Shown here: positions 1 through 64,000 of the stretch, piece by piece
Numbering within the stretch: the stretch's first letter is position 1
Layout of the letters: each line of letters starts with the position of its first letter
Assembly: GCA_964218365.1 (NCBI GenBank)
Contig: CAXPMI010000037.1
Location: forward strand, 3,164-67,163
DNA length: 64,000 bases
Direction: 5' to 3'
Origin: Candidatus Poseidoniaceae archaeon
GTDB taxonomy: Archaea; Thermoplasmatota; Poseidoniia; Poseidoniales; Poseidoniaceae
Program-made: the position numbers and the translations under genes
The notes under the pieces: generated by a model
The model's database searches: none
What the model was told of the DNA's origin: nothing
What the model saw: the letters and a program-made list of their open reading frames with translations, nothing else

Positions 1-112
1 CGCAAGGTGAACCTCTCATTGGCATTGGTTGCGAGTGCTGCCAAGTTCTCTCTTCATCGGCCATGAGCAGCGAGTATTCACCGTATGTTTGAGGTCTTCG
101 CCCTAATGCATA

Positions 113-1054
113 GTGACAACGTTCAAGCGATGGTGTATGCCCCACAGGGGCATGAGCGGACAATCTGCACCTCCTCCTGCCCCGCCTGGCGGCTCGATGA
201 TGTTCATGCTGCTGTTCATGATTGTAATGACGTTCATGCTAATGTCTGAAGGTGTTAGAACAAGCATGGGGAGTTATGCTGATCCTTTCCTATCTGGTTG
301 GTTACCAGAAGAAAAGTGGTTTGTACTCACTGTCCTAATTCTAGGTTCAATCTCAATGTTCGTGAATACAGTTCTTCGTAATTTCTTCATGGACCCAATT
401 TCGCAAGCACATATCGGTCACAGGCAAAGGCAAGTCAGGAAAATGATGAATGAGGCTAGAATTGGTCGTGACCCAATCTTGATGGAGAAAGCCCAGACGC
501 TGCAACAACACATGATGCCTGAGCAAATGAGTATCCAAATGGGAGCGATGAAGCCAATGATGTTCACTTTAATTTTTATCATTGCCATATTTTCATGGAT
601 GGGAAATATAGTTGGAGATTTTAGAGTAAGTTATGTTTCACTTCCGTGGTCTCCTGAATGGAATCTGGAAACCGGTAAATTCCTGTTTTTCCCTGCTTGG
701 ATTGCAGTTTACATTTGCATGTCAGCTCCATTTGGAAGAGTAGTTGATAGGCACTTGAAACTGATTAGGTACAAATCTCACCCAATCGTTGCTGAAGGGG
801 AGAGACTCAAAGAGCCACTACTTCACTTGGTCAGCGCTCCAAAGGGTAGAAACAATTCTCAGGCTAATTCCAGAAGAAGGAGATCAGAACAGAAGCGTTC
901 TGGACCAAGAAAGAAGAACAATACTCCAAAAACCTCTGATGCGAAACCTATCGTACTAAACTCAAAGGAATGTCCATCATGTGGTGGAACTCTTGTAGAG
1001 AGAGATGGTCCAAGTACAAACGTGTGTAAGATTTGTCGTCACGAATGGCGGTGA
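113..1054 (+). CDS. DUF106 / YidC-Oxa1-EMC3-like membrane protein with C-terminal basic tail and zinc ribbon
   Basis: Multi-TM protein with Met-rich amphipathic segments ('MEKAQTLQQHMMPEQMSIQMGAMKPMMFTLIFIIAIF'). It sits immediately upstream of cmk, as in the conserved archaeal secY-adk-DUF106-cmk neighbourhood. The C-terminus has an R/K-rich stretch plus CPSCG...CKICRHEW. The start is uncertain: GTG at 113, with ATG alternatives at 137, 152 and 197. Confidence 0.6.
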   Translation: MTTFKRWCMPHRGMSGQSAPPPAPPGGSMMFMLLFMIVMTFMLMSEGVRTSMGSYADPFLSGWLPEEKWFVLTVLILGSISMFVNTVLRNFFMDPISQAHIGHRQRQVRKMMNEARIGRDPILMEKAQTLQQHMMPEQMSIQMGAMKPMMFTLIFIIAIFSWMGNIVGDFRVSYVSLPWSPEWNLETGKFLFFPAWIAVYICMSAPFGRVVDRHLKLIRYKSHPIVAEGERLKEPLLHLVSAPKGRNNSQANSRRRRSEQKRSGPRKKNNTPKTSDAKPIVLNSKECPSCGGTLVERDGPSTNVCKICRHEWR

Positions 1055-1058
1055 AATA

Positions 1059-1598
1059 TTGCCAAAGATTACCATCTCAGGACACCCTGGTAGTGGTACA
1101 TCTACCTTGGTAAAAGGAATTTGTCAATCAAAGGAATGGTCATCATTAAACGGCGGTGACATCTTTAGGCAAGAAGCAAAGAATCGAGGCCTATCTCTCT
1201 CTGAATTTGAGAAAATTTGTGCCGAAGATGAAACTGTGGATAAGTCACTTGACGAGATTTTGAAAAATCACATCTTAGATTCTGATGGGTATCAAGTCTT
1301 GGAGAGTAGGTTGTGCGGATGGTGGGCATACAATCTCGAGGTTGATTGCGTGAGATTGTGGTTGCACGCTAGTGAAGAAGCTAGAGCGGAGAGGGTTGTA
1401 ATGCGTGAGGGATTAACACTTGATGATGCAATTGCCAATAACAAGCAAAGAACAGCAGTCGATAAAGCAAGATTTGAGGAAATGTACGGTTTGAATCCAG
1501 AGGATGAAACACCTTACACTCACATTATTGACGCATCTAATCTGAATGTAGAGGAAGTTCTTGCTAAGGCACTTGAGATTCTGGAGGGTATTGAATGA
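1059..1598 (+). CDS. cmk: Cytidylate (CMP) kinase, archaeal type
   Basis: P-loop 'ITISGHPGSGTSTL' and an overall pattern like archaeal Cmk ('LESRLCGWWA', 'ARAERVVMREG'). The ORF track starts at 1005, inside the upstream gene. I place the start at an in-frame TTG at 1059, just after the upstream stop (1052-1054); this start is tentative. Confidence 0.8.
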   Translation: MPKITISGHPGSGTSTLVKGICQSKEWSSLNGGDIFRQEAKNRGLSLSEFEKICAEDETVDKSLDEILKNHILDSDGYQVLESRLCGWWAYNLEVDCVRLWLHASEEARAERVVMREGLTLDDAIANNKQRTAVDKARFEEMYGLNPEDETPYTHIIDASNLNVEEVLAKALEILEGIE

Positions 1599-2551
1599 TT
1601 ATTTTAGAAAAAGATGCAAAGACTTCGCCCGATCATGGAACAATTCCTGAGGAGAGGACTATTGAGCAATTACTCGAATCATGCTTCATACTTCTAGACA
1701 AATCTCCTGGTCCATCCTCTCACCAAGTTAGCGCTTGGGCTAGAGACATGATGGGCCTAGAAAAATTAGGCCATGGAGGTACCCTAGACCCATTCGCATC
1801 AGGATTGCTACCTCTACTTTCAGGAAAAGCAATGCGTCTCACTGGAAAAATTCTCACTCACGATAAATCCTATCTTGCACTTTTCAAGTTTGGAAAGGAA
1901 CTCGTTCGTGATGAGATTGAAGAAAAAATGACAATGCTCACAGGAAAAGTGTACAATGTCCCTCCAGAGATATCTGCGGTAAGAGTCCAAGTTAGGACAA
2001 GGAAAATATCAAAATTCGACATTTTAGATTTTGATGGAACTTCACTTTTGACCTACATTGAGTGTGAAGCAGGAACCTATGTGCGAACAATGGCAAGGGA
2101 CCTAGGATTGCTTCTTGACACTCCCGTTGAACTGAAGGAATTGCGAAGGCCAACATCAGGAGAGTTCAGCCTTAATCAATCAATAACAATGCAACAATTA
2201 GCAGATGCTTATTGGCTGTGGCAAGAAAAAGGCGAAGAAGCTGCGATGTTGCGAATATTGCATCCAATTGAAGACATGCTTTCCGATTTACCGAGAGTAG
2301 TGGTAAAAGACGGTGCAGCAGCAGCACTTTCGCACGGTGCTCCTTTGTTACGCCCTGGTGTAGTGAGTATTGATGAAGATCTCAACGTTGGAAGTGAAGT
2401 CTTGCTTGTAACAATGAAAGGCGAGGCTGTAGCTATCGCTAAGATGTCTCAAAACAGCAAAGTAATTCCTGATATGAATCAGGGTGAAGTCGCTAAGCCC
2501 AACTGTGTATTAATGAAAGAGGATACATATCCTCGCAGTTGGAAGAAATAA
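1595..2551 (+). CDS. cbf5: tRNA/rRNA pseudouridine synthase Cbf5 (TruB family, H/ACA RNP catalytic subunit) with PUA domain
   Basis: TruB catalytic motif 'GHGGTLDPFASGLLPLL'. The C-terminal PUA-like region reads 'VVVKDGAAAALSHGAPLLRPGV'. An ATGA start/stop overlap with cmk suggests translational coupling. Confidence 0.85.
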   Translation: MIILEKDAKTSPDHGTIPEERTIEQLLESCFILLDKSPGPSSHQVSAWARDMMGLEKLGHGGTLDPFASGLLPLLSGKAMRLTGKILTHDKSYLALFKFGKELVRDEIEEKMTMLTGKVYNVPPEISAVRVQVRTRKISKFDILDFDGTSLLTYIECEAGTYVRTMARDLGLLLDTPVELKELRRPTSGEFSLNQSITMQQLADAYWLWQEKGEEAAMLRILHPIEDMLSDLPRVVVKDGAAAALSHGAPLLRPGVVSIDEDLNVGSEVLLVTMKGEAVAIAKMSQNSKVIPDMNQGEVAKPNCVLMKEDTYPRSWKK

Positions 2552-2755
2552 TCAAGCTTCAACGTATTCTTCGTAAACCCATTCATCGGTTTCTATTCTA
2601 ATTTTCAATTCACTCATGTGTTCCACACTCGACTTCGTCACCAATGGTGAAGAGCCCCCACAGCCCATGCGAAGTAACCAATTCTGAATATTACTGCATA
2701 TGAATGTTAACCCACATTTTGTGGTTATCCGTCAAACAGGGTGTTTTTTCATACC

Positions 2756-5122
2756 CTATTCGAGTTTCTTAATTTTGGGTGGTGCAAGAGCCACAAATAT
2801 TGCTGCAATGAATGCTAAAATCAATCCTGCAGCGATGTAAACTGCGGTTGGGCCAAGACTTAGCGATGAATCATCATCCGATTTTGATGTCTCCTTAATG
2901 GCGTCACCTATTGTTACCAGAGTGGATTTGACATTGTTTTCTTCATCGACTTCATCGATTGACGTCCCTCTGTCTACTTCTGCTTCAATTAGAAGACTAT
3001 CGTCATCATCAGGTGCTTGCATGTCGCAAATAACGGAACCTAATTGGCCCGGTTGGAGCAGTTGGATTGTGCCACTGCCAAACGATTGCCCATCTGCTGT
3101 ACATCTAACTCCAATCATTGTCGCTTGCACCTGTCCAGAGTTTCTTACAAACACCTTTACTTCGAATATTTCTCCAGCTCTTACATCTTCATTGATACGA
3201 ATTTCCTCAACATAAAGTTCGGCCAATGCTCTAACCTCTAGGTCTAGAATTCTGTCGACGCAATTTGATTCATCACAAGCTGTAACCAGAACGGAAGTGA
3301 ACCCAGGTGTAGGTGCATTGATTATTAGTTGTCTTGTTTCCATATCGACTGTCGCCCAAGATCTGTTTGTGGTGACTACCAAATTCTGATTGAAGGTATC
3401 GACATCACTTAATTCGAAACTAACATTGTGTGTATATCCATGTTCAACAGGAACAACTCCCGGGAACTCTCCAAGGTTCGGTTCATCATTGATATTTGCA
3501 ACATTGAATGTAGACAATTCGGACCAAAAATTACCAGCAGAATCGGTCACAGTTGTTGTTACTTCTGCTATGCCAGATGCTTCAGGAATCAATCGAACCC
3601 TAATCTGGCCTTCAGTTAAGTCCACTTCAATTAAATCTGTATTTGTATTTTCAAATGTAACTACCAAATTGTCGACAGACGTTCTATCGTCCGAACAACG
3701 GCTTAGCAATGGCAGGATTAGACCTCCTCCATCTTCTTCCATGTCATGAGAACCAATCAAACCGCAAACAGGGTCTTCATCATATTCGATAAGGTATGCT
3801 CCATCAACTTCGATATTGTTGATACGAAGGCTAAGAGTTGATGGCGAACCATCATTTCCCCAGTTGTACCAGACTTTTATTTTGATTTCCAGTTCAGTAT
3901 CTGTTGAATCGAGAGTATGACCGATTGGTATGCTTAAATCGAAATCACCTAAATCGGTTGCATCTGAGTTCTGTACAGTTAGACCATTTACCACGATAGT
4001 CCATCTTGTTGCATTTTCAACCATAGCACTTGCATCTCCCGAAATACTTCCCTGTAGCCTAATTTTAGGGTCATTGATGTCTATCCAGGCTTTACTCAAG
4101 CAAGTATTGGTAATTGTAAATCTGAGTTGAAGATCTGAACTAACAACAGGTTTGGTTCCTTCTTGAATAATTACCCACGCTCCTTGGTTGTCTTTGTATT
4201 CTATTGTGACAGTCCCGTTTTCTTCATCTGAGTGTTCAAGGTGTATTCTTCCCCACTCCTGTGCAGCTGGTTTTTCCAAAGCCTCAGTTGTCCAAGTACC
4301 TCCGTCCGAATCAAGTCCACAAGGTGCTGTTGATACCGAGCTTAGCGTTCCAGAGTTTATGTCGAGGTCTATTAATGGCCAATTGTTGAATTCATAAGTG
4401 GAGATTGCTACTACTCTTTCTGCTCCATACCAAGGTGTCCTCATAGTTATTTTCAATCCCACTGCATCTACCCGTAACTGAGAGTCATCGGTGCCTCCAT
4501 TTGAAACATAATCAAGGTCAATCTCAATGTTTGCTAGTTCATCCCAAGTCCAATTATCATCATTTAATATTTCTATAGACCAGCCACTGTTCATGTAATA
4601 CAAGCCGGATTGAGTATTACTCCATGTTTTTACAAGGTCGTAAGTGCCTGCATCGATAACTGAGAACCTAGCCTTGTCTTGGAGTAGTGCATCTGGGATG
4701 TCAAAGTGTACTACTAGCTCTACAGTTTCAATTGAGTTTCCAGTCAAAGAACTCACATCAAAACCACTCACTCTAATGTCCGGTCCACTTGAATAGTGAT
4801 ATGCTCCATCGGGAGCGCCAAGAGATGCGTTTGAATTTGTTGATGTTGAGGATGCCCATATTGTTTGGTAGTCAAGATGTTCAGGTAATTGGATCCCCAT
4901 TGTCATGTGATTGTCTGCTACCATTCCCATGACATATTGGCCATCTTCAGGAGCAGATTCAGCAGTGAATGCAAGGTGCCTCTTAAATTCCCAATTGCTT
5001 GCGTTTGTCATGTCACCTTGAGGAAACATTTCGTCAGTAGATGTAGAATGGACACTCCTTGCATTAGCCATTCCGGCAGGCATCAAGAGCATTATCAGCA
5101 CAAGCATGGCCATGCGTCGCAT
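2756..5122 (-). CDS. Secreted cell-surface protein (Ig/cadherin-like and CARDB-like modules) with C-terminal TM anchor
   Basis: Signal peptide 'MRRMAMLVLIMLLMPAGMANA' begins at the internal Met at 5122; the ORF track's 31 extra N-terminal residues run toward the tRNA and look non-coding. A CARDB-like segment reads 'ELYVEEIRINEDVRAGEIFEVKVFVRNSGQVQATMIGVRC'. The C-terminus is an S-rich linker, 'LGPTA', a 21-aa hydrophobic helix and 'PPKIKKLE'. Confidence 0.6.
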   Translation of the reverse strand: MRRMAMLVLIMLLMPAGMANARSVHSTSTDEMFPQGDMTNASNWEFKRHLAFTAESAPEDGQYVMGMVADNHMTMGIQLPEHLDYQTIWASSTSTNSNASLGAPDGAYHYSSGPDIRVSGFDVSSLTGNSIETVELVVHFDIPDALLQDKARFSVIDAGTYDLVKTWSNTQSGLYYMNSGWSIEILNDDNWTWDELANIEIDLDYVSNGGTDDSQLRVDAVGLKITMRTPWYGAERVVAISTYEFNNWPLIDLDINSGTLSSVSTAPCGLDSDGGTWTTEALEKPAAQEWGRIHLEHSDEENGTVTIEYKDNQGAWVIIQEGTKPVVSSDLQLRFTITNTCLSKAWIDINDPKIRLQGSISGDASAMVENATRWTIVVNGLTVQNSDATDLGDFDLSIPIGHTLDSTDTELEIKIKVWYNWGNDGSPSTLSLRINNIEVDGAYLIEYDEDPVCGLIGSHDMEEDGGGLILPLLSRCSDDRTSVDNLVVTFENTNTDLIEVDLTEGQIRVRLIPEASGIAEVTTTVTDSAGNFWSELSTFNVANINDEPNLGEFPGVVPVEHGYTHNVSFELSDVDTFNQNLVVTTNRSWATVDMETRQLIINAPTPGFTSVLVTACDESNCVDRILDLEVRALAELYVEEIRINEDVRAGEIFEVKVFVRNSGQVQATMIGVRCTADGQSFGSGTIQLLQPGQLGSVICDMQAPDDDDSLLIEAEVDRGTSIDEVDEENNVKSTLVTIGDAIKETSKSDDDSSLSLGPTAVYIAAGLILAFIAAIFVALAPPKIKKLE

Positions 5123-5191
5123 AGATAGGTCTCGTAGGTGCCATGCCTTGAATAGAACGGTGTAAAGAGTCACGAAACTAGACGGAATGAG

Positions 5192-5198
5192 ATAAATA
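5192..5198. promoter_or_regulatory. Candidate TATA box (ATAAATA) in divergent spacer between surface-protein gene and tRNA-His
   Basis: This is the only A/T-rich heptamer in the 105-bp spacer. Its centre is about 33 nt upstream of the tRNA-His 5' end, compatible with archaeal TATA spacing. A purine-rich stretch ('cggaatgag') lies just upstream. Confidence 0.3.
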
Positions 5199-5227
5199 CG
5201 GCTTGTCGGTGGCACGGAACAACCGAT

Positions 5228-5303
5228 GGCTGTGATGGTGTAGCGGTTAGCACGGTAGGTTGTGGTCCTGCCAGCCCGGGTTCAATTCCCGGTCACGGCC
5301 CCA
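5228..5303 (+). tRNA. tRNA-His (anticodon GTG) with encoded G-1 and CCA
   Basis: Manual cloverleaf. Acceptor GCTGTGA/TCACGGC (one G-T pair). D arm GTGT-AGCGGTTA-GCAC. Anticodon arm GTAGG-TTGTGGT-CCTGC, giving anticodon GTG. T arm CCGGG-TTCAATT-CCCGG. An extra 5' G lies opposite discriminator C, the hallmark of tRNA-His. CCA is encoded at 5301-5303. Confidence 0.9.
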
Positions 5304-5430
5304 TTTTCATATCATCTCTCGAATTACATTGGAATTCGTAATCTGAATTCGACTCGCCAAATCCTTCACATTGGGTCAATTCGACGCCGAAACTTCATAA
5401 CTGCGTCAGACTCCCTTAAGACTGGATGGG

Positions 5431-5847
5431 ATGCATATGGGAGAGCGTGAGCAAGTAGACTTAACAAAGAATTTTCTTGTTTCTCTGATGGAAGAACAAC
5501 TCGGGATTCAGCAACACGTAATGATTGATGTTAACAATCAACCCATTATTCACAATGGCGATACATTACGACACATGGCATCAAGAATCGTCGAAGAAGC
5601 AACTACAGTTTCACCTCGTGGCCTAGCACAGGATGTACTTGCGAGGGCAGGTATAGATAACAGAGATGAGCCTGCCGAACCTCAAATCCAATCAGGACAC
5701 TTAAAGCACGTAGGTAAGCGTGCTCGTAAACTTGTTCGGACCCAGAAGAAATCCAAGAAGAGACGTGCTGTAAGAAGAGCGAAAACAAGGCCTGCGGTAG
5801 GGCATGAAAATCGTCCTCGTCGCAGAGCTAGGAAGATTACTCTTTGA
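5431..5847 (+). CDS. Hypothetical protein with strongly basic C-terminal tail
   Basis: 138-aa ORF. About 85 aa at the N-terminus look globular, followed by 'KRARKLVRTQKKSKKRRAVRRAKTRPAVGHENRPRRRARK'. I recognise no family. The competing antisense ORFs here look like noise. Confidence 0.4.
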   Translation: MHMGEREQVDLTKNFLVSLMEEQLGIQQHVMIDVNNQPIIHNGDTLRHMASRIVEEATTVSPRGLAQDVLARAGIDNRDEPAEPQIQSGHLKHVGKRARKLVRTQKKSKKRRAVRRAKTRPAVGHENRPRRRARKITL

Positions 5848-5892
5848 GTGATAACACACAAAAGCAAATCCACTCCCCCCGTAAACCGAGGG

Positions 5893-7092
5893 ATGGTTAT
5901 GGATATCGCTAATCCTAGTGACGAGCACCAAATGTTGCGTGAAATGGTTCGTGACTTTGTCAATGAGCACGTTGAACCACAAGCTTTGGAATATGATCGT
6001 GATGAGAAATTCAATGTCGAACTGTTGCGTTCCCTAGGGGAAATGGGTTTGCTTGGAATAACCGCCAGCGAAGAGTTCGGAGGTGCTGGACTAGACGCAG
6101 TTGCAACAGTGATCGTTCATGAAGAATTATCGGCTAGTGACCCCGGGTTTGCACTTGCTTACTTAGCACACTCAATGCTTTTCGTAAACAATCTTGAATT
6201 CAACGGAAATGATGAACAAAGGGCTAGAATACTACCAAAAGTTTGCTCTGGAGAATGGATTGGAGCTATGGCGATGAGTGAACCAGATGCAGGAACAGAC
6301 GTACTAGGCCTCACAACATCTGCTGTTCAGAGAGACGATGGCGCATGGGTCCTCAACGGAAGAAAAATGTGGATTACAAATGGCTGTATAGATGATGATG
6401 GAACTCCTGCTGACGTCGTTTGGGTTTACGCTAGAACAGGGACTGATGCTAAAGGTCGCGCTCAACTCTCAACCTTCCTTGTTGAGAATGGGATGTCAGG
6501 ATACAGCGTCGGTCAGAAAATTATCGACAAGACTGGAATGCGTGCCTCTAACACGGCAGAACTTGTATTCGAAGATTGTATTGTTCCTGCTGAAAATCTA
6601 GTCGGAGAGGTCGGAGATTCAATGCTCCACATGATGGGTAACTTGGAAATCGAGCGTCTAACTTTGGCTGCTATGTCTCTAGGTATTGCTCGTCGCTCTC
6701 TGGATGAGATGAACAAATATGCAACTGACAGGGAAGCATTCGGAAGACAAATCAGAGACTTTGGTCAAATTCAAAGGTATGTTGGAGAATCATGGGCAAA
6801 GTACAGAGCAATGCGTGCTTACATCTATGACACGGCTAACAACCTAGGACTTGGGAATGCAGGTCAGAGACTTGACAGCGACGGTGTCAAACTATTTGCA
6901 ACAACAGCAGCGAAGGAAATTGCAGATGCAGCAATCCAGGTTATGGGTGGCTATGGATACGTCGCTGAATACGTTGTAGAAAGGCTATGGAGAGACTCCA
7001 AACTACTTGAAATCGGTGGTGGAACAATCGAATCTCATCAGAAGAATATCACAAGAGATCTCTCAAAAACTCCTGAAGTTATCAACGACTGA
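5893..7092 (+). CDS. Acyl-CoA dehydrogenase (short/branched-chain type)
   Basis: ACAD hallmarks: 'MSEPDAGTDV', 'WITNG', 'GGYGYVAEYVVERLWRDSKLLEIGGGT'. The start is set at ATG 5893 ('MVMDIANPSDEHQMLREMVRDF'); the ORF track's GTG at 5848 adds 15 unlikely residues. Confidence 0.85.
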   Translation: MVMDIANPSDEHQMLREMVRDFVNEHVEPQALEYDRDEKFNVELLRSLGEMGLLGITASEEFGGAGLDAVATVIVHEELSASDPGFALAYLAHSMLFVNNLEFNGNDEQRARILPKVCSGEWIGAMAMSEPDAGTDVLGLTTSAVQRDDGAWVLNGRKMWITNGCIDDDGTPADVVWVYARTGTDAKGRAQLSTFLVENGMSGYSVGQKIIDKTGMRASNTAELVFEDCIVPAENLVGEVGDSMLHMMGNLEIERLTLAAMSLGIARRSLDEMNKYATDREAFGRQIRDFGQIQRYVGESWAKYRAMRAYIYDTANNLGLGNAGQRLDSDGVKLFATTAAKEIADAAIQVMGGYGYVAEYVVERLWRDSKLLEIGGGTIESHQKNITRDLSKTPEVIND

Positions 7093-7167
7093 GTACCGAA
7101 ATCCACTCTAAATTATATGTGGAACTCTAACTGAAGTTCTTATGAGAAGAGGTTACAACCGCCGTAT

Positions 7168-9135
7168 ATGCGCAGAAGGTCACCACTTGCAATCATGCTT
7201 GTGTCTGTGGCGCTTCTGATGTCTTTTTCAGTAGTCGTTGCTTCTAACACGAACGAAATCCAAAGTCACAGCACATCTGAATTAATTGACTCTCAGATTT
7301 GGAACCTCAACGAATCTGAAGGCGAAACATATACTGTTACTGTAGATGGAACCAATTTGCGGTTCTCCCCAGATACCGTCACTCTAATGGAGGGAGATAC
7401 GATACAATTCTTTTGGGAAAATCAATTACTCCCCCACAACGCAGTGGAACGAGGAGGTCTCTTTGATTCAGGAGAGCCTGAAAGAAATGTAAATTACACA
7501 TACACGTTCAACGTCGGAGAAAATGGAACTTACGAGTATGTCTGCGAACCGCATGAAAGCGTGGGAATGATTGGAACCATTATTGTAGAACCTAAACCAG
7601 TTCCTGAACCAGAACCAGAAGAACCCGATGATGAAGATGATGATACGTCTGTGATGTCGGTTGGAAGTGGAGAAATATCCGGATTCCTTTTTGCTCCCTG
7701 GTTTATCGGAGTCATAGTTTTAGTTGGCTTCATTTCAACAAGAAGCGATCAATTCCAACTTGGTTTGATTCTTGAAGAAGAAATAGACGCAGTGTTGGTT
7801 AATGATGATGGTGGCGAGGAAGGAAAAACTCTCGTTGAGAGCTACAATGCCAGAGTATTCACTCTTTGTGCACTTTACGTAGCACAGGGAATTCCATGGG
7901 GATTCATTACTGTCACATTTGTTACCTATCTAGCAGCAGAAGGGTTTGCAGCAAAGGACCTCGCAATGTTGCTTACACTAGGAACTCTTCCTTGGTCAGT
8001 AAAGTTCCTGTGGGGCCCTGTAATCGACAGGTATCAGTACCGTCCAATGGGTAGGAGAAGACCTTGGATTCTCATCGCCCAAACGGGCATGATAACCCTA
8101 CTAACACTGATGGTTTTCTTCATAGATGTAGAGAAGGATGTAACAACTATTGCATACATGTTCCTTGTTTACAACATATTTACGTCTCTACAGGATGTTA
8201 GTACCGATGCCCTGGCTGTAGACATTTTGAAACCAAATGAATTAGAGAAAGTAAACGGTTACATGTTTACCGCTAAAACACTAGGAGGAATGATTGGAGG
8301 GGCCGGTCTTGGGACGATAATCAGCTACACTGGAATACGAGGTGCACTGATTGTTCAGATTCCTATATTGCTAGCTATAATGATGGTTCCACTTTACATG
8401 AGAGAGAGACCTGGCGAGAAATTATTCCCGTGGAGCGAAGATTCACACCTTGCGTTCGAAGAAAAGGCATCTAGCAACCAAAATTTCAAAGAAATTATCG
8501 GGAAAGTGAAAACTGCATTCTCACTAAAGTCAACTCAGTTAGGAATTCTCCTTAGTCTATTCGTCTCACTTTCTCACTTTTTGATTCCTCTTTTGCCATT
8601 ACTTTTCTTGAGAGAATTAGATTGGTCACAAGAGAGATTCAATGCGACAAAAGGTGGTCTAGTGCTGATAATAACCATGTTTGGTTATCTTGCTGGAGGA
8701 TATCTCGGTAAGAAATTCGGAGGTAAATCAGTTATCATTTACTCAACTACAATCGGTGCTTTAGTTACTGCATTTTGGGGATTAACCGAATCATGGTGGG
8801 GAAGCGAATTCTATCTTGTATTCATTTGGTCATTAGCAGAATTCATGATGGCAATCGTAAGTATTAGCATTTATTCGCTAATGATGCGAATAACATGGAG
8901 CGAGGTTGGTGGTACACAATTTACTGGATACATGGCGATGATGAACCTCTCAGCAATTATTGGATACCAAATAGCGGCACCACTTTCAGAGCGATTTGAT
9001 TATCCAACTCTTTTCTTGATTGCAGCAGTCTTTGAGACACTGATTATCGCAACTGCGCTCTTCATTGATCCAGACGAAACACGCCGTGAACTTGAGGATT
9101 TGACAACAGAGCAACAGGTTCCAGAATCTATCTAA
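7168..9135 (+). CDS. Fusion protein: signal peptide + type-1 (blue) copper cupredoxin domain + AmpG/PAT-family MFS transporter
   Basis: The signal-like N-terminus is followed by a cupredoxin module at nt 7330-7593. Its ligand pattern is 'PHNAV' ... 'YVCEPHESVGM' (H, C-x2-H-x4-M). An acidic/Pro linker follows ('PKPVPEPEPEEPDDEDDD'). The remainder is a roughly 12-TM MFS with the AmpG-type motif 'LPWSVKFLWGPVIDRYQYRPMGRRRPW'. Confidence 0.75.
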   Translation: MRRRSPLAIMLVSVALLMSFSVVVASNTNEIQSHSTSELIDSQIWNLNESEGETYTVTVDGTNLRFSPDTVTLMEGDTIQFFWENQLLPHNAVERGGLFDSGEPERNVNYTYTFNVGENGTYEYVCEPHESVGMIGTIIVEPKPVPEPEPEEPDDEDDDTSVMSVGSGEISGFLFAPWFIGVIVLVGFISTRSDQFQLGLILEEEIDAVLVNDDGGEEGKTLVESYNARVFTLCALYVAQGIPWGFITVTFVTYLAAEGFAAKDLAMLLTLGTLPWSVKFLWGPVIDRYQYRPMGRRRPWILIAQTGMITLLTLMVFFIDVEKDVTTIAYMFLVYNIFTSLQDVSTDALAVDILKPNELEKVNGYMFTAKTLGGMIGGAGLGTIISYTGIRGALIVQIPILLAIMMVPLYMRERPGEKLFPWSEDSHLAFEEKASSNQNFKEIIGKVKTAFSLKSTQLGILLSLFVSLSHFLIPLLPLLFLRELDWSQERFNATKGGLVLIITMFGYLAGGYLGKKFGGKSVIIYSTTIGALVTAFWGLTESWWGSEFYLVFIWSLAEFMMAIVSISIYSLMMRITWSEVGGTQFTGYMAMMNLSAIIGYQIAAPLSERFDYPTLFLIAAVFETLIIATALFIDPDETRRELEDLTTEQQVPESI

Positions 9136-9164
9136 CTGCGCCTGCGGCTTAGGTGATTAGAGGA

Positions 9165-9237
9165 TAGTCCTGGTCGGAGTCGAACCGACGTCCCCGGGAC
9201 CAAAACCCGAGATGATGGACCACTACACTACAGGACT
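9165..9237 (-). tRNA. tRNA-Gln (anticodon TTG)
   Basis: The reverse complement folds as a cloverleaf. Acceptor AGTCCTG/CAGGACT. Anticodon arm TCGGG-TTTTGGT-CCCGG, giving anticodon TTG. T arm GTCGG-TTCGACT-CCGAC. The discriminator is A and no CCA is encoded. Confidence 0.85.
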
Positions 9238-9259
9238 GTGGCGAGTCGCCGTGGAGGAT

Positions 9260-9769
9260 TCACTTCAAGTTAGTTTCGCCTATTACTTCGCGAGCAGACG
9301 CAATAAATTCACTGAGGTCTAAGCCCTGTTTATCCTCGTAAATTCGGGCCATTAAGGCCATGTCGAGTTTGTCTAAATACTTCACAAACTTTGCTTCTTC
9401 AGTTTCCTGTGCCTCATATTCTTCAAACAGTCCCAACCATTGCGGCGCTAACCTAGTCATCGCCCTATGTTCATCCTCACTCTTCGTACTGGTATCGTCA
9501 TGTGGAGTAAGATCTCCAACCTCAACCTCAGGTAAATCATGAACCAAACACATCTCGATAACTCTCATTCGGTCGAGATGTTCAGGGCACAAATGCATAG
9601 CAAGTACCGACATTCCCCAGGAATGTGCAGCCACGCTTTCCGGTGAATCTACACCTGCTCTTACCCATCCAGTTCTGAGTATGTCTTTCAATCCAAGCCA
9701 TTCTCGCATGGTCAATGTAAGGTGTGACCTAATTTGAATCATCTTATTGCTATCAAGGGTTGAAGCCAA
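9260..9769 (-). CDS. HD-domain phosphohydrolase (YfbR-like 5'-nucleotidase family)
   Basis: The 'ESVAAHSWGMSVLAM' and 'VHDLPEVEVGDLTPHD' motifs give the H...HD...D metal-binding pattern. The start could instead be an internal Met. Confidence 0.7.
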   Translation of the reverse strand: MASTLDSNKMIQIRSHLTLTMREWLGLKDILRTGWVRAGVDSPESVAAHSWGMSVLAMHLCPEHLDRMRVIEMCLVHDLPEVEVGDLTPHDDTSTKSEDEHRAMTRLAPQWLGLFEEYEAQETEEAKFVKYLDKLDMALMARIYEDKQGLDLSEFIASAREVIGETNLK

Positions 9770-9801
9770 TTATCATGAACGTGGAACATTTCGGGTAAAG
9801 C

Positions 9802-10650
9802 ATGAGCATCACAAAAATGGCCGTTTTGGGCGCAGGCCAAATGGGAAATGGAATTACACAAGTTGCAGCATGCGCTGGAATTGAAGTAGTAATGATAGAT
9901 ATCCAGCAAGAATATGTCGACAAAGGTATTGCAACTATTGAGAAGTCTCTTGCAAAACTGGTCTCTAAGGAAAGAATGTCCCAAGAAGATGCAGATGCTG
10001 CTCGGTCAAGAATTAGCACGGCAGTAGACAGGTCAGCTTGTGCAGATGTTGACCTAGTAGTAGAAGCAGTACCAGAAATCCTTGACTTGAAGTTGTCAAT
10101 ATTCTCTGAGTTAGATGGTATCTGCAAGGAAGATTGTATCCTTGCTACCAACACATCTTCAATCTCAATCAGTGAAATTGCAGCCGCAACCTCAAGACCT
10201 GACAAGGTAATTGGAATGCATTTCATGAATCCAGTACCAATCATGAAACTTGTCGAAGTCATTAATGGAAAGGAAACTACTGAATCTGTTACTTCAACAG
10301 TTCTCGCAGCAGCAGAGCGCATGGGAAAGATCCCTCTTATGTGCAACGACTCTCCAGGGTTCGTATCGAATAGAATTCTTTGCCCAATGATAAACGAAGC
10401 AATCCTAACTCTGCAGGAGGGTGTTGCAGAACCAGAAGCAATCGATGGAATCATGAAGTTGGGAATGAATCATCCTATTGGTCCACTCGCACTTTCAGAC
10501 TTGATTGGGAACGATACCGTTCTACACATCATGAATGTCCTCCACGAGGGAATGGGAGACGACAAATACGCTCCTGCACCTCTTCTTATAGAAATGGTTG
10601 AGCAAGGAAAACTCGGCAGGAAATCAGGCCAAGGGTTCTATGATTATTGA
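9802..10650 (+). CDS. hbd: 3-hydroxybutyryl/3-hydroxyacyl-CoA dehydrogenase
   Basis: Rossmann N-terminus 'MAVLGAGQMGNGITQVAA', plus 'NTSSISISEIA', 'GMHFMNPVPIMKLVEVI', 'SPGFVSNRIL' and 'GMNHPIGPLALSDLIG'. Confidence 0.85.
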   Translation: MSITKMAVLGAGQMGNGITQVAACAGIEVVMIDIQQEYVDKGIATIEKSLAKLVSKERMSQEDADAARSRISTAVDRSACADVDLVVEAVPEILDLKLSIFSELDGICKEDCILATNTSSISISEIAAATSRPDKVIGMHFMNPVPIMKLVEVINGKETTESVTSTVLAAAERMGKIPLMCNDSPGFVSNRILCPMINEAILTLQEGVAEPEAIDGIMKLGMNHPIGPLALSDLIGNDTVLHIMNVLHEGMGDDKYAPAPLLIEMVEQGKLGRKSGQGFYDY

Positions 10651-10708
10651 TGAGTCTTTGACTCGTATCGGCTAAAACATTTAGTAGTCGAATTAAACGA
10701 TTTAATAC

Positions 10709-13700
10709 ATGCGTAAAGCCTTGGTATTGGCAGCGTTAATGGTGTCGATGACACTCATACCAATAGTCAGTGCTTTGGATGGAGACGGGGACGGAATCAA
10801 CGATTCTAACGACGTATGTCCATTTGCAGCAGGTACTGCAAATTCTACCGCAGGTTTTGGCTGTCCAGATAGCGATGGAGACGGTCTAGCAGACTTTGAG
10901 CAACCAACAAGGTATGCTTGGAGTGAGTCTTCATCTGTACGAGTAACCACTGGTACAACCTCCGGTGAGGTCAACGTGATTGAGTGGGCAACCAACGGCA
11001 GCGTGTTCTTTGCTGGAAGCAACAACAATCGAGTTGTTATGTATGATAGTTCTGGAATTTTCATCAAAAATCTATACACAATGCAAGGGGATATAATGGA
11101 TATAGAAATCTCACCAAATGGGGATAATCTTGTTGTTGGTAGCAAAAATGGAGGTTGTGTAGTAATTAATGCAACATCAGGGACATTTGTTGCAGATCTT
11201 TGGAATGGCACAACTTCTAGCGACATATACGAAGTTGGTTGGTCTAGAGATGATGAGAGAATATTCTGTGGTGGCCGTGATTCTACACTAAAGTCGTACT
11301 ATACTAGCAACTATAGTTTTGAGAAGAATTTCCCTGGATTGCCTGGCTGGATAAGTGGTATTGATACAACGCCTGATGGAAGAATTGTTTTCGTAACAGG
11401 AAATCAGGATGTCTACGGTTTTTGGACTGAAAATAACACAATTTATCTGAATATGACAAACCATTCAAACTACGTTAGAGTGTTGACAGTTAGTCCTGAC
11501 GGAAGGTACGTAGCCACAGGTTCACAAGATAGTACTGTCATCATAACTGATGTTAAATCAAAATCAATAATTAAACAATTAACCTTAGGGGGTCAGGTAC
11601 ACGATATCCACTTTTCAAGTGATGGTGGAAGCATGCTTGTGACTCGAGGATATGGGTCAGAATTCTACGTATTTAGGACAGATACATGGGCCAATATAGG
11701 TACTATTGGAGGATTTGGAACATCACAAAATAACCGTGGTGTATTTTCTGCAGAATTTAATGAAGATGGGGATAGAATTGCAATAGGTTGGCGCAGGGGT
11801 TGGGTTTCCGTCCATACGATTTCGGAAAATTTCATCAGAATTCAAGGATTACATTATACCTCCTTAATGGAGTCACCATGGAAATCAACGTACACTGCTA
11901 CGAGTGATTATGTTGGTGTTTGGGAATATGATAGATTGCAGTCTACACTCGATGCGTGTGAATCTAAACATTACATTGGTTCGGCTACGAATGGTGTAGA
12001 CCCCTCTCTAGCTTCCAAATCAACCAATTATTCTATGACAGGAATTTGGGAATGTGATACGACCGACGAAGAGATTCTTGAGATACCATACGGAAGAGCA
12101 GCAGGTGCTCTAATGGTAAAAGCCGATGGAGACGCACAAACTTGTATTGAGACAATTGGAGGATTATCACTAGCACAAATTCGTTGGATAGCGTCAGCTT
12201 CAGGCAGGAGCGGTTTGACAACAGCGGGTGAGATGCCTGCCCTAGATTGGAGCTCAGTCGTACCTAGCGATGACAATGATGGAATTAGAGAATGGAGTGA
12301 CTTACATGATTCTTGTATTGGTGATGAGATAATCTTAGCTCACCGCTCTGAAGAAAGAGTTGACACAACAATTCTCGAAGAACTTGTCTTGTGTGAGAAT
12401 TGCGCTCAGAAGGATTCCTTCTATTCATCGACAACATCGAGATTTAGGTTTGATGTTGGTGAAGATAGAGAAAATGTAACCGACGTAATCTCTGCGCCTG
12501 CGGGTGATGGTTCGATAGGTTTCACAGAGTTAGCATTTACTTTAGACAATTCAAATGGTTTGTACATAGTTCCAATAGTTGACAACTTAACTCATGGAGC
12601 AGAAGATGCAATTCTTGCCGGAGGGCATGCAGTTAACGCTTCAATTAATGCCTCTCGTGACGGTGAATGGCCACTTCAGACAGACATGCGTGCATTTTCT
12701 TCTGTCAGCAATATCACAAAAAACATGCCTTTCCTCAGATATTTGTTATCAGAGATTGGCCAATTAAAATGGGAGCAAATGGGCTTTGTAGGTCTTGGTG
12801 TGTGGGATTTGTACCTAACTTGGGGTAAATTAGGGCTCGATATGTATCACATACTTCCTGATGAAGATATGGACGGAGTTTGGGATGGTGATGATATCTG
12901 CCCTAATACAGAAGTTGGTCTAAGTGTAAACGATGCAGGATGTCCTGAAAGTGAAATAGACGACGACAATGACGGATACACTAACGATGTTGATGATTGT
13001 GATGGTGTGCCAGGAACATCATACATCGATAAGTTAGGTTGCCCAGATCAAGATGGTGATGGTTGGGAGGATTCTAATGACTCACATCCTAATGACTCAA
13101 CAGAATGGAATGATACAGATTCCGATGGCTTTGGAGACAATTCCGATGATTGTCCAGATGAATTTGGAAACTCAACACAAGGTAGCGTTGGTTGCCTTGA
13201 TAGTGATGGAGATACTTGGGCAGACTTGAACGATGCATTTGTGAATGATAGTTCAGAATGGTTCGATTTTGATGGTGATGGCTTTGGAAATAATATTGAC
13301 GAATTCCCATATGAGCCAACTCAATGGCTTGATTCGGATTCTGATGGGTTCGGAGACAACAATTCCGGATTAGAAGGGGATGACTGTGTCGATGTTGCAG
13401 GAACTTCAAACAAAGATGGCCTATTTGGCTGCCTAGACTCAGATGGTGACGGATGGGCGGATACAATTGACGATTTACCCTCAAATCCGTTACAACACAT
13501 CGACGCAGACGGAGATGGTGTAGGAGATTCCGTTTCTTCATCAGGCTTTGATATGTGCGTTGAAACAACTCCAGAAGAAAGGTCGATGGTTGATTCAAAC
13601 GGGTGTGGCCCATCTGAAAGAGATGGAGATTATGACTCATTTACAGATGATATCGACCAATGTCCATCAACTCCACTTTTGAAAACGACCCTAGTTAATA

Positions 13701-14581
13701 CAACTATATTCTTGGACGAAGACAAAACAGTCCTAAATCCAATAGTTGGTTGTGCTCCATCTGAAATAGACCTTGATGGAGATGGAGTTACTGCTGATTT
13801 GGATTGGGACGACAACAATGCGAATCAATCAATTGACAGCGATGGAGATGGATTTGGTGACAATAGTAACTCTCCGGATGGAGATGATTGTCCATTACAG
13901 AAAGGGACCTCTACAAAGGATAAGCTTGGCTGCTTAGATCTTGATAATGATGGCTGGTCATATGAAACAGACTTCAATGACGGTGACCCAACGCAGTGGA
14001 AGGATACCGATGGAGATGGATTTGGAGATAATTATGATAACTTGGATTGGAGCGAAGGGCGAACACTTGGAGAATTTGTCGAGGGAGCAACACAACCCGA
14101 TAGATGTCCAAATGAATATTCTGCTTTCCTTTATTCTAATACACAAGGCTGTTTGACATCTCCAGAGTCTTCAGATGAAAATGAACAAAATGCGGCTCAA
14201 GGCAAAGATGATGATGAAGAATCGAATCTTGTACTAATACTCTCACTGGCTGCAGTTGGAATCATTTTCGTGTTGTTTGGTGCTATCGCAGTTCTGCTTA
14301 GAAAGAAACCATCCTCAAAACCGAATGACAATATTGGACCTGTCCATCCGGCATTGGATAAGAACAAATCAGGATCCGAATTAACCGAAACCGATGATCA
14401 AGTTCAAGTTGTAGAGGAATCAATGGATTCGAAAGACTCAATTGAATTTGTATCAACTTGGGAAGAATTACCTACTGGTGAATGGCTTCCAAATGATGAG
14501 CATGGAGTGAATTGGTATCAGGATGAGGAAGGCAGATATTGGCATTCGACTGACGATGGTTTTAGAGTTTGGAAAGAATGA
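10709..14581 (+). CDS. Giant secreted surface protein: TSP3 repeats, WD40/YVTN beta-propeller, PBP-like region, long TSP3 array, TM anchor, cytoplasmic aromatic tail
   Basis: Signal peptide 'MRKALVLAALMVSMTLIPIVSA'. WD-like repeats are present, for example 'VSPDGRYVATGSQDSTVIITDV'. A central region with 'LSLAQIRWIASASG' is tentatively periplasmic-binding-protein-like. There are more than 15 'DSDGDGxxDxxDxCP'-type calcium-binding repeats. The TM helix is 'LVLILSLAAVGIIFVLFGAIAVLL', followed by RKK and a 93-aa tail. Confidence 0.8.
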   Translation: MRKALVLAALMVSMTLIPIVSALDGDGDGINDSNDVCPFAAGTANSTAGFGCPDSDGDGLADFEQPTRYAWSESSSVRVTTGTTSGEVNVIEWATNGSVFFAGSNNNRVVMYDSSGIFIKNLYTMQGDIMDIEISPNGDNLVVGSKNGGCVVINATSGTFVADLWNGTTSSDIYEVGWSRDDERIFCGGRDSTLKSYYTSNYSFEKNFPGLPGWISGIDTTPDGRIVFVTGNQDVYGFWTENNTIYLNMTNHSNYVRVLTVSPDGRYVATGSQDSTVIITDVKSKSIIKQLTLGGQVHDIHFSSDGGSMLVTRGYGSEFYVFRTDTWANIGTIGGFGTSQNNRGVFSAEFNEDGDRIAIGWRRGWVSVHTISENFIRIQGLHYTSLMESPWKSTYTATSDYVGVWEYDRLQSTLDACESKHYIGSATNGVDPSLASKSTNYSMTGIWECDTTDEEILEIPYGRAAGALMVKADGDAQTCIETIGGLSLAQIRWIASASGRSGLTTAGEMPALDWSSVVPSDDNDGIREWSDLHDSCIGDEIILAHRSEERVDTTILEELVLCENCAQKDSFYSSTTSRFRFDVGEDRENVTDVISAPAGDGSIGFTELAFTLDNSNGLYIVPIVDNLTHGAEDAILAGGHAVNASINASRDGEWPLQTDMRAFSSVSNITKNMPFLRYLLSEIGQLKWEQMGFVGLGVWDLYLTWGKLGLDMYHILPDEDMDGVWDGDDICPNTEVGLSVNDAGCPESEIDDDNDGYTNDVDDCDGVPGTSYIDKLGCPDQDGDGWEDSNDSHPNDSTEWNDTDSDGFGDNSDDCPDEFGNSTQGSVGCLDSDGDTWADLNDAFVNDSSEWFDFDGDGFGNNIDEFPYEPTQWLDSDSDGFGDNNSGLEGDDCVDVAGTSNKDGLFGCLDSDGDGWADTIDDLPSNPLQHIDADGDGVGDSVSSSGFDMCVETTPEERSMVDSNGCGPSERDGDYDSFTDDIDQCPSTPLLKTTLVNTTIFLDEDKTVLNPIVGCAPSEIDLDGDGVTADLDWDDNNANQSIDSDGDGFGDNSNSPDGDDCPLQKGTSTKDKLGCLDLDNDGWSYETDFNDGDPTQWKDTDGDGFGDNYDNLDWSEGRTLGEFVEGATQPDRCPNEYSAFLYSNTQGCLTSPESSDENEQNAAQGKDDDEESNLVLILSLAAVGIIFVLFGAIAVLLRKKPSSKPNDNIGPVHPALDKNKSGSELTETDDQVQVVEESMDSKDSIEFVSTWEELPTGEWLPNDEHGVNWYQDEEGRYWHSTDDGFRVWKE
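12860..14045 (+). repeat. Tandem degenerate thrombospondin-type-3-like (D-x-D-x-D-G) calcium-binding repeat array (coding)
   Basis: Recurrent gat-(a/t)cn-gat-ggn-gat-ggn units encode DSDGDG[FW][GA]D motifs spaced by C-containing linkers. The repeats are degenerate at the nucleotide level. The region also produces a spurious His/Gln-rich antisense ORF (13089-13640). Confidence 0.6.
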
Positions 14582-14590
14582 AAGCATCAA

Positions 14591-15355
14591 ATGCCTATTC
14601 TCACTGAGAGATTCATGAGTGATACATTTCTCGTCACTGGTGCATCCAAAGGTTTGGGTCGGTCAATCGCATTGGCTCTAGCAAATTGTGGAAAATCTGT
14701 AATCGCGTTGGCGAGAAGTAGCCCGGAGTTGGATGAACTGTATTCTTCTTTGAAACTTGTTTCGCCAAATTCGCAAATTGTTTCGTGCGATTTGGCTTCA
14801 AAAGAAGACATTTCAGATGCAGTTGAGATAATCAACCGGGGTTTCAAACACCTAGCGGGCATTGTACACAATGCCGGAACAATTACTCCGATAGAAAATA
14901 TGCTTGATGTTTCAAGAGAAAGTTGGGAACGTGCTGTTAATGTAAATCTCATTGGAGTTCAAGACCTAACTCAATCCTTAGACAGTCTGATAGGTGGTGA
15001 ATCTCATACTCGGGTTCTTACAATATCTAGTGGAGCAGCAAAGAGGCCACTGCACGGTTGGAGTTCATATTGTGTCTCCAAGGCAGGGCTAGACATGTGG
15101 ACTCGATGTTTGGCTGAGGAAGGAGAATCAGAGAACATATCTGCTCTGGCAATTGCACCAGGGATTGTCGATACAGGTATGCAGAAAGAGATTCGTCAAG
15201 CTGACGAATCATCGTTCCCACCTTTACAAAATTTCATTGATTACCACAAAAACGGAGAGTTGACAAATCCTGATGACGTGGCACAAAAATTACTTCCCTA
15301 CGTAGTAGGCGATTTAGGGCAAAATGGAGACATTTTGGATGTACGCAACTTGTGA
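14591..15355 (+). CDS. Short-chain dehydrogenase/reductase (SDR)
   Basis: Cofactor motif 'LVTGASKGLGRSIALALA', plus 'HNAG' and the catalytic 'YCVSKAGLDMW'. Confidence 0.8.
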   Translation: MPILTERFMSDTFLVTGASKGLGRSIALALANCGKSVIALARSSPELDELYSSLKLVSPNSQIVSCDLASKEDISDAVEIINRGFKHLAGIVHNAGTITPIENMLDVSRESWERAVNVNLIGVQDLTQSLDSLIGGESHTRVLTISSGAAKRPLHGWSSYCVSKAGLDMWTRCLAEEGESENISALAIAPGIVDTGMQKEIRQADESSFPPLQNFIDYHKNGELTNPDDVAQKLLPYVVGDLGQNGDILDVRNL

Positions 15356-15420
15356 GTAGTTAGTCGAATCAATGGTAACCGTCATAAGCCCCAACCATTG
15401 CCTGTGACTGAGGGAGCCAT

Positions 15421-15807
15421 ATGCCAGGAACAACCCGTGTTGAAATTCGAACTCTGAAGGTAGGTAGATACTGCTGTGTTGAAGACAAAGCGTACAAGAT
15501 AAATTCCATATCAAAATCCAAGCCAGGTAAGCACGGTTCTGCAAAGGCAAGACTAGAACTTGTAGACATTTTCACCGGCCAAAAGATCTCCCACGTCGGA
15601 AGTGTAACAGATTCCATCAACGTTCCACTAATCGAAAAGGGGACCGCAATGGTAACCCACATCGAAGGGGCAGAAGTTCACGCAATGAACATGCGTGACC
15701 ACTCAATGATGATTCTACCAATGGAAGATGAAATGGAAATCGACGCAGGTAAAGAAATCATGTGGATGGAAGCATTAGGACTCTACAAGATTATCCGTGA
15801 CCATTGA
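15421..15807 (+). CDS. eif5a: Translation initiation factor 5A (aIF5A)
   Basis: The hypusination loop 'SKSKPGKHGSAKARL' and a length of 128 aa are typical of aIF5A. Confidence 0.9.
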   Translation: MPGTTRVEIRTLKVGRYCCVEDKAYKINSISKSKPGKHGSAKARLELVDIFTGQKISHVGSVTDSINVPLIEKGTAMVTHIEGAEVHAMNMRDHSMMILPMEDEMEIDAGKEIMWMEALGLYKIIRDH

Positions 15808-15816
15808 ACTTCTTCT

Positions 15817-15823
15817 GAGGTGA
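15817..15823 (+). promoter_or_regulatory. Shine-Dalgarno-like site (GAGGTGA) for the OPT transporter gene
   Basis: GAGGTGA lies 4 nt upstream of the GTG start at 15828. It is complementary to the conserved 16S rRNA 3' end. Confidence 0.5.
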
Positions 15824-15827
15824 GATA

Positions 15828-18191
15828 GTGGGCGTAAAGAAGTCGGCATATCGCCAACCGGTTACACCGGAAGGTCTGAAGGCGATTGAAAGCGGTACTC
15901 TCACTTGGCTAGATGACGAGATGTACAACAACCTAAACACAGGTGTTTTGGAACAGTATCTCGAAGAAAAGAATCTAGAGGAAGCGTTCGAAGTTTCTCA
16001 CTGGGATACTAAAAAAGTAATGATTGGCATTGGTATCGGTGCTATTTTCTCTGGTGTTACAGCATATATTGGTCTAAAATTAGGTTTGGCGATTTCAGCA
16101 GCATGGTACATCGCTTACGTTTTGGGTATGGCTCTGAAGTGGTCTCCATCTGAAGTTAACATTGCAACATCTGCAACAACAGGTGCAACTCACGCATCTA
16201 CCGGTTTCATCTTCACTTTCCCTGCTATTTTCTTGTTAGCAGCAGACCCTCAATACTGGTTGTCGGACGGACCTCTTATCGTATTAGGTGAAGGCGAAAC
16301 AATGCGTTTGGCATTTGTTGGAATTGTAGCATCGATGTTTGCTGGTTTCCTTGGTGTAATGTATTTCATTATCTTTAGACGCGTTTGGCTTGTTGAAGAC
16401 CCACTTCCTTTGCCGGGATTCGAAGCCACACTGAAGATGCTCGATATCGCTAGTGACGTAAGCACCGGTGCAGTCGAGCATGCAAGAGAATCTCTGAAGA
16501 CAATAGGAGTTTGGACTGCAATAACTATGGTTGGTTTATTCTTAATCGAATATCCACTAGTTTGGATGAATGGTAAGCGCCAAGCATTGAGTGACTACCT
16601 AGCAGAGATGCTATCCGGTGACACATTCGGCCTAGCATCATTCTACTCTCATGCTAAGATCCACCAGCCTGGTGAAGTCGTTGGTGGTGTTGCAGCAGGT
16701 CCGGCACACTACAACCCAGACACAGTCTTCAACCCCTTCATGTACACCTATGTTGGTGTTGCACTAACACCTTCGATGTTCGCAATCGGTTGGTTCATGA
16801 AGACCAGAGTCGCATTCTTAGTTAACCTTGGAACAATAGTTGGATGGTTCTTCCTTGTTCCTCTTGCAGTTGCATTCAACCTTCCTGTCTATGAAGGCCA
16901 AATCGGCGCAAGTGTTCCATTGCAAGAACTACCTGCAGCTCTTCATGCTGTAAATCCTGCAGATTACCCAAGCAGTACTGGAGCCGTACAAATGTACGCC
17001 TTCGCTAAGGCAGTTCGCTTCATTGCAATCGGTGCAATTGTCGGTGGTGGAATATTTGGTCTGCTTAAGATGTGGAAGACATTTGCTAATATCTTCGTTG
17101 ACATTGGTAAGGCGTTCAAGGGAGACAGCGGTAAGGAATACATGGAAGGAAAGGGATGGTATGAATGGCCACTATCTCACATTCCAATTTTCATGCTGCT
17201 AACATTTGGTTCGATGATTGTAATTTTCATGTTGGGTGAATTCCCACTTGTTGCTAGTATTGTGTTTTCACTAATTCTGCTAATGACGACATTCCTGCTT
17301 GGTGCAATCGCTGTAAGAGTAATGGGTGAAACAGGAATTGAGCCTGTTTCTGGTACATCATTCATCGTTCTATTGATGCTGTTTGGTGTGTTCCTAAACT
17401 TCACCGACCCACTTGGTCTAACCACACAAGAGGCAGTTCTTCTGGGACTGGTTGGAACTACAGTATTCGGTTCAGCGATTTCGATGTCAGGTACGGTAAT
17501 TGGAGATTACAAGAACAGCCTGTACATTGGAAACAGGCCATATCACATCTCTAAGGGTAATATCATGGGAGTTGTTCCAGGTGCTGTAATTGGTGCCGGT
17601 GTTGCAATTTTCCTAGCCAATGAATTAGCACAAGGCCGTATTCAGTTAATTGCACCACAAGCAAATGCATTCGCAACTTTCTCTGTTATCTTTGCAGAGG
17701 GGCAAGGCGACCTAACCCTACTCCTACTTGGATTCCTTCTCGGTGTATTTGTCGAATGGGCAACTGGAATGGGAACTTCATTCGGATTGGGTATGTACCT
17801 AGACGTTCCTCACACACTTCCAATGTTGATTGGTGGAGTTGCTAGAGACCAGTGGGAAGAGAAGAAACTCAAACCAAAGATCGATGCAATCAAGGAAGAA
17901 GAAGGCACAGTCGTGGCAGAAAAGAAGAGAGCTCTCATCTTACTAGGGACCTTCATGGTGGCAGCAGGTCTGCTAACTGGTGAGGCATTCTTCGGTACAG
18001 AAAGCAGTATTCTGTCATTCATTGACTCGCTTTGGGATCCAGAGTTCGGAAGCAGCCTAACATGGCACTTCGTGCGATTAGGTGGCTTCGTATTCTTGAA
18101 CTTGGTAATTGGATACCTGATTTACTTCCTCTTCAAGAGAGCGGGAGTCATTGGTGGCCAATCTCAAGATGCTGAACTAGTAGAGGCATGA
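15828..18191 (+). CDS. OPT-family oligopeptide transporter
   Basis: A 787-aa polytopic membrane protein with an OPT-like 'EDPLPLPGFEATLKML' (L-x-F/L-P-x-G-x-A-x-A) motif. It has a GTG start with an upstream SD. Confidence 0.7.
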   Translation: MGVKKSAYRQPVTPEGLKAIESGTLTWLDDEMYNNLNTGVLEQYLEEKNLEEAFEVSHWDTKKVMIGIGIGAIFSGVTAYIGLKLGLAISAAWYIAYVLGMALKWSPSEVNIATSATTGATHASTGFIFTFPAIFLLAADPQYWLSDGPLIVLGEGETMRLAFVGIVASMFAGFLGVMYFIIFRRVWLVEDPLPLPGFEATLKMLDIASDVSTGAVEHARESLKTIGVWTAITMVGLFLIEYPLVWMNGKRQALSDYLAEMLSGDTFGLASFYSHAKIHQPGEVVGGVAAGPAHYNPDTVFNPFMYTYVGVALTPSMFAIGWFMKTRVAFLVNLGTIVGWFFLVPLAVAFNLPVYEGQIGASVPLQELPAALHAVNPADYPSSTGAVQMYAFAKAVRFIAIGAIVGGGIFGLLKMWKTFANIFVDIGKAFKGDSGKEYMEGKGWYEWPLSHIPIFMLLTFGSMIVIFMLGEFPLVASIVFSLILLMTTFLLGAIAVRVMGETGIEPVSGTSFIVLLMLFGVFLNFTDPLGLTTQEAVLLGLVGTTVFGSAISMSGTVIGDYKNSLYIGNRPYHISKGNIMGVVPGAVIGAGVAIFLANELAQGRIQLIAPQANAFATFSVIFAEGQGDLTLLLLGFLLGVFVEWATGMGTSFGLGMYLDVPHTLPMLIGGVARDQWEEKKLKPKIDAIKEEEGTVVAEKKRALILLGTFMVAAGLLTGEAFFGTESSILSFIDSLWDPEFGSSLTWHFVRLGGFVFLNLVIGYLIYFLFKRAGVIGGQSQDAELVEA

Positions 18192-19114
18192 GAATGAGTC
18201 GCACACCACCGTTGGTGTGGGGATTACTGGCTGCAGGAGTAGTTGGAGTCTCATCTGCCGGGGCTATTTTGTCCCATGTTGACTCTGTTCCACCGCTAAT
18301 GAGAGCATCATGGCGATTACAAATCACGGTTTTGATGCTACTTCCATTCGCAATTTGGCAATATAGACAGATGGAAATAACTGAAAAAAAGAAGTTGACT
18401 GAGAAGAAAACAGTTCTAATTTTGGCAGGTTCAGGAATTGCATTGGCAGCACACTTTGGAACATGGGTGACATCTCTTGACCACACTTCACTAGCACATT
18501 CTCTACTTTTTGTTACTAGCCATCCGATTATCATCGTGATTGGGACGGCAATATTTGTGAGGAAACCTCACTCTCTTGAGACAGCAGGTGCTCTAGTTGG
18601 TCTGGTTGGTGCTGGAATTACTCTATTAGATGCAAAGGATAGTGGGGACGTAACCCTGTGGGGCGATTTCCTTGCCTTTGCAGGAGCTATTACTGTTGTC
18701 GGATACATCGTTGCAGGAAGGATACTCAGAGAATGGATGCCGGTATTTGTCTACGCAGTACCTGTTACTCTATTAGGTGGAATCTTACTGATTCCCTTCT
18801 CAATTTTGATGGGAGAGAGCACATCTGCTATTGGATGGATTGAATCAGATTTGCTTGGGTGGTTCATTTTACTCGCCTTCTTAGCAGGTATAGTCGGACA
18901 CACAGGACTAAACGCATGTCTACGTTGGCTAAGACCACTAACGGTATCATTTGCAGTAACTCTCGAGCCAATAATTGGCGCTTTCATTGGTTGGTTCTTC
19001 TTTGATGAAGACATTCCACAGAAGTGGACATGGCTTGGTGGTTTGATTCTGATTTTCGGGATCATGCTCGTGATTAAGGGAGGTGCAGAACATGGCGTGG
19101 ATTCTTCTGACTAA
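18188..19114 (+). CDS. EamA/DMT-family transporter
   Basis: About 10 TM segments in two similar halves, as is typical of the drug/metabolite transporter superfamily. It shows an ATGA overlap with the OPT stop codon. Confidence 0.65.
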   Translation: MRMSRTPPLVWGLLAAGVVGVSSAGAILSHVDSVPPLMRASWRLQITVLMLLPFAIWQYRQMEITEKKKLTEKKTVLILAGSGIALAAHFGTWVTSLDHTSLAHSLLFVTSHPIIIVIGTAIFVRKPHSLETAGALVGLVGAGITLLDAKDSGDVTLWGDFLAFAGAITVVGYIVAGRILREWMPVFVYAVPVTLLGGILLIPFSILMGESTSAIGWIESDLLGWFILLAFLAGIVGHTGLNACLRWLRPLTVSFAVTLEPIIGAFIGWFFFDEDIPQKWTWLGGLILIFGIMLVIKGGAEHGVDSSD

Positions 19115-20015
19115 TGATGATGGTATTGAAGCAGAAAGTTTGCAAACGCTTGTCACAGCACTACATGAAAGAGGACATGGTTGTATTGTATTCGCACCTA
19201 GTGAAAATAACTCAGCAGTCAGTATGAAAATATCACTAGGTAAGCCGCTTACTGTTACAAAAGTCGAAGACCACCGAGATAGAATGCATCAATTTTCTAT
19301 TGGAGGCACTCCTTGTGATTGTATCATAGCGGCTTTGGATGGAGGATTACAAAAATTAGTACCAGGCATAATGCCAAAACTAGTAGTTAGTGGTGTAAAC
19401 CTTGGTCCTAACCTCTCTCAAGATGCCTATCATAGTGGAACGATAGCAGCTGCGAGGGAAGCAGGAATGTATGGAATGCCCGCAATTGCATCATCATGGT
19501 CTTCATTCGACCCAGAAGGAATGGAAATTGCAATTGAAGCCACAGTACAACTTGTCGAGGCAGCTCTTGCAGTACTTCCAGATGAGCCTGCTAATCTCAA
19601 TCGCCCTCACGTTGATGTTAACGCACCACATCTAACCTCTTGGCCAAAGGAGACAATAATGGGTTGGGAAGATGACCCAATCGCTGCCCTAAGAAGATCC
19701 TTCGCAGCGGGTGAAATGCTACTCAATCTTAACGTCCCAAGAGACTGGAATGGCACATTTGCAACTACTCGACTTGGAATGAGATGGTATCGTAGTGCAA
19801 TCACTTTCTCTAATGACACGTCCACTTTCCAACTAGGGGCTGCTAGAATAGATGTAGATGAAGTCGATAGAGGCGACGTAGATTCTGACATACAGGGTAT
19901 CGCCAGTGTTACATGTATGCCGTCTTGGCCTCAAACCCACCCTCTTGAAATGGACATGTCTCTTCTTGGTTGGGCATTAGAAAATAGCAGGGACGGTTTA
20001 CCAAACTGGCTTTGA
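19092..20015 (+). CDS. surE: 5'/3'-nucleotidase SurE
   Basis: The N-terminal signature 'ILLTNDDGIEAESLQTL' plus 'SGVNLGPNL' and 'HSGTIAAAREA'. The start is chosen at the Met giving 'MAWILLTNDDG'; the ORF track begins at 19083. Confidence 0.85.
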   Translation: MAWILLTNDDGIEAESLQTLVTALHERGHGCIVFAPSENNSAVSMKISLGKPLTVTKVEDHRDRMHQFSIGGTPCDCIIAALDGGLQKLVPGIMPKLVVSGVNLGPNLSQDAYHSGTIAAAREAGMYGMPAIASSWSSFDPEGMEIAIEATVQLVEAALAVLPDEPANLNRPHVDVNAPHLTSWPKETIMGWEDDPIAALRRSFAAGEMLLNLNVPRDWNGTFATTRLGMRWYRSAITFSNDTSTFQLGAARIDVDEVDRGDVDSDIQGIASVTCMPSWPQTHPLEMDMSLLGWALENSRDGLPNWL

Positions 20016-20019
20016 ATGC

Positions 20020-20619
20020 TCAAAGATTGAGATTCACACCTTCGTCAAGAAGGAAGTTAACTATCGCAATGCATGTATGACCTTGTAACCATGCCTCACC
20101 TAGGCTTCTCGGTGTACCTCTTTCGCATTCAAGGGGTTTGTCATCACCACGGATAAATCCAATGTCATCTATTGCGAAATTGGATGGAAGTTGCCCAGAA
20201 TATAGATTTTTTGAATCTGCTTCTAACCTTATAGTTGGACAGTTCCAATCATCCAATGTCATGTCTAAATCCCCACCTCCGTCATAAATTCCTGGATTCC
20301 TTTCTATCCAGTGCCCCCTAGGAGGAATTGGCTCTCTGATGACAGCAGCAATCTTTCCTGCTACCGCTCTTTCTTCGGCATGTATCCCTTTGAGTTCATT
20401 TGAAACGAATTTGATTCTTCTTGCAGGTCCAGGTCCACCAAGCAGTATCATTGTGAATTCAACATCCTTTCTAATCCCATGACTGGTTAGAATTGAAGCC
20501 ATTAGGGCCCTTACGAGGACATCCATTCTTCCAGCACCTCCTGCCATATCGTTGAGGGGAAGCTTGCCTTTTGCCATAGCTCGAGTTCCAACAATGACAA
20601 ATCTTCGCAGAATAATCAC
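20020..20619 (-). CDS. trmY: tRNA (pseudouridine54-N1)-methyltransferase TrmY (SPOUT, COG1901)
   Basis: 'FVIVG...GKLPLNDMAGGAGRMDVLVRALMASILTSHGIRKDVEFTMIL' matches my memory of the TrmY/DUF358 N-terminal pattern. It has a 4-nt overlap with the coaBC stop. Confidence 0.65.
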   Translation of the reverse strand: MIILRRFVIVGTRAMAKGKLPLNDMAGGAGRMDVLVRALMASILTSHGIRKDVEFTMILLGGPGPARRIKFVSNELKGIHAEERAVAGKIAAVIREPIPPRGHWIERNPGIYDGGGDLDMTLDDWNCPTIRLEADSKNLYSGQLPSNFAIDDIGFIRGDDKPLECERGTPRSLGEAWLQGHTCIAIVNFLLDEGVNLNL

Positions 20620-21860
20620 CTGTTATTCTCGATTACAGAACGTATAGCTTCGCACATGTCGTCTTCAGTTTCAAGGACGAAATTTGCACCATGTGCATCG
20701 ATTAGCCACCCTCTTGGTTTCCCTTCCTTTCCGTAATCTTCCATACGATTTGCAATTGTTGCAGTCATGCCTGCAGTTTGAATTTGAGCGTGTGCTCTGT
20801 AAACAAGGTCTTTCTGTTTGATTCCACTCTCTAGTTTGAAACCTATTCGAGTAGAACCTTCACATAGTTCTCTTAGTTCCATGATGTGCTTTGCGCCTTC
20901 AGTCAGTTGAATATCTAAATCACCCTGCAGTGATGCGATTTTACCCTCAACTGGTTCAGGGATGATGTAATCTAAAACTGCTGCAGCGTGAATCCATACA
21001 TCAATTCTATCTTTGGCTAATGCTTTCAGTTCTCTCAACATTTCATCGGGTTCTGGACAATTAATGTCCAGTGAAAGCCAATCTGGTTTCTTGCAGGTGG
21101 TAACACCACTAACGCAAGTGACATCCATGCCGTGTCTGTAAAGGTCATCTGCAATCTTGTATCCCGTTTTTCCGCTAGAAGTATTCTGGACGTACCTAAC
21201 ATCATCGATTGAACTTCTAGTTGCACCAAGGGTAACAACAACTGAGGTAGAATTCTTATTCACTAAATTTCCAAGTCTAGCAACGATTTCCTCATGATTT
21301 GGAGTCTTCCGCTTGCCTTCTTCTTCGGGTCCCCATAGAACTTTGACCCCTGATTTTACACACTCGATAACGAGGTCCTCTGTAACAGGGTCATTAGCAA
21401 GATCATTATGCATCGATGGCACCATCATAATCGGACAGTTTCTGCCTCTAGCGGCTGCCAGTGCCATTAGAAGTGGTCCATTCATAACGCCGTGTATGAA
21501 GGAAGCAATGATGTTCCTAGTTGCAGGTGTAACCAAAACAGCATCAAATCCTGAAAGAGCAGTTAAGTCCCCATCCCAGTCAGTGATTACCTCTCCTTGA
21601 CACGCCCAACGGACTGCCATTGGAGTGATGACTTGTTGAGCGGAGGGTGTCATGATTACAGAGACATCTGCTCCATGCCTTCTGAGTTCTCTAGCAAGCC
21701 TCACGGTATCGACTGCGGCAATACCTCCGCTTACTCCGAGTAAGACGTGACGCCCTTTCAGAGAAGAGCCACGAATCTCGACATCGGTGTCACGCATGTT
21801 TTGGGCACGGGCCACTGCTTCAATACGCCTTCGCTGTGAAACATTGCTAATATGGATCAA
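20616..21860 (-). CDS. coaBC: Bifunctional phosphopantothenoylcysteine decarboxylase / phosphopantothenate-cysteine ligase
   Basis: The flavoprotein N-domain reads 'GRHVLLGVSGGIAAVDTVRLARELRRHGADVSVIMT' and 'PATRNIIA'. The C-domain contains 'TLGATRSSIDDVRYVQNTSSGKTG'. Confidence 0.85.
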   Translation of the reverse strand: MIHISNVSQRRRIEAVARAQNMRDTDVEIRGSSLKGRHVLLGVSGGIAAVDTVRLARELRRHGADVSVIMTPSAQQVITPMAVRWACQGEVITDWDGDLTALSGFDAVLVTPATRNIIASFIHGVMNGPLLMALAAARGRNCPIMMVPSMHNDLANDPVTEDLVIECVKSGVKVLWGPEEEGKRKTPNHEEIVARLGNLVNKNSTSVVVTLGATRSSIDDVRYVQNTSSGKTGYKIADDLYRHGMDVTCVSGVTTCKKPDWLSLDINCPEPDEMLRELKALAKDRIDVWIHAAAVLDYIIPEPVEGKIASLQGDLDIQLTEGAKHIMELRELCEGSTRIGFKLESGIKQKDLVYRAHAQIQTAGMTATIANRMEDYGKEGKPRGWLIDAHGANFVLETEDDMCEAIRSVIENNR

Positions 21861-21901
21861 AGAACCGGTTACTTGAATTGTAAATCTTCTATGGTTGATA
21901 C

Positions 21902-22471
21902 ATGGCAGATGCTGATGAGATTGTGTTGGCAGGCTCTAGGCCTCAGCATTCGAATCCGATCGAATCTCTTCACAACCGAACTGCATTTGTTCTAATTATT
22001 GATTCAGCAATTGTCACATTCGCCTTCTATTCGCTATTTGGTAGTCTAGCCTTGATTCCAGGTGCTTTCTTTCTAGCTGTTTGGTCGGGTTACAAGAATA
22101 GATCTGCCTGGGCGTACTGGTTTGCTCCAATTATTATTGGAGGATTAACTGTAATTTTCGCAATTTTGCTATTCATAAATATGTTGACAATTTTTTCTGG
22201 AAACATATCTGGATTACTGTTTGCACTAATATTGGGATATGCTATATTTTCATCTGTAAGGTTCATCAGAATTCATTTCCATCCTGTGTATCAAATGGGA
22301 TACAGCGGCCACTCTGTCTACGATGAAGGGATTAAACTTCCAGCAAATGAAATGCTAGCAGCATGTCCAACCTGCTTGGCAGTGCTTGCAGTAAATCCAG
22401 TTATGCTATCGCCAAAGGACAAATGTCCTCATTGTGATTCTCCACTTGTACTCGGTTACGAAGAGGAGTGA
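21902..22471 (+). CDS. Hypothetical 4-TM membrane protein with C-terminal zinc ribbon
   Basis: Four hydrophobic helices are followed by 'CPTC...CPHC'. I recognise no family. It is convergent with the actin-like gene, with stops 5 bp apart. Confidence 0.5.
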   Translation: MADADEIVLAGSRPQHSNPIESLHNRTAFVLIIDSAIVTFAFYSLFGSLALIPGAFFLAVWSGYKNRSAWAYWFAPIIIGGLTVIFAILLFINMLTIFSGNISGLLFALILGYAIFSSVRFIRIHFHPVYQMGYSGHSVYDEGIKLPANEMLAACPTCLAVLAVNPVMLSPKDKCPHCDSPLVLGYEEE

Positions 22472-22476
22472 AACAA

Positions 22477-23514
22477 TCAGCGAGATGCTAGAGTTAGGTT
22501 CTTCCACATGTCTTCAGGAACTTCCATTGCTAGTCTTAGACCACCCATTGCACCTAGGCGAACAGGGTCATCTACGACGTGAACGTTAACGTCGCCCATG
22601 TCTGACAATCTTCTCTCAATAAGAGCTCCAAGTCCTCTGATTCCAGAGCCTCCTCCCGCTAAGACCATGTTCCTGCGGAATTCATCGTGGAATTCAGGGT
22701 TAGAACCTGCGATAAGTGCCTTAACGTTCTCGACGATTGGGTCGACAATGGACTCACATGCTGCTTGAATACAATCTGTGATGTCTAGAGACATTGCCTT
22801 ACCTTCGATTGAGAAGTCGACCATAATTGGCTCATCTGGTGTTGATGTTGAAACGAAGGAGTATTGTTCCTTCCATCTGCGAGCCATGTCTTTGGTGATC
22901 TGTGCACCGTTGTACTTCTTCTGTACTTCAAGGATGATTTGGTTGTCTACATAGTCACCAGCGTATCCTGTGTGCATTTGGTCGCCAGGTCCGGGGATTG
23001 TTCCGTAGACGCGGCAAAGGTCAGTTGTACCTGCTCCAATATCGATAACCAGAGTGTGCTCAATCATATCTAGAGCGTATGCGACTGCGAACGGCTCAGA
23101 GATAATCATTGCAGCATTGACAGAGCCAGCAGCTGCATCAAAAATTGAAGTCTTGTCGACGTGGCTTGCTTCTGCAGGAGCACCGATAACGGCGACTACT
23201 CTGTCGTAATCTTCTGGGTCAGACAAGCCGATTAGGTGGGTAATGAAGTGAGCGATAAACTCTCTATCTTCTGGTGTGTCCTTGATGACTCCCAGTTCAA
23301 GAGGTCTGAACAGGTTAAGTGCCAACCTGTTCTTCAATGCCTCATTTCCGAATAGAACATCTCTCTTCAAGAAATTTCTTGCGATTGGGTCTTTTGGTGT
23401 GCCGATAACAGTCAACTCTTCTTCCTCGTGACTGTCACTTGATACCATTACAGAACGAAAGGTTCCAAGGTCAATTCCAATGTAAAGTACTTCTTCAGCC
23501 ATAATACTCGCCAT
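22477..23514 (-). CDS. Actin-fold ATPase of the MamK/MreB type
   Basis: Phosphate-1 'YIGIDLGTFRS', then 'VIGTPKD', 'AVIGAPAEAS' and 'IISEPFAVAYALD'. Phosphate-2 'LVIDIGAGTTDLCRVYGTIPGPGDQ'. Adenosine motif 'LAGGGSGIRGL', then 'DDPVRLGAMGGLRLA'. At 345 aa the length and motif spacing resemble MamK as I remember it. The start may be Met5 (23502). Confidence 0.8.
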   Translation of the reverse strand: MASIMAEEVLYIGIDLGTFRSVMVSSDSHEEEELTVIGTPKDPIARNFLKRDVLFGNEALKNRLALNLFRPLELGVIKDTPEDREFIAHFITHLIGLSDPEDYDRVVAVIGAPAEASHVDKTSIFDAAAGSVNAAMIISEPFAVAYALDMIEHTLVIDIGAGTTDLCRVYGTIPGPGDQMHTGYAGDYVDNQIILEVQKKYNGAQITKDMARRWKEQYSFVSTSTPDEPIMVDFSIEGKAMSLDITDCIQAACESIVDPIVENVKALIAGSNPEFHDEFRRNMVLAGGGSGIRGLGALIERRLSDMGDVNVHVVDDPVRLGAMGGLRLAMEVPEDMWKNLTLASR

Positions 23515-23577
23515 TCCGCCCCATCGGCTCTCACCTTATGAAGAATGCCTTAGAACCATTACTCGACTTGGCACCAA

Positions 23578-23593
23578 ATAAAATCTATATATC
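23578..23593 (-). promoter_or_regulatory. Candidate TATA-box region upstream of the actin-like gene
   Basis: The minus strand reads 'GATATATAGATTTTATTTG' within the 85-bp spacer, about 65-80 nt upstream of the ATG. This suggests the actin-like gene can be transcribed from its own promoter. Confidence 0.3.
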
Positions 23594-23599
23594 GTAGGG

Positions 23600-24601
23600 C
23601 TAACACCAATTTTCACATGCCTTACAGTACCATGCTGCATAGTCTGCGTAAAGGTCAGCCATTGCTCCACAATTTGTACATTCTTTGAGTGCATGCTCTC
23701 CGAAAATCTGTTGGACAATTTGCACATGCAAGTAATCGTCAATACCTAATTGTTGTCTCATTGCCCACAACATTTGATCTTCGGATGGAGAGATGATTCC
23801 ATCGGCTAGGCAGATTTCTACAACCACTTTGTAATCCTCTACCATTCGAACATCACGAGGGTCCATTGAAACTCCGGATTTCTCAGCAACTATGTCGGTA
23901 CCGCCTGGGTCGTCAACAAAAATGACTAGTGAATCTGCGTTTAGATTTTCGTCACGTAACTCTAGCAGGATTATGCTACCTTCTTGGTTAGCGTAAACCA
24001 AGTTTGAGAATCTGTTGATTACGTTTGTAATAGAGCGAGCAGTGTCTTCAGCAGACCTTCCTCTGCGCCAACCGGTTTCACTAGCTTCGTCAAAAGCGTA
24101 GAACTCAGTTCCCATGCCTGGATATTCAAGCCGAATTTCTTCTCCGCCGTCAAAGCCGTTTGCCACGATAGTAATGCTTCCCACTGTCGTATCCACCAAA
24201 TTGTCATCATCATCAAATGAAATCATTAGTGGCTTTCTCTCCTCTGCAGCTGCATTGAAGTGACCACTCATACCACTCATCCACTTGTCCTCTAACCTCT
24301 TCAAAGAAGCCTCTTGCTCACCTGATAGCCCTCTGTCAATACCTAAGACGTTACTAAGGTCGCCAGATTGCATTTCACTTTTGAATTCCTCAATCAGTTC
24401 AGCATCTCTACGGTAGGTTTGTGGCGGCCCTCTTTTCTGTGCAACGTGATGTGGGTCCTTCCACTCATATCCGCATCTAACACAACTTAGGTATCCGGCG
24501 AGTGTCGAGGGCTGCTTTTCCCCACCACATCGGGGGCAATCTCCTTCCTCTGATATGGTTAGATTTTCATAGGCTTCGCGTCGGCCTTTACGGATACCCA
24601 T
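23600..24601 (-). CDS. Hypothetical protein with N- and C-terminal zinc ribbons and a TerB-like helical module
   Basis: 'CPRCGG...CVRCGYEW' at the N-terminus and 'CTNCG...CKACENWC' at the C-terminus. A penultimate helical segment, 'VVVEICLADGIISPSEDQMLWAMRQQLGID', is reminiscent of TerB-like domains. It lies directly upstream of the actin-like gene on the same strand. Confidence 0.55.
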   Translation of the reverse strand: MGIRKGRREAYENLTISEEGDCPRCGGEKQPSTLAGYLSCVRCGYEWKDPHHVAQKRGPPQTYRRDAELIEEFKSEMQSGDLSNVLGIDRGLSGEQEASLKRLEDKWMSGMSGHFNAAAEERKPLMISFDDDDNLVDTTVGSITIVANGFDGGEEIRLEYPGMGTEFYAFDEASETGWRRGRSAEDTARSITNVINRFSNLVYANQEGSIILLELRDENLNADSLVIFVDDPGGTDIVAEKSGVSMDPRDVRMVEDYKVVVEICLADGIISPSEDQMLWAMRQQLGIDDYLHVQIVQQIFGEHALKECTNCGAMADLYADYAAWYCKACENWC

Positions 24602-24633
24602 GTGGCCACTTGATATGCGATATCACATGAACG

Positions 24634-25776
24634 TTATGATTGGCAATTTCTCAAGATCGTAGCGATTCCCATTCCTCCGCCTATACACATCGATGCAAGG
24701 GCGTACTCTCCGCCAGTTCTATTGAGTAGTGATGCAGCTTTTCCTAAGATGCGTGCTCCGCTTGCTCCAAGAGGGTGGCCTATTGCTAAAGCTCCTCCGT
24801 CCATGTTCACTCTATCATCATCAGAATTAAGGTTCAGATCCTTCATTACTGCTAAGGATTGAGCACTGAAAGCCTCATTTAATTCAATGACATCGACATC
24901 ATCTAAGGTAATTCCTGCTCTTGCTAAAGCTTTCTTAGAAGAATCGACAGGGCCAATTCCCATAATGTGAGGTGGTACACCAACAACCGCAGTTGATACA
25001 ATTTCTGCCATTCCTGTCATGCTGTGTTCTTCTATGTAATTCTGTGAGCAAATTAGGTTACATGCAGCACCATCTGTGAGCGGGGATGATGTAGCAGCTG
25101 TTACGCTTCCAGTCTCTATAAATGCGGGTCGCAAACTTGCCATCTTTTCCAAGGTAGATTCTCTCATACACCCATCTAATTCAACCAGTTTTTCAGGTGA
25201 GTTGACAGCCACAATTTCGTGAGTAAGCAAGCCCTTGCTTTGAGCACTTAGGGCCTTTTTATGGCTTCCGAGAGCGAATTCTTCTTGTTCTAATCGAGAT
25301 ATTGAATAATTATTCGCCAGATTTTCTGCAGTTAATCCCATCGAGATATAGGCATCAGGATATTCTGATTCTATTCCAGAGTGCAAATCACGGTTCCAAC
25401 CACCTCTTTTCACTAATGACATTGTCTCCACACCAGCAGTAAGGAATACCTCTCCTGAACCTATGCTAATCGCACCTGCTGCACTATGTGCAACCTGCAT
25501 CGATGACCCGCACAGGCGGTTTGTCGTCATGCCCGGTATTGTATTTGGTAGCCCGGGTAAATAGGTTGCAATTCTCCCTAGGTTGAGTCCTTGCACTCCC
25601 TCCGGGTATGCACACCCCAACATTAGATCCTCGATGTCGTTCACGTTGACTTTGGTTCTGTCTAGGATTTCTGAAACAGTAGCATTAAGCATGTCTTCCG
25701 GTCTAACTTGTGCAAGTTCACCCTTGTGTGCTCTGTGGAAAGGAGTCCTGATGTAGTCACAGATTACTGCTCGCAT
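24634..25776 (-). CDS. Acetyl-CoA C-acetyltransferase (thiolase II)
   Basis: Active-site regions 'NRLCGSSMQVAHSAAGAI', 'NEAFSAQSL', 'GHPLGASGARIL' and 'CIGGGMGIA'. Confidence 0.9.
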   Translation of the reverse strand: MRAVICDYIRTPFHRAHKGELAQVRPEDMLNATVSEILDRTKVNVNDIEDLMLGCAYPEGVQGLNLGRIATYLPGLPNTIPGMTTNRLCGSSMQVAHSAAGAISIGSGEVFLTAGVETMSLVKRGGWNRDLHSGIESEYPDAYISMGLTAENLANNYSISRLEQEEFALGSHKKALSAQSKGLLTHEIVAVNSPEKLVELDGCMRESTLEKMASLRPAFIETGSVTAATSSPLTDGAACNLICSQNYIEEHSMTGMAEIVSTAVVGVPPHIMGIGPVDSSKKALARAGITLDDVDVIELNEAFSAQSLAVMKDLNLNSDDDRVNMDGGALAIGHPLGASGARILGKAASLLNRTGGEYALASMCIGGGMGIATILRNCQS

Positions 25777-25843
25777 GAACTGTCCAGAGAGAGTGCTTTC
25801 AATATCATTGCCCTAAAACCCATCTCAGTTCATAGAACTGATT

Positions 25844-26551
25844 ATGAAGGAGGTGTCATCAGCCCGAGACATGCTAAGACAATGTCGAACACATGGACAC
25901 TTCAGCGGAACCAATTGCCCAGAATGCAATGCAGAAGGTAAGTTCATTATGTCAGATAGAGAGGCAAACAGCCTTGGTAGAATCCTTGCTCTAGTGTTAC
26001 GTCACGCCCCAGAAAAGTTTGGAGTCGAGATGGACCTTAACGGATGGGTCAATTCCAGAGAGTTATCAGAAGCAATTCAAAACCAGAGAAGACATTTCCA
26101 CTGGCTAAGAGGATGGCATTTCGAAGCAATCGCTAATGCTGATACTAAGGGGAGATACCAAGTCGAAGGAGAAATGATTAGAGCAACATACGGGCACTCA
26201 ATCGAATTGGAGTTGGATTTACCGACCGATGATATTCCTGAAGCACTATACTGGCCATGTGACCCTGAAACTGTTTCTACACACATGGAGTACGGAATAA
26301 CAGCTGGAGACAGAAAGCATGTTCACCTATCAAAGACAATTTCCAACGCAATGGAAGCAGGTCACGTCAGGATTTCAAGGCCTGCAATTTTAGAAGTAGA
26401 TACAACCAGAGCAATAGCTGATGGATTTACGATTTGGAGAGCAGGCACAACTGTGTTCCTTTGTGAAGAAATGCCTTCAGAATATCTGTACCATGTTGAA
26501 GAGGATGACCCTTCAATTAAAGATATGATTGCAATTTGGGAAGAAGAGTAA
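25844..26551 (+). CDS. kptA: RNA 2'-phosphotransferase (KptA/Tpt1) with N-terminal Cys/His cluster
   Basis: 'LALVLRHAPEKFGVEMDLNGWV', 'RYQVEGEMIRATYGHS' and 'HVHLS' match the Tpt1 family. The N-terminus carries 'CRTHGHFSGTNCPEC'. Confidence 0.8.
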   Translation: MKEVSSARDMLRQCRTHGHFSGTNCPECNAEGKFIMSDREANSLGRILALVLRHAPEKFGVEMDLNGWVNSRELSEAIQNQRRHFHWLRGWHFEAIANADTKGRYQVEGEMIRATYGHSIELELDLPTDDIPEALYWPCDPETVSTHMEYGITAGDRKHVHLSKTISNAMEAGHVRISRPAILEVDTTRAIADGFTIWRAGTTVFLCEEMPSEYLYHVEEDDPSIKDMIAIWEEE

Positions 26552-26890
26552 TCACTCTGTGTAATTACCACAGGCCGAACAGAAATTTAGGTCTGCATCA
26601 ATACTTGCTCCACAATGTGGACACATTCCGCCTGCGATTGCAATAACCTGCTTTGCTATTTCCGTATTATCTGCATTAGGAGTAGAAAGTGCCTGGACTA
26701 TTTTCAATGGATTTTGGCCTAATTTCGAAAGTTCCTTGAATCTTGTAGAGAATTCGATGGCTAGCAGAAGTGAGGACTCGATTTGCCACTGTCGTTTCTG
26801 CCTCTCAACTTTGTCGACTATCTCTTCACAAGCATCTAACTCTGCTTGCATATGTCGAATGAATTCGTCAACAGTAGGTGACTCTGTCAT
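26552..26890 (-). CDS. Hypothetical coiled-coil protein with C-terminal double-CxxC zinc ribbon
   Basis: 'CPHCGASIDADLNFCSACG' at the C-terminus. The start is set at the internal Met ('MTESPTVDEF'); the ORF track's 22 extra residues look non-coding. Confidence 0.45.
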   Translation of the reverse strand: MTESPTVDEFIRHMQAELDACEEIVDKVERQKRQWQIESSLLLAIEFSTRFKELSKLGQNPLKIVQALSTPNADNTEIAKQVIAIAGGMCPHCGASIDADLNFCSACGNYTE

Positions 26891-26958
26891 GTTTGACCGG
26901 TAACACCTCTCCCATGTAAATCCAATGCACACATTAGTAGGAAACCCTTGCCACAAGC

Positions 26959-27732
26959 ATGGCGGGAACGGTTGTCATCAAATGGGGGGGTGGACTAATC
27001 ACTCACAAAGACCAATTGTGTACAGTCAATCTTGAAATTATCAGGTCATTGGCAGAAGTATGCTCCCAAACCTCAAAGAAATTAGTTATCGTTCACGGAG
27101 CAGGTTCATTTGGACACCTTAAGGCTAAGAAATTCAGGTTAGCAGATGGGAGGATATCCGGTTTGAACCAAGATTCTGCAGTAAGAGATGTCCGCAATGA
27201 TATGTTGGAACTAAACTCCGTTGTGGTTAGAGAATTGAGGTCCTTTGGTCTAGACGTAAAGAGTTACTCGCCGCACCAATGGGCCAAGGGTACGGGTGCT
27301 GATTTCACAGGTGATTTACCTCTACATCATGGAGTAACTGTGGTGTACGGTGACGTGGTAGATGATGATGCTAAAGAATTTGGAATATTATCTGGCGATG
27401 ACTTGATGTTGAGATATTCTATTGAAATCCCGGATGTTGAGAGGGCTGTATTTGCAATAGGAGGAGTTGATGGCATACTTCGAGTGCCACCTGCTAAAGC
27501 AGGTCCAGATGATCTGATCGAGGTATGGACTCCGGACATGGAGTTTGAAGGTGAGCATGCAGCGGATATTGATGTGACAGGTGGAATTGGGCTAAAGGCG
27601 ACACGGGGCGCTATGATTGCTGCAAATGGTATCGATGTTGTCCTGATAAATGGAGAAATTCCGGGGAGAGTTTTAGACGCAATTGAAGGTAAATCAGTAA
27701 TCGGAACTCGGATTGAATCGGGGAACTGTTGA
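26959..27732 (+). CDS. ipk: Isopentenyl phosphate kinase (amino-acid-kinase fold)
   Basis: 'VIKWGGGLITHKD' and 'LVIVHGAGSFGH' match the IPK/fosfomycin-resistance-kinase pattern. The gene lies directly upstream of the IDI-GGPPS fusion. Confidence 0.75.
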   Translation: MAGTVVIKWGGGLITHKDQLCTVNLEIIRSLAEVCSQTSKKLVIVHGAGSFGHLKAKKFRLADGRISGLNQDSAVRDVRNDMLELNSVVVRELRSFGLDVKSYSPHQWAKGTGADFTGDLPLHHGVTVVYGDVVDDDAKEFGILSGDDLMLRYSIEIPDVERAVFAIGGVDGILRVPPAKAGPDDLIEVWTPDMEFEGEHAADIDVTGGIGLKATRGAMIAANGIDVVLINGEIPGRVLDAIEGKSVIGTRIESGNC

Positions 27733-27752
27733 TGTAGTGGACGCGAAACCCA

Positions 27753-29495
27753 ATGTTAGGTGAGTCGATGTCAGGATATGGGATAGAGGATGTTCCAACA
27801 ATCCAAATGGAATCGGACGCATCGTCAGCTCTGGATGGTTCAGATACTGTTCAGGAGTCTTTGATGGCTGAAGCGGTCATTCAGGTTACCGAGCATGACG
27901 AAGTAATAGGGCCCATCTCAAAGTTGGATTCACACTTTGAGGTAGGAAAGTATCACCGGGCATTCAGTGTGCTTCTTTTCGATTCATCAGGTAGACTCCT
28001 ACTCCAAAAAAGAGCATCCCACAAAATTACATTTCCAAGTGTTTGGGCAAATTCATGTTGCTCACACCCTCTGTATTCAGACGAAGAGATGGAACTTAAG
28101 GATGCACTTGGTGTAAAAAGGGCCGCTATCAGAAAACTCGACCAGGAGTTGGGAATTCACCCGTCACAAGTTCCGATAGAAAAATTCGACTTTGTAACTA
28201 GGATGAGGTATCAATCACGCCAAGATGAAGAATGGATTGAGCGTGAAATTGACCATTGTTTGGTAATTCATGCTGATGTTGATTTGGCCCCTAACCCGAA
28301 CGAAGTTGAAGATGTGAAATGGGTATCAAAGGAAGACTTAGAGGAAATTTTAGTCTCTGATTCTGGGGAAATCATTGCACCATGGTTCAGATGTATTGCT
28401 GCCAGAGTAATGACAGATGATTGGTGGAGACCAGGGTGTACAAAACCTGACGATTTAATCCATGACATGGGAGATGTATCACACATGCTGCCTAATGCTG
28501 TGGGTGCAGATTTGACAACAAGCATTGCCGAGGTAAAGGACTTGGTCGAAAGTAGAATTGAAAGAGCCCTTACCCACTCAAATTTAGAGAGGCTTTCTGG
28601 TGCAATGATGCATTTACTTGAGGGTGGAGGCAAAAGGCTGCGCGCCACATTGCCGTGGCTTGTTGCTAAAGCTGTGGGTGATACTCACTCTGGTCTATTA
28701 GATGTCGGAGCAGCGATAGAAATCATTCACAATTTCACTTTAGTTCATGATGACATCATGGATGATGATGATGTCCGAAGAGGAAGGCCTGCTGTTCACA
28801 AGGCGTATGATCTACCAACTGCGATTAATGCAGGAGATGCTATGCTTGCAATTGCTTTTGAAGCAATGGCAGTAGCAGAGGGCATCGAGCCAGAACTACT
28901 ACCATTCTTGGTGAAGAGAATAGGTAGAATGGTTAGGAAATGTAGCGAAGGTCAGCAATTAGACATCGAATTTGAGGATAGAGATGTAGTAACTGAAGAA
29001 GAATATATTGAGATGATACATGGTAAGACCGCTGCGATGTTCCTGACATGTGCAGAGGTTGGTTCCCATCTTGCTGGTGCGGATGAGGAAATTATCCAAT
29101 GCATGCACGATTGGGGACTGGCTCTCGGATTGTGCTTCCAACTAATGGATGACTTAATCGATGTTCTTTCTGACTCAGATACCCTAGGTAAGCCAAGTGG
29201 AAGCGATGTAGCCCAAGGTAAGAGAACGCTGATGGTAATTCATGCACTCAAACAGCCTCCATCTGATTCCAAGGATGATTTACTAGCTGTTCTAGGTAAA
29301 GGTGACAACGTAACAGCAGAGCAAGTTGCCAGAGGTCATCAAGCGCTTCATGACCTTGGCTCAATTGATTATGCAAAAGCAAAGGCGGAGGCATACCATA
29401 GAAAGGCACATGATTGCCTTGACAGGCTTTCAGAAAGCCCTGCATTAAAAGCGCTTAGAGAGTTGACCGATTATCAACTCAACCGGATATACTGA
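27753..29495 (+). CDS. Fusion: type-1 isopentenyl-diphosphate isomerase (Nudix) + geranylgeranyl/polyprenyl diphosphate synthase
   Basis: The N-terminal half carries IDI1 motifs: 'YHRAFSVLLFDSSGRLLLQKRASHKITFPSVWANSCCSHPL' and 'EREIDHCLV'. The C-terminal half is a trans-prenyltransferase with FARM 'LVHDDIMDDDDVRRG' (about nt 28741-28785) and SARM 'FQLMDDLID' (about nt 29137-29163). Confidence 0.85.
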   Translation: MLGESMSGYGIEDVPTIQMESDASSALDGSDTVQESLMAEAVIQVTEHDEVIGPISKLDSHFEVGKYHRAFSVLLFDSSGRLLLQKRASHKITFPSVWANSCCSHPLYSDEEMELKDALGVKRAAIRKLDQELGIHPSQVPIEKFDFVTRMRYQSRQDEEWIEREIDHCLVIHADVDLAPNPNEVEDVKWVSKEDLEEILVSDSGEIIAPWFRCIAARVMTDDWWRPGCTKPDDLIHDMGDVSHMLPNAVGADLTTSIAEVKDLVESRIERALTHSNLERLSGAMMHLLEGGGKRLRATLPWLVAKAVGDTHSGLLDVGAAIEIIHNFTLVHDDIMDDDDVRRGRPAVHKAYDLPTAINAGDAMLAIAFEAMAVAEGIEPELLPFLVKRIGRMVRKCSEGQQLDIEFEDRDVVTEEEYIEMIHGKTAAMFLTCAEVGSHLAGADEEIIQCMHDWGLALGLCFQLMDDLIDVLSDSDTLGKPSGSDVAQGKRTLMVIHALKQPPSDSKDDLLAVLGKGDNVTAEQVARGHQALHDLGSIDYAKAKAEAYHRKAHDCLDRLSESPALKALRELTDYQLNRIY

Positions 29496-29910
29496 TCCTG
29501 CCAGGTTTCAAAACCTTGCAATACCATCGCGTATCGCCTGGAAATTTTTCATGGGACATTCGACTATAATCTCCCTCTGTAAAAGAATCGGAAATTTTCC
29601 AGCATGGCGTAGCATCTGAGACAACTTCCAGTCTTACCTCTCCCACGTCAAATATCATTCCCATTGCCAAGCCATAACCTTCGACTAGCAAGTTTTCCCC
29701 GGTCGTTCCAGATTTAATTGGGTGACCTTCTGATTGTAGTTTTAGCAGAAGTTCGTTTTCTAGAACGCAAATGGCCTTCATTGGTCCGCCGTGATGCTTT
29801 TTATTGTTACAAGCGTCACCCACTATGCCATTGATGTCAACAACAGCTGAATTCACAGAGAGTTTTGGCACTCCACCATTTGAGGTGAATATACCTAACA
29901 GTTGACCCAT
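29479..29910 (-). CDS. MOSC-domain protein
   Basis: A 143-aa beta-barrel-like protein with 'HHGGPMKAICVL' and 'GENLLVEG' motifs, typical of small MOSC/YiiM-like proteins. Confidence 0.6.
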   Translation of the reverse strand: MGQLLGIFTSNGGVPKLSVNSAVVDINGIVGDACNNKKHHGGPMKAICVLENELLLKLQSEGHPIKSGTTGENLLVEGYGLAMGMIFDVGEVRLEVVSDATPCWKISDSFTEGDYSRMSHEKFPGDTRWYCKVLKPGRISISG

Positions 29911-29946
29911 GCGAATTCCACATGATTGTTTAATTTGAACTATTGC

Positions 29947-32154
29947 TCAATCAGAGTAGTAAGATTCAGGGTTTGGCTCAGGCTTCAATCCCTTTCTTGT
30001 TCTGATTTCACCAACAACCTTGTCGAATAGTTGCGGTGGTAGCATCTCGAATCCGATGTTCTCTGAGTTCCATACTGCCCTACCTTGGGATGCAGCACGG
30101 ATGTCGTTGGAGAATCCGAATGTCTCAGCAACTGGTAGTGTTCCAATAACAGTAGTTGCTTCTCCTTCAGATGGCATATCTTCGATGATACCTCTTCTGT
30201 TGGTGATTTCACGAGTAACCTGTCCTAGCCAGTCGTTTGGAACGCTGACGTGAGATCTCTGCATTGGTTCCATCAAGACTGTGCGTGCACGTAGCATTGC
30301 ACCCTTGATACCGTTTCTAACAGCAGGAATAGTCTGAGCAGGCCCACGGTGGATTGCGTCTTCGTGTAACTTTGCATCTACTAGTCTAACCATCATACCC
30401 ATGACTGGTTCATCAGCAACAGGGCCTTTCTTACAGACTTCATTGAATGCTTCGATAATCAATTCACGGGTCTCGTGAAGACCTTGAATACCCTTGGTGT
30501 CGTTTACTAGCACGTTTGTTCCACTAATTGCGTAAATCTTGCGCATTAGGTCCTTGTCCATGCCAAACTCACCGAATTTGTTTCCAACTTCCTTAGCATC
30601 TCCAGAGCGGATTGTTCCGTTTCCGAAGTGACCTTCTCTTAATGCTGCAACTACTTCAGCGGAAAGTGGTTCACATTCCATCATGAATCTGTTGTGGCGG
30701 TTAGGAGACTTACCTTCGAAAGAGCGTCCCTTATTGTTGCCTTCAACAGATTCTCTGTATACAACAATAGGTGGGCTGACCTTTACCTTGATGTTCTGCT
30801 CCTCTTCTAGTCTGTAGACTGTGATTTCTAAGTGAAGTTCTCCCATTCCTGCTAGAAGCGCTTCACCAGTTTCCTGATTTGTCATAACCTGTAGGGAAGC
30901 GTCGGACTTTGCAAGGGACCTCAGAGCGTCGATGAACTTTGGAAGGTCCTTCATGCTCTTTGGCTCGACAGCGACGGTAACTACAGGGTCAGAGTAGTGT
31001 CTGATTGCTTCGAATGGAGTGAAATCCTTGTCACGAGACAATGTCACACCTGCTGCTGCTGAGCGGATACCTGTGATTGCTGCGATGTTACCTGCAACAA
31101 CCTTTGGTACCGTGATTCTATCTCCACCGACCATCATGCTAACTTGCTGAACACGCTCTGGCTTTGCAGCACCGATTGCGTAAACAGATTCTCCTTGGTT
31201 GATAGCACCAGAGTACAATCTTCCCACTGCGACTTCACCAGCATGTGGGTCCATCCATATCTTTGTGATCATCATTGCGAGTTCTGCTTCTGGGTCACAG
31301 TTCATCATTGCTTTACCGATTGGAGTTTCTAGGTCTCCAGTCCAAATGTTAGGAATACGGTACGGTTGTGCTTCGACAGGTCCAGGAAGTTTTGTTACTG
31401 CCATGTCGAGAAGAACTTCGTGTACTGGAGCCTTTTGAGCAAGTGTCTTTTGGTCTTCGTTGTTACAATACTCAAAAATCTCAGTCATTGAAACCCCGGA
31501 TTTCTTCATATATGGAATTGTGATACCCCAGTTGTGGTATGCTGATCCAAATGCTACTGTACCATCAAGAACGCTTACTTGCCATTCTTTCTTCTTTTCT
31601 TCAGGTGCGAATTGACGGATTAATTTGTTGACTTTGATGATAGTCTCTTCAAATCTCTTCAACATATCTTCAGGAGTAACCTTTAGTTCGTTGATTAGAC
31701 GGTCAACTTTGTTGATAAACAGAACAGGCTTTACCTTTTCCTTAAGTGCTTGACGGACAACAGTCTCAGTTTGAGGCATTGGTCCTTCCACTGCACATGC
31801 TAGGATGAAACATCCGTCAACTGCACGCATAGCACGAGTAACGTCACCACCAAAGTCTACGTGACCAGGTGTATCGATTAGGTTGATGAGATAGTCAGTT
31901 CCATCGACGCTGTGAACCATAGATGCTGAAGCAGCGTTAATGGTGATTCCACGTGCGCTCTCTTGCTCATCGAAGTCTAGAACTCTGCTTTTTCCAGCAA
32001 GGTCTTCGCTCATCATTCCTGCACCTGCTATTAGGTTGTCAGAAAGTGTAGTTTTTCCGTGGTCAATGTGAGCAGCGATACACAAGTTACGGATCTGTGG
32101 TAGGATGTGCATAACTTCTGTTGCCTTCTTGATGTTGTCTTCTTTACGGCCCAT
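29947..32154 (-). CDS. fusA: Translation elongation factor 2 (aEF-2)
   Basis: GTPase motifs 'AHIDHGKTTLSD', 'DTPGHVDF' and 'NKVDR'. The diphthamide loop reads 'HEDAIHRGPAQ'. At 735 aa the length fits. Confidence 0.95.
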   Translation of the reverse strand: MGRKEDNIKKATEVMHILPQIRNLCIAAHIDHGKTTLSDNLIAGAGMMSEDLAGKSRVLDFDEQESARGITINAASASMVHSVDGTDYLINLIDTPGHVDFGGDVTRAMRAVDGCFILACAVEGPMPQTETVVRQALKEKVKPVLFINKVDRLINELKVTPEDMLKRFEETIIKVNKLIRQFAPEEKKKEWQVSVLDGTVAFGSAYHNWGITIPYMKKSGVSMTEIFEYCNNEDQKTLAQKAPVHEVLLDMAVTKLPGPVEAQPYRIPNIWTGDLETPIGKAMMNCDPEAELAMMITKIWMDPHAGEVAVGRLYSGAINQGESVYAIGAAKPERVQQVSMMVGGDRITVPKVVAGNIAAITGIRSAAAGVTLSRDKDFTPFEAIRHYSDPVVTVAVEPKSMKDLPKFIDALRSLAKSDASLQVMTNQETGEALLAGMGELHLEITVYRLEEEQNIKVKVSPPIVVYRESVEGNNKGRSFEGKSPNRHNRFMMECEPLSAEVVAALREGHFGNGTIRSGDAKEVGNKFGEFGMDKDLMRKIYAISGTNVLVNDTKGIQGLHETRELIIEAFNEVCKKGPVADEPVMGMMVRLVDAKLHEDAIHRGPAQTIPAVRNGIKGAMLRARTVLMEPMQRSHVSVPNDWLGQVTREITNRRGIIEDMPSEGEATTVIGTLPVAETFGFSNDIRAASQGRAVWNSENIGFEMLPPQLFDKVVGEIRTRKGLKPEPNPESYYSD

Positions 32155-32159
32155 GGTAA

Positions 32160-32166
32160 ATCACCT
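32160..32166 (-). promoter_or_regulatory. Shine-Dalgarno site (AGGTGAT) for EF-2
   Basis: The minus strand reads 'cAGGTGATttacc ATG', placing the SD 5 nt from the start codon. Confidence 0.5.
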
Positions 32167-32249
32167 GACTCTCGTCTGTTCTCGCCACCTTGAAGGGGTT
32201 TATCAAATCGACTACCCAAATTGGTGTAGAACCGTGTGCTGTGTGCTGA

Positions 32250-33398
32250 TTATGCACTCAAATTTGCGTTCTTGTATTCAATTTTCATATCTCTGAATAA
32301 TTGTCGTAAGTCATCCTTAGCGGTTCTAACGGAATTTTTCAAATCGTTTATTCTTGCTTTCATTGCAGCTTTTGACTCACTAGCCATGTTCTTGAAATCC
32401 TTTTTTGCTTTCTGGAATTCAAACATTTTCGAGCGTAGATTATCGCGACATCTTGCTAAGCGATCCTCAAACTTATGGATGTTAACATTGCGTTTTTCAA
32501 GCCTCTGTGCTCTCTTTTTGAATCGCATGTTTACTTTAGCCACCTCAATCGAATGGTTTGGCGTTGATTTAAGTTGGGAGTTTAATCCGAGATAATTAAA
32601 CGATTTAATCCACCACTTACTTGGGTCAACGTGGTACCACTTGTGTCCATTTCTGTAATCTGCTTGGAAGGTGTGGTGAAAGTTGTGATAACCCTCGCCG
32701 AAGGTAAGGAAAGCAAGCCAAAAAGAATCTCTGCTTGAATTCTCCTCTGAATAAGGTTGCGTACCCCAAATATGGGCCGCACTATTGATCAGGAAAGTTC
32801 CATGGTGAACGAAGACAACTCTGGCCAATCCTGCCCATACAAAGCATCCAACTGCGCCAGACAAACCTCCAATCGCAAAACCAACAATAGCCGGTAAGAT
32901 AAGACCTGAAATTGCACCGATTAAGAAAACATTCCTATGTTGCCACATGATGATTTTGCTTTGTTGTAGGTCTTTAACATTAGAAAAATCGTTGGCAAAC
33001 TTTTCTTCCTCGACTAATATCCATCCGATGTGAGAATACCAGAAGCCCTTGGATGCACTGTATGGGTCTTCTTCGGAATCTGTCATTTTGTGATGGCGTC
33101 GGTGATCAGAGCACCATTCAATAATCGAGTTTTGAAATGAACCGGCTCCAAAGATTGCGTAGAATAACACAAGTGGCCACTTGGCGGTGTGTGACCTATG
33201 TGAGAAAAGGCGGTGATAGCCTACAGTGATTGATAATCCACACGCAAAATATAGGACAAAGAATACAATCAGTTCTAAGAGACCAGGTGGACTAAAGTAA
33301 ACCCAATGGAGAATAATTCCGAGAGTTGCAAGTACTGGAGTAGCGAATAAAAATATTGAATTCAGCCAATTGATTTGCACAGCCTTGGTATCACTCAT
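32250..33398 (-). CDS. Acyl-CoA/acyl-lipid Delta9-type fatty-acid desaturase with C-terminal coiled-coil extension
   Basis: Three histidine boxes are present: 'HRLFSHRS', 'HRRHHK' and 'HNFHHTF'. Four TM helices lie N-terminal. The last roughly 110 aa are K/R/E-rich and predicted helical. Confidence 0.85.
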   Translation of the reverse strand: MSDTKAVQINWLNSIFLFATPVLATLGIILHWVYFSPPGLLELIVFFVLYFACGLSITVGYHRLFSHRSHTAKWPLVLFYAIFGAGSFQNSIIEWCSDHRRHHKMTDSEEDPYSASKGFWYSHIGWILVEEEKFANDFSNVKDLQQSKIIMWQHRNVFLIGAISGLILPAIVGFAIGGLSGAVGCFVWAGLARVVFVHHGTFLINSAAHIWGTQPYSEENSSRDSFWLAFLTFGEGYHNFHHTFQADYRNGHKWYHVDPSKWWIKSFNYLGLNSQLKSTPNHSIEVAKVNMRFKKRAQRLEKRNVNIHKFEDRLARCRDNLRSKMFEFQKAKKDFKNMASESKAAMKARINDLKNSVRTAKDDLRQLFRDMKIEYKNANLSA

Positions 33399-33467
33399 GT
33401 CACGTTGGCAATGAAATCCGTTATTGACTATATGGGTCAGATGAACAGATTCGCACCGATTAGAGAA

Positions 33468-34103
33468 TCATCTAGCGCTTGCCGCAATACGTTGGACTTC
33501 TTCCTTCTTTGCTACAGCAAATGAGGTTACATCTCCAACGCTTGCCTTGGTTAACTCGTTGATGATACACTGGGTCAGTGTTCTCTTAGACTTGGAAGTA
33601 CCCTGTTGTGCACCCTTTGCTAGGTTTCCTAATGCAACATCAAGTCTTCTTGAAGGTGAACTGTCAACAGCCTTTGGTTGGGAAACAGCACCGAACTTGA
33701 TTCGAGTGATTTCTTCCATAGGTGCTGCATAACAAATAGCGTCGACGAATGCTTGTAGTGGATTCTCTCCACTCCTTTCAGCCATGGAATCCAGTGCTGC
33801 CTCAAAAGCTTTCAATGCACCCATTTTCTTTCCGGTATATTTACCAGTGCGCATTAGTTTGTTAGTAAATCTCTCGACAACTGACAACTTTGCCTTACCG
33901 AACCAAGCATTTGCGTGGCGGCCACCTGTGTGTGGGACACCAACGGTTGAGAGATTGATGTATGGAGCTAGCCCTGGGTCTCTGCAAACAACTTCCGTTG
34001 CGTCGTACTTTCCGAATACGAGAGTGCCGATTCCTGCGATTGGCTTTGCCTCTTCGACGGTTGCTTCTTCTTGTGTTTCGACTTCGTCACTCATCTCAAT
34101 CAC
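33468..34103 (-). CDS. rps7: 30S ribosomal protein S7 (uS7)
   Basis: 'GGRHANAWFGKAKLSVVERFTNKLMRTGKYTGKK' and a C-terminal 'KEEVQRIAASAR', with an acidic N-terminal extension. It lies directly downstream of rps12. Confidence 0.9.
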   Translation of the reverse strand: MIEMSDEVETQEEATVEEAKPIAGIGTLVFGKYDATEVVCRDPGLAPYINLSTVGVPHTGGRHANAWFGKAKLSVVERFTNKLMRTGKYTGKKMGALKAFEAALDSMAERSGENPLQAFVDAICYAAPMEEITRIKFGAVSQPKAVDSSPSRRLDVALGNLAKGAQQGTSKSKRTLTQCIINELTKASVGDVTSFAVAKKEEVQRIAASAR

Positions 34104-34109
34104 TCCGTA

Positions 34110-34538
34110 TCAGCGAACTGGTTTCTCCTTTCTGCCACGGACCATTTCATCTAGTGAAACACCATTGACTTGGATAACCTTGTACCTAACTCCTGGGATA
34201 TCTCCGTATGAACGGCCCATGCGTCCACCGATACCTTCTACCATTACTTCATCGTGTTCGTCGATGAAGTTGATAGCACCATCTCCTGGAGCGAATGCTG
34301 TCAGTTTGTTACCGTTCTTGATTAGGGATATCTTCACCGCTTTGCGGATTCCGGAGTTTGGTTGCTTTGCTTCGATACCAACCTTTTCAACGACGATACC
34401 CTTTGCTTGAGTTGAACCTGCAAGTGGATCGTGCTTTGCTCTAGACTTGAGCATACGCTTCTTGTATCTTCGATCAGACCACCTAAACTTTTGGCGGTCT
34501 TTTGCCATCTTGGTTCCTGCGAACAATCCACGACCCAT
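34110..34538 (-). CDS. rps12: 30S ribosomal protein S12 (uS12)
   Basis: '[48 protein letters not shown]' is the classic archaeal S12 core. Confidence 0.95.
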
Positions 34539-34679
34539 GTCAAAACTCTCCAGAGAAGCAACTTGCCGACCTACCCCCCCTATTTCATGGTGCCGATTGA
34601 ATTAGTTTGGTAGAATGATGCACTCATCCCCGAATCTTTAGTGCCAATGTTCATGTCTTAAACCCTACAGCATGGACCA

Positions 34680-35945
34680 ATGGCATTCCGAGATTTACTA
34701 GGTGCAGCCACGGTTATTGAAGAGCCAACCAGTATACTGCACGGTGTTTTTGATAAGTCTAAATCCTTGGGTCATGAGCTTTTGCTTTTCGAAAATTTGC
34801 AGGAAGCTCCAGGACACAGAATCGCAGTTAATTTGTTGACCAGACCAAGACTGTGCGCAGCATTATCAATCGAGCCGGAGGATTTTATCGACCTACTTGG
34901 GTGGGCCATGGAAAATCCATCTGCGCCAAAAATAGTTGATACAGGACCTGTAATGGAGAATCCTCAAGATAATCCGAAATTGACACAATTACCGATACCT
35001 CATCACTGGAGAGAGGACCGTGGTAGATACATGTCCTCGAGCGTCATAATTGCAGAATATGGAGGAATCAGAAACATGTCATTTCATAGACAATTCCTTC
35101 GAGATGACAACCACTTAGTAGCCAGGATTGTGCCTCGACATCTCTACTCTATGACCGGCGATGCAAGAGCGGCTGGCGAGGAGGTGAATGTTGCAATCAT
35201 TAATGCTCCAGACCCCGTAGTCTTGTTAGCAGCAGCTATGTCCTTCGACACAAATATCGACGAGTTGACGATTGCTTCAGCTCTTCATGAAAAGGTGTAT
35301 GGTAAACCACTAGAATTGGTCACCCTTCCAAACGGGCTTCAAGTCCCTGCTAGTGCAGAGTATGCTATGTGGGGTAGAATCACTACTCAAAATGATGATG
35401 AGGGGCCGTATGTGGACATAACAGGGACAGTCGATGATATTCGCCAGGAACCAGTGATTGAAATAGACGGAATTACTCACAGAACAAATCCAATTTTCCA
35501 CGCTTTGATACCTGCAGAAGCAGAGCACAAAACTCTCATGGGTCTCCCTAGAGCTCCGACCATAAAATCAGCCGTAAGCGAAGTTTGTGAATGTCTTGAT
35601 GTCCACATGACAGAGGGTGGAGGAGGATGGCTTGCTGCGGTTGTAAAAATCAGAGTCCAAAACGAAGGAGACGGTAAAAGGGCAATTCAAGCAGCATTAG
35701 ATGGACATCGTTCAATGAAGATGGTGACAATTGTCGATGAAGATATCGACATCACTGATCCGGTAAGAGTTGAATGGGCAATGATGACTCGTTGGCAGCC
35801 AGACTCAGACTCAATCATACTTTCGAACCAAAAAGGTTCGAGTCTTGACCCATCAAGACTGAACGATGGTAATACTGCAAAGATTGGCATTGATGCAACC
35901 ATTCCATGGGGTTATGACAGGTCAGGTTTCATGTCTGTTCAGTGA
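34680..35945 (+). CDS. UbiD-family (prenyl-FMN-dependent) decarboxylase; candidate anhydromevalonate-phosphate decarboxylase
   Basis: 421 aa with a UbiD-like layout: 'RNMSFHRQ', 'VARIVPRHL', 'DITGTVDD' and 'GGGGWLAAVVKI'. The short length fits the archaeal UbiD-like subgroup. The specific substrate is inference. Confidence 0.75.
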   Translation: MAFRDLLGAATVIEEPTSILHGVFDKSKSLGHELLLFENLQEAPGHRIAVNLLTRPRLCAALSIEPEDFIDLLGWAMENPSAPKIVDTGPVMENPQDNPKLTQLPIPHHWREDRGRYMSSSVIIAEYGGIRNMSFHRQFLRDDNHLVARIVPRHLYSMTGDARAAGEEVNVAIINAPDPVVLLAAAMSFDTNIDELTIASALHEKVYGKPLELVTLPNGLQVPASAEYAMWGRITTQNDDEGPYVDITGTVDDIRQEPVIEIDGITHRTNPIFHALIPAEAEHKTLMGLPRAPTIKSAVSEVCECLDVHMTEGGGGWLAAVVKIRVQNEGDGKRAIQAALDGHRSMKMVTIVDEDIDITDPVRVEWAMMTRWQPDSDSIILSNQKGSSLDPSRLNDGNTAKIGIDATIPWGYDRSGFMSVQ

Positions 35946-35954
35946 GATGGTTGC

Positions 35955-36926
35955 ATGGATAGTGCCTCGAAACTTCAGCATCCAAGAAGAAATTTGGGTA
36001 GCAGGCATCGAGCACAGGCAGACAGATTTGTAAAATTGTCAAAAAAAGATTCTGAAAGAGCCGCTGAAAATTTAGCTTGGGCTGAACAAAATGCTCAGCA
36101 GGCTGTCTTGTACGATTTTACTGACGAGCGAAATTGGAGATGTCTTGCGGAAATAAAGAAAATGCGAATGGATGCCGAAGGACTTGCCTTAGTTTTGGAG
36201 GATTTATTCATTGTATTGGGAAGAGACCCAAACCAGTTGTCACAAATTCGTGGCGTCAACCATCTTGAAGTTGGATTGGAGCTACTTGAGGCAGCATTCA
36301 TTACCGATTCACTGGATCCTCATGCATGGTTTGAAAGGTTAGATGAAAAAGGATTAGGAGACTTTGTAATAAGATGTAGAAGCTTAGACTTTACAGACCA
36401 AAGGGCCAATATTGTCTACGGCAGAAGGCTCGAAAGAATTCGTGGAGCTGGGCATGAAGAGATGTTCATTGAGTTAGTCCATCATTTGTTAGCGCACAGG
36501 CCCGCTAATCACGAGTTATGGATGGAATTAGGGAGATTACATGAAAGGAGAAATGAAATCGACCAAGCTTGGTTGTGTTATGACCATGTGCAGCAAATTC
36601 GTCCGACTGAACTTGTAAGGGACATATTCCTTGAAAGACTGAAGCGTGCAATGGATGGTGAAGACTCGGTTCCTTGGAGCGGTCCATCATTACAAACTCG
36701 TTCCGATTTCCTAGATAGGATGCAAAACCTTTCTCAAAACGTTTCCAATGTACCAATAGAAGAATCATCAGAAACCGAGGAGGTTGTTAACACTGAACTA
36801 ACTAGATTGGAGAACTTGTTACAAGCAGGCGAGGCCGCTGAAGCATTTTTCCTTGCGAGGTCGCTTTATACATCTGGAGAAGAGTGGGCTCAAGAATGGA
36901 TGGAAAGAGCCCAATCAATGCTCTAG
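35955..36926 (+). CDS. Hypothetical helical-repeat (TPR-like) protein
   Basis: A 323-aa all-helical-looking sequence (for example 'ELWMELGRLHERRNEIDQAWLCYDHVQQIRP'). I recognise no family. Confidence 0.5.
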   Translation: MDSASKLQHPRRNLGSRHRAQADRFVKLSKKDSERAAENLAWAEQNAQQAVLYDFTDERNWRCLAEIKKMRMDAEGLALVLEDLFIVLGRDPNQLSQIRGVNHLEVGLELLEAAFITDSLDPHAWFERLDEKGLGDFVIRCRSLDFTDQRANIVYGRRLERIRGAGHEEMFIELVHHLLAHRPANHELWMELGRLHERRNEIDQAWLCYDHVQQIRPTELVRDIFLERLKRAMDGEDSVPWSGPSLQTRSDFLDRMQNLSQNVSNVPIEESSETEEVVNTELTRLENLLQAGEAAEAFFLARSLYTSGEEWAQEWMERAQSML

Positions 36927-37960
36927 ATATTCTTTAGAGTCATAATCTCAGTGACCCTGTCTGTCCAAATTTTAGCTTGCTCATCTTTGCTAATTGATGC
37001 ACATAGTGCTGCAAGAAGGGCGTCTTCAACTTGGTTTGGCGAGGATAGCAAACCAGAAAATAAATCTGTTTTCTCAAGTCTCTTCGCTAGCATAACAAGT
37101 GTTCGTAAATCAGGTCTTTCTTCTCCTGAATAACCAGGAGTTGTGTTTTCTGAACACCATTCTAGAACCCCAAAAACATCGGTTGGATGAACCTGCAATA
37201 ACGGTGCTTCCTGTCCAGCAGACAACGGCTTTGCCTCCATAACTTGATCTGCAAACTTTTCTGCTTCTTCACTGATAAAGCCTGACGAGATCTCAACAAA
37301 AATAGCTCCTGCTTCAACAGCTAAATCAGTTTGCTTTGCGATTATTGCATGCGCATGTGAGTTGAATGCGCATCTCGCAGCATCGAACATGTGTCCGAAT
37401 GCAAGGTGTATTCTTGCCGCCTGAATTCTGGATATTGCGATTGTTTCATTTGCATGACCGGCAGTTCGAGAAATTTCTCCATGGACGTGCAACGCCATCA
37501 TTGGCTCATCGATTGTAATATGGAATGCAGCTTTATTCAACAGAGAAATGTCATGGTCTCTACTCGCTTTCGCTACTGACTTTAGCCTAGTTTCTGCCCA
37601 AGTCAAATCGTCTCTTGCATCTTCGGTTTGACCATTTTCAAAATGTACAAGGCCTCTTTCCATACGTAATCTACCCTCGAGGGCTAGGTCCCTTGTTTTG
37701 GGATTCCTAGCCACTACAAGAGCCTCTTCTATAGAATCTAAAGTCAACTCTCCGGAGAGTCTTTTTTTGACTAAATCTAGAACTTTGCTCTCAGCAGCAG
37801 TCAACTTTTCTTCAAGAAAATCAACGATTGGGCTTTGCATGACCAATCCCAATTCAGCAACGCCAAGCCAACTTTTCCAACCCATCTTTTCTAGCATTGG
37901 TTCTAGATTTCTTTCTCCGTTATCGAAGGCATGGATTATCTCTTCAGGATTCATTTTCAA
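36923..37960 (-). CDS. Hypothetical helical protein, last gene of the exosome-superoperon string
   Basis: A 345-aa ORF whose start overlaps the DHH gene stop by 17 nt on the same strand. It is helical-repeat-like and I recognise no family. Confidence 0.5.
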   Translation of the reverse strand: MKMNPEEIIHAFDNGERNLEPMLEKMGWKSWLGVAELGLVMQSPIVDFLEEKLTAAESKVLDLVKKRLSGELTLDSIEEALVVARNPKTRDLALEGRLRMERGLVHFENGQTEDARDDLTWAETRLKSVAKASRDHDISLLNKAAFHITIDEPMMALHVHGEISRTAGHANETIAISRIQAARIHLAFGHMFDAARCAFNSHAHAIIAKQTDLAVEAGAIFVEISSGFISEEAEKFADQVMEAKPLSAGQEAPLLQVHPTDVFGVLEWCSENTTPGYSGEERPDLRTLVMLAKRLEKTDLFSGLLSSPNQVEDALLAALCASISKDEQAKIWTDRVTEIMTLKNI

Positions 37961-38927
37961 CCCTCTTTTGATTTGCTAACAAATTGATAAATGCGGATTC
38001 AGCGGCTATTCGGTCACTTTTTCCAGACCAACCAGCAGCTCCGTCATGACCCCCGCCTTCTCCACCGAGTTTTGATGTCAATGATTTCATCATTTCACCC
38101 AGATGAATTCCATTTTTTGTCGAAGCCCTAGTCGCCCTTGCTGTTAAACGAGTTTCACCGTCTCTGTAACGTGATACAAGTGCAATCTCTGCACCTGCTT
38201 GAGTAAGTAATCCTGCGACCTTTCCTTCGTGGATTCCTGCGTATGTATGAACAAGATTCCATTTGCCACATTCAGTTGATTGACAGCGTGAAAGAGCCTT
38301 CAGGATCGCACCTCTTTCGCTTGGGTTAATGTCCTCAGTTTGAATGTTTTCTACGAATTCTTGGTATTCGAAACTTGCACCATCCATTAGTTCACTAGCA
38401 CATTTCAAAGCATCCCTGTCTGCATGCTTAAATCTCCCTGTGTCAGTTATTAGTCCTGCAAGTAAGAGCTTACGTACTTCATCTGTAAGTGCCTTCGGAT
38501 TCTGTGTTTTAAGGTAATCAAAGACTATCTGTGTAGTTGCTCTTGCATTGTTTCTGAACTCTAGGTCTTCTTCTCCAAAGGTCCATTCACAAGTATCGTG
38601 ATGATCGATTACGCAAATAGGAATCCCCTCTGGTAACGATATCCCTGTTTGCATTTCGGAGGCAGCATCTACAACAATGATTCCACCTAACTTTGTTGGC
38701 CAAGTTGGGGCTTTCGATAGTTTACGAAATGGAGCATTTAACTCTGTACACAAGCGATTTGCTAACTTTCCAAGATGCAAACCACATGCCATCAAGTTAG
38801 GGTGGGAAGAGGCCAATGCAATAGCGGAACCTATAGTGTCCATGTCTCCGTTTCTACCAGTTACTACTGGAACAGCACCTCTAGTGGTGGCATCATTAAT
38901 CCAAGATGCTAGGTCTTCCAAAATCAT
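37944..38927 (-). CDS. DHH/DHHA1 phosphoesterase (NrnA-like nanoRNase / pAp phosphatase type)
   Basis: Motifs 'GDMDTIGSAIAL', 'VDAAS', 'VIDHHD' and the DHHA1 'GGGHDGAAG'. At 327 aa it is shorter than GAN/RecJ-type archaeal proteins. Confidence 0.8.
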   Translation of the reverse strand: MILEDLASWINDATTRGAVPVVTGRNGDMDTIGSAIALASSHPNLMACGLHLGKLANRLCTELNAPFRKLSKAPTWPTKLGGIIVVDAASEMQTGISLPEGIPICVIDHHDTCEWTFGEEDLEFRNNARATTQIVFDYLKTQNPKALTDEVRKLLLAGLITDTGRFKHADRDALKCASELMDGASFEYQEFVENIQTEDINPSERGAILKALSRCQSTECGKWNLVHTYAGIHEGKVAGLLTQAGAEIALVSRYRDGETRLTARATRASTKNGIHLGEMMKSLTSKLGGEGGGHDGAAGWSGKSDRIAAESAFINLLANQKRVENES

Positions 38928-39232
38928 CCCTCTAGTGACTGCTTCAACTTGTCATATGTTGCCACCAATTCAGCTTCTCGCTTACCCATGGTTTCAACGG
39001 CAGATCTCATTTGTTCAAGAGTCATCTCAAGGTCAGATAGCAACTGTGTCCTATCTTCAACTTCAATCAGTATACTACCCATCTGTCTGTGGAGAGCCAT
39101 ATCCTCAGGTTGTTGTTTTACGGCAGCGATAGTCCCTTCCAATTCACGAACTTGTGCATTAAGTGAAGCAACTTGTTGGCGAGCGGCTTGTACTTCTGCA
39201 ACTACCATTTGCAACTGTTGGGCTGACTCCAT
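38924..39232 (-). CDS. pfdB: Prefoldin beta subunit
   Basis: A 102-aa coiled-coil / beta-hairpin / coiled-coil pattern ('...VKQQPEDMALHRQMGSILIEVEDRTQ...'). Its position matches the conserved archaeal superoperon. Confidence 0.75.
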   Translation of the reverse strand: MESAQQLQMVVAEVQAARQQVASLNAQVRELEGTIAAVKQQPEDMALHRQMGSILIEVEDRTQLLSDLEMTLEQMRSAVETMGKREAELVATYDKLKQSLEG

Positions 39233-39256
39233 ATTATCATCTCAAAAGGCCGGGGT

Positions 39257-39472
39257 TCAAGAATCCATCACTTTGATGACCTTGGCAGAGATTACTAACG
39301 AACGCAATCGTGTGTTCCACATTGCTCTTGCGTCTTTGGCTCTGCTTTCGTTTAGAGTGAAGGAGAAACTTTCGTCATAGATTTCAAGATTTTCTTCACT
39401 GACCAAACTAGAGGCAAGAGATTTTGCATTAGGCGAATCCACCTGCAGGCGGACAGACCACAATGTGATCAC
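39257..39472 (-). CDS. pcc1: KEOPS subunit Pcc1-like protein
   Basis: A 71-aa protein with 'AKDARAMWNTRLRSLVISAKVI', resembling the Pcc1/CTAG motif (A-x-D-x-x-x-L/W-R-x-x-x-N). It lies between rpl37ae and pfdB, as in other archaea. Confidence 0.5.
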   Translation of the reverse strand: MITLWSVRLQVDSPNAKSLASSLVSEENLEIYDESFSFTLNESRAKDARAMWNTRLRSLVISAKVIKVMDS

Positions 39473-39828
39473 TCCTCTTCTTCTAGTTCACCAGCGTTAA
39501 GTGCACGCTCGTATTCAATTGCTGCTTGTTGAGCAATGTATGCCATGTCTGCAGTGGTTGCACCATCTGCATTTCGGCGAATGATTCTGTTGTTTGCGTC
39601 TGATGCACGGGTGTATGGTTCCCAAGCGCCGCCGGCAAATGTGTGCCCGCACTTGCCACAGGACCAGATTCCTACGGACTTACGAGTTACCTTTCGGTAT
39701 TGACATACCGGGCAAGTATAACTTGCATTTTTCTTCTTCATGGCCATGCCAGCATTTCTTCTAACGCTGACACCATATCTTGCACCAAATCGACCTGTTG
39801 CTCCGGCCTTTTGTGTTCGCTTTGCCAT
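39469..39828 (-). CDS. rpl37ae: 50S ribosomal protein L37Ae (eL43) with about 40-aa C-terminal extension
   Basis: 'GRFGARYGVSVRR' plus the zinc ribbon 'CPVCQ...CGKCGHTFAGGAWEP'. The extra C-terminal tail ends in 'GELEEEE'. Confidence 0.9.
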   Translation of the reverse strand: MAKRTQKAGATGRFGARYGVSVRRNAGMAMKKKNASYTCPVCQYRKVTRKSVGIWSCGKCGHTFAGGAWEPYTRASDANNRIIRRNADGATTADMAYIAQQAAIEYERALNAGELEEEE

Positions 39829-39830
39829 GT

Positions 39831-40613
39831 TTATTCCTCCTTGGAGTTGACAAGTTCTGCAAGTTCTGCGCAGCGTTCCTGTGCGACCTGTAGTATCTCG
39901 TCGAATTCGGCCGGAGTGAAAGTTCCCTTTAACCCCTTCTGAAGTGAATGCAGGTGCCCTTCGTCTCCCAATGTGATGTGAATCCTTTCATCTCCACCCA
40001 ATTCTTCCTCTTCATTAGCGTCAAGAACATATCTTCCACCGACTCTTGTAAAAGAGCACATTGTGGGTGTCATCGATACTGCTAGAGGATAGTCTTCACC
40101 GATATCGAATCTTTCTGCAGGAACTATTGCAGTTCTGAGAGCAGCGATTGCACCTAAAGCACAAGCGTCGAAGATATTTCCTTTGTCAGAAAGTACGTGG
40201 ATATCGATCATTATACCCAGTACTTTCTCACCAGGGATGATACACAGTGAATCCATATCAATACATCCAGATTCACGAATTCCTCTGTCAACGACTCTTC
40301 CAAGTTCAATAGATTCCGGAGATGGTGGTCCAGGCTCATACTTTCTTCCAGCTACCGGTCTCAATTCTGCCCCGCACATCAACGAACCTTGCGTTGGTCG
40401 GTCTGGCCATGGTGTTCTAATTTCGAACTTTACACCTGCGTAAATTACTGTGTCACCCCAAGTTACCTTGGCACTGCCTTCTGCGTTGTATAGGCAATTG
40501 GTTTCAAGAGTAATCTCTCTAGACTCCCAACGGCCTCTTCCGTCGATTCTCTCGTCTTTGGCAGCTAGAGCTTCTAACTCTTGTCTTAACAAATTAGGTA
40601 CTAGTTCAACCAT
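39831..40613 (-). CDS. rrp42: Exosome complex subunit Rrp42 (RNase PH-like, inactive)
   Basis: RNase PH fold ('RIDGRGRWESREITLETN', 'AEGSAKVTWGDT'). Its start overlaps the rrp41 stop by 1 nt. Confidence 0.85.
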   Translation of the reverse strand: MVELVPNLLRQELEALAAKDERIDGRGRWESREITLETNCLYNAEGSAKVTWGDTVIYAGVKFEIRTPWPDRPTQGSLMCGAELRPVAGRKYEPGPPSPESIELGRVVDRGIRESGCIDMDSLCIIPGEKVLGIMIDIHVLSDKGNIFDACALGAIAALRTAIVPAERFDIGEDYPLAVSMTPTMCSFTRVGGRYVLDANEEEELGGDERIHITLGDEGHLHSLQKGLKGTFTPAEFDEILQVAQERCAELAELVNSKEE

Positions 40614-41350
40614 CAGGCCTCACCTCCATTTTTCTCCATGTATCTGCGCTTGAGTGCGTCTACCATTAACTCATGAATTTCCTTAGCAGCCTTCATGTTG
40701 TATTCAACACATGTATTGTATTCTTCAACAGATAAATCTCCATCCATTTGCAAGAATGCAATTTCTCCAGTTGTTGGTAGAATCCCCATAGGAAGGTCTG
40801 CTTGTCCATAGTTGTCTTCTGCTTTGTCGAGGTCGAGAACCACGGTGTCCTCAATTTTCCCACTTGCTACTCCAACAATCAAGTCTCTCATTGGGATTCC
40901 TGCATCCGCTAATGCTACAGCAGCTGCAGTTATTCCTACACAACGAGTTCCTGCTTCAGCAGCGAGGATTTCGATTTCGACACGAATTTTTGAGCGAGGG
41001 AATCTCTCGACAAGAACTACGCTTTCAAGTGCTTCAGCAGTTACTTTGCTAATTTCTCTGGAACGGCGGTTGAAACCTGGTCGAATTCTGTCGCTAGTAG
41101 AGAATGGCGCCATGTTGTATCTAACGTCGATAACGGCTCTGTCCTGTCTCTGTATTTTACGTGGGTGTGCTTCCATAGGACCGTAAACGGCACAGACTGC
41201 TACATTGAGTCCGTGCTGGACCCAAGCAGAGCCATCTGCAGCAGGAAGTATCCCAGCCTCAACTTTGACTTCTCTCATTTCGTCTACCTTGCGACCGTCT
41301 AATCGCAATCCATCTTCTCGTAGTAATTGTACATCTCCATATCCACCCAT
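40613..41350 (-). CDS. rrp41: Exosome complex exonuclease Rrp41 (RNase PH)
   Basis: 'REDGLRLDGRKVDEMREVKVEAGIL', 'ADGSAWVQHG' and 'DMAPFST...R...GFNRRSREISK' are typical of Rrp41. Its start overlaps the rrp4 stop by 1 nt (TGATG). Confidence 0.9.
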   Translation of the reverse strand: MGGYGDVQLLREDGLRLDGRKVDEMREVKVEAGILPAADGSAWVQHGLNVAVCAVYGPMEAHPRKIQRQDRAVIDVRYNMAPFSTSDRIRPGFNRRSREISKVTAEALESVVLVERFPRSKIRVEIEILAAEAGTRCVGITAAAVALADAGIPMRDLIVGVASGKIEDTVVLDLDKAEDNYGQADLPMGILPTTGEIAFLQMDGDLSVEEYNTCVEYNMKAAKEIHELMVDALKRRYMEKNGGEA

Positions 41351-42036
41351 CAGGCATTCCTCCTTTCTTGTATTAGTGAACCGAGTGATTCACTGAATGT
41401 GGCCTTATGGCCATCGTTGCGCACTAGTTCTAACACAATGCGCATGAATGAGATTCCATCAGAATCCCCATCGATCCAAACTCTGCCGTTTTCAGCGACA
41501 ATAATTCTGCAGTCGCTAACTTCTTTGAGGTCTCTCAATGTAGAATCGTTATCTCCTCTCAATCTTGAAATGTGATTCATTGAAATTTCAGACATGATGC
41601 CCTCTTTCAATCTTCGAAGTCCTACTCCTTTCATCGTGAGTACAATGTTGTGTGCTTCATCGACTTCTTGGACTCTGGCAAGCATTATATCTCCAATGTC
41701 CATGTGTTGTCTTGCAGCACCAAATTCTACTTTCCATGGAGCAAGTGACATTGGTAATAATCCATTGAAAGGTCCATTTACATCAGCGAACCATAGGTTG
41801 TTTCGAACACTTTCAACGATTCCAATAACTAAATCCCCAGACCTAGGCATATATGCCGATGAAATTGGGTCTACAGATGTGACTCCGTTGTTTTCTTTTA
41901 CCCAACCGACTTTGGTTGCAATAATGTTGTCTCCCATGATTAGGGTACCTGTTCCTGCTCGCACTCCTGATGAAGCCCCGATGGCCTCTCCAGGAGTCAC
42001 GAGGCGCAGCTCGGCGCCTTCTTTTGCTCCTGACAT
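41350..42036 (-). CDS. rrp4: Exosome RNA-binding subunit Rrp4 (S1 + KH)
   Basis: 'LVTPGEAIG' at the N-terminus, an S1-like segment 'GDLVIGIVESVRNNLWFADV', and a KH-like C-terminus. The start is set at the Met at 42036, preceded by GGAGA with a 7-nt spacer; the ORF track starts at 42072. Confidence 0.8.
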   Translation of the reverse strand: MSGAKEGAELRLVTPGEAIGASSGVRAGTGTLIMGDNIIATKVGWVKENNGVTSVDPISSAYMPRSGDLVIGIVESVRNNLWFADVNGPFNGLLPMSLAPWKVEFGAARQHMDIGDIMLARVQEVDEAHNIVLTMKGVGLRRLKEGIMSEISMNHISRLRGDNDSTLRDLKEVSDCRIIVAENGRVWIDGDSDGISFMRIVLELVRNDGHKATFSESLGSLIQERRNA

Positions 42037-42098
42037 CTCTTTGTCTCCGTGCTGGGCGACCCGACATCCCATGATAAAACAGACGCTTTCAACAGAAA

Positions 42099-42797
42099 TT
42101 ACAATTCCTTTACTTCGGCGTTATTATCAGCGCCCTTGACTTTTCCGATTATGTTCCCTGCCATACCCGGAGGACACTGGATAATACATGCCCAATCTCC
42201 GTTTGATAGCCATTCTTCTTTGTCCAAATATGATCGTAAAAATTTACTGGTTTGCCCATACGCTGAGCCGGAAATTCTGAAGGCAATTCTGACCGGTTCA
42301 AATGACAATGGGATAAGTGGTTTCAGAATATTGATTGCATCTTTAACTTGAAGTTCTAGTCGTTTGAACGGATCGACTGAAAATCGACTTTCTTCTAGAG
42401 CAAGTTCAATTCTAGTTTTAGGGTGGGGCGTTTTTGCTTTCGGGTCGATAGCTGTTGAGTGTATTTCTTGAATAATCAATTGTCGCTTTTGTTCAACCAT
42501 CTGCTTCCGTTGGTTTGTGGTAAGTTGAATCGAGCCTTTTTCCAATATTATCTTGGCAATATCTCCGATTTCTTGAGTTCCGAATGTGGACTCAATTGCA
42601 TCTTCAGTCGGACGGTCACCACCCTTTGCATCATGCCAAACTTCGTCAGTTGCGAGGAAATCATCGATGTTAACCTGAGCAGGGTCATTTCGGAAAGATT
42701 CCACTAAATCTGGGTCGACTAGTATCTCGTAGCGCTTCCCGCCGTATTCATACCTTGCCAAGACGGCTTCGTCTAGGCTAACCATGAATCTGTTCAC
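42099..42797 (-). CDS. sdo1: SBDS/Sdo1-family ribosome maturation protein
   Basis: 'VLARYEYGGKRYEILVDPDLV' is the family N-terminal signature. It has a 4-nt overlap with the psmA stop. Confidence 0.85.
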   Translation of the reverse strand: MNRFMVSLDEAVLARYEYGGKRYEILVDPDLVESFRNDPAQVNIDDFLATDEVWHDAKGGDRPTEDAIESTFGTQEIGDIAKIILEKGSIQLTTNQRKQMVEQKRQLIIQEIHSTAIDPKAKTPHPKTRIELALEESRFSVDPFKRLELQVKDAINILKPLIPLSFEPVRIAFRISGSAYGQTSKFLRSYLDKEEWLSNGDWACIIQCPPGMAGNIIGKVKGADNNAEVKEL

Positions 42798-43516
42798 TCC
42801 TCAAGTGGTTTTAGACGGTCGATTTGCTTGTTGACTTCGGCTCTGTCTAATACTCTATATCCATCAGCATCGATTACTGAGACTTCAACAGCATCACGGT
42901 TCAACTCTTGGTCGTTAGCGTTTCTCAATGCTTCAAGTCCGAGTTTCATTGCTGCGTTAAGAGTCAGGTTGTCTTTCCAATTCTTTTCGAAGTAATCGAT
43001 GACAGTGTTCCTTCCGCTACCTATTGCTCCTGCGTGATATGATTGGTATGCTCCAGATGGGTCGGTTTCAAACAGATGGATCCCGTTTTCATCTACGCCT
43101 CCGATTAGAAGTGCTGTACCGAATGGTCTGCTGCCACCATATTGGGTAAATGATTGCTTGAAGTCACAAATTTTCTTTGTTAGTATGTCTACTGGCACTG
43201 AAGCCGCATATGTGATGCGGTTTATTTGCGCTTCAACTCTTGCTCTGGCTACTAGCTGTCTTGCGTCTGCGACAAGTCCGCTTGTAGCTATACCCACGTG
43301 GCCATCAATCTTGAACATTTTTTCAATAGACTCAGGGATAATTAATCGGCTTGCAATTCTTTTGTCACAGACTAGAACTACGCCATCTCTAAACTTGAGG
43401 CCTGCGGTCGTAGTACCTCTTTTTACGCTCTCTCTAGCATATTCAACTTGAAACAATCTTCCGTCTGGACTGAATGTTGTAATTCCGTGGTCGTATCCTC
43501 TTCCGCTCGGCTGCAA
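42794..43516 (-). CDS. psmA: Proteasome alpha subunit
   Basis: 'YDHGITTFSPDGRLFQVEYARESVKRGTT' and the rest match archaeal PsmA. The start is assigned to an in-frame TTG at 43516, preceded by GAGGTGG (43522-43528) with a 5-nt spacer. This gives 'MQPSGRGYDHG', the same N-terminal length as Thermoplasma PsmA as I recall it. ATG at 43570 and the ORF-track start at 43711 are less likely. Confidence 0.9.
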   Translation of the reverse strand: MQPSGRGYDHGITTFSPDGRLFQVEYARESVKRGTTTAGLKFRDGVVLVCDKRIASRLIIPESIEKMFKIDGHVGIATSGLVADARQLVARARVEAQINRITYAASVPVDILTKKICDFKQSFTQYGGSRPFGTALLIGGVDENGIHLFETDPSGAYQSYHAGAIGSGRNTVIDYFEKNWKDNLTLNAAMKLGLEALRNANDQELNRDAVEVSVIDADGYRVLDRAEVNKQIDRLKPLEE

Positions 43517-43579
43517 AGTGCCCACCTCATGTGGCTGTCCGGGTCGGGGTCTTATCAACCTTGGCGGCATGGGAGTAAT

Positions 43580-44227
43580 GTGAAGGTCGCAGTTCTGTCC
43601 AGTGGTGGAAAGGATAGTAGTGCCGCAATTTGGTGGGCCCAATGCAAAGGTTGGGAGGTAACTCACTTGGTTACAATGCTTGTCAAAGGTAGCGATTCTT
43701 GGATGTTTCAAATCCCAGGAACAAGCCTAGTGGAAAAGCAAGCGGAGTTGTGTTCTTGCTCATGGCTTGGGGTTGAGACCGACGGGGTTGCAGAGGTGGA
43801 AGTAGATGATTTAATGTCGGCTCTTTCTCTTTTACCTATTGACGGAATAGTCTCGGGGGCAATTCGTTCAGATTACCAAAAAACTAGATTGGAAAGGATG
43901 TGCGAAGATTTAGGAATTAAGTCATTTACTCCTCTATGGCATCAATCAAGTGAGTCTCACATGGACAACTTGATTGCAAACGGATTCAAGGTTATGATAA
44001 CCGGTGTGTCTAGTGAGGGACTCGGAGAAGAATGGCTAGGATGTATTTTGGATAAATCTTCGCTTGACAAACTGAAAAACTTAGCATCAAAGTACAGATT
44101 TCATGTTGATGGAGAGGGTGGAGAATACGAAACTCTTGTTGTTGCAGGGCCGCATATGAATGGTGAATTAGAACTCGATTTTGTAATTCAATGGGATGGA
44201 GTAAGAGGCCACCTTGATTTCATTTAA
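43580..44227 (+). CDS. dph6: Diphthine-ammonia ligase (Dph6 / MJ0570-type PP-loop ATPase)
   Basis: PP-loop 'KVAVLSSGGKDSS', plus 'SGAIRSDYQKTRLERMCEDLGI', 'PLW' and 'GEGGEYETLV'. The start is set at GTG 43580 (GGGAG lies 4 nt upstream). The ORF track's earlier ATG at 43448 would be antisense to psmA. Confidence 0.75.
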   Translation: MKVAVLSSGGKDSSAAIWWAQCKGWEVTHLVTMLVKGSDSWMFQIPGTSLVEKQAELCSCSWLGVETDGVAEVEVDDLMSALSLLPIDGIVSGAIRSDYQKTRLERMCEDLGIKSFTPLWHQSSESHMDNLIANGFKVMITGVSSEGLGEEWLGCILDKSSLDKLKNLASKYRFHVDGEGGEYETLVVAGPHMNGELELDFVIQWDGVRGHLDFI

Positions 44228-44291
44228 TTGGAATGTTTGTGCATTATTTTTGACGCGGAATGTTCATGTCCTATACTCATAGGGACTATGC

Positions 44292-45641
44292 ATGGCGTTC
44301 TGCCCTCTAGACTATCGATACGGCTGTCAAGAATTCAAAGAAATTTGGTCCGAATTGGGACGTCATCAGCGTCAACTTGAGGTTGAAAGAGCCCTGGTGT
44401 GGGCGCACAAAGAGATGGGAAAAGTCTCAGAAGAGGATTATGCTAAAGTTGCTGAGATTGCAGTTCCATCGATAGTAACCAAAGAGAGAGTTTCAGAAAT
44501 CGAAGCGGAAACCAGGCATGACATCATGGCACTGACTAAGGCTATGGCAGAGGCTGCAGGTGAAGCTGGTTGGTGTATACACCTTGGAGCAACATCAAAC
44601 GATATCGTAGATACGGCTGTCGGATTACAACTTCGAGATTCAATCATTCTACTTAGAAAGCAATTGTGTAACTTAATCGATGTAACCGCTAACCTTGCAG
44701 AGAGAGAGCGTAATACAGTAATGCTTGGTCGAACTCATGGTCAGGCTGCAGTACCGATCACATTCGGACTAAAAGTCGCAGTTTGGTTGGATGAGATGAG
44801 AAGACAGTTGGTCAGACTCGATGAAGCAACACCTAGAATTGCAGTCGGAAAATTCCTTGGTGCAGTAGGCACAGGAGCGGCTCAGGGTGATGGCGCTAGA
44901 GAGTTACAGAGGTTAATCCTCACACACCTTGGGTTGCAAGTTCCATTGGCAACAACTCAAGTTGTAGGTCGAGACAGGTATATCGAATATGTTTCTTGGC
45001 TATCCAACGTTGCGTGTACATGCGAGAAGATTCTGCAGGAAGTTAGGAATTTGCAGAGATCTGAAATCGCAGAAGCAGGAGAAGGATTTGATGTAAAAAA
45101 GCAGGTAGGTTCCTCTACGATGGCCCACAAAAAGAATCCAATAAAGTCTGAAAATGCATCTGGGCTTGCAAGAATTGTTCGCTCATTTATCATTCCAACG
45201 TACGAAAATGCTCTACTTTGGCACGAAAGGGACTTGGCAAATTCAAGTTCCGAGAGATTCACACTTTCTCATGCCTCTGCTTTGTGCGAAGATGTGATAG
45301 CAAAAACAGCAAATGTTCTGACAAATCTATGGGTTGACGGGGAAAGGATGCTTGCAAACATTGCTAGTCAGAAAGGTCTAGTTATGGCTGAAAAAGTGAT
45401 GATCGAACTTGTAAGCCATGGTGTAGGGCGTGACGAATCGCATGAGATTTTGAGGTCTGCATCCTTCGAAGCAATCGCAAACGGCGAAGAATTGATTGAT
45501 GTATGTGCTAGAACCCCAGCAATCGCAGCAGCGTTTAGTGCTGAAGAACTTGAAGCGATGTTCGACCCAGCTAACCATATCGGTGTCTCAGGAGAGATTG
45601 TAGATGAGGCTGTTGAACTAGCAAGAAATGCTATTCAATGA
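44292..45641 (+). CDS. purB: Adenylosuccinate lyase
   Basis: The N-terminal 'CPLDYRYG', the fumarate-lyase signature 'GSSTMAHKKNPIKSEN', and 'TSNDIVDTA'. Confidence 0.9.
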   Translation: MAFCPLDYRYGCQEFKEIWSELGRHQRQLEVERALVWAHKEMGKVSEEDYAKVAEIAVPSIVTKERVSEIEAETRHDIMALTKAMAEAAGEAGWCIHLGATSNDIVDTAVGLQLRDSIILLRKQLCNLIDVTANLAERERNTVMLGRTHGQAAVPITFGLKVAVWLDEMRRQLVRLDEATPRIAVGKFLGAVGTGAAQGDGARELQRLILTHLGLQVPLATTQVVGRDRYIEYVSWLSNVACTCEKILQEVRNLQRSEIAEAGEGFDVKKQVGSSTMAHKKNPIKSENASGLARIVRSFIIPTYENALLWHERDLANSSSERFTLSHASALCEDVIAKTANVLTNLWVDGERMLANIASQKGLVMAEKVMIELVSHGVGRDESHEILRSASFEAIANGEELIDVCARTPAIAAAFSAEELEAMFDPANHIGVSGEIVDEAVELARNAIQ

Positions 45642-46068
45642 TGGATGATTCATCAGTCTGGTTCATTGCATACCTTACCAATACCATCGCAATCAACGCC
45701 GATATAGTGAAAGCAATACCTACCATCTTTGACATTGTGTACCAGAGTATGATAACTCCGAATAATGAAACATATGCAACAACTTGACACAGCGCTGATG
45801 CAAAATTTAATTTCGATAGCATTTCTTCATTTAGTTTCCCTTTGTTTTCAAGCAAGAATGTGTAAATCAAAAAGTAAATTCCTTGGAACGGAATTGTCGA
45901 AGCGATGAGAGTCAACGCAATTTCTCTCTCATAACTGTAATGTTTCTCTTGTTCTATACCCTGAAAAAGCATTACTGCCGTGCTAGTTCCGAGAAGAGCA
46001 GCCATTATTGTCCATCTTTTGTCTTGTGATGAGGTTCTACTCTCGACGTTGACAGAACCCTTGCTCAT
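45631..46068 (-). CDS. Hypothetical 4-TM membrane protein
   Basis: A 145-aa protein with clear hydrophobic helices. It is preferred over the overlapping plus-strand ORF 45980-46390, which has no protein-like features. Confidence 0.45.
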   Translation of the reverse strand: MSKGSVNVESRTSSQDKRWTIMAALLGTSTAVMLFQGIEQEKHYSYEREIALTLIASTIPFQGIYFLIYTFLLENKGKLNEEMLSKLNFASALCQVVAYVSLFGVIILWYTMSKMVGIAFTISALIAMVLVRYAMNQTDESSIIE

Positions 46069-46143
46069 GTTTCACTCGTTACTTGGTAGGGGTTTGTATA
46101 TTGCCCTTGATAAACAAGGTAATTCTGTGTTTTCTTTACCAAC

Positions 46144-46359
46144 TCAGATGTACCTGAATCCAAGAAGTATTCCACCAGTTATTGTAGCAACGATCATGAG
46201 AAGCACAATCATAGAATGCGGGCCGTATTCGTTAGTATCTTCAAGAGCGGTTTTCAGTAGTCCATCTCTTTTTATGCCAGCACCTAAACCTCCTGATTCA
46301 GAGAATTCTGGAAGTGGTCTTCTAGGGATTCGTTCTCCTTTGCGGAGTTCTCCGGCCAT
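46144..46359 (-). CDS. Small tail-anchored membrane protein, possibly Sec61-beta/SecG
   Basis: 71 aa. 'GGLGAGIKR...EYGPHSMIVLLMIVATITGGILL' loosely parallels archaeal Sec61-beta ('GL-x-SAGL-x-RY...KPEHV + TM'). The call is tentative. Confidence 0.35.
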   Translation of the reverse strand: MAGELRKGERIPRRPLPEFSESGGLGAGIKRDGLLKTALEDTNEYGPHSMIVLLMIVATITGGILLGFRYI

Positions 46360-46416
46360 GTTTTGGCGTCGAGGGATTGGGTCTTATTGATTTTCATCAT
46401 AAATTGGGAAAGCAAT

Positions 46417-46998
46417 ATGTTGGATGGTTATTTGCACACAATCATGCAAGAGCCTACTATAGCCGATATGTCGATAACTGACGAGCATATTGTAGTGGCA
46501 AGTAAGACTCGCGTCAGTTCAATTTGCCAAGAACTCTCCAAAAATCCAGATTACGCTGTCTTGGTCAAGAAAGGTAGTGAAATAATTGGCGTTGTAACAG
46601 CAAGAGATATCTTCGCTAAAATGGCTGAAGGAATGAATGCTACCAAGGTAAAGGTAGACAAAATTATGCGAACAGAAATCCTCACTTTAAGAGCAGACAC
46701 TCCCCTGTCAAAAGGCCTTAACATGTTGAGCAATTTGTCATCAGACGCAGTTGTTGTTACTGACGCTGAAGGTGATTTCATGGGATACTTTTCAGTTAAG
46801 GATTACAGGGAAGCAACAAGGAAACTAGAAGCACACCAACTGCTTTCATCTAGACTTTCAAGGTCTAGAAAAGCAATTTCCAAACAGTCGGAAGAAAACG
46901 AAGAAGCAGGTGGCGATTTGCTTGATTTGCTCCTCGGTGATAATCTCGATGAAGAAGAGGATGAGCATGAAGTGCCATCAATGATTAGTCTGGATTGA
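46417..46998 (+). CDS. CBS-domain pair protein with acidic C-terminal tail
   Basis: Two CBS-like units ('VLVKKGSEIIGVVTARDIF' and 'VVVTDAEGDFMGYFSVKDY'). The start is set at ATG 46417. The tail reads 'DNLDEEEDEHE'. Confidence 0.65.
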   Translation: MLDGYLHTIMQEPTIADMSITDEHIVVASKTRVSSICQELSKNPDYAVLVKKGSEIIGVVTARDIFAKMAEGMNATKVKVDKIMRTEILTLRADTPLSKGLNMLSNLSSDAVVVTDAEGDFMGYFSVKDYREATRKLEAHQLLSSRLSRSRKAISKQSEENEEAGGDLLDLLLGDNLDEEEDEHEVPSMISLD

Positions 46999-47007
46999 GG
47001 TTTATCG

Positions 47008-47580
47008 ATGAAACTATGGCGAGCAAATTTAGATGGTTCCTCTATTCATCTTGCAGTAGAGGGTTCATGTGGAGGTACTACACTTGGACTCCAAATGGCT
47101 AAGCAGGCCATTTCTGATGGTGGCAGGGTACTTTGGGCCTCCCCAGAAATGCCAAATGCTACTCGTTTTTCACAGATATTTTCTGACATTTCTTTAACTG
47201 AATCCTCAAGATTTCATGCTATGAACTTGGTTGGAAACGTTGACCAAGCTTTGGATTCTCTCCAAAAAACTGCGACTGCTTTACCAAACGTTTCTTTGGT
47301 TGTTCTTGATGATTACTGCCCAGAATCTGGTCAAATACCAGGAGATGTAGTCGCTGCCGTAAACAATTTGATTGCAGAAACCAATTGGACTACCCTATTG
47401 ATTTCAAAGGGAGGAGTGTCTATGGAATCCGAACAGCCAATTACTGCTAGGAGTAGAAATAAGATCAAGTCCGATGATGTCTGGTTACTTACTCGACCAA
47501 ATTCGGATTCAAAACGAGTTTTATCCACTTCAGAATTTCAAACGCCATTGCGACTTGTAGAAGAAGGATTCATTCACTGA
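47008..47580 (+). CDS. RecA/KaiC-superfamily-like protein with degenerate Walker A
   Basis: 'IHLAVEGSCGGTTLGLQMAKQAISDGGRVLWAS' aligns by eye to the KaiC/RadA 'G-x-x-G-x-GKT-x-L-x-LQ' region but lacks the Lys. 'SLVVLDDY' is Walker-B-like. Confidence 0.5.
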   Translation: MKLWRANLDGSSIHLAVEGSCGGTTLGLQMAKQAISDGGRVLWASPEMPNATRFSQIFSDISLTESSRFHAMNLVGNVDQALDSLQKTATALPNVSLVVLDDYCPESGQIPGDVVAAVNNLIAETNWTTLLISKGGVSMESEQPITARSRNKIKSDDVWLLTRPNSDSKRVLSTSEFQTPLRLVEEGFIH

Positions 47581-47813
47581 TCTTCGTCTTCACCGAGCAA
47601 CTTTGCCATTTCTTCTAGGGCTTCGTCATCCGGTTCATCAAATTGCTCTGGGTTCTTGGCGGCACCATCCAATATATCGTCGCCAGCCACCGCAGGAGCA
47701 GCATCTTCTCTTGCCTTTGCAAGGTTTGCACGGCCACGGTTTGTGACATACCAAATCATACCTAACAAAGTAAGTCCGAGGATAATGTAGGTCATTTCAG
47801 TTGAATCTACCAT
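47574..47813 (-). CDS. Hypothetical small single-TM protein with acidic tail
   Basis: A TM helix 'MTYIILGLTLLGMIWYV' is followed by 'DEPDDEALEEMAKLLGEDEDQ'. The start is set at the internal Met to avoid an 83-nt overlap with tiaS. Confidence 0.35.
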   Translation of the reverse strand: MVDSTEMTYIILGLTLLGMIWYVTNRGRANLAKAREDAAPAVAGDDILDGAAKNPEQFDEPDDEALEEMAKLLGEDEDQ

Positions 47814-47853
47814 GGAGGGTGCTAGTAGTTGTTGCCTATCAACATTTATGATA

Positions 47854-48975
47854 TCAGAGTAATGATTTTGCGAGATGTCTTCTTTTGTCAACTGGTGGTT
47901 GGGCCCATCCAGAGATTGGGGGTTCACGATTTTCAATACTCCATTGCTCGTTACTTTTTTGCTTACACTTTGGACATCTAACCCCTTGATTGGTCCCCAT
48001 AGATTTCATTCGATTTCCACATTTACAAAGTGGCCTTAAGTTTCGAATGGATTTGATTACTCTCATTGCTTCCAGGTGGAAATTATTCTCATACTCCATA
48101 CCCATCCATTCGATTGAATCACCAACCTCCAACCATTGAGCAAGGTTATTCAAATCTCCCGATTCACTAAATGCCATCATACTTCCATTCAAAATTACAT
48201 GTCCACCTTGAAGGACCTCTTTACTTTCAATGGTGGAGTTCTCTATGGATTCTATGTGGTCTCCAGTCGCTTGGTTTGTATTGAAAATTCGCAAACCAAC
48301 GGTCGGAGCACTATTCTTCACTAGAATTTCAGTTGCTTGAGTAGCAACCTCTCTAGTCGTAGCCCTCACTCCAAACATTACAGGGCAGGGACCTCTAGGG
48401 GAAATTAACCCTCTTTTTGTCCTAGGGTCTCTACAAAGGAAAGTTCCCTCTAACTCATCTACCAATCTGAGAGCATCTTCACTAACCAATCGTTCCTTTT
48501 CTCTCCATGCGATACCTTCCCAAGTTGATGTTCTTGCTCGCCATGCACAAGATGCTGCAGCTCCGATGCGGCCTTTTCCGCCCCACTGATGCCCTCCTTC
48601 GTAAAAATCAACATTACCCCTGACCGCTTTCCAGTAGTATTCTTCCTCTGGCTGGTTTTCAAATAGTGTCATCCCTGGGTCTGAAGGATATTGCTGTCTT
48701 TCTGAATGGTCAGATTTTGAGACTTGTCCTTTTAGAGGTAAGATTTTTTCAATCCAGTAATCATCTAGCCAATCGACAATAGTGTCGTCAGAATAGATTT
48801 CCACAGATAATGAAGCGTTCCCCCTTGTTCTTTGCGCAGCGAAAGGCCACAATCTTGTAAGTCGTGGCTCGCCGTACTCACAAGGTAAAGCATCTAGCAA
48901 TTCATGGAAGACTAGGGTTGTGCAACCTCCTTCCAATGAATCTGTGTCATCGATGCCTAGCCACATGTATATCAC
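47854..48975 (-). CDS. tiaS: tRNA(Ile2) 2-agmatinylcytidine synthetase TiaS
   Basis: The N-terminal signature 'WLGIDDTDSLEGGCTT' and a C-terminal zinc ribbon 'CKCGNRMKSMGTNQGVRCPKCK'. This is an archaea-specific enzyme. Confidence 0.85.
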   Translation of the reverse strand: MIYMWLGIDDTDSLEGGCTTLVFHELLDALPCEYGEPRLTRLWPFAAQRTRGNASLSVEIYSDDTIVDWLDDYWIEKILPLKGQVSKSDHSERQQYPSDPGMTLFENQPEEEYYWKAVRGNVDFYEGGHQWGGKGRIGAAASCAWRARTSTWEGIAWREKERLVSEDALRLVDELEGTFLCRDPRTKRGLISPRGPCPVMFGVRATTREVATQATEILVKNSAPTVGLRIFNTNQATGDHIESIENSTIESKEVLQGGHVILNGSMMAFSESGDLNNLAQWLEVGDSIEWMGMEYENNFHLEAMRVIKSIRNLRPLCKCGNRMKSMGTNQGVRCPKCKQKSNEQWSIENREPPISGWAQPPVDKRRHLAKSLL

Positions 48976-49592
48976 ACTGGTCTGAAGTCGTCTCCTTCAT
49001 CGTTTTCCTTGATTCTGCTGATTACTTGACGAATTCCAATGTCTTCGTCGACTTGAAACAGCCTTGCACCAACTGCCCATCCCGCTCCCATATCAGAATC
49101 TCTATCTCCGACCATAAGATCTAACTCGTGATGTGGTTTTGGTTTGTCTTTCCACCAATTTGGTAGTTTGTGCGTTTTACTTCGAATGATATCAGATGCT
49201 TCATTTAGCATTCCAGGTTGTGGTTTTCTGCATTGGCAGCGGTCCCTATTTCGATGCGGGCAAGTCATGATTACATCCACAATTCCAATTTCATCTTGCA
49301 GTTTTTTGTGGATTGCATGAATAGTATCTTGTCCCCAAAGTCCACGCATTATCGCAGACTGATTCGTAGTAATTGCTATTCTGTAGCCCAATTTTCTTAG
49401 GTCTGCAATGGCGTCTTTTGCTCCAGGTATGATTTCTAACTCATCTGGTGAATTGATGTAATTGGGACTGCCATAATTAAGCACACCATCCCTGTCCAAG
49501 AATGCGATTGCGCCATTCCAATCCAAGTCAACCTTTCCAAGGTTAACTTCGGATATTGGGCCTTGCATGATTTCTTCTGTAATAGGACTCAC
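48972..49592 (-). CDS. HAD-IIIA phosphatase (GmhB / histidinol-phosphatase-like)
   Basis: 'AFLDRDGVLN', 'TNQSAI', the Zn-binding insert 'CPHRNRDRCQCRKPQPGML', and 'VGDRDSDMGAG'. Confidence 0.75.
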   Translation of the reverse strand: MSPITEEIMQGPISEVNLGKVDLDWNGAIAFLDRDGVLNYGSPNYINSPDELEIIPGAKDAIADLRKLGYRIAITTNQSAIMRGLWGQDTIHAIHKKLQDEIGIVDVIMTCPHRNRDRCQCRKPQPGMLNEASDIIRSKTHKLPNWWKDKPKPHHELDLMVGDRDSDMGAGWAVGARLFQVDEDIGIRQVISRIKENDEGDDFRPV

Positions 49593-49644
49593 CTATGTGC
49601 GTTGAGGCAAAGCCATTACATGAAGGGGTGTTTAGCGTTATTAC

Positions 49645-50580
49645 ATGGCAGGCGACTATTTGGTCGACAGGTCGATTGCGACCATTGTTGGCGCAATCGG
49701 AATGGTCCTGCTATTCATCTGTTGGAAAAGCAGGAGTGGTAGGTTTGAGCCGCTAGCACCATTTGGATGGGTGATGACTGGTTTTTACTTCTTTAACGAC
49801 ATCACTTTTTACCTTGAACACAATGACCCCGTGCTATCTACAATGAGTGCACTTACTCTACCGGGTGCTGTAGGAATCGCACTTTGGGAGCGAAGGGTGA
49901 CTGAAGAAAAGTACCAAAACGCATTACTTTGGTTTAGAGGCACTGTCGCAGTTGCAGGTCTACCATACCTGTTAATAGCACATGTACCGATTTTGAATGT
50001 AATGGCAATATGGTTTGTCGCATGGCAGTCTGCAGCTCTATTGTCATTTGCAGGAGGTGCAAAAGTAACGCTTGGGGATACATTTGCTAACCCATCTAAC
50101 GGCCAGTCTGTAAATTGGAATGATTGGGAAGGCAATCGTTGGTTCCTAACGGAAGAGATGTCAGAATATTCTTTTCACACCGAGTTGTTGGTCAATGGAG
50201 AACCGATTTACATCAACTTCGTTCTTGCATGTACAGCAATCCAGTCAATGATAATCTTCGTTGGCGCAATATCCGTCCTAGACATTGATTGGAGAAAGCG
50301 AGTGCGAGCGCTGTTTGTTGCTCTTTCTTTGATTCACATTCTCAATCTGTTCAGAAATGCAGGCTTGATTTGGCTTCAAATGGGTTATCCAGATTGGAGA
50401 TGGATGAATCTCTCAATCTTCGAATTTGGTCATGCATATGCAGCAAGATTCGTATCATTGGGCGCAATGTTCCTATTAGCGCTAGTTCTGTTCGAAATGC
50501 TGCCTCAAATGCATAGAAATGTTTTGGCTTTGATGAAGCCGCTAGGTGTTGACCAGAAATCAAAAAAATCTCAGTCATAG
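49645..50580 (+). CDS. Archaeosortase/exosortase-family transpeptidase-like membrane protein
   Basis: A polytopic protein with the family's spaced Cys/Arg/His motifs: 'LACTAIQSM' (compare A-C-S-G-x-x-S), 'LNLFRNAGLIWL' and 'EFGHAYAARF'. Its 3' end overlaps the giant lectin-protein gene by 10 nt, in convergent orientation. Confidence 0.65.
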   Translation: MAGDYLVDRSIATIVGAIGMVLLFICWKSRSGRFEPLAPFGWVMTGFYFFNDITFYLEHNDPVLSTMSALTLPGAVGIALWERRVTEEKYQNALLWFRGTVAVAGLPYLLIAHVPILNVMAIWFVAWQSAALLSFAGGAKVTLGDTFANPSNGQSVNWNDWEGNRWFLTEEMSEYSFHTELLVNGEPIYINFVLACTAIQSMIIFVGAISVLDIDWRKRVRALFVALSLIHILNLFRNAGLIWLQMGYPDWRWMNLSIFEFGHAYAARFVSLGAMFLLALVLFEMLPQMHRNVLALMKPLGVDQKSKKSQS

Positions 50581-53500
50581 AGATCTGAGACCTTCATATC
50601 ATCTGGGACATTCTCAACAGGCGGACCTAAATCCAATGCAGGAGGTACTTCTTGTTGTACCACAGGTTGAGGTATATTCGATGTCATTTGTGACAGCATT
50701 GCTTCTGACATGTTGTCCTTTTGATACTCCTGCCAAGCATACTCTGGGCGCCTTCTTGAACGAACGAACATCACGCCAAGTGCAGCGACTAAAATTAGCC
50801 CTAATACGCCTGATGATACCCAAATAACATCGTTATCTACTGAAGCTATTATGTCAGAATTATCTCCAATGCCGTCTCCATCAGTATCTGTATCTTCGTC
50901 AGGGTCATCAGGGAATGCATCATCCTTGTCTGGAACTCCATCACCATCTCTGTCGAATGGGTCATAGGTAGTTACACAAGATTCTGCGTACTTTTCAATT
51001 TCTTCTTCATCAATCCAAATATCATTGTTGGAATCCATTTCAAAGAAATCGAAATCGTTCTTCCAAGCGATGTTAGAAAGGGTTTCAATGGAGTATCTTC
51101 CATCTCTAGATTCAAGTTGGTCTGTAATCAACATTAATTCGTTATCACAAGAGCAAATTGCTACGGTTATCTCCGACTTGTCCAGTACACCGTCTTTGTT
51201 GGTGTCGTATTCCTCGAACTCTCCGTCGTCATTATCCATTAGCTCTTCCTTCGATATTTCTCCATCTCCATTGGTGTCCAAGTCATCTAGGATACTTTCA
51301 ATGAAATCATCACATTCCATCAAATCATCAACAACAGGAGGCTCAGGGTCTGGGTCAGGGTCGGGCCCAGGTCTTGGTTCGTCGAATTCATCCCACGTTG
51401 CTATTATCGAAATGTCTTCAAGGTCTGAATTCGCATACACCGTAATCTCAACATATCCTGTTACGAAGTAGATGCTGATGTATTCTTCAGCACCATCGCC
51501 ATCTGATTCGTAGAATGTTTCCCCAAATTGTCTACCCATTGGCCCATCGTCAAAGTCCATCCAGTCGAATTCTTCAATTTCTGCAAATAGAGCTAGGTCT
51601 CCTTCGCCACCCCATGTCTTGATTTCCATTTGATTAGCAATAGCATCATCTAGTTCTACAAAGAATAGCAACTCCTCTCCCTCTGGTGCGCTCATCGCAC
51701 CAATTTCTTCACCATTGAAAAGTTGGATAGGCTCTCCGTCATATGACCATACGTATCGGTCTTCAAATGAAGCGGTAATGTCGATTCGACTGTAGTATTC
51801 TTCACTACCTAACATGATGTACCAGCGACCCGGTGTTGGGTCGTTAAATCCGATCTTATCTCCTGCTCCAGGAGCGTTTGAGTGATGGTCGTAAGTTGTC
51901 CAAGTCGGATATTGCTCTAGTCTCATCATCAACTTGGCTTCTCCATCGCCGTTATCTAAGTCAACTTCAAGCCTTTCAGTTCCTACCGGTACGTCGATGA
52001 AGAAATACTGGTCTAAGCCTTCAAATCCAGATAATGGTCCGTAGGATAACCCGTCAGTTAATTCGATTGCAGAATCTGGTTCGACGTTATTTGGTGCATA
52101 TGTGAAGTCAGCTTGAATGGTGACATCTCGACATCCTCTATACGATGTCATCATAATGTAATAAATTCCAGGCTGAGCATCAAACAGTTGCACAGTTTCA
52201 TCATTCCCTTGATTGTATGAATGGTCTGACTTGTCTTGTCCTCCAATCTGTCTACCGTTACTTTCTCCAGTTTCTTCAATAAACCAGCCGTCTTCAATCC
52301 ATCCCCAGTCGTCATAGTAGGGTAGTGCTTGGTAAGCGATGTGAAGTTCGCAGTCTCCATCTCCACCCCATGTATCTACACGCAATTCCGCTAATTCATC
52401 CTGCAGGTCGACATAGAAATACAGGGATTCTCCGCTATTGCGGCTGATCCTTTGGTTTGTAACCGAAATTCCATCGTTTAATTCAGTCATTTCATCCAAT
52501 TCAGGAGGCTCAGGAGCCTCTTCCCAGTAAGCAGTTATTTCTAAATTATCAATGTCATAGTTTGATGATACTGTAATCCAATACGTGCCTTCCTCAGGCC
52601 ATTCGAAATACTCGTAGACGTACAGACCGTAATAAGTCTCTACCTCATAATCATGGTCCCAAGCGGATGGTATTTCATCCTTTGAAATATAGATTTCATA
52701 TTCCGGTTCTTCATAGTAATCTTCTTCCCATTCAAAATCCCAAGAATACATGTTAAGGTAAGCATACTGGGTATTCTCTGGTATTTCCATGAAGAATAGC
52801 AATGTGTCTCCCGCACTTGCAGAAATGTCAGAATAATATTCATCATTTTCTAATTCGATAGCCTGTGCAATGATGGTTCCGTCAGGCATGACCCAAGCAG
52901 CACCATGAATCTCTCCCAACAATCCTTGTGAGTCTTCGGTTTGACTACCCTCGCCTTCTGTAAACTCCCAAAGCGTGTACTCGTCGTTGTTCCCAATTCT
53001 TACATCATCAAGTAATCCACTGAAATAATTGCAATCACAACCTGCTCCCATCCTTCCAATGTATAGTTCATCACAATCTTCTCCAGATTGGAAACAGTCA
53101 TTGGATCCAAAATCACCAGCAGGGATTTGTGAATCATTTACATCGATAAGTCCAGCAGGTTCTTCATTTAGGAAAAATTCTCCCCCTGTACTGGAGTTGA
53201 CTACAACTCTGACATGAGTCCAGACACCATCTTCGATTGACATATTGGAGGTAGGATTTTGCGACAAAGAGTATTCATTTGAGTATGCAAGGTATCCATT
53301 GTTGATGTAAAGCCCCCATCCATAATCGCCTAGCATCGTGATAAACTGAATTCCTGAAGTATCTGCGACATTAATCCAGGCCTCGATTTCAATCAAATCT
53401 GTGAATTCAGGAACTTCGTCATAGATGATTATGTGGTCGTCGTCTCCATCGAATCGTAGAGCATAATCAGCACCTTCTCCAACTTCTACTACTCCGTAAA

Positions 53501-53984
53501 CTGGGAAGTATTGAGGGTCATCTTCTAAATCATTCCAAGTAGCAGGTTCTATTGTTCCCATGTTTGTTCCAGTGATGTGAACGTAATCTTCGTCGTCACC
53601 TTCACCTGGTTGTCCCTCACCCCAGTTCCTGTAAGTGAATGGTGTACCATCGTGCCATCTGAAATCTCCCTCGTTTTGATGGTCTGACAATCCGATCCAA
53701 AGATGTCGAGTTGTTCCGTTGTCTACTGCGAAAGTATCGAAGAGCCATTGATCTTCATCAGCATCATCAACCGTAACCAAGAAACCGCCCAAGCTTCTTG
53801 CAACAGATGCAGCATCGCTCCATGATGAAGCACTAAGAAGATGGTAGGTATGGTTGTTAGCGGGATTTACAACGGTCTGCAATACCTCGATATCTTCGAT
53901 TTCAGATGCAGCGCTTGTTTGAACAAACGGACTCAAGGACACCATCAAAAATAGGACAGCAAGAGAAACAGCCTTGTGGTTCAC
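50571..53984 (-). CDS. Giant secreted surface protein: C-type lectin + LamG + 4x PPC-like + EF-hand-like + TSP3 + TM + proline-rich tail
   Basis: Signal peptide 'MNHKAVSLAVLFLMVSLSPFVQTSA'. A C-type lectin domain (CTLD) has 'WIGLSDHQNEGDFRWHDGTPFTYRNWGEGQP...WNDL'. A LamG-like region has 'ALRFDGDDDHIII...LDDVRIG'. Four repeats carry 'Y/LFFxVxL....L.V...GGDGDxxL' (pre-peptidase C-terminal like). EF-hand-like loops include 'DTNGDGEISKEEL' and 'DTNKDGVLDKSE', followed by 'DRDGDGVPDKDD...DTDGDGIGDNSD'. The TM helix is 'VIWVSSGVLGLILVAALGVMFV' and the tail is 63 aa. Confidence 0.8.
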   Translation of the reverse strand: MNHKAVSLAVLFLMVSLSPFVQTSAASEIEDIEVLQTVVNPANNHTYHLLSASSWSDAASVARSLGGFLVTVDDADEDQWLFDTFAVDNGTTRHLWIGLSDHQNEGDFRWHDGTPFTYRNWGEGQPGEGDDEDYVHITGTNMGTIEPATWNDLEDDPQYFPVYGVVEVGEGADYALRFDGDDDHIIIYDEVPEFTDLIEIEAWINVADTSGIQFITMLGDYGWGLYINNGYLAYSNEYSLSQNPTSNMSIEDGVWTHVRVVVNSSTGGEFFLNEEPAGLIDVNDSQIPAGDFGSNDCFQSGEDCDELYIGRMGAGCDCNYFSGLLDDVRIGNNDEYTLWEFTEGEGSQTEDSQGLLGEIHGAAWVMPDGTIIAQAIELENDEYYSDISASAGDTLLFFMEIPENTQYAYLNMYSWDFEWEEDYYEEPEYEIYISKDEIPSAWDHDYEVETYYGLYVYEYFEWPEEGTYWITVSSNYDIDNLEITAYWEEAPEPPELDEMTELNDGISVTNQRISRNSGESLYFYVDLQDELAELRVDTWGGDGDCELHIAYQALPYYDDWGWIEDGWFIEETGESNGRQIGGQDKSDHSYNQGNDETVQLFDAQPGIYYIMMTSYRGCRDVTIQADFTYAPNNVEPDSAIELTDGLSYGPLSGFEGLDQYFFIDVPVGTERLEVDLDNGDGEAKLMMRLEQYPTWTTYDHHSNAPGAGDKIGFNDPTPGRWYIMLGSEEYYSRIDITASFEDRYVWSYDGEPIQLFNGEEIGAMSAPEGEELLFFVELDDAIANQMEIKTWGGEGDLALFAEIEEFDWMDFDDGPMGRQFGETFYESDGDGAEEYISIYFVTGYVEITVYANSDLEDISIIATWDEFDEPRPGPDPDPDPEPPVVDDLMECDDFIESILDDLDTNGDGEISKEELMDNDDGEFEEYDTNKDGVLDKSEITVAICSCDNELMLITDQLESRDGRYSIETLSNIAWKNDFDFFEMDSNNDIWIDEEEIEKYAESCVTTYDPFDRDGDGVPDKDDAFPDDPDEDTDTDGDGIGDNSDIIASVDNDVIWVSSGVLGLILVAALGVMFVRSRRRPEYAWQEYQKDNMSEAMLSQMTSNIPQPVVQQEVPPALDLGPPVENVPDDMKVSDLYD

Positions 53985-54075
53985 ATACTAATGACAAAGA
54001 AACTTGTTATTTAATGTACCACTAGAAAGACCCACAGCATCTTGACTAGATATGTTGGGTTTTCCAATATCGCAA

Positions 54076-57000
54076 TCACTTCATTCGCTTTCCGCCGATT
54101 CTTAGTTCGGTTTTCAGTGGCATCTGATGCTCCCATGCGAATTCTTTGACAATTCTCCATCCTTTCTCTGAACCTTCGTAATCGGTTACATCGATTATCT
54201 TATCACGTGTATTTGCTTTGAATGCAGCTACTGGTTCGGCATTCCTGAAAACAAGATATGCGCTACCAAATCCGAATTTTTGTTTTAGTACCTCAGAGAA
54301 ATACGGTGCAATCGGGTCAGATGGTGGAATGACGAAGTCCCGGATTGGTGGAACATTCTTTGCTTCATCGAGTAGGTCTTTTCTTCCCCAACAGACTTCG
54401 TGTAGATCTTGTATTAGGAATCCTTTGATCAAGGTAGAATCCTCTTCGAACTCTGTTAATATCGCTTTCAATTCCTCTGGTTTGAATGGCGTGCCTGCAA
54501 GTCTTGTGAATTGCTTGAGAGTAATTACTGGATAATCAGAGACAAGCCTTCGAAGGTACTCTCTTCTCAGGATGACTGGGTCAAGACCTCTTCGTGGTGC
54601 CACAGATCTAAATCCACCTCGGTAATCTTGGACCATGTGTCCACTGCGCAGAAGTGGCTGGATTAATTTCCTAAATGCAGCCCTCTTCATCGCGTGCCTT
54701 TCCATAAACAGGTTTGGATCACTGTGATTCTCAAAGAACTCCAATACATCTAACAATTCATCATTTGGCTCTTCTCCTCGAATTGCTAACAGAGTTGAAA
54801 AGTGGTCATATGATGCCCAAACTTGATGACCTCTGAGGTTGATTCCTTGGTGTAATTGGTTTGCACTGGCCATATTCTTGAGACTTACACGGTAGACTTC
54901 TGCCCTACCTCTTAGTCCGAAATCATCTCTGACTTCTTGAACGCTGTCGAGCGCTTGAATTTCGTTTTCAAGTCTTGAATTCTGGTGAAGATGGTGTCGA
55001 TGGAATAGTGCACGTTCTGCAATTTCGCGAGGTTGTGGGTCAACTACTCCACCTCTGATCATTCTCTCTCCTGCTAACTTGAATCCAATTCCTTCCAAGG
55101 CATTGCGAGAATCGTCTTCCAGTTCTGTTACAGGAACGCCATTGAATTGAGATAACACTGCAACGTCTACGAGTTGGTCAGAATGATTATCCAGTAATTT
55201 TTCGAATGCACTGCAGAACTCATCAAGGTAAGCATATGGAATGTGCATATCCTTTATTTCGAGATAATCATTGATTTTGAACATGAGGACTTTACCGATT
55301 GGGTCTACTCCCTTGAAGACAGGTAGGTACCATCCTCTGTCAAGGACAGATCTAACTTCCCAGATAAATCTCGAAACATACGGGTCAGATTGGGTGAGTA
55401 TACGCAATTTTCTGTCTTCCCTATTTTGTGTGCTGAGTTTCGAAACTTCTTCTGGAATTACATAGAAGGCTTCAGGCTCAGGAACTAGAGCCATTACCTT
55501 TGAAATACGACCTTGATTTTCCAGATTCCTGAGTGCGATTGCTAATTCTTCTACGCTTCGAGAAACATAATATCGCAGTGTGAATGCTTTCACAGGACCC
55601 ATTCTTTTGATGACGTCAACTAGAGCGTCCTCAAAGTCCATAGGCTCGTAGACATCCACCACCCTGTGGAATAGTGATAGACGTCTTCTGCGCCCACTAA
55701 CGTCTTCGAACTGTTTTACAACACATAACTGCCGCTCCAAGTTACTGATTGCATTTTTCAAATCTCTCTGTAACGACTTGTGGTCTTCACCCTTAGGGAA
55801 ATCCGCAAGAATTTCCTGTCTTGTCAGATTCTCTCCCTTGGGTATTTTTTCCAATACTAATTTCTCCATTTCTCCTAACCAGGGTTCTGGTTTCAGACCT
55901 AGAAGCATTGGTAGATTCTTCCTAGTTGTATAACCGATTCTATTGTGTAGCAATCGGCCCATGATTACGTCAGAGTCCAATTGTAAATCCTTCCAATCCG
56001 CATATCTGAAACCATCAACTCTGTACAGCATCTCTTGTTGTTTCTGGAAAAGAATATGCTGGTCGAAGGCTGTAAACCCGTCTTGATATTGTTCAAATGA
56101 CTTCTGCATCACTAAGTTCTGGACCCAACGATATTCAACAACATCTTCTTCACCACCGGTGATTCTGTGTTCGTCTACTTTGAGGATATACTCTGCGTCG
56201 TCAGTCTGTTTATAGAAACCAACTGAGATTACATTTCTCATCTCTAGTTCATGTAGGATAGAATCGATTTGCCCCTGCGGGAAAGGTAACCTATCGAAAA
56301 TGTGCTCTCCCATTGCGGGCCCTTCACTGCCTAGCATTTCGATTATCTTTACACGAAGTGCTTCATGAGCGTCTGTTATTGTCATCTTTTGCCATTTAAT
56401 TGGCTTTAATCCATCAAATTCAGTAGCAACCTCGTAGTTTAGTCCTTTTGTGTAAAGGTCTCTGATGTCCTCCATGTCTTTGCCGCCAGCTTCAGCGATA
56501 CATCCCAGAGTACCGTGTATTTCTGCCATGTAGGTCGTGAACCACTTATCATCTAATTCAGGTGAACCAGTGTCCCTTATCTTAGTAATTTCACCCCGGC
56601 TTGCCAATTCTCTGACCCAAGATTCAATCGTGCTGTGGTCGATTCCATCTAATTTTGCCTTGTAGAGTGGATTTTCCCACTTTCTGTCAAGTCCACCACC
56701 CTTGCTCATCAAGCTCAATAATTCTGATGAGTTGCTTGGTTTAGGGACCTTATTTGAGTAATAATCATTCAATTGTTCATCAGTGAGTTCGGTAGCTAGA
56801 CTTCTATTTCCTAACAATCGCTTCAATATTTCCGGGTCAATGTCTTTCACCAGGAATGCTCGAGTCTTCATTGACAGTAAGTCCTCAAATGTGCTCATGT
56901 ACAGGCTCATACCAAGTCGTGAGGGAACTGGAACCTTTGAGTGAACTATACGAGCTTCTGATTCTTTACTTGCCTCAAGGAATTGGTTTAGAGATTTGAT

Positions 57001-59361
57001 ATCTATATCTCCAAACATAATTTCTGATTTAGCTTCGCGAATTAGCAGTGAGTCTTCGATTGAGCGATGTCTCTGTAACAATGCATCTGCTCTCTGCTGG
57101 AATTGCTGAGGACTTACCTCTTCAGCACCTATTCTTTTAGGGATAATCAATGAACGTCCAGCGATTTCTCTGAATCTCTTTGCGAATATCTGTGTGCTCA
57201 CGATGTATCGCTCAATAACTTCCATATGGTCATTGGATTGGAAAGATTCGTACATTTTTCCGGGGTCAACTTCCTGACTGGTCTTGATCAAAAGTCCGTT
57301 TTCATCAAATGATAATTCAAGGACTGCTATACCATCCTGTTCAGCGAGACCTGCCATAAAGTATCCAAGAGCTGTGTTAAATCCTCTGCCCCGACATGAT
57401 GTGATTAGGTATGTTGGCATTCCGCCTGATACAATCTGCTCTACGATTAGCCTATTTGGGTCAGGAACTTGGAATGAATCCAAAGTATGCTCTTCGAGAT
57501 GTCTAGCGATTGTATTGGCAACCCCTTCACTTAATCCATATACGTCTCGAAGAATTACCCTAGGGTCATTTTGTCTTCGTAGCGTGTTTACGCTGTGCCC
57601 AATTAAGTCAAGCAATGCCTTTGATAATTCTCTCGAACGGCTTCTTGCTTCACCACTCCAAGACGGTACTGTAGGACGGTATCCGGTTACAGATGTTACA
57701 TTCACCCGGGTTCCTTGTATGTTAGAAACTCTGTATGTAGAACCACCTAGTAAAATTACATCGCCACCTCGTAGGTTTGCAACGAATGAGGAGGACAATT
57801 GTCCGAGTATGCTTCCTTCAGCATTGAAAACAAGATAGGAATTATCTGGAGCAATTGTACCGATGTTTGTGTAATAAATCATTCTAGAGTAACCTCTCTT
57901 GCCGTAGAGGTTCTCTTCCCAATCAACCCAAACTCTCCTTTCTTCCTCAAGCATGTCAATGACTTCAATGAAATCATCATATCCCAAGTTTCTGTATGAC
58001 CACGTACTTGTTACAACTTCAAAGGCTTCATCGATATCTCTTTCGTTGATAATGACCAACCCAATTAGGAATTGTGCAAGAACGTCTAAACAATTCTGTG
58101 GGAAATCAAGCATATCCATGTCGCCTGTTTGAATTGCGGCTTGTAGTGCAGCCAACTCGATTAGGTCATCGACACTAGTTGGCAGGAATCTAGCACGTGG
58201 AATACCTCCGACATGGTGGCCAGCTCTACCAATTCTTTGCAGAGCAGTAGCAATATCTCCAGGTGAACCGATTTGAATTACCATGTCGACCGAACCAATG
58301 TCAATTCCCATTTCTAGAGAGGACGAAGTTACAACAGCACGCAGATGTCCAAGTTTGAGTTTTCTTTCAACATCCAACCTGATTCTCTTATCCATAGAAC
58401 CGTGATGGCCAGCAACTAAGTCGCCAAGATATGGTCGAAGTTTCTGTACAAGCGTCTCAGTCATTTTCCTAGTATTTGCAAAGACTAGAGTTGTTGTGTG
58501 GGCACCGATCAAATCAGAAACCATCTCCACGTTCATCTCTAAGACTTTCATCACAGATAAGTCGCTAAATTTAGGAGAACATAGCAATATGTCCAAGTCG
58601 AGTTCACGGGCTCCACTAATTTTTGCAATTTTTACAGTTTGGTTACCATTTCGACTCTCTCTGTCATCACTAGCAACTAGGTATTCTGCAACTGTTTCTA
58701 GTGGTTCCATGGTTGCTGAAATACCAATTCTTTGGACAGGTCTCTCCAATATTGTGTCGAGCAGTGAAATCGTAAGTGCTAGGTGTACGCCACGCTTTGT
58801 TGGAACAAGCGAGTGCATTTCGTCAATAATGATCCATTCAACATTAGATACAATTGGTTGGAATCTTGGAGAAGAAATTGCTATGGCCATACTTTCAGGT
58901 GTAGTGATTAGTATGTGTGGAGGTTTTCTCAGCATCTTCTGTCTTTCAGATTGAGGGGTGTCACCAGTTCGCAATCCAACCCTAATCTTACCCTGTGCCC
59001 TATCTGGAAGGTATTTTTTCTCAATCTCTTCAAGTGGTCCAATCAAGTTCTTTTGGATGTCGTTTGCGAGTGCCTTGATTGGTGAAATATACAGGCAGTA
59101 CACCCTTTCTTCTAATGTTCCTGCAAGTGCATGTCTAACTAACTCGTCGATTATTGACAAAAATGCAGTTAGTGTTTTACCAGAACCAGTTGGAGAGCAA
59201 AGTAACAAATGGTCCTTGTTCATAATTGAAGGAATTGCTAACTTTTGTGGCTTGGTGAAATCGGGAAATTTATCCTTAAACCAATTCCTAACAGGTTGGC
59301 ACAATTTCTCATATAATTCCTCAGTTGTTAGAGGATTATCTAGATATGAGATGTTAGCCAT
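54076..59361 (-). CDS. lhr: Lhr-type large superfamily-2 helicase with very long C-terminal extension
   Basis: Helicase motifs 'CSPTGSGKTLTAF', 'IIIDEMHS', 'SATM', 'HHGSMDK..R' and 'TSSLEMGIDIG...QIGSP...LQRIGRAGH'. About 900 further residues follow. The start is set at Met 59361 ('MANISYLDNPL'), with GGAGA 8 nt upstream. Confidence 0.85.
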   Translation of the reverse strand: MANISYLDNPLTTEELYEKLCQPVRNWFKDKFPDFTKPQKLAIPSIMNKDHLLLCSPTGSGKTLTAFLSIIDELVRHALAGTLEERVYCLYISPIKALANDIQKNLIGPLEEIEKKYLPDRAQGKIRVGLRTGDTPQSERQKMLRKPPHILITTPESMAIAISSPRFQPIVSNVEWIIIDEMHSLVPTKRGVHLALTISLLDTILERPVQRIGISATMEPLETVAEYLVASDDRESRNGNQTVKIAKISGARELDLDILLCSPKFSDLSVMKVLEMNVEMVSDLIGAHTTTLVFANTRKMTETLVQKLRPYLGDLVAGHHGSMDKRIRLDVERKLKLGHLRAVVTSSSLEMGIDIGSVDMVIQIGSPGDIATALQRIGRAGHHVGGIPRARFLPTSVDDLIELAALQAAIQTGDMDMLDFPQNCLDVLAQFLIGLVIINERDIDEAFEVVTSTWSYRNLGYDDFIEVIDMLEEERRVWVDWEENLYGKRGYSRMIYYTNIGTIAPDNSYLVFNAEGSILGQLSSSFVANLRGGDVILLGGSTYRVSNIQGTRVNVTSVTGYRPTVPSWSGEARSRSRELSKALLDLIGHSVNTLRRQNDPRVILRDVYGLSEGVANTIARHLEEHTLDSFQVPDPNRLIVEQIVSGGMPTYLITSCRGRGFNTALGYFMAGLAEQDGIAVLELSFDENGLLIKTSQEVDPGKMYESFQSNDHMEVIERYIVSTQIFAKRFREIAGRSLIIPKRIGAEEVSPQQFQQRADALLQRHRSIEDSLLIREAKSEIMFGDIDIKSLNQFLEASKESEARIVHSKVPVPSRLGMSLYMSTFEDLLSMKTRAFLVKDIDPEILKRLLGNRSLATELTDEQLNDYYSNKVPKPSNSSELLSLMSKGGGLDRKWENPLYKAKLDGIDHSTIESWVRELASRGEITKIRDTGSPELDDKWFTTYMAEIHGTLGCIAEAGGKDMEDIRDLYTKGLNYEVATEFDGLKPIKWQKMTITDAHEALRVKIIEMLGSEGPAMGEHIFDRLPFPQGQIDSILHELEMRNVISVGFYKQTDDAEYILKVDEHRITGGEEDVVEYRWVQNLVMQKSFEQYQDGFTAFDQHILFQKQQEMLYRVDGFRYADWKDLQLDSDVIMGRLLHNRIGYTTRKNLPMLLGLKPEPWLGEMEKLVLEKIPKGENLTRQEILADFPKGEDHKSLQRDLKNAISNLERQLCVVKQFEDVSGRRRRLSLFHRVVDVYEPMDFEDALVDVIKRMGPVKAFTLRYYVSRSVEELAIALRNLENQGRISKVMALVPEPEAFYVIPEEVSKLSTQNREDRKLRILTQSDPYVSRFIWEVRSVLDRGWYLPVFKGVDPIGKVLMFKINDYLEIKDMHIPYAYLDEFCSAFEKLLDNHSDQLVDVAVLSQFNGVPVTELEDDSRNALEGIGFKLAGERMIRGGVVDPQPREIAERALFHRHHLHQNSRLENEIQALDSVQEVRDDFGLRGRAEVYRVSLKNMASANQLHQGINLRGHQVWASYDHFSTLLAIRGEEPNDELLDVLEFFENHSDPNLFMERHAMKRAAFRKLIQPLLRSGHMVQDYRGGFRSVAPRRGLDPVILRREYLRRLVSDYPVITLKQFTRLAGTPFKPEELKAILTEFEEDSTLIKGFLIQDLHEVCWGRKDLLDEAKNVPPIRDFVIPPSDPIAPYFSEVLKQKFGFGSAYLVFRNAEPVAAFKANTRDKIIDVTDYEGSEKGWRIVKEFAWEHQMPLKTELRIGGKRMK

Positions 59362-59582
59362 GATAATCTTCTCCACTATCCGTGATTGGGGAGCGTGAGT
59401 AATGAGGTCATGAATGTTTGCCTTAAGCCTAAAATCATCCAAGATGGCAGTATCTATTGTTTAAACGTGCACTGCATCACATTTATTCTCAACATTTCGT
59501 TTTTTTCTTTAGGGTTGCAAATCTAAATTTATTCACTTTTACAAGAGGTGGTCTCATTTACTTCTTCTATCCCCCACAGGTC

Positions 59583-61253
59583 ATGAAGGAGTTTAGTCCC
59601 GAGAGGTTAGCTAGGCTCTCAGGCATGCTAAAGCGCAGAGGAATTATCCTTCCGGCTTTCGAAATCCATGGGGGATACGCAGGATTGTATGACTTTGGTC
59701 CAGTCGGTGGTAGGCTTAGAAATCGTGTAAATCAAACATGGATTGACCACTGGCAAAGTCTGGGTAACATCGTGGAGATATCGTGCCCCACAATCACTCC
59801 ATACGCAGTATTGGAAGCTTCTGGACACGTTGGGGAATTTAGTGACTTTATGACCAACTGCGGTAAATGTGGAGAGGCTAGCCGCGCTGATACACTAATC
59901 GAACATCTCGTGTCCAATGCAGATGCATTATCAAAAGATGAACTAGAATCATCTATCGGTGAGCAAAAGCCTGCTTGTCCGTCTTGTGGCGCTGTTGAAT
60001 GGAGTAAAATCGAGGCTCAAAATTTAATGTTTAATACAAAAATTGGCGCAGGTAAATCGGGCCGTCAAGGATTCCTGAGGCCAGAAACTGCTCAAGGTAT
60101 GTTCACATCGTTCACATCGATTTACAGGCATTTTAGAGAACGTCTACCTTTCGGTGCAATCCAAACTGGTAAAGGTTACAGAAATGAAATCAGCCCTCGC
60201 CAAGGAATGATTAGGTTAAGGGAATTTAACATGGCAGAATTAGAATATTTCATTGATCCTGAGGCAACAACACACCATGATTTTTCATCATGGACAAATA
60301 CGGTCACTCTGATTGCTGACGGCAAAGGAGAAGTTGCGATGACTTTTCAGCAAGCAGTCGATGAAGGAGTAATACGGCACCCTACTGTTGGATATTTCAT
60401 GGCTTGGACCATGGACTTCTTAGTATCAGTCGGAATTAATCCTGAAGGCTTACGCTTTAGACAGCATGAATCAAACGAAATGGCGCATTATGCGCAAGAT
60501 TGCTGGGATGCAGAAATTTTGGGTTCTTATGGTTGGATTGAATGTGTAGGTATTGCGCATAGGGGCTGCTATGACTTGACTGCTCATGAAGAAGCTACTG
60601 GACAGAAATTACGTGCTTGGAGGAAATTCAAGGAACCAAAATTAGTCGAAGTAGATGGTTGGACAATCGATGGAGCAAAAGCAGGACCTGCATTTCGAGC
60701 ATTAGCAGGGAAAGTGAAAGAATATGTCGAAAATTTAGATTCAGACGCAACATTCCCAATGGTGACAAGTATCGATGGTCAAGAAGTCAATATTCTTCCT
60801 GAACATGTGAAGCGTGTTCAAACAACTGCTAATGTTACCGGAGAATGGTATGTTCCTCACGTTGTAGAGCCAGCATTTGGAATTGATAGAATCATTTGGC
60901 ATGTACTAGATCATTGCTATCACGAAACCAAAAAGGAAGGTGAGGATTACACATTGCTCTCTATTCCTAATACCGTAGCACCAATCGATGTTGCCGTTTT
61001 GCCACTATCAGAGAAAGATGGCATGCAAGAGCTTGCAGAGAAGATTCATAGAAATCTTTGTGGTAAAAAAGGCGTATTTTCGGTCTATGACGCAAGTGGC
61101 TCAATCGGTAGAAGATATGCAAGGGCTGATGAAATCGGTGTTCCTTTCTGTATCACCGTAGACAATCAATCATTAAGTGATAATACTGTAACATTGAGGG
61201 ATAGAGATACACGCGAACAAATTCGACTGAACATTGATGATTTACCATTCTGA
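59583..61253 (+). CDS. glyS: Glycyl-tRNA synthetase (archaeal/eukaryotic alpha2 type)
   Basis: 'RRGIILPAFEIHGGYAGLYDFGPVG', 'FLRPETAQGMF', 'RNEISPRQGMIRLREFNMAELEYF' and 'PHVVEPAFGIDR'. The start is set at ATG 59583; the ORF-track extension (59457) is T-rich promoter-like sequence. Confidence 0.9.
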   Translation: MKEFSPERLARLSGMLKRRGIILPAFEIHGGYAGLYDFGPVGGRLRNRVNQTWIDHWQSLGNIVEISCPTITPYAVLEASGHVGEFSDFMTNCGKCGEASRADTLIEHLVSNADALSKDELESSIGEQKPACPSCGAVEWSKIEAQNLMFNTKIGAGKSGRQGFLRPETAQGMFTSFTSIYRHFRERLPFGAIQTGKGYRNEISPRQGMIRLREFNMAELEYFIDPEATTHHDFSSWTNTVTLIADGKGEVAMTFQQAVDEGVIRHPTVGYFMAWTMDFLVSVGINPEGLRFRQHESNEMAHYAQDCWDAEILGSYGWIECVGIAHRGCYDLTAHEEATGQKLRAWRKFKEPKLVEVDGWTIDGAKAGPAFRALAGKVKEYVENLDSDATFPMVTSIDGQEVNILPEHVKRVQTTANVTGEWYVPHVVEPAFGIDRIIWHVLDHCYHETKKEGEDYTLLSIPNTVAPIDVAVLPLSEKDGMQELAEKIHRNLCGKKGVFSVYDASGSIGRRYARADEIGVPFCITVDNQSLSDNTVTLRDRDTREQIRLNIDDLPF

Positions 61254-61294
61254 AAAACTCAATGTTCAAGTGGGGCCTAGTCAAACATCACCTC

Positions 61295-62797
61295 ATGGTG
61301 GCAAGTGATTGGACAGAACGCCACCGTCCGATGAGTGAAAGACAACTCGAAGGTAATGAGGCTCAGAGAAAGAAAATCAGAGCATGGCTCGACCAGTGGA
61401 AGGAAGGTCGGCCAAAAAAACCAGGAATTCTCTTGATTGGGCCACCCGGTGTAGGAAAAACAACTGTTGCAAGAGCTGTTGCAGCAGACATGGGTTGGCA
61501 GGTAATCGAGTTAAATGCAAGCGATGCAAGGAATGCTGGTGCAATAAGAAAGGCAGCAACTCACGCTTCCACACACGGCTCTTTGTTCATGACTCCGGGG
61601 CAAAAACCACCACGGACCCTTATCCTCCTCGATGAAGTAGACCATCTTTCAGGAGGTCTGCGAGAAATATCATCAGACCGAATTAACACGATTGTTTCGG
61701 GTGAAGACGTTGATGATTCCAAGGCATTAAAAGGCGATAGTGGTGGTAAAGCAGAACTACTGAATCTTCTATCTGAAACAAGACAGCCCGTCATTTTAGC
61801 ATGCAATGATGAAATGGGACTATGGGGCAGGACTTCTTCTTCTTGGAGAACTGCTAGAGACAGATTTTCAAAACATCTAATCCCAATTCGATTTGAGAGA
61901 GCGTCTAATGAAGCACTCAGAAGAATTGCTCTTCGAGTAATAAAAGAAGAGGGATTCACCGCTGACCCCGGTGCATTGGATGAATTAGTAAACAATAATC
62001 CAGGTGACCTTAGAGCCTTAGTCAGAGATTTACAGGTAATGTGTTCATTAATCGAATCCAATCTGACAAAAGAGTTAGTGATAGAGAATATTGAGACCGG
62101 AGTGAGGGATACAACAGTTGAAATTTTCCCTGGATTAGATCAATTATACAGGTCAAGAACTGCGAAAAAAGCCATGCAATCTACTCGTTCCTTGGATAAA
62201 AGTCCAGATGACCTAGTCGCTTGGGTCTCATGGAATAATGGCGTAGTATTTACAGATAAGCAAGCTGTTCGAAGAGGTTCAAAGTCACTCTCCCTCGCAG
62301 ATGGGTTATTGACAACTAGGTTCCGCAATACAGCACACAGGTCTTGGTATTGGTCGTCAAATTTGACCGGTTTGTCAGCAAGTGTGACCTCTCCAAAGCC
62401 AATAGAAGGACGTATATTTTGTAAATACCCTGATTTTTTGAGGCGTGGGTCTGCTTGGGTAAAACGCTCGGTTGTGGACCGCTTATCAGAGACATGCGGT
62501 TGTTCAAAGAAAGCTGTTAGAGAGGAGTTGCTTCCGTCTTTGGTTGCGGTTCAATCAGAAAACAGCGAGGACTTTTCAATTTCCATTGCGTTAGGACTTT
62601 CACCTGAAGAGCATGTGGCAATTTGTGGTTTGGCAGTATCTCACCGTAGCACAAAAGAATTGATGGAAAGGTATGCTAAGGAATTAGAAAAATCGAATTC
62701 AGAAATTATGGTTCCTGTTGTAGAAGAAATTCCACAGGTAGAAATCGACACCGATGAAGAGCCATCATCGAATCCGGGTCAAATGAAATTGTTCTAA
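61295..62797 (+). CDS. rfcL: Replication factor C large subunit
   Basis: 'WTERHRP' and the Walker A region 'LLIGPPGVGKTTVARAVAADMGWQVIELNASDARN', with Walker B 'LILLDEVD'. The start is either 61295 or 61262. Confidence 0.85.
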   Translation: MVASDWTERHRPMSERQLEGNEAQRKKIRAWLDQWKEGRPKKPGILLIGPPGVGKTTVARAVAADMGWQVIELNASDARNAGAIRKAATHASTHGSLFMTPGQKPPRTLILLDEVDHLSGGLREISSDRINTIVSGEDVDDSKALKGDSGGKAELLNLLSETRQPVILACNDEMGLWGRTSSSWRTARDRFSKHLIPIRFERASNEALRRIALRVIKEEGFTADPGALDELVNNNPGDLRALVRDLQVMCSLIESNLTKELVIENIETGVRDTTVEIFPGLDQLYRSRTAKKAMQSTRSLDKSPDDLVAWVSWNNGVVFTDKQAVRRGSKSLSLADGLLTTRFRNTAHRSWYWSSNLTGLSASVTSPKPIEGRIFCKYPDFLRRGSAWVKRSVVDRLSETCGCSKKAVREELLPSLVAVQSENSEDFSISIALGLSPEEHVAICGLAVSHRSTKELMERYAKELEKSNSEIMVPVVEEIPQVEIDTDEEPSSNPGQMKLF

Positions 62798-64000
62798 TTT
62801 TTTTCATTTGATTTATCTTCCATCTTCTCAAACAATTCACGAATTAATTTAACAGAAGCTCTATCTGGTGCTTCTCTTTCTTCTCTAGCCCAGGTTCTAG
62901 GGTGTAACAATAGTAATGCTGTCATCAATTCGAGCCTTCCAAACCACATCAAAACTGAGGTAATCAATAGGGACGGTGTTCCCATAGATGCCCATGTATT
63001 GGAGGGTCCATAATCTCCCAAAGTAGGACCAGTGTTTCCGAGAGCAGATGCTACTACTGCAACTACCGATTCAAAGTCAGAGTTAGGCATAGTTACTGCC
63101 AAAATGATACAAGATATTGCAAATAAGCCAGTCCAAACAAATAGCATACCTACTATCAATCCTAACCTTTCATTGTCCACAACTTCGTTATTCATGCGGA
63201 TTTGTACGACACGCTTCGGTTGTACGATTCTGCCGATTTCTCTCCAGGCGATCTTTAGTCCAAGTTTGACACGCATCAATTTCAGTCCACCACTGGTTGA
63301 ACCTGCACAAGCTCCTACTATCATCAATAAGAAGAGGAAAATGTGAGTAACAACTGGCCATAGCATGTAATCAGAGTTTGTGTATCCAGTACTAGTTCCG
63401 ATTGAAACAACTGTGAAAAGTGAATCAAAGAATCCTTCACTGAGATTACTTCCTTGAGAAATCAATGCTAAGAATACGAATAGAGTGGTTGCAACAATCA
63501 CCAAGACGTAACTTCTTCCTTCTTGGTCGGCGAATACTTTGTCCCATTGCTTTTCCCAAGCAAGCCAAATTAGAGTAAAATTGACACCTGCTAAGAACAT
63601 GAAACAAATTATAATCGATTCAACGACAAAACTGTCATAGTATGCAATTGAGGCGTCGTGGGTTGAGAATCCACCAGATGGCATGGTTGTTAATCCATGA
63701 TTGAAAGCATCGAACATTGTCATTCCTCCAACTGACCATAGCAGAATTATCTCTAAGGCAGTCAATATGATGTATATCGTCCAAAGCGCAAGCGCAGTTT
63801 CCTGTAATTTTGGACGTAATCTTGAGAGAGAAGGTCCAGTCAGTTCAGCTCTTGCTAATGCCATTCCTCCTCCTAAAACTCGTGAAAGTAGCATGAGTCC
63901 AAGCATAATTATTCCCATGCCTCCAAGCCATTGAGTTAATGAACGCCAAATTAGAATCCCCTTTGGTTGAGCGTTTATGCAATCAGGGGTAGTTCCTGGA
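62794..64000 (-). CDS. trkH: TrkH/KtrB-family potassium uptake protein (5'-truncated by window edge)
   Basis: The frame stays open to the window end. Upstream residues read '...ILIWRSLTQWLGGMGIIML', a conserved TrkH motif. Multiple TM/P-loop repeats are present ('GFSTHD', 'GTSTGYT', 'LGNTGPTLG'). Confidence 0.8.
   Translation of the reverse strand, partial: PGTTPDCINAQPKGILIWRSLTQWLGGMGIIMLGLMLLSRVLGGGMALARAELTGPSLSRLRPKLQETALALWTIYIILTALEIILLWSVGGMTMFDAFNHGLTTMPSGGFSTHDASIAYYDSFVVESIIICFMFLAGVNFTLIWLAWEKQWDKVFADQEGRSYVLVIVATTLFVFLALISQGSNLSEGFFDSLFTVVSIGTSTGYTNSDYMLWPVVTHIFLFLLMIVGACAGSTSGGLKLMRVKLGLKIAWREIGRIVQPKRVVQIRMNNEVVDNERLGLIVGMLFVWTGLFAISCIILAVTMPNSDFESVVAVVASALGNTGPTLGDYGPSNTWASMGTPSLLITSVLMWFGRLELMTALLLLHPRTWAREEREAPDRASVKLIRELFEKMEDKSNEKN

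Follow-up and report, generated by a model that had tools for sequence, protein, structure and literature searches.

A MamK-like actin gene paired with a two-zinc-ribbon protein gene in Poseidoniales archaea: a candidate filament module

The closest described relatives of the protein considered here are the magnetosome actin MamK and its kin. MamJ, a partner of MamK, is an acidic adaptor. Two other proteins, McaA and McaB, have been described as possible actin-binding proteins (PMC13170167). BeeR, an actin of Verrucomicrobiota (PDB 8R2N), is related to MamK and is found in non-magnetotactic organisms, where its cellular function is unknown (PMC11929497). Actin homologues are also found in haloarchaea, where they include salactin and volactin, and the subfamily closest to salactin is reported to be MamK (PMC10746226). 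Plasmid systems such as ParM/ParR/parC and Alp7A/AlfA illustrate another arrangement, in which an actin filament works with its own dedicated adaptor, the product of an adjacent gene.

The locus described below lies in a 64-kb stretch of DNA, hereafter the window, from an archaeon of the order Poseidoniales (Marine Group II, MGII), in keeping with the original prediction of an archaeal host. MGII archaea are uncultured and are among the most abundant archaea of the ocean, and a full-text literature search found no paper on the cytoskeleton of Poseidoniales. The three ORFs that had been outlined from the letters alone were recovered with the coordinates, strands and 85-bp spacer first proposed (Table 1). 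From the window ORFs scanned, the genomic setting of the actin gene (actin A) and its upstream neighbor (ZnR333) is that of a housekeeping chromosome. As anticipated, no magnetosome genes occur among those ORFs, and none were seen among the genes examined at related loci. Likewise, MreC, MreD, RodZ and other wall-synthesis genes were absent from the scanned ORFs of the locus and its flanks, and a search of the locus for centromere-like repeats returned only two-copy repeats, at chance level.

Table 1. Features of the actin A/ZnR333 locus, in window coordinates
Feature	Coordinates	Strand	Remarks
189-aa protein, ~4 TM segments and C-terminal zinc ribbon	21902..22471	+	Converges on actin gene, gap 5 nt
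Actin A, MamK-family actin-like ATPase	22477..23514	-	ORF as called 345 aa
GGCATTCTTCATAAGGTGA, conserved intergenic element	23531..23549	-	~35 nt upstream of the Met5 codon
TTCTATAGA-type element	23581..23592	-	Directly after ZnR333 stop codon
ZnR333, two-zinc-ribbon protein	23600..24601	-	333 aa; spacer to actin 85 nt
C-terminal zinc ribbon of ZnR333 (putative metal site)	23615..23680	-	Cys308, 311, 326, 329; invariant Tyr and Trp; pLDDT 80-85
Helical module of ZnR333, residues 255-302	23696..23839	-	Invariant DGIISPSEDQ..W motif; weakly TerB-like
Central alpha/beta domain of ZnR333, residues 135-250	23852..24199	-	pLDDT ~90
ZnR333 residues 116-134, NAAAEERKPLMISFDDDDN	24200..24256	-	Most conserved stretch, predicted disordered
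N-terminal zinc ribbon of ZnR333 (putative metal site)	24473..24538	-	Cys22, 25, 40, 43
Conserved basic helix of ZnR333, residues 2-14	24560..24598	-	Ahead of N-terminal ribbon

Assignment of actin A to the MamK-like family is based on several lines of evidence. The NCBIfam MamK model NF040964 covers the whole protein (358.1 bits, E 4e-107), and the BeeR, MreB, salactin and EutJ models reach 210, 92, 59 and 31 bits, respectively. Actin A nevertheless falls under the model's curated cut-off of 400 bits. Calibration with relatives gave scores of 472 for the MamK-like protein of AMB-1, 425 for Nitrospira, 412 for Gemmatimonadota and 402 for KSB1, with the ANME-2 actin (371), an actin named Thalassarchaeaceae (P0095; 368) and a second Poseidoniales actin, paralogue B (330), below the cut-off. 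In the PDB, MamK structures 5LJW, 5JYG and 5LJV lead at 252-256 bits, followed by BeeR (149) and MreB (57); the top match, Magnetospirillum MamK 5LJW, spans actin A residues 6-340 at 256 bits. Identity to AMB-1 MamK is 38.7% over 336 columns. The full set of five actin ATPase motifs described for MamK (PMC10653835) is present, namely phosphate 1 (GIDLGT, residues 13-18), connect 1 of the form xEPx (SEPF, 139-142), phosphate 2 of the form DxGxG (VIDIGAGTTD, 156-165), adenosine GG (LAGGGSGI, 285-292) and connect 2 (GAMGG, 321-325). Finally, Foldseek placed MamK at ranks 1-3 for the structural model of actin A, a model that is of moderate quality (pLDDT 66.5) because its alignment was shallow and that was therefore used for fold ranking only.

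These results bear out the original prediction, which had judged the protein closer to MamK than to crenactin, Ta0583 or ParM: the seven peptide blocks it quoted are all found in actin A, its claim of a full set of ATPase motifs holds, and MamK is the best match by NCBIfam, PDB and Foldseek alike. In a neighbor-joining tree (100 bootstraps, rooted on BeeR with no more distant outgroup), the Poseidoniales actins cluster with 100% bootstrap support within a clade of MamK-like proteins from which BeeR is left out (98%), and actin A lies outside the sub-branch holding the Magnetospirillum MamK and MamK-like proteins. Actin A appears to be a peripheral member of a broad MamK-like family and, being below the cut-off and on a different sub-branch in this tree, is probably not an orthologue of magnetosome MamK. 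As for the haloarchaeal actins, Pfam Salactin (PF25229) scores 51 bits on actin A, above its gathering score of 27.1 and below MreB_Mbl, and the NCBIfam salactin equivalog NF053533 gives 59 bits (cut-off 400).

Actin A is strongly constrained. Its true start is probably Met5 (ATG at 23502), which would shorten the protein to 341 aa. This is the usual length among its orthologues and homologues, and most homologues align from residue 5. Median identity across 84 loci is 93%, and the protein is more conserved than ZnR333 at 81 of 81 loci, than CoaBC at 40 of 40 and than Tpt1 at 67 of 67. When the window is compared with a locus whose actin is named Thalassarchaeaceae (L081), actin A is 82% identical and EF-2 80%; that is, actin A evolves as slowly as this core translation factor. 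ZnR333 changes considerably faster, with a median identity of 70% against 93% for actin A.

ZnR333 is an acidic protein (pI 4.5) with a basic beginning (residues 1-60, pI 8.4), and both of its ends are four-cysteine zinc ribbons and putative metal sites, as first proposed. All eight cysteines of the CxxC...CxxC pairs are invariant in a 24-sequence alignment, Cys40 is nearly so (at least 90%) in a 25-sequence alignment, and both sites are modeled with beta-hairpins. The N-terminal ribbon weakly matches the Zn_ribbon_IS1595, TFIIB and L37ae ribbons, and JGI sometimes names the protein "ribosomal protein L37AE". Between the ribbons, the central domain belongs to no sequence family, and Foldseek gives no PDB match at E < 0.001. 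In BFVD, it does resemble domains of 105-135 residues from structural and tail proteins of phages (RMSD 3-4 A, E to 8e-6), which is a resemblance of fold and not a clue to function. Of the "TerB-like helical module" originally described, the helical part stands, with three helices in the model; the TerB label finds weak support, since Pfam TerB (PF05099) gives 17.3 bits, short of its cut-off of 24.4, over ~30 residues (profile positions 80-110 of 118) and is likewise sub-threshold in 19 of 25 homologues. Nothing in Pfam, NCBIfam, PHROG or PADLOC exceeds threshold on ZnR333, and a PHROG "partition protein" match is weak (30 bits). Just ahead of the central domain, eight of the ten columns at residues 122-131 are invariant, and model residues 111-130 have a pLDDT of only 35-37. 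This combination of conservation and predicted disorder makes peptide 116-134 a candidate binding peptide and the best candidate for an element that contacts the actin. Homologues of ZnR333 form 306 clusters, and among the 120 matches listed, those with names all come from Poseidoniales or Euryarchaeota; among these matches, the protein is found only in Poseidoniales.

The two genes are strictly associated. ZnR333 lies directly upstream of actin A on the same strand at 79 of 79 informative species-representative loci, and it holds the same position in all four loci retrieved for actins of greater divergence (~80-82% identity), one of which is named Thalassarchaeaceae. The linkage across related MAGs that had been suggested as a check is therefore kept in 83 of 83 checkable loci. 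The median spacer is ~100 nt. Among 55 loci with long flanks, the pair is intact in every one, including 29 in which neither ancestral flank is kept; both flanks are kept in 11. Among the loci examined, actin A and ZnR333 form a chromosomal two-gene module throughout Poseidoniales. Wider synteny is also fairly conserved, with Tpt1 and ZnR134 present in 65-68 of 80 loci, and adjacency alone is therefore no proof of a shared function.

Elements in the spacer bear on how the pair might be expressed. The GGCATTCTTCATAAGGTGA element is conserved across Poseidoniaceae loci in an intergenic alignment, and the two loci L081 and L084, whose actins are more divergent, retain only the related form GGGCATTnTTGAAATA. 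Judged by its sequence, it is a candidate BRE/TATA promoter for the actin gene, accompanied by a GGTGA motif resembling a ribosome-binding site. With such a conserved promoter-like element of its own, actin A need not be co-transcribed with ZnR333. The TTCTATAGA-type element occurs in 11 of the 14 loci aligned. A scan of the locus for sigma-70 promoters and terminators, a model not applicable to archaea, gave counts at chance level.

The convergent 189-aa protein was considered as a third component or membrane anchor and was rejected. The structural part of the earlier description is sound, as some four hydrophobic stretches and a CxxC...CxxC motif (Cys155/158/175/178) are present and the gene converges on that of actin A; the proposed anchoring role is not upheld. 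The gene adjoins actin A in only 26 of the 55 long-flank loci, remains beside CoaBC where it has been displaced (L061, L064, L065, L071, L075 and L078), and is missing within 8 kb in Poseidonia species. At the loci with more divergent actins, its product shares only ~29% identity with the version encoded in the window. It is probably a neighbor and not part of the module.

Related actins offer a useful perspective on the pairing. The gene after paralogue B encodes a coiled-coil protein of 426 aa (CC426); in ANME-2 and Gemmatimonadota the proteins that follow the actin are also coiled coils, giant in the former and 178 aa long in the latter. In KSB1 bacteria, which hold the closest bacterial relatives, a coiled coil is fused to the actin N-terminus in proteins of 520-1230 aa. 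All of these actins belong to the same family, at 42-49% identity. The actin P0249, for which a sister order (e.g., MGIII) was considered as the source, proved to be a second Poseidoniales paralogue. The ZnR333 profile has no match in the ANME-2, Gemmatimonadota, Nitrospira-type, KSB1 or paralogue-B loci; CC426 is unrelated to ZnR333, and the KSB1 coiled coil is related to neither of these two proteins by BLASTP or hmmsearch. Gene fusion thus provides no evidence for the actin A-ZnR333 link, and the zinc-ribbon partner represents a distinct variant within a branch whose other members pair or fuse with coiled coils. Taken together, the comparison suggests a general theme of dedicated partners in the MamK-like branch.

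The reading we favor is that of an order-wide, MamK-like filament module in which ZnR333 is the dedicated partner, and we place its probability at roughly 55%. Under this reading, actin A would most likely bind and hydrolyze ATP and assemble into MamK-like cytoplasmic filaments, and ZnR333, a soluble and multi-domain protein, would most likely be the filament's dedicated partner, with peptide 116-134 as the best candidate for the contact with actin A. It could serve as an adaptor, with its ribbons and central domain tethering the filament to a site or a cargo; alternatively, it could regulate filament assembly. Archaea, to our knowledge, lack peptidoglycan. MGII cells are small cocci with no such wall, and magnetosome genes are absent from the locus, so that the system more likely serves to position or partition an intracellular component (the nucleoid, the division apparatus or other machinery) than to support rod shape or magnetosomes.

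A different role, in which actin A is an MreB- or volactin-like scaffold for cell shape or the envelope with ZnR333 as an accessory factor, appears distinctly doubtful. Several archaeal actins, such as volactin, do affect cell shape, and the salactin study tested for such an effect (PMC10746226). Moreover, many sources annotate actin A as MreB, a "rod shape-determining protein", its best Pfam match is MreB_Mbl (90 bits), and it has a weak Volactin match. Against this, the MreB models of NCBIfam are missed by a wide margin (92 versus 293 bits for PRK13927 and 81 versus 366 for TIGR00904) while MamK reaches 358, and MreC, MreD, RodZ and wall genes are lacking among the scanned window ORFs. Neither protein has a hydrophobic segment by a 19-residue Kyte-Doolittle scan, which does not cover amphipathic helices (maximum mean 1.27 for actin A and 1.05 for ZnR333). 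MGII cells are coccoid and ~0.7 um across (PMC6864105), which makes the rod-shape label itself doubtful. That actin A is instead a non-polymerizing ATPase, acting as a monomer or dimer in the manner of EutJ, PilM or Hsp70, seems very improbable. The sole polymerization position with experimental validation that was mapped is MamK A278, at which the A278D variant is non-polymerizing (from the title of PDB 5LJW), and actin A has Asp277 there, so that this one-position check of longitudinal contacts is ambiguous; its score under the MamK cut-off also fits such a protein. However, D/E is the commonest state at this column in the MamK-like family (32 of 86), and Asp is also found in a Nitrospira representative and three KSB1 representatives, which exceed the MamK cut-off where tested. 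The EutJ, FtsA and Hsp70 models score no more than 31 bits on actin A, and EutJ, FtsA, PilM and Hsp70 are absent from its top 50 Foldseek matches. The check originally proposed against such proteins returned polymerizing actins as the best matches, and the nearest solved structures (MamK, BeeR, MreB and actin) are all of filament formers. EF-2-level conservation over the whole surface also fits a polymer.

It is also conceivable, albeit unlikely, that the two genes have no functional link and that their adjacency is inherited synteny, with actin A working by itself or with partners encoded elsewhere and ZnR333 having an unrelated role such as nucleic-acid or ribosome binding. The separate promoter-like element of actin A, the very different rates of the two proteins, the L37ae-, TFIIB- and IS1595-like ribbons with their JGI name, and the synteny of other nearby genes would all be at home in such a scenario. 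Nevertheless, the pair is the only unit to survive every rearrangement, including the 29 loci with both flanks replaced, and it persists at the four loci with more divergent actins. The genes share a strand and a short spacer, the restricted distribution of ZnR333 matches the actin A clade, and related actins carry dedicated neighbors of their own, all of which argues against this scenario.

The broader meaning of the pair lies in its combination of features: a MamK-family actin in Poseidoniales, conserved at the level of EF-2 and locked to an order-specific zinc-ribbon protein. For a coccoid host, the common annotation as "rod shape-determining protein MreB" is corrected by this result, and the MamK-like family now reaches archaea and extends far outside the magnetosome setting. 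The two-gene modules are compact and amenable to heterologous testing. The partners that MamK-like actins seem to recruit differ with the lineage, being coiled-coil, fused or zinc-ribbon, which makes these actins a natural system for learning how filaments gain cargoes. A more daring and improbable proposal is that the pair is a cytomotive machine encoded on the chromosome across the order, in which ZnR333 links a dynamic filament of MamK type to a single-copy cargo such as the nucleoid. It would be an archaeal counterpart of ParMRC that acts at the level of the chromosome and is assembled from unrelated components, with paralogue B and its coiled-coil partner taking a different cargo. If true, coccoid planktonic archaea would run two specialized actin systems.

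Compared with known systems, the module most closely recalls Magnetospirillum MamK, with which actin A shares a subfamily by profile, sequence and fold ranking, 39% full-length identity and identical ATPase motifs; like MamK, it adjoins an acidic, lineage-specific candidate partner. It differs in being archaeal, in lacking magnetosome genes, in its sub-branch and in the Asp at position A278, and ZnR333 differs from the MamK partners in matching no known family and carrying two zinc ribbons. The actins of paralogue B, ANME-2, Gemmatimonadota and KSB1 resemble actin A in that each has a lineage-specific neighbor or fused extension, but their partners are coiled coils that lie downstream or are fused N-terminally, whereas ZnR333 is globular, bears two zinc ribbons and lies upstream. 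BeeR is the second-best match of actin A by family and structure, yet actin A scores just 210 bits against the BeeR cut-off of 530 and groups with MamK (98% bootstrap), and it lacks the disordered N-terminal domain of BeeR, which forms three-stranded tubes. Salactin and volactin are likewise archaeal actin homologues, but they are distinct clades restricted to Methanotecta, and no zinc-ribbon partner for salactin appears in the accessible text of its report (PMC10746226). Finally, the logic of a filament with an adjacently encoded, dedicated adaptor is shared with ParM/ParR/parC and Alp7A/AlfA. The Poseidoniales locus differs from these in being part of the housekeeping chromosome instead of plasmid-borne and in being without centromere-like repeats, and where the ParMRC-type adaptor is small, basic, DNA-binding and encoded downstream, ZnR333 is a 333-aa, acidic protein encoded upstream of its actin.

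In Pfam, the window actin matched only the generic MreB/Mbl family (90 bits), ahead of Salactin (51) and Actin (30). NCBIfam discriminates better: its MamK model covered the whole protein with 358 bits (E 4e-107), followed by BeeR (210), MreB (92), salactin (59), EutJ (31) and FtsA (29). Among solved structures, three Magnetospirillum MamK entries came first (252-256 bits, residues 6-340), ahead of BeeR (149) and MreBs (53-57), and the protein is 38.7% identical to MamK of AMB-1 over 336 columns, with the five ATPase motifs, as MamK's in PMC10653835, intact. With an AlphaFold model of moderate quality (shallow alignment, pLDDT 66.5), Foldseek placed MamK at the top, followed by BeeR, MreB and eukaryotic actins, and no EutJ, PilM or Hsp70 occurred in the top 50 matches. 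Since MamK is best in the profile, structure and fold rankings, the resemblance originally proposed was correct, and the window protein is almost certainly a MamK-family actin. The curated NCBI cut-off for MamK is 400 bits, which places the window actin under it; on the same model Magnetospirillum MamK-like scored 472, Nitrospira 425, Gemmatimonadota 412 and KSB1 402, and among archaeal proteins ANME-2 scored 371, an actin named Thalassarchaeaceae (P0095) 368 and P0249, a second Poseidoniales actin, 330. The archaeal proteins narrowly miss the curated family, and this may be why databases label them 'rod shape-determining protein' or 'hypothetical'.

A neighbour-joining analysis of 86 representatives with 100 bootstrap replicates nests the Poseidoniales actins (100%) in a broad MamK-like clade to which BeeR does not belong (98%), on another sub-branch than Magnetospirillum MamK and MamK-like proteins. 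More than 4000 clusters of actin homologues were detected; the best 120 have identities of 78-97%, and the named ones are assigned to Candidatus Poseidoniales, Poseidoniaceae, Thalassarchaeaceae or 'Euryarchaeota archaeon', often under an MreB annotation. A locus scan with one genome per species confirmed 250 stretches, and the 80 loci kept are all Poseidoniales except two contigs filed as MAGs of a 'Verrucomicrobiales bacterium' (L054, NZEQ01000006.1) and a 'Rhodobiaceae bacterium' (L069, CALDQY010000264.1). Both carry a Poseidoniales actin (91-93% identical), L054 together with ZnR333 (the double-zinc-ribbon protein), Tpt1 and ZnR134 (a 134-aa zinc-ribbon protein), and they are most likely mis-binned archaeal contigs. 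Identity of the actin to the window copy has a median of 93% and a minimum of 80% over 84 loci, as against medians of 70% for ZnR333, 76% for CoaBC, 81% for Tpt1 and 66% for the IDI-GGPPS fusion, and the actin was the more conserved in every paired comparison with a neighbour gene. Against L081, whose actin is named Thalassarchaeaceae, it is 82% identical, on a par with EF-2 at 80%. Such constraint over the whole surface would be expected of a polymer with several binding partners.

Coordinates and strands of the actin, ZnR333 and the 4-TM gene match the original prediction (table), and all seven peptide blocks quoted for the actin were found in it. The 85-nt spacer between ZnR333 and the actin holds two conserved elements. 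Most actin orthologues are 341 aa long and align from the residue equivalent to Met5; together with the position of GGnATTnTTCATAAGGTGA, this suggests that the ORF, called from the ATG at 23514, is probably four codons too long and that the true start is the Met5 ATG at 23502. GGnATTnTTCATAAGGTGA may be the actin promoter; the gene may thus have a transcript of its own in addition to read-through transcription. A sigma-70 promoter scan gave chance-level results, and that consensus is inapplicable to archaea.

Coordinates of the locus, of the parts of ZnR333 and of related actin loci
Feature	Position	Strand	Remarks
Actin, 345 aa as called	22477-23514	-	ORF call
ZnR333, 333 aa	23600-24601	-	ORF call; 85 nt upstream of actin, same strand
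4-TM protein, 189 aa	21902-22471	+	converges on actin, 5-nt gap
TTCTATAGA-type motif	just past ZnR333 stop codon		conserved in spacer
GGnATTnTTCATAAGGTGA	~35 nt upstream of actin Met5 codon		conserved in spacer
Tpt1 (RNA 2'-phosphotransferase)	25844-26551	+	
ZnR134, 134 aa	26552-26956	-	C-terminal DUF7575-type zinc ribbon
Isopentenyl-phosphate-kinase-like gene	26959-27732		adjoins the 580-aa fusion
580-aa fusion	27753-29495	+	
1290-aa protein	10709-14581	+	N-terminal WD40 beta-propeller repeats
1137-aa ORF	50571-53984	-	
1788-aa ORF	54076-59442	-	adjacent to 1137-aa ORF
Conserved basic N-terminal helix	ZnR333 residues 2-14		alignment and model
Zinc ribbon 1	ZnR333 Cys22/25/40/43		alignment and model
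Helical linker, poorly predicted	ZnR333, after zinc ribbon 1		model
Nearly invariant peptide NAAAEERKPLMISFDDDDN, predicted disordered	ZnR333 residues 116-134		alignment and model
Alpha/beta domain, confidently predicted	ZnR333 residues 135-250 (window 23852-24199)		model
Three-helix module, invariant DGIISPSEDQ..W motif	ZnR333 residues 255-302		alignment and model
Zinc ribbon 2	ZnR333 Cys308/311/326/329		alignment and model
Paralogue B (P0249), 335 aa	L085-L087 8001-9008	+	45% identity to window actin; MamK 330 bits
CC426 (P0441), 426-aa all-coiled-coil	L085-L087 9101-10381	+	follows P0249, same strand
Coiled coil-linker-MamK-like protein, example	L088 8001-10340	+	
ANME-2 MamK-like actin	L089 5001-6077	+	42% identity
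Giant ANME-2 neighbour	L089 6103-11077	+	26 nt downstream of actin; >1650 aa within locus
Gemmatimonadota neighbour, 178-aa coiled-coil	L090 6161-6697		follows MamK-like actin gene

GC content is even over the whole window (~44%), and the genes around the pair are an ordinary chromosomal housekeeping set (thiolase, CoaBC, a Trm56-like methyltransferase, Tpt1, isopentenyl-phosphate kinase, EF-2, Cbf5, TiaS, an aminoacyl-tRNA synthetase and an RFC-like AAA ATPase). No magnetosome genes, as originally noted, and no plasmid or mobile-element genes occur among the surrounding window genes scanned, and a repeat search found no centromere-type array near the locus. Zinc-ribbon proteins are unusually frequent here (ZnR333, the 189-aa protein and ZnR134); ZnR134 and Tpt1, 1-3 kb upstream of ZnR333, still precede the pair in 65-68 of the 80 loci, which reflects general synteny of the region. 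In the L081 counterpart of the 580-aa fusion, a NUDIX domain precedes a polyprenyl synthase domain, which is consistent with isopentenyl-diphosphate isomerase joined to GGPP synthase. Elsewhere in the window, the 1290-aa protein (PF00400 WD40, 61 bits; multiple eukaryote-type propeller models matched below their own cut-offs) continues for ~900 residues beyond its repeats, and the smaller of two adjacent, very large ORFs has C-type lectin, LamG-like, PPC and EF-hand-like matches, which suggests a secreted or surface protein.

When neighbouring proteins were searched by tblastn against the 80 loci, ZnR333 was immediately upstream of the actin on the same strand in 79, the remaining locus beginning at the actin gene with its upstream DNA absent. 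The order thiolase, ZnR, actin, convergent ~190-aa gene, CoaBC recurs in four loci around more divergent actins (~80-82% identical; one named Thalassarchaeaceae), and therefore it probably dates back to the Poseidoniales ancestor. The linkage originally proposed is, with confidence, a conserved feature of the order. The 4-TM protein, envisaged as a third component, was dropped: it adjoins the pair in only 26 of the 55 loci whose flanks extend 2 kb or more on either side, stays beside CoaBC when displaced by 2-5 kb, is absent within 8 kb of the pair in Poseidonia, and is only ~29% identical between the window and the divergent-actin loci.

ZnR333 has 306 detectable homologue clusters, the 120 listed being all unnamed or labelled Poseidoniales/Euryarchaeota, and it matched no curated family in the databases searched. 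An alignment of 24-25 homologues and an AlphaFold model (pLDDT 75.7 overall, ~90 for residues 135-330) bear out a zinc ribbon at either end, and the 'TerB-like' label is weakly supported, the TerB match being sub-threshold (17.3 vs 24.4 bits) over only ~30 residues. Within the conserved peptide (pLDDT 35-37), 8 of the 10 columns at residues 122-131 are invariant. The alpha/beta domain matched no sequence family, and Foldseek of the model against the PDB gave no match with E <0.001; in BFVD, with RMSD 3-4 A and E down to 8e-6, it resembles domains of 105-135 residues from phage tail tubular proteins (including tail tubular protein B), tail sheath proteins and major tail proteins, a fold of the structural, protein-binding kind and not that of an enzyme. 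ZnR333 is acidic overall (pI 4.5), with a basic stretch only at residues 1-60 (pI 8.4).

The preferred reading, at a probability of roughly 0.6-0.7, is that the actin and ZnR333 are functional partners. Mere synteny, in which the two would be neighbours with no functional link, is unlikely. Among the 55 long-flank loci, both ancestral flanks persist in 11, the downstream one only in 15 and neither in 29, with peroxiredoxin, transaldolase and transketolase downstream in Poseidonia species, and the pair is intact in all 55; thus it is the sole invariant unit of the neighbourhood. As for the filament itself, the title of PDB 5LJW describes a 'non-polymerising A278D mutant' of Magnetospirillum MamK, and the aligned residue of the window actin is Asp277 (22684-22686). 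All 18 Poseidoniales sequences have D, E or N in this column, and D/E is commonest across the 86 MamK-like representatives (32/86; Ala 12/86), with Asp in the Nitrospira and three KSB1 representatives. It is read here as a warning against carrying MamK interface details over, and is not counted against polymerisation. Filament formation appears likely from the family membership, the intact catalytic motifs and the extreme conservation of the actin, and a non-polymerising ATPase is highly improbable.

With regard to function, a role in the envelope or in cell shape is quite unlikely. Marine Group II (Poseidoniales) cells are cocci of ~0.7 um diameter (PMC6864105), a poor fit with rod-shape function; no wall machinery was seen among the window genes scanned, and hydrophobic membrane segments are lacking in both the actin and ZnR333. 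A positioning or partitioning role for the paired actin and ZnR333 is favoured for these same reasons.

Full-text literature searches turned up no publication on actin, MreB or MamK homologues in Poseidoniales or Marine Group II. MamK-like actins outside magnetotactic bacteria, and an actin with a dedicated adaptor as a logic, are already known. The MamK branch was described as 'primarily bacterial but also some archaeal' (Yutin et al. 2009, PMC2651865), the salactin paper names MamK as the subfamily closest to salactin (PMC10746226), and BeeR is a MamK-related family of non-magnetotactic Verrucomicrobiota (PMC11929497). What is new is the order-wide archaeal MamK-like clade with EF-2-level conservation, the uncharacterised partner family ZnR333, and the presence in Poseidoniales of two paralogous actin-partner modules at separate loci.

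The second module comprises P0249 and CC426, in a context including rhodopsin and GGGP synthase. The locus is attributed to Poseidoniales on the strength of its neighbouring proteins, which group with others named Poseidoniaceae, Poseidoniales and Thalassarchaeaceae. P0249 forms the sister lineage of the window clade (94% bootstrap). The 90% cluster of CC426 has 675 members, and JGI names CC426 a 'chromosome segregation ATPase'. An exhaustive search of 50%-identity representatives returned 1203 relatives, with Poseidoniales fragments at the top, followed by P0244-P0259 (520-1230 aa, 44-49% identity), the closest bacterial relatives, two named candidate division KSB1 and one in bacterial gene context. 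In these, a coiled coil and a long disordered linker precede a C-terminal MamK-like domain; 13 of 14 have a conserved ~120-aa N-terminal coiled coil and a low-complexity linker of 250-750 aa, and P0254 (523 aa) has a shorter, low-complexity N-terminus in its place. To our knowledge, no characterised actin has this architecture. ANME-2/Methanosarcinales, Nitrospira and Gemmatimonadota proteins are 42-45% identical to the window actin; the giant ANME-2 neighbour, with no Pfam match, combines acidic/proline-rich repeats, disorder and a long coiled coil, and no obvious partner was seen at the Nitrospira-type locus examined. None of the partners or fused N-termini compared is homologous to ZnR333, and therefore this actin branch tends to carry dedicated, lineage-specific partners, usually coiled-coil. 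Unlike its coiled-coil-partnered relatives, the window module has an upstream zinc-ribbon protein as putative partner, a distinct solution.
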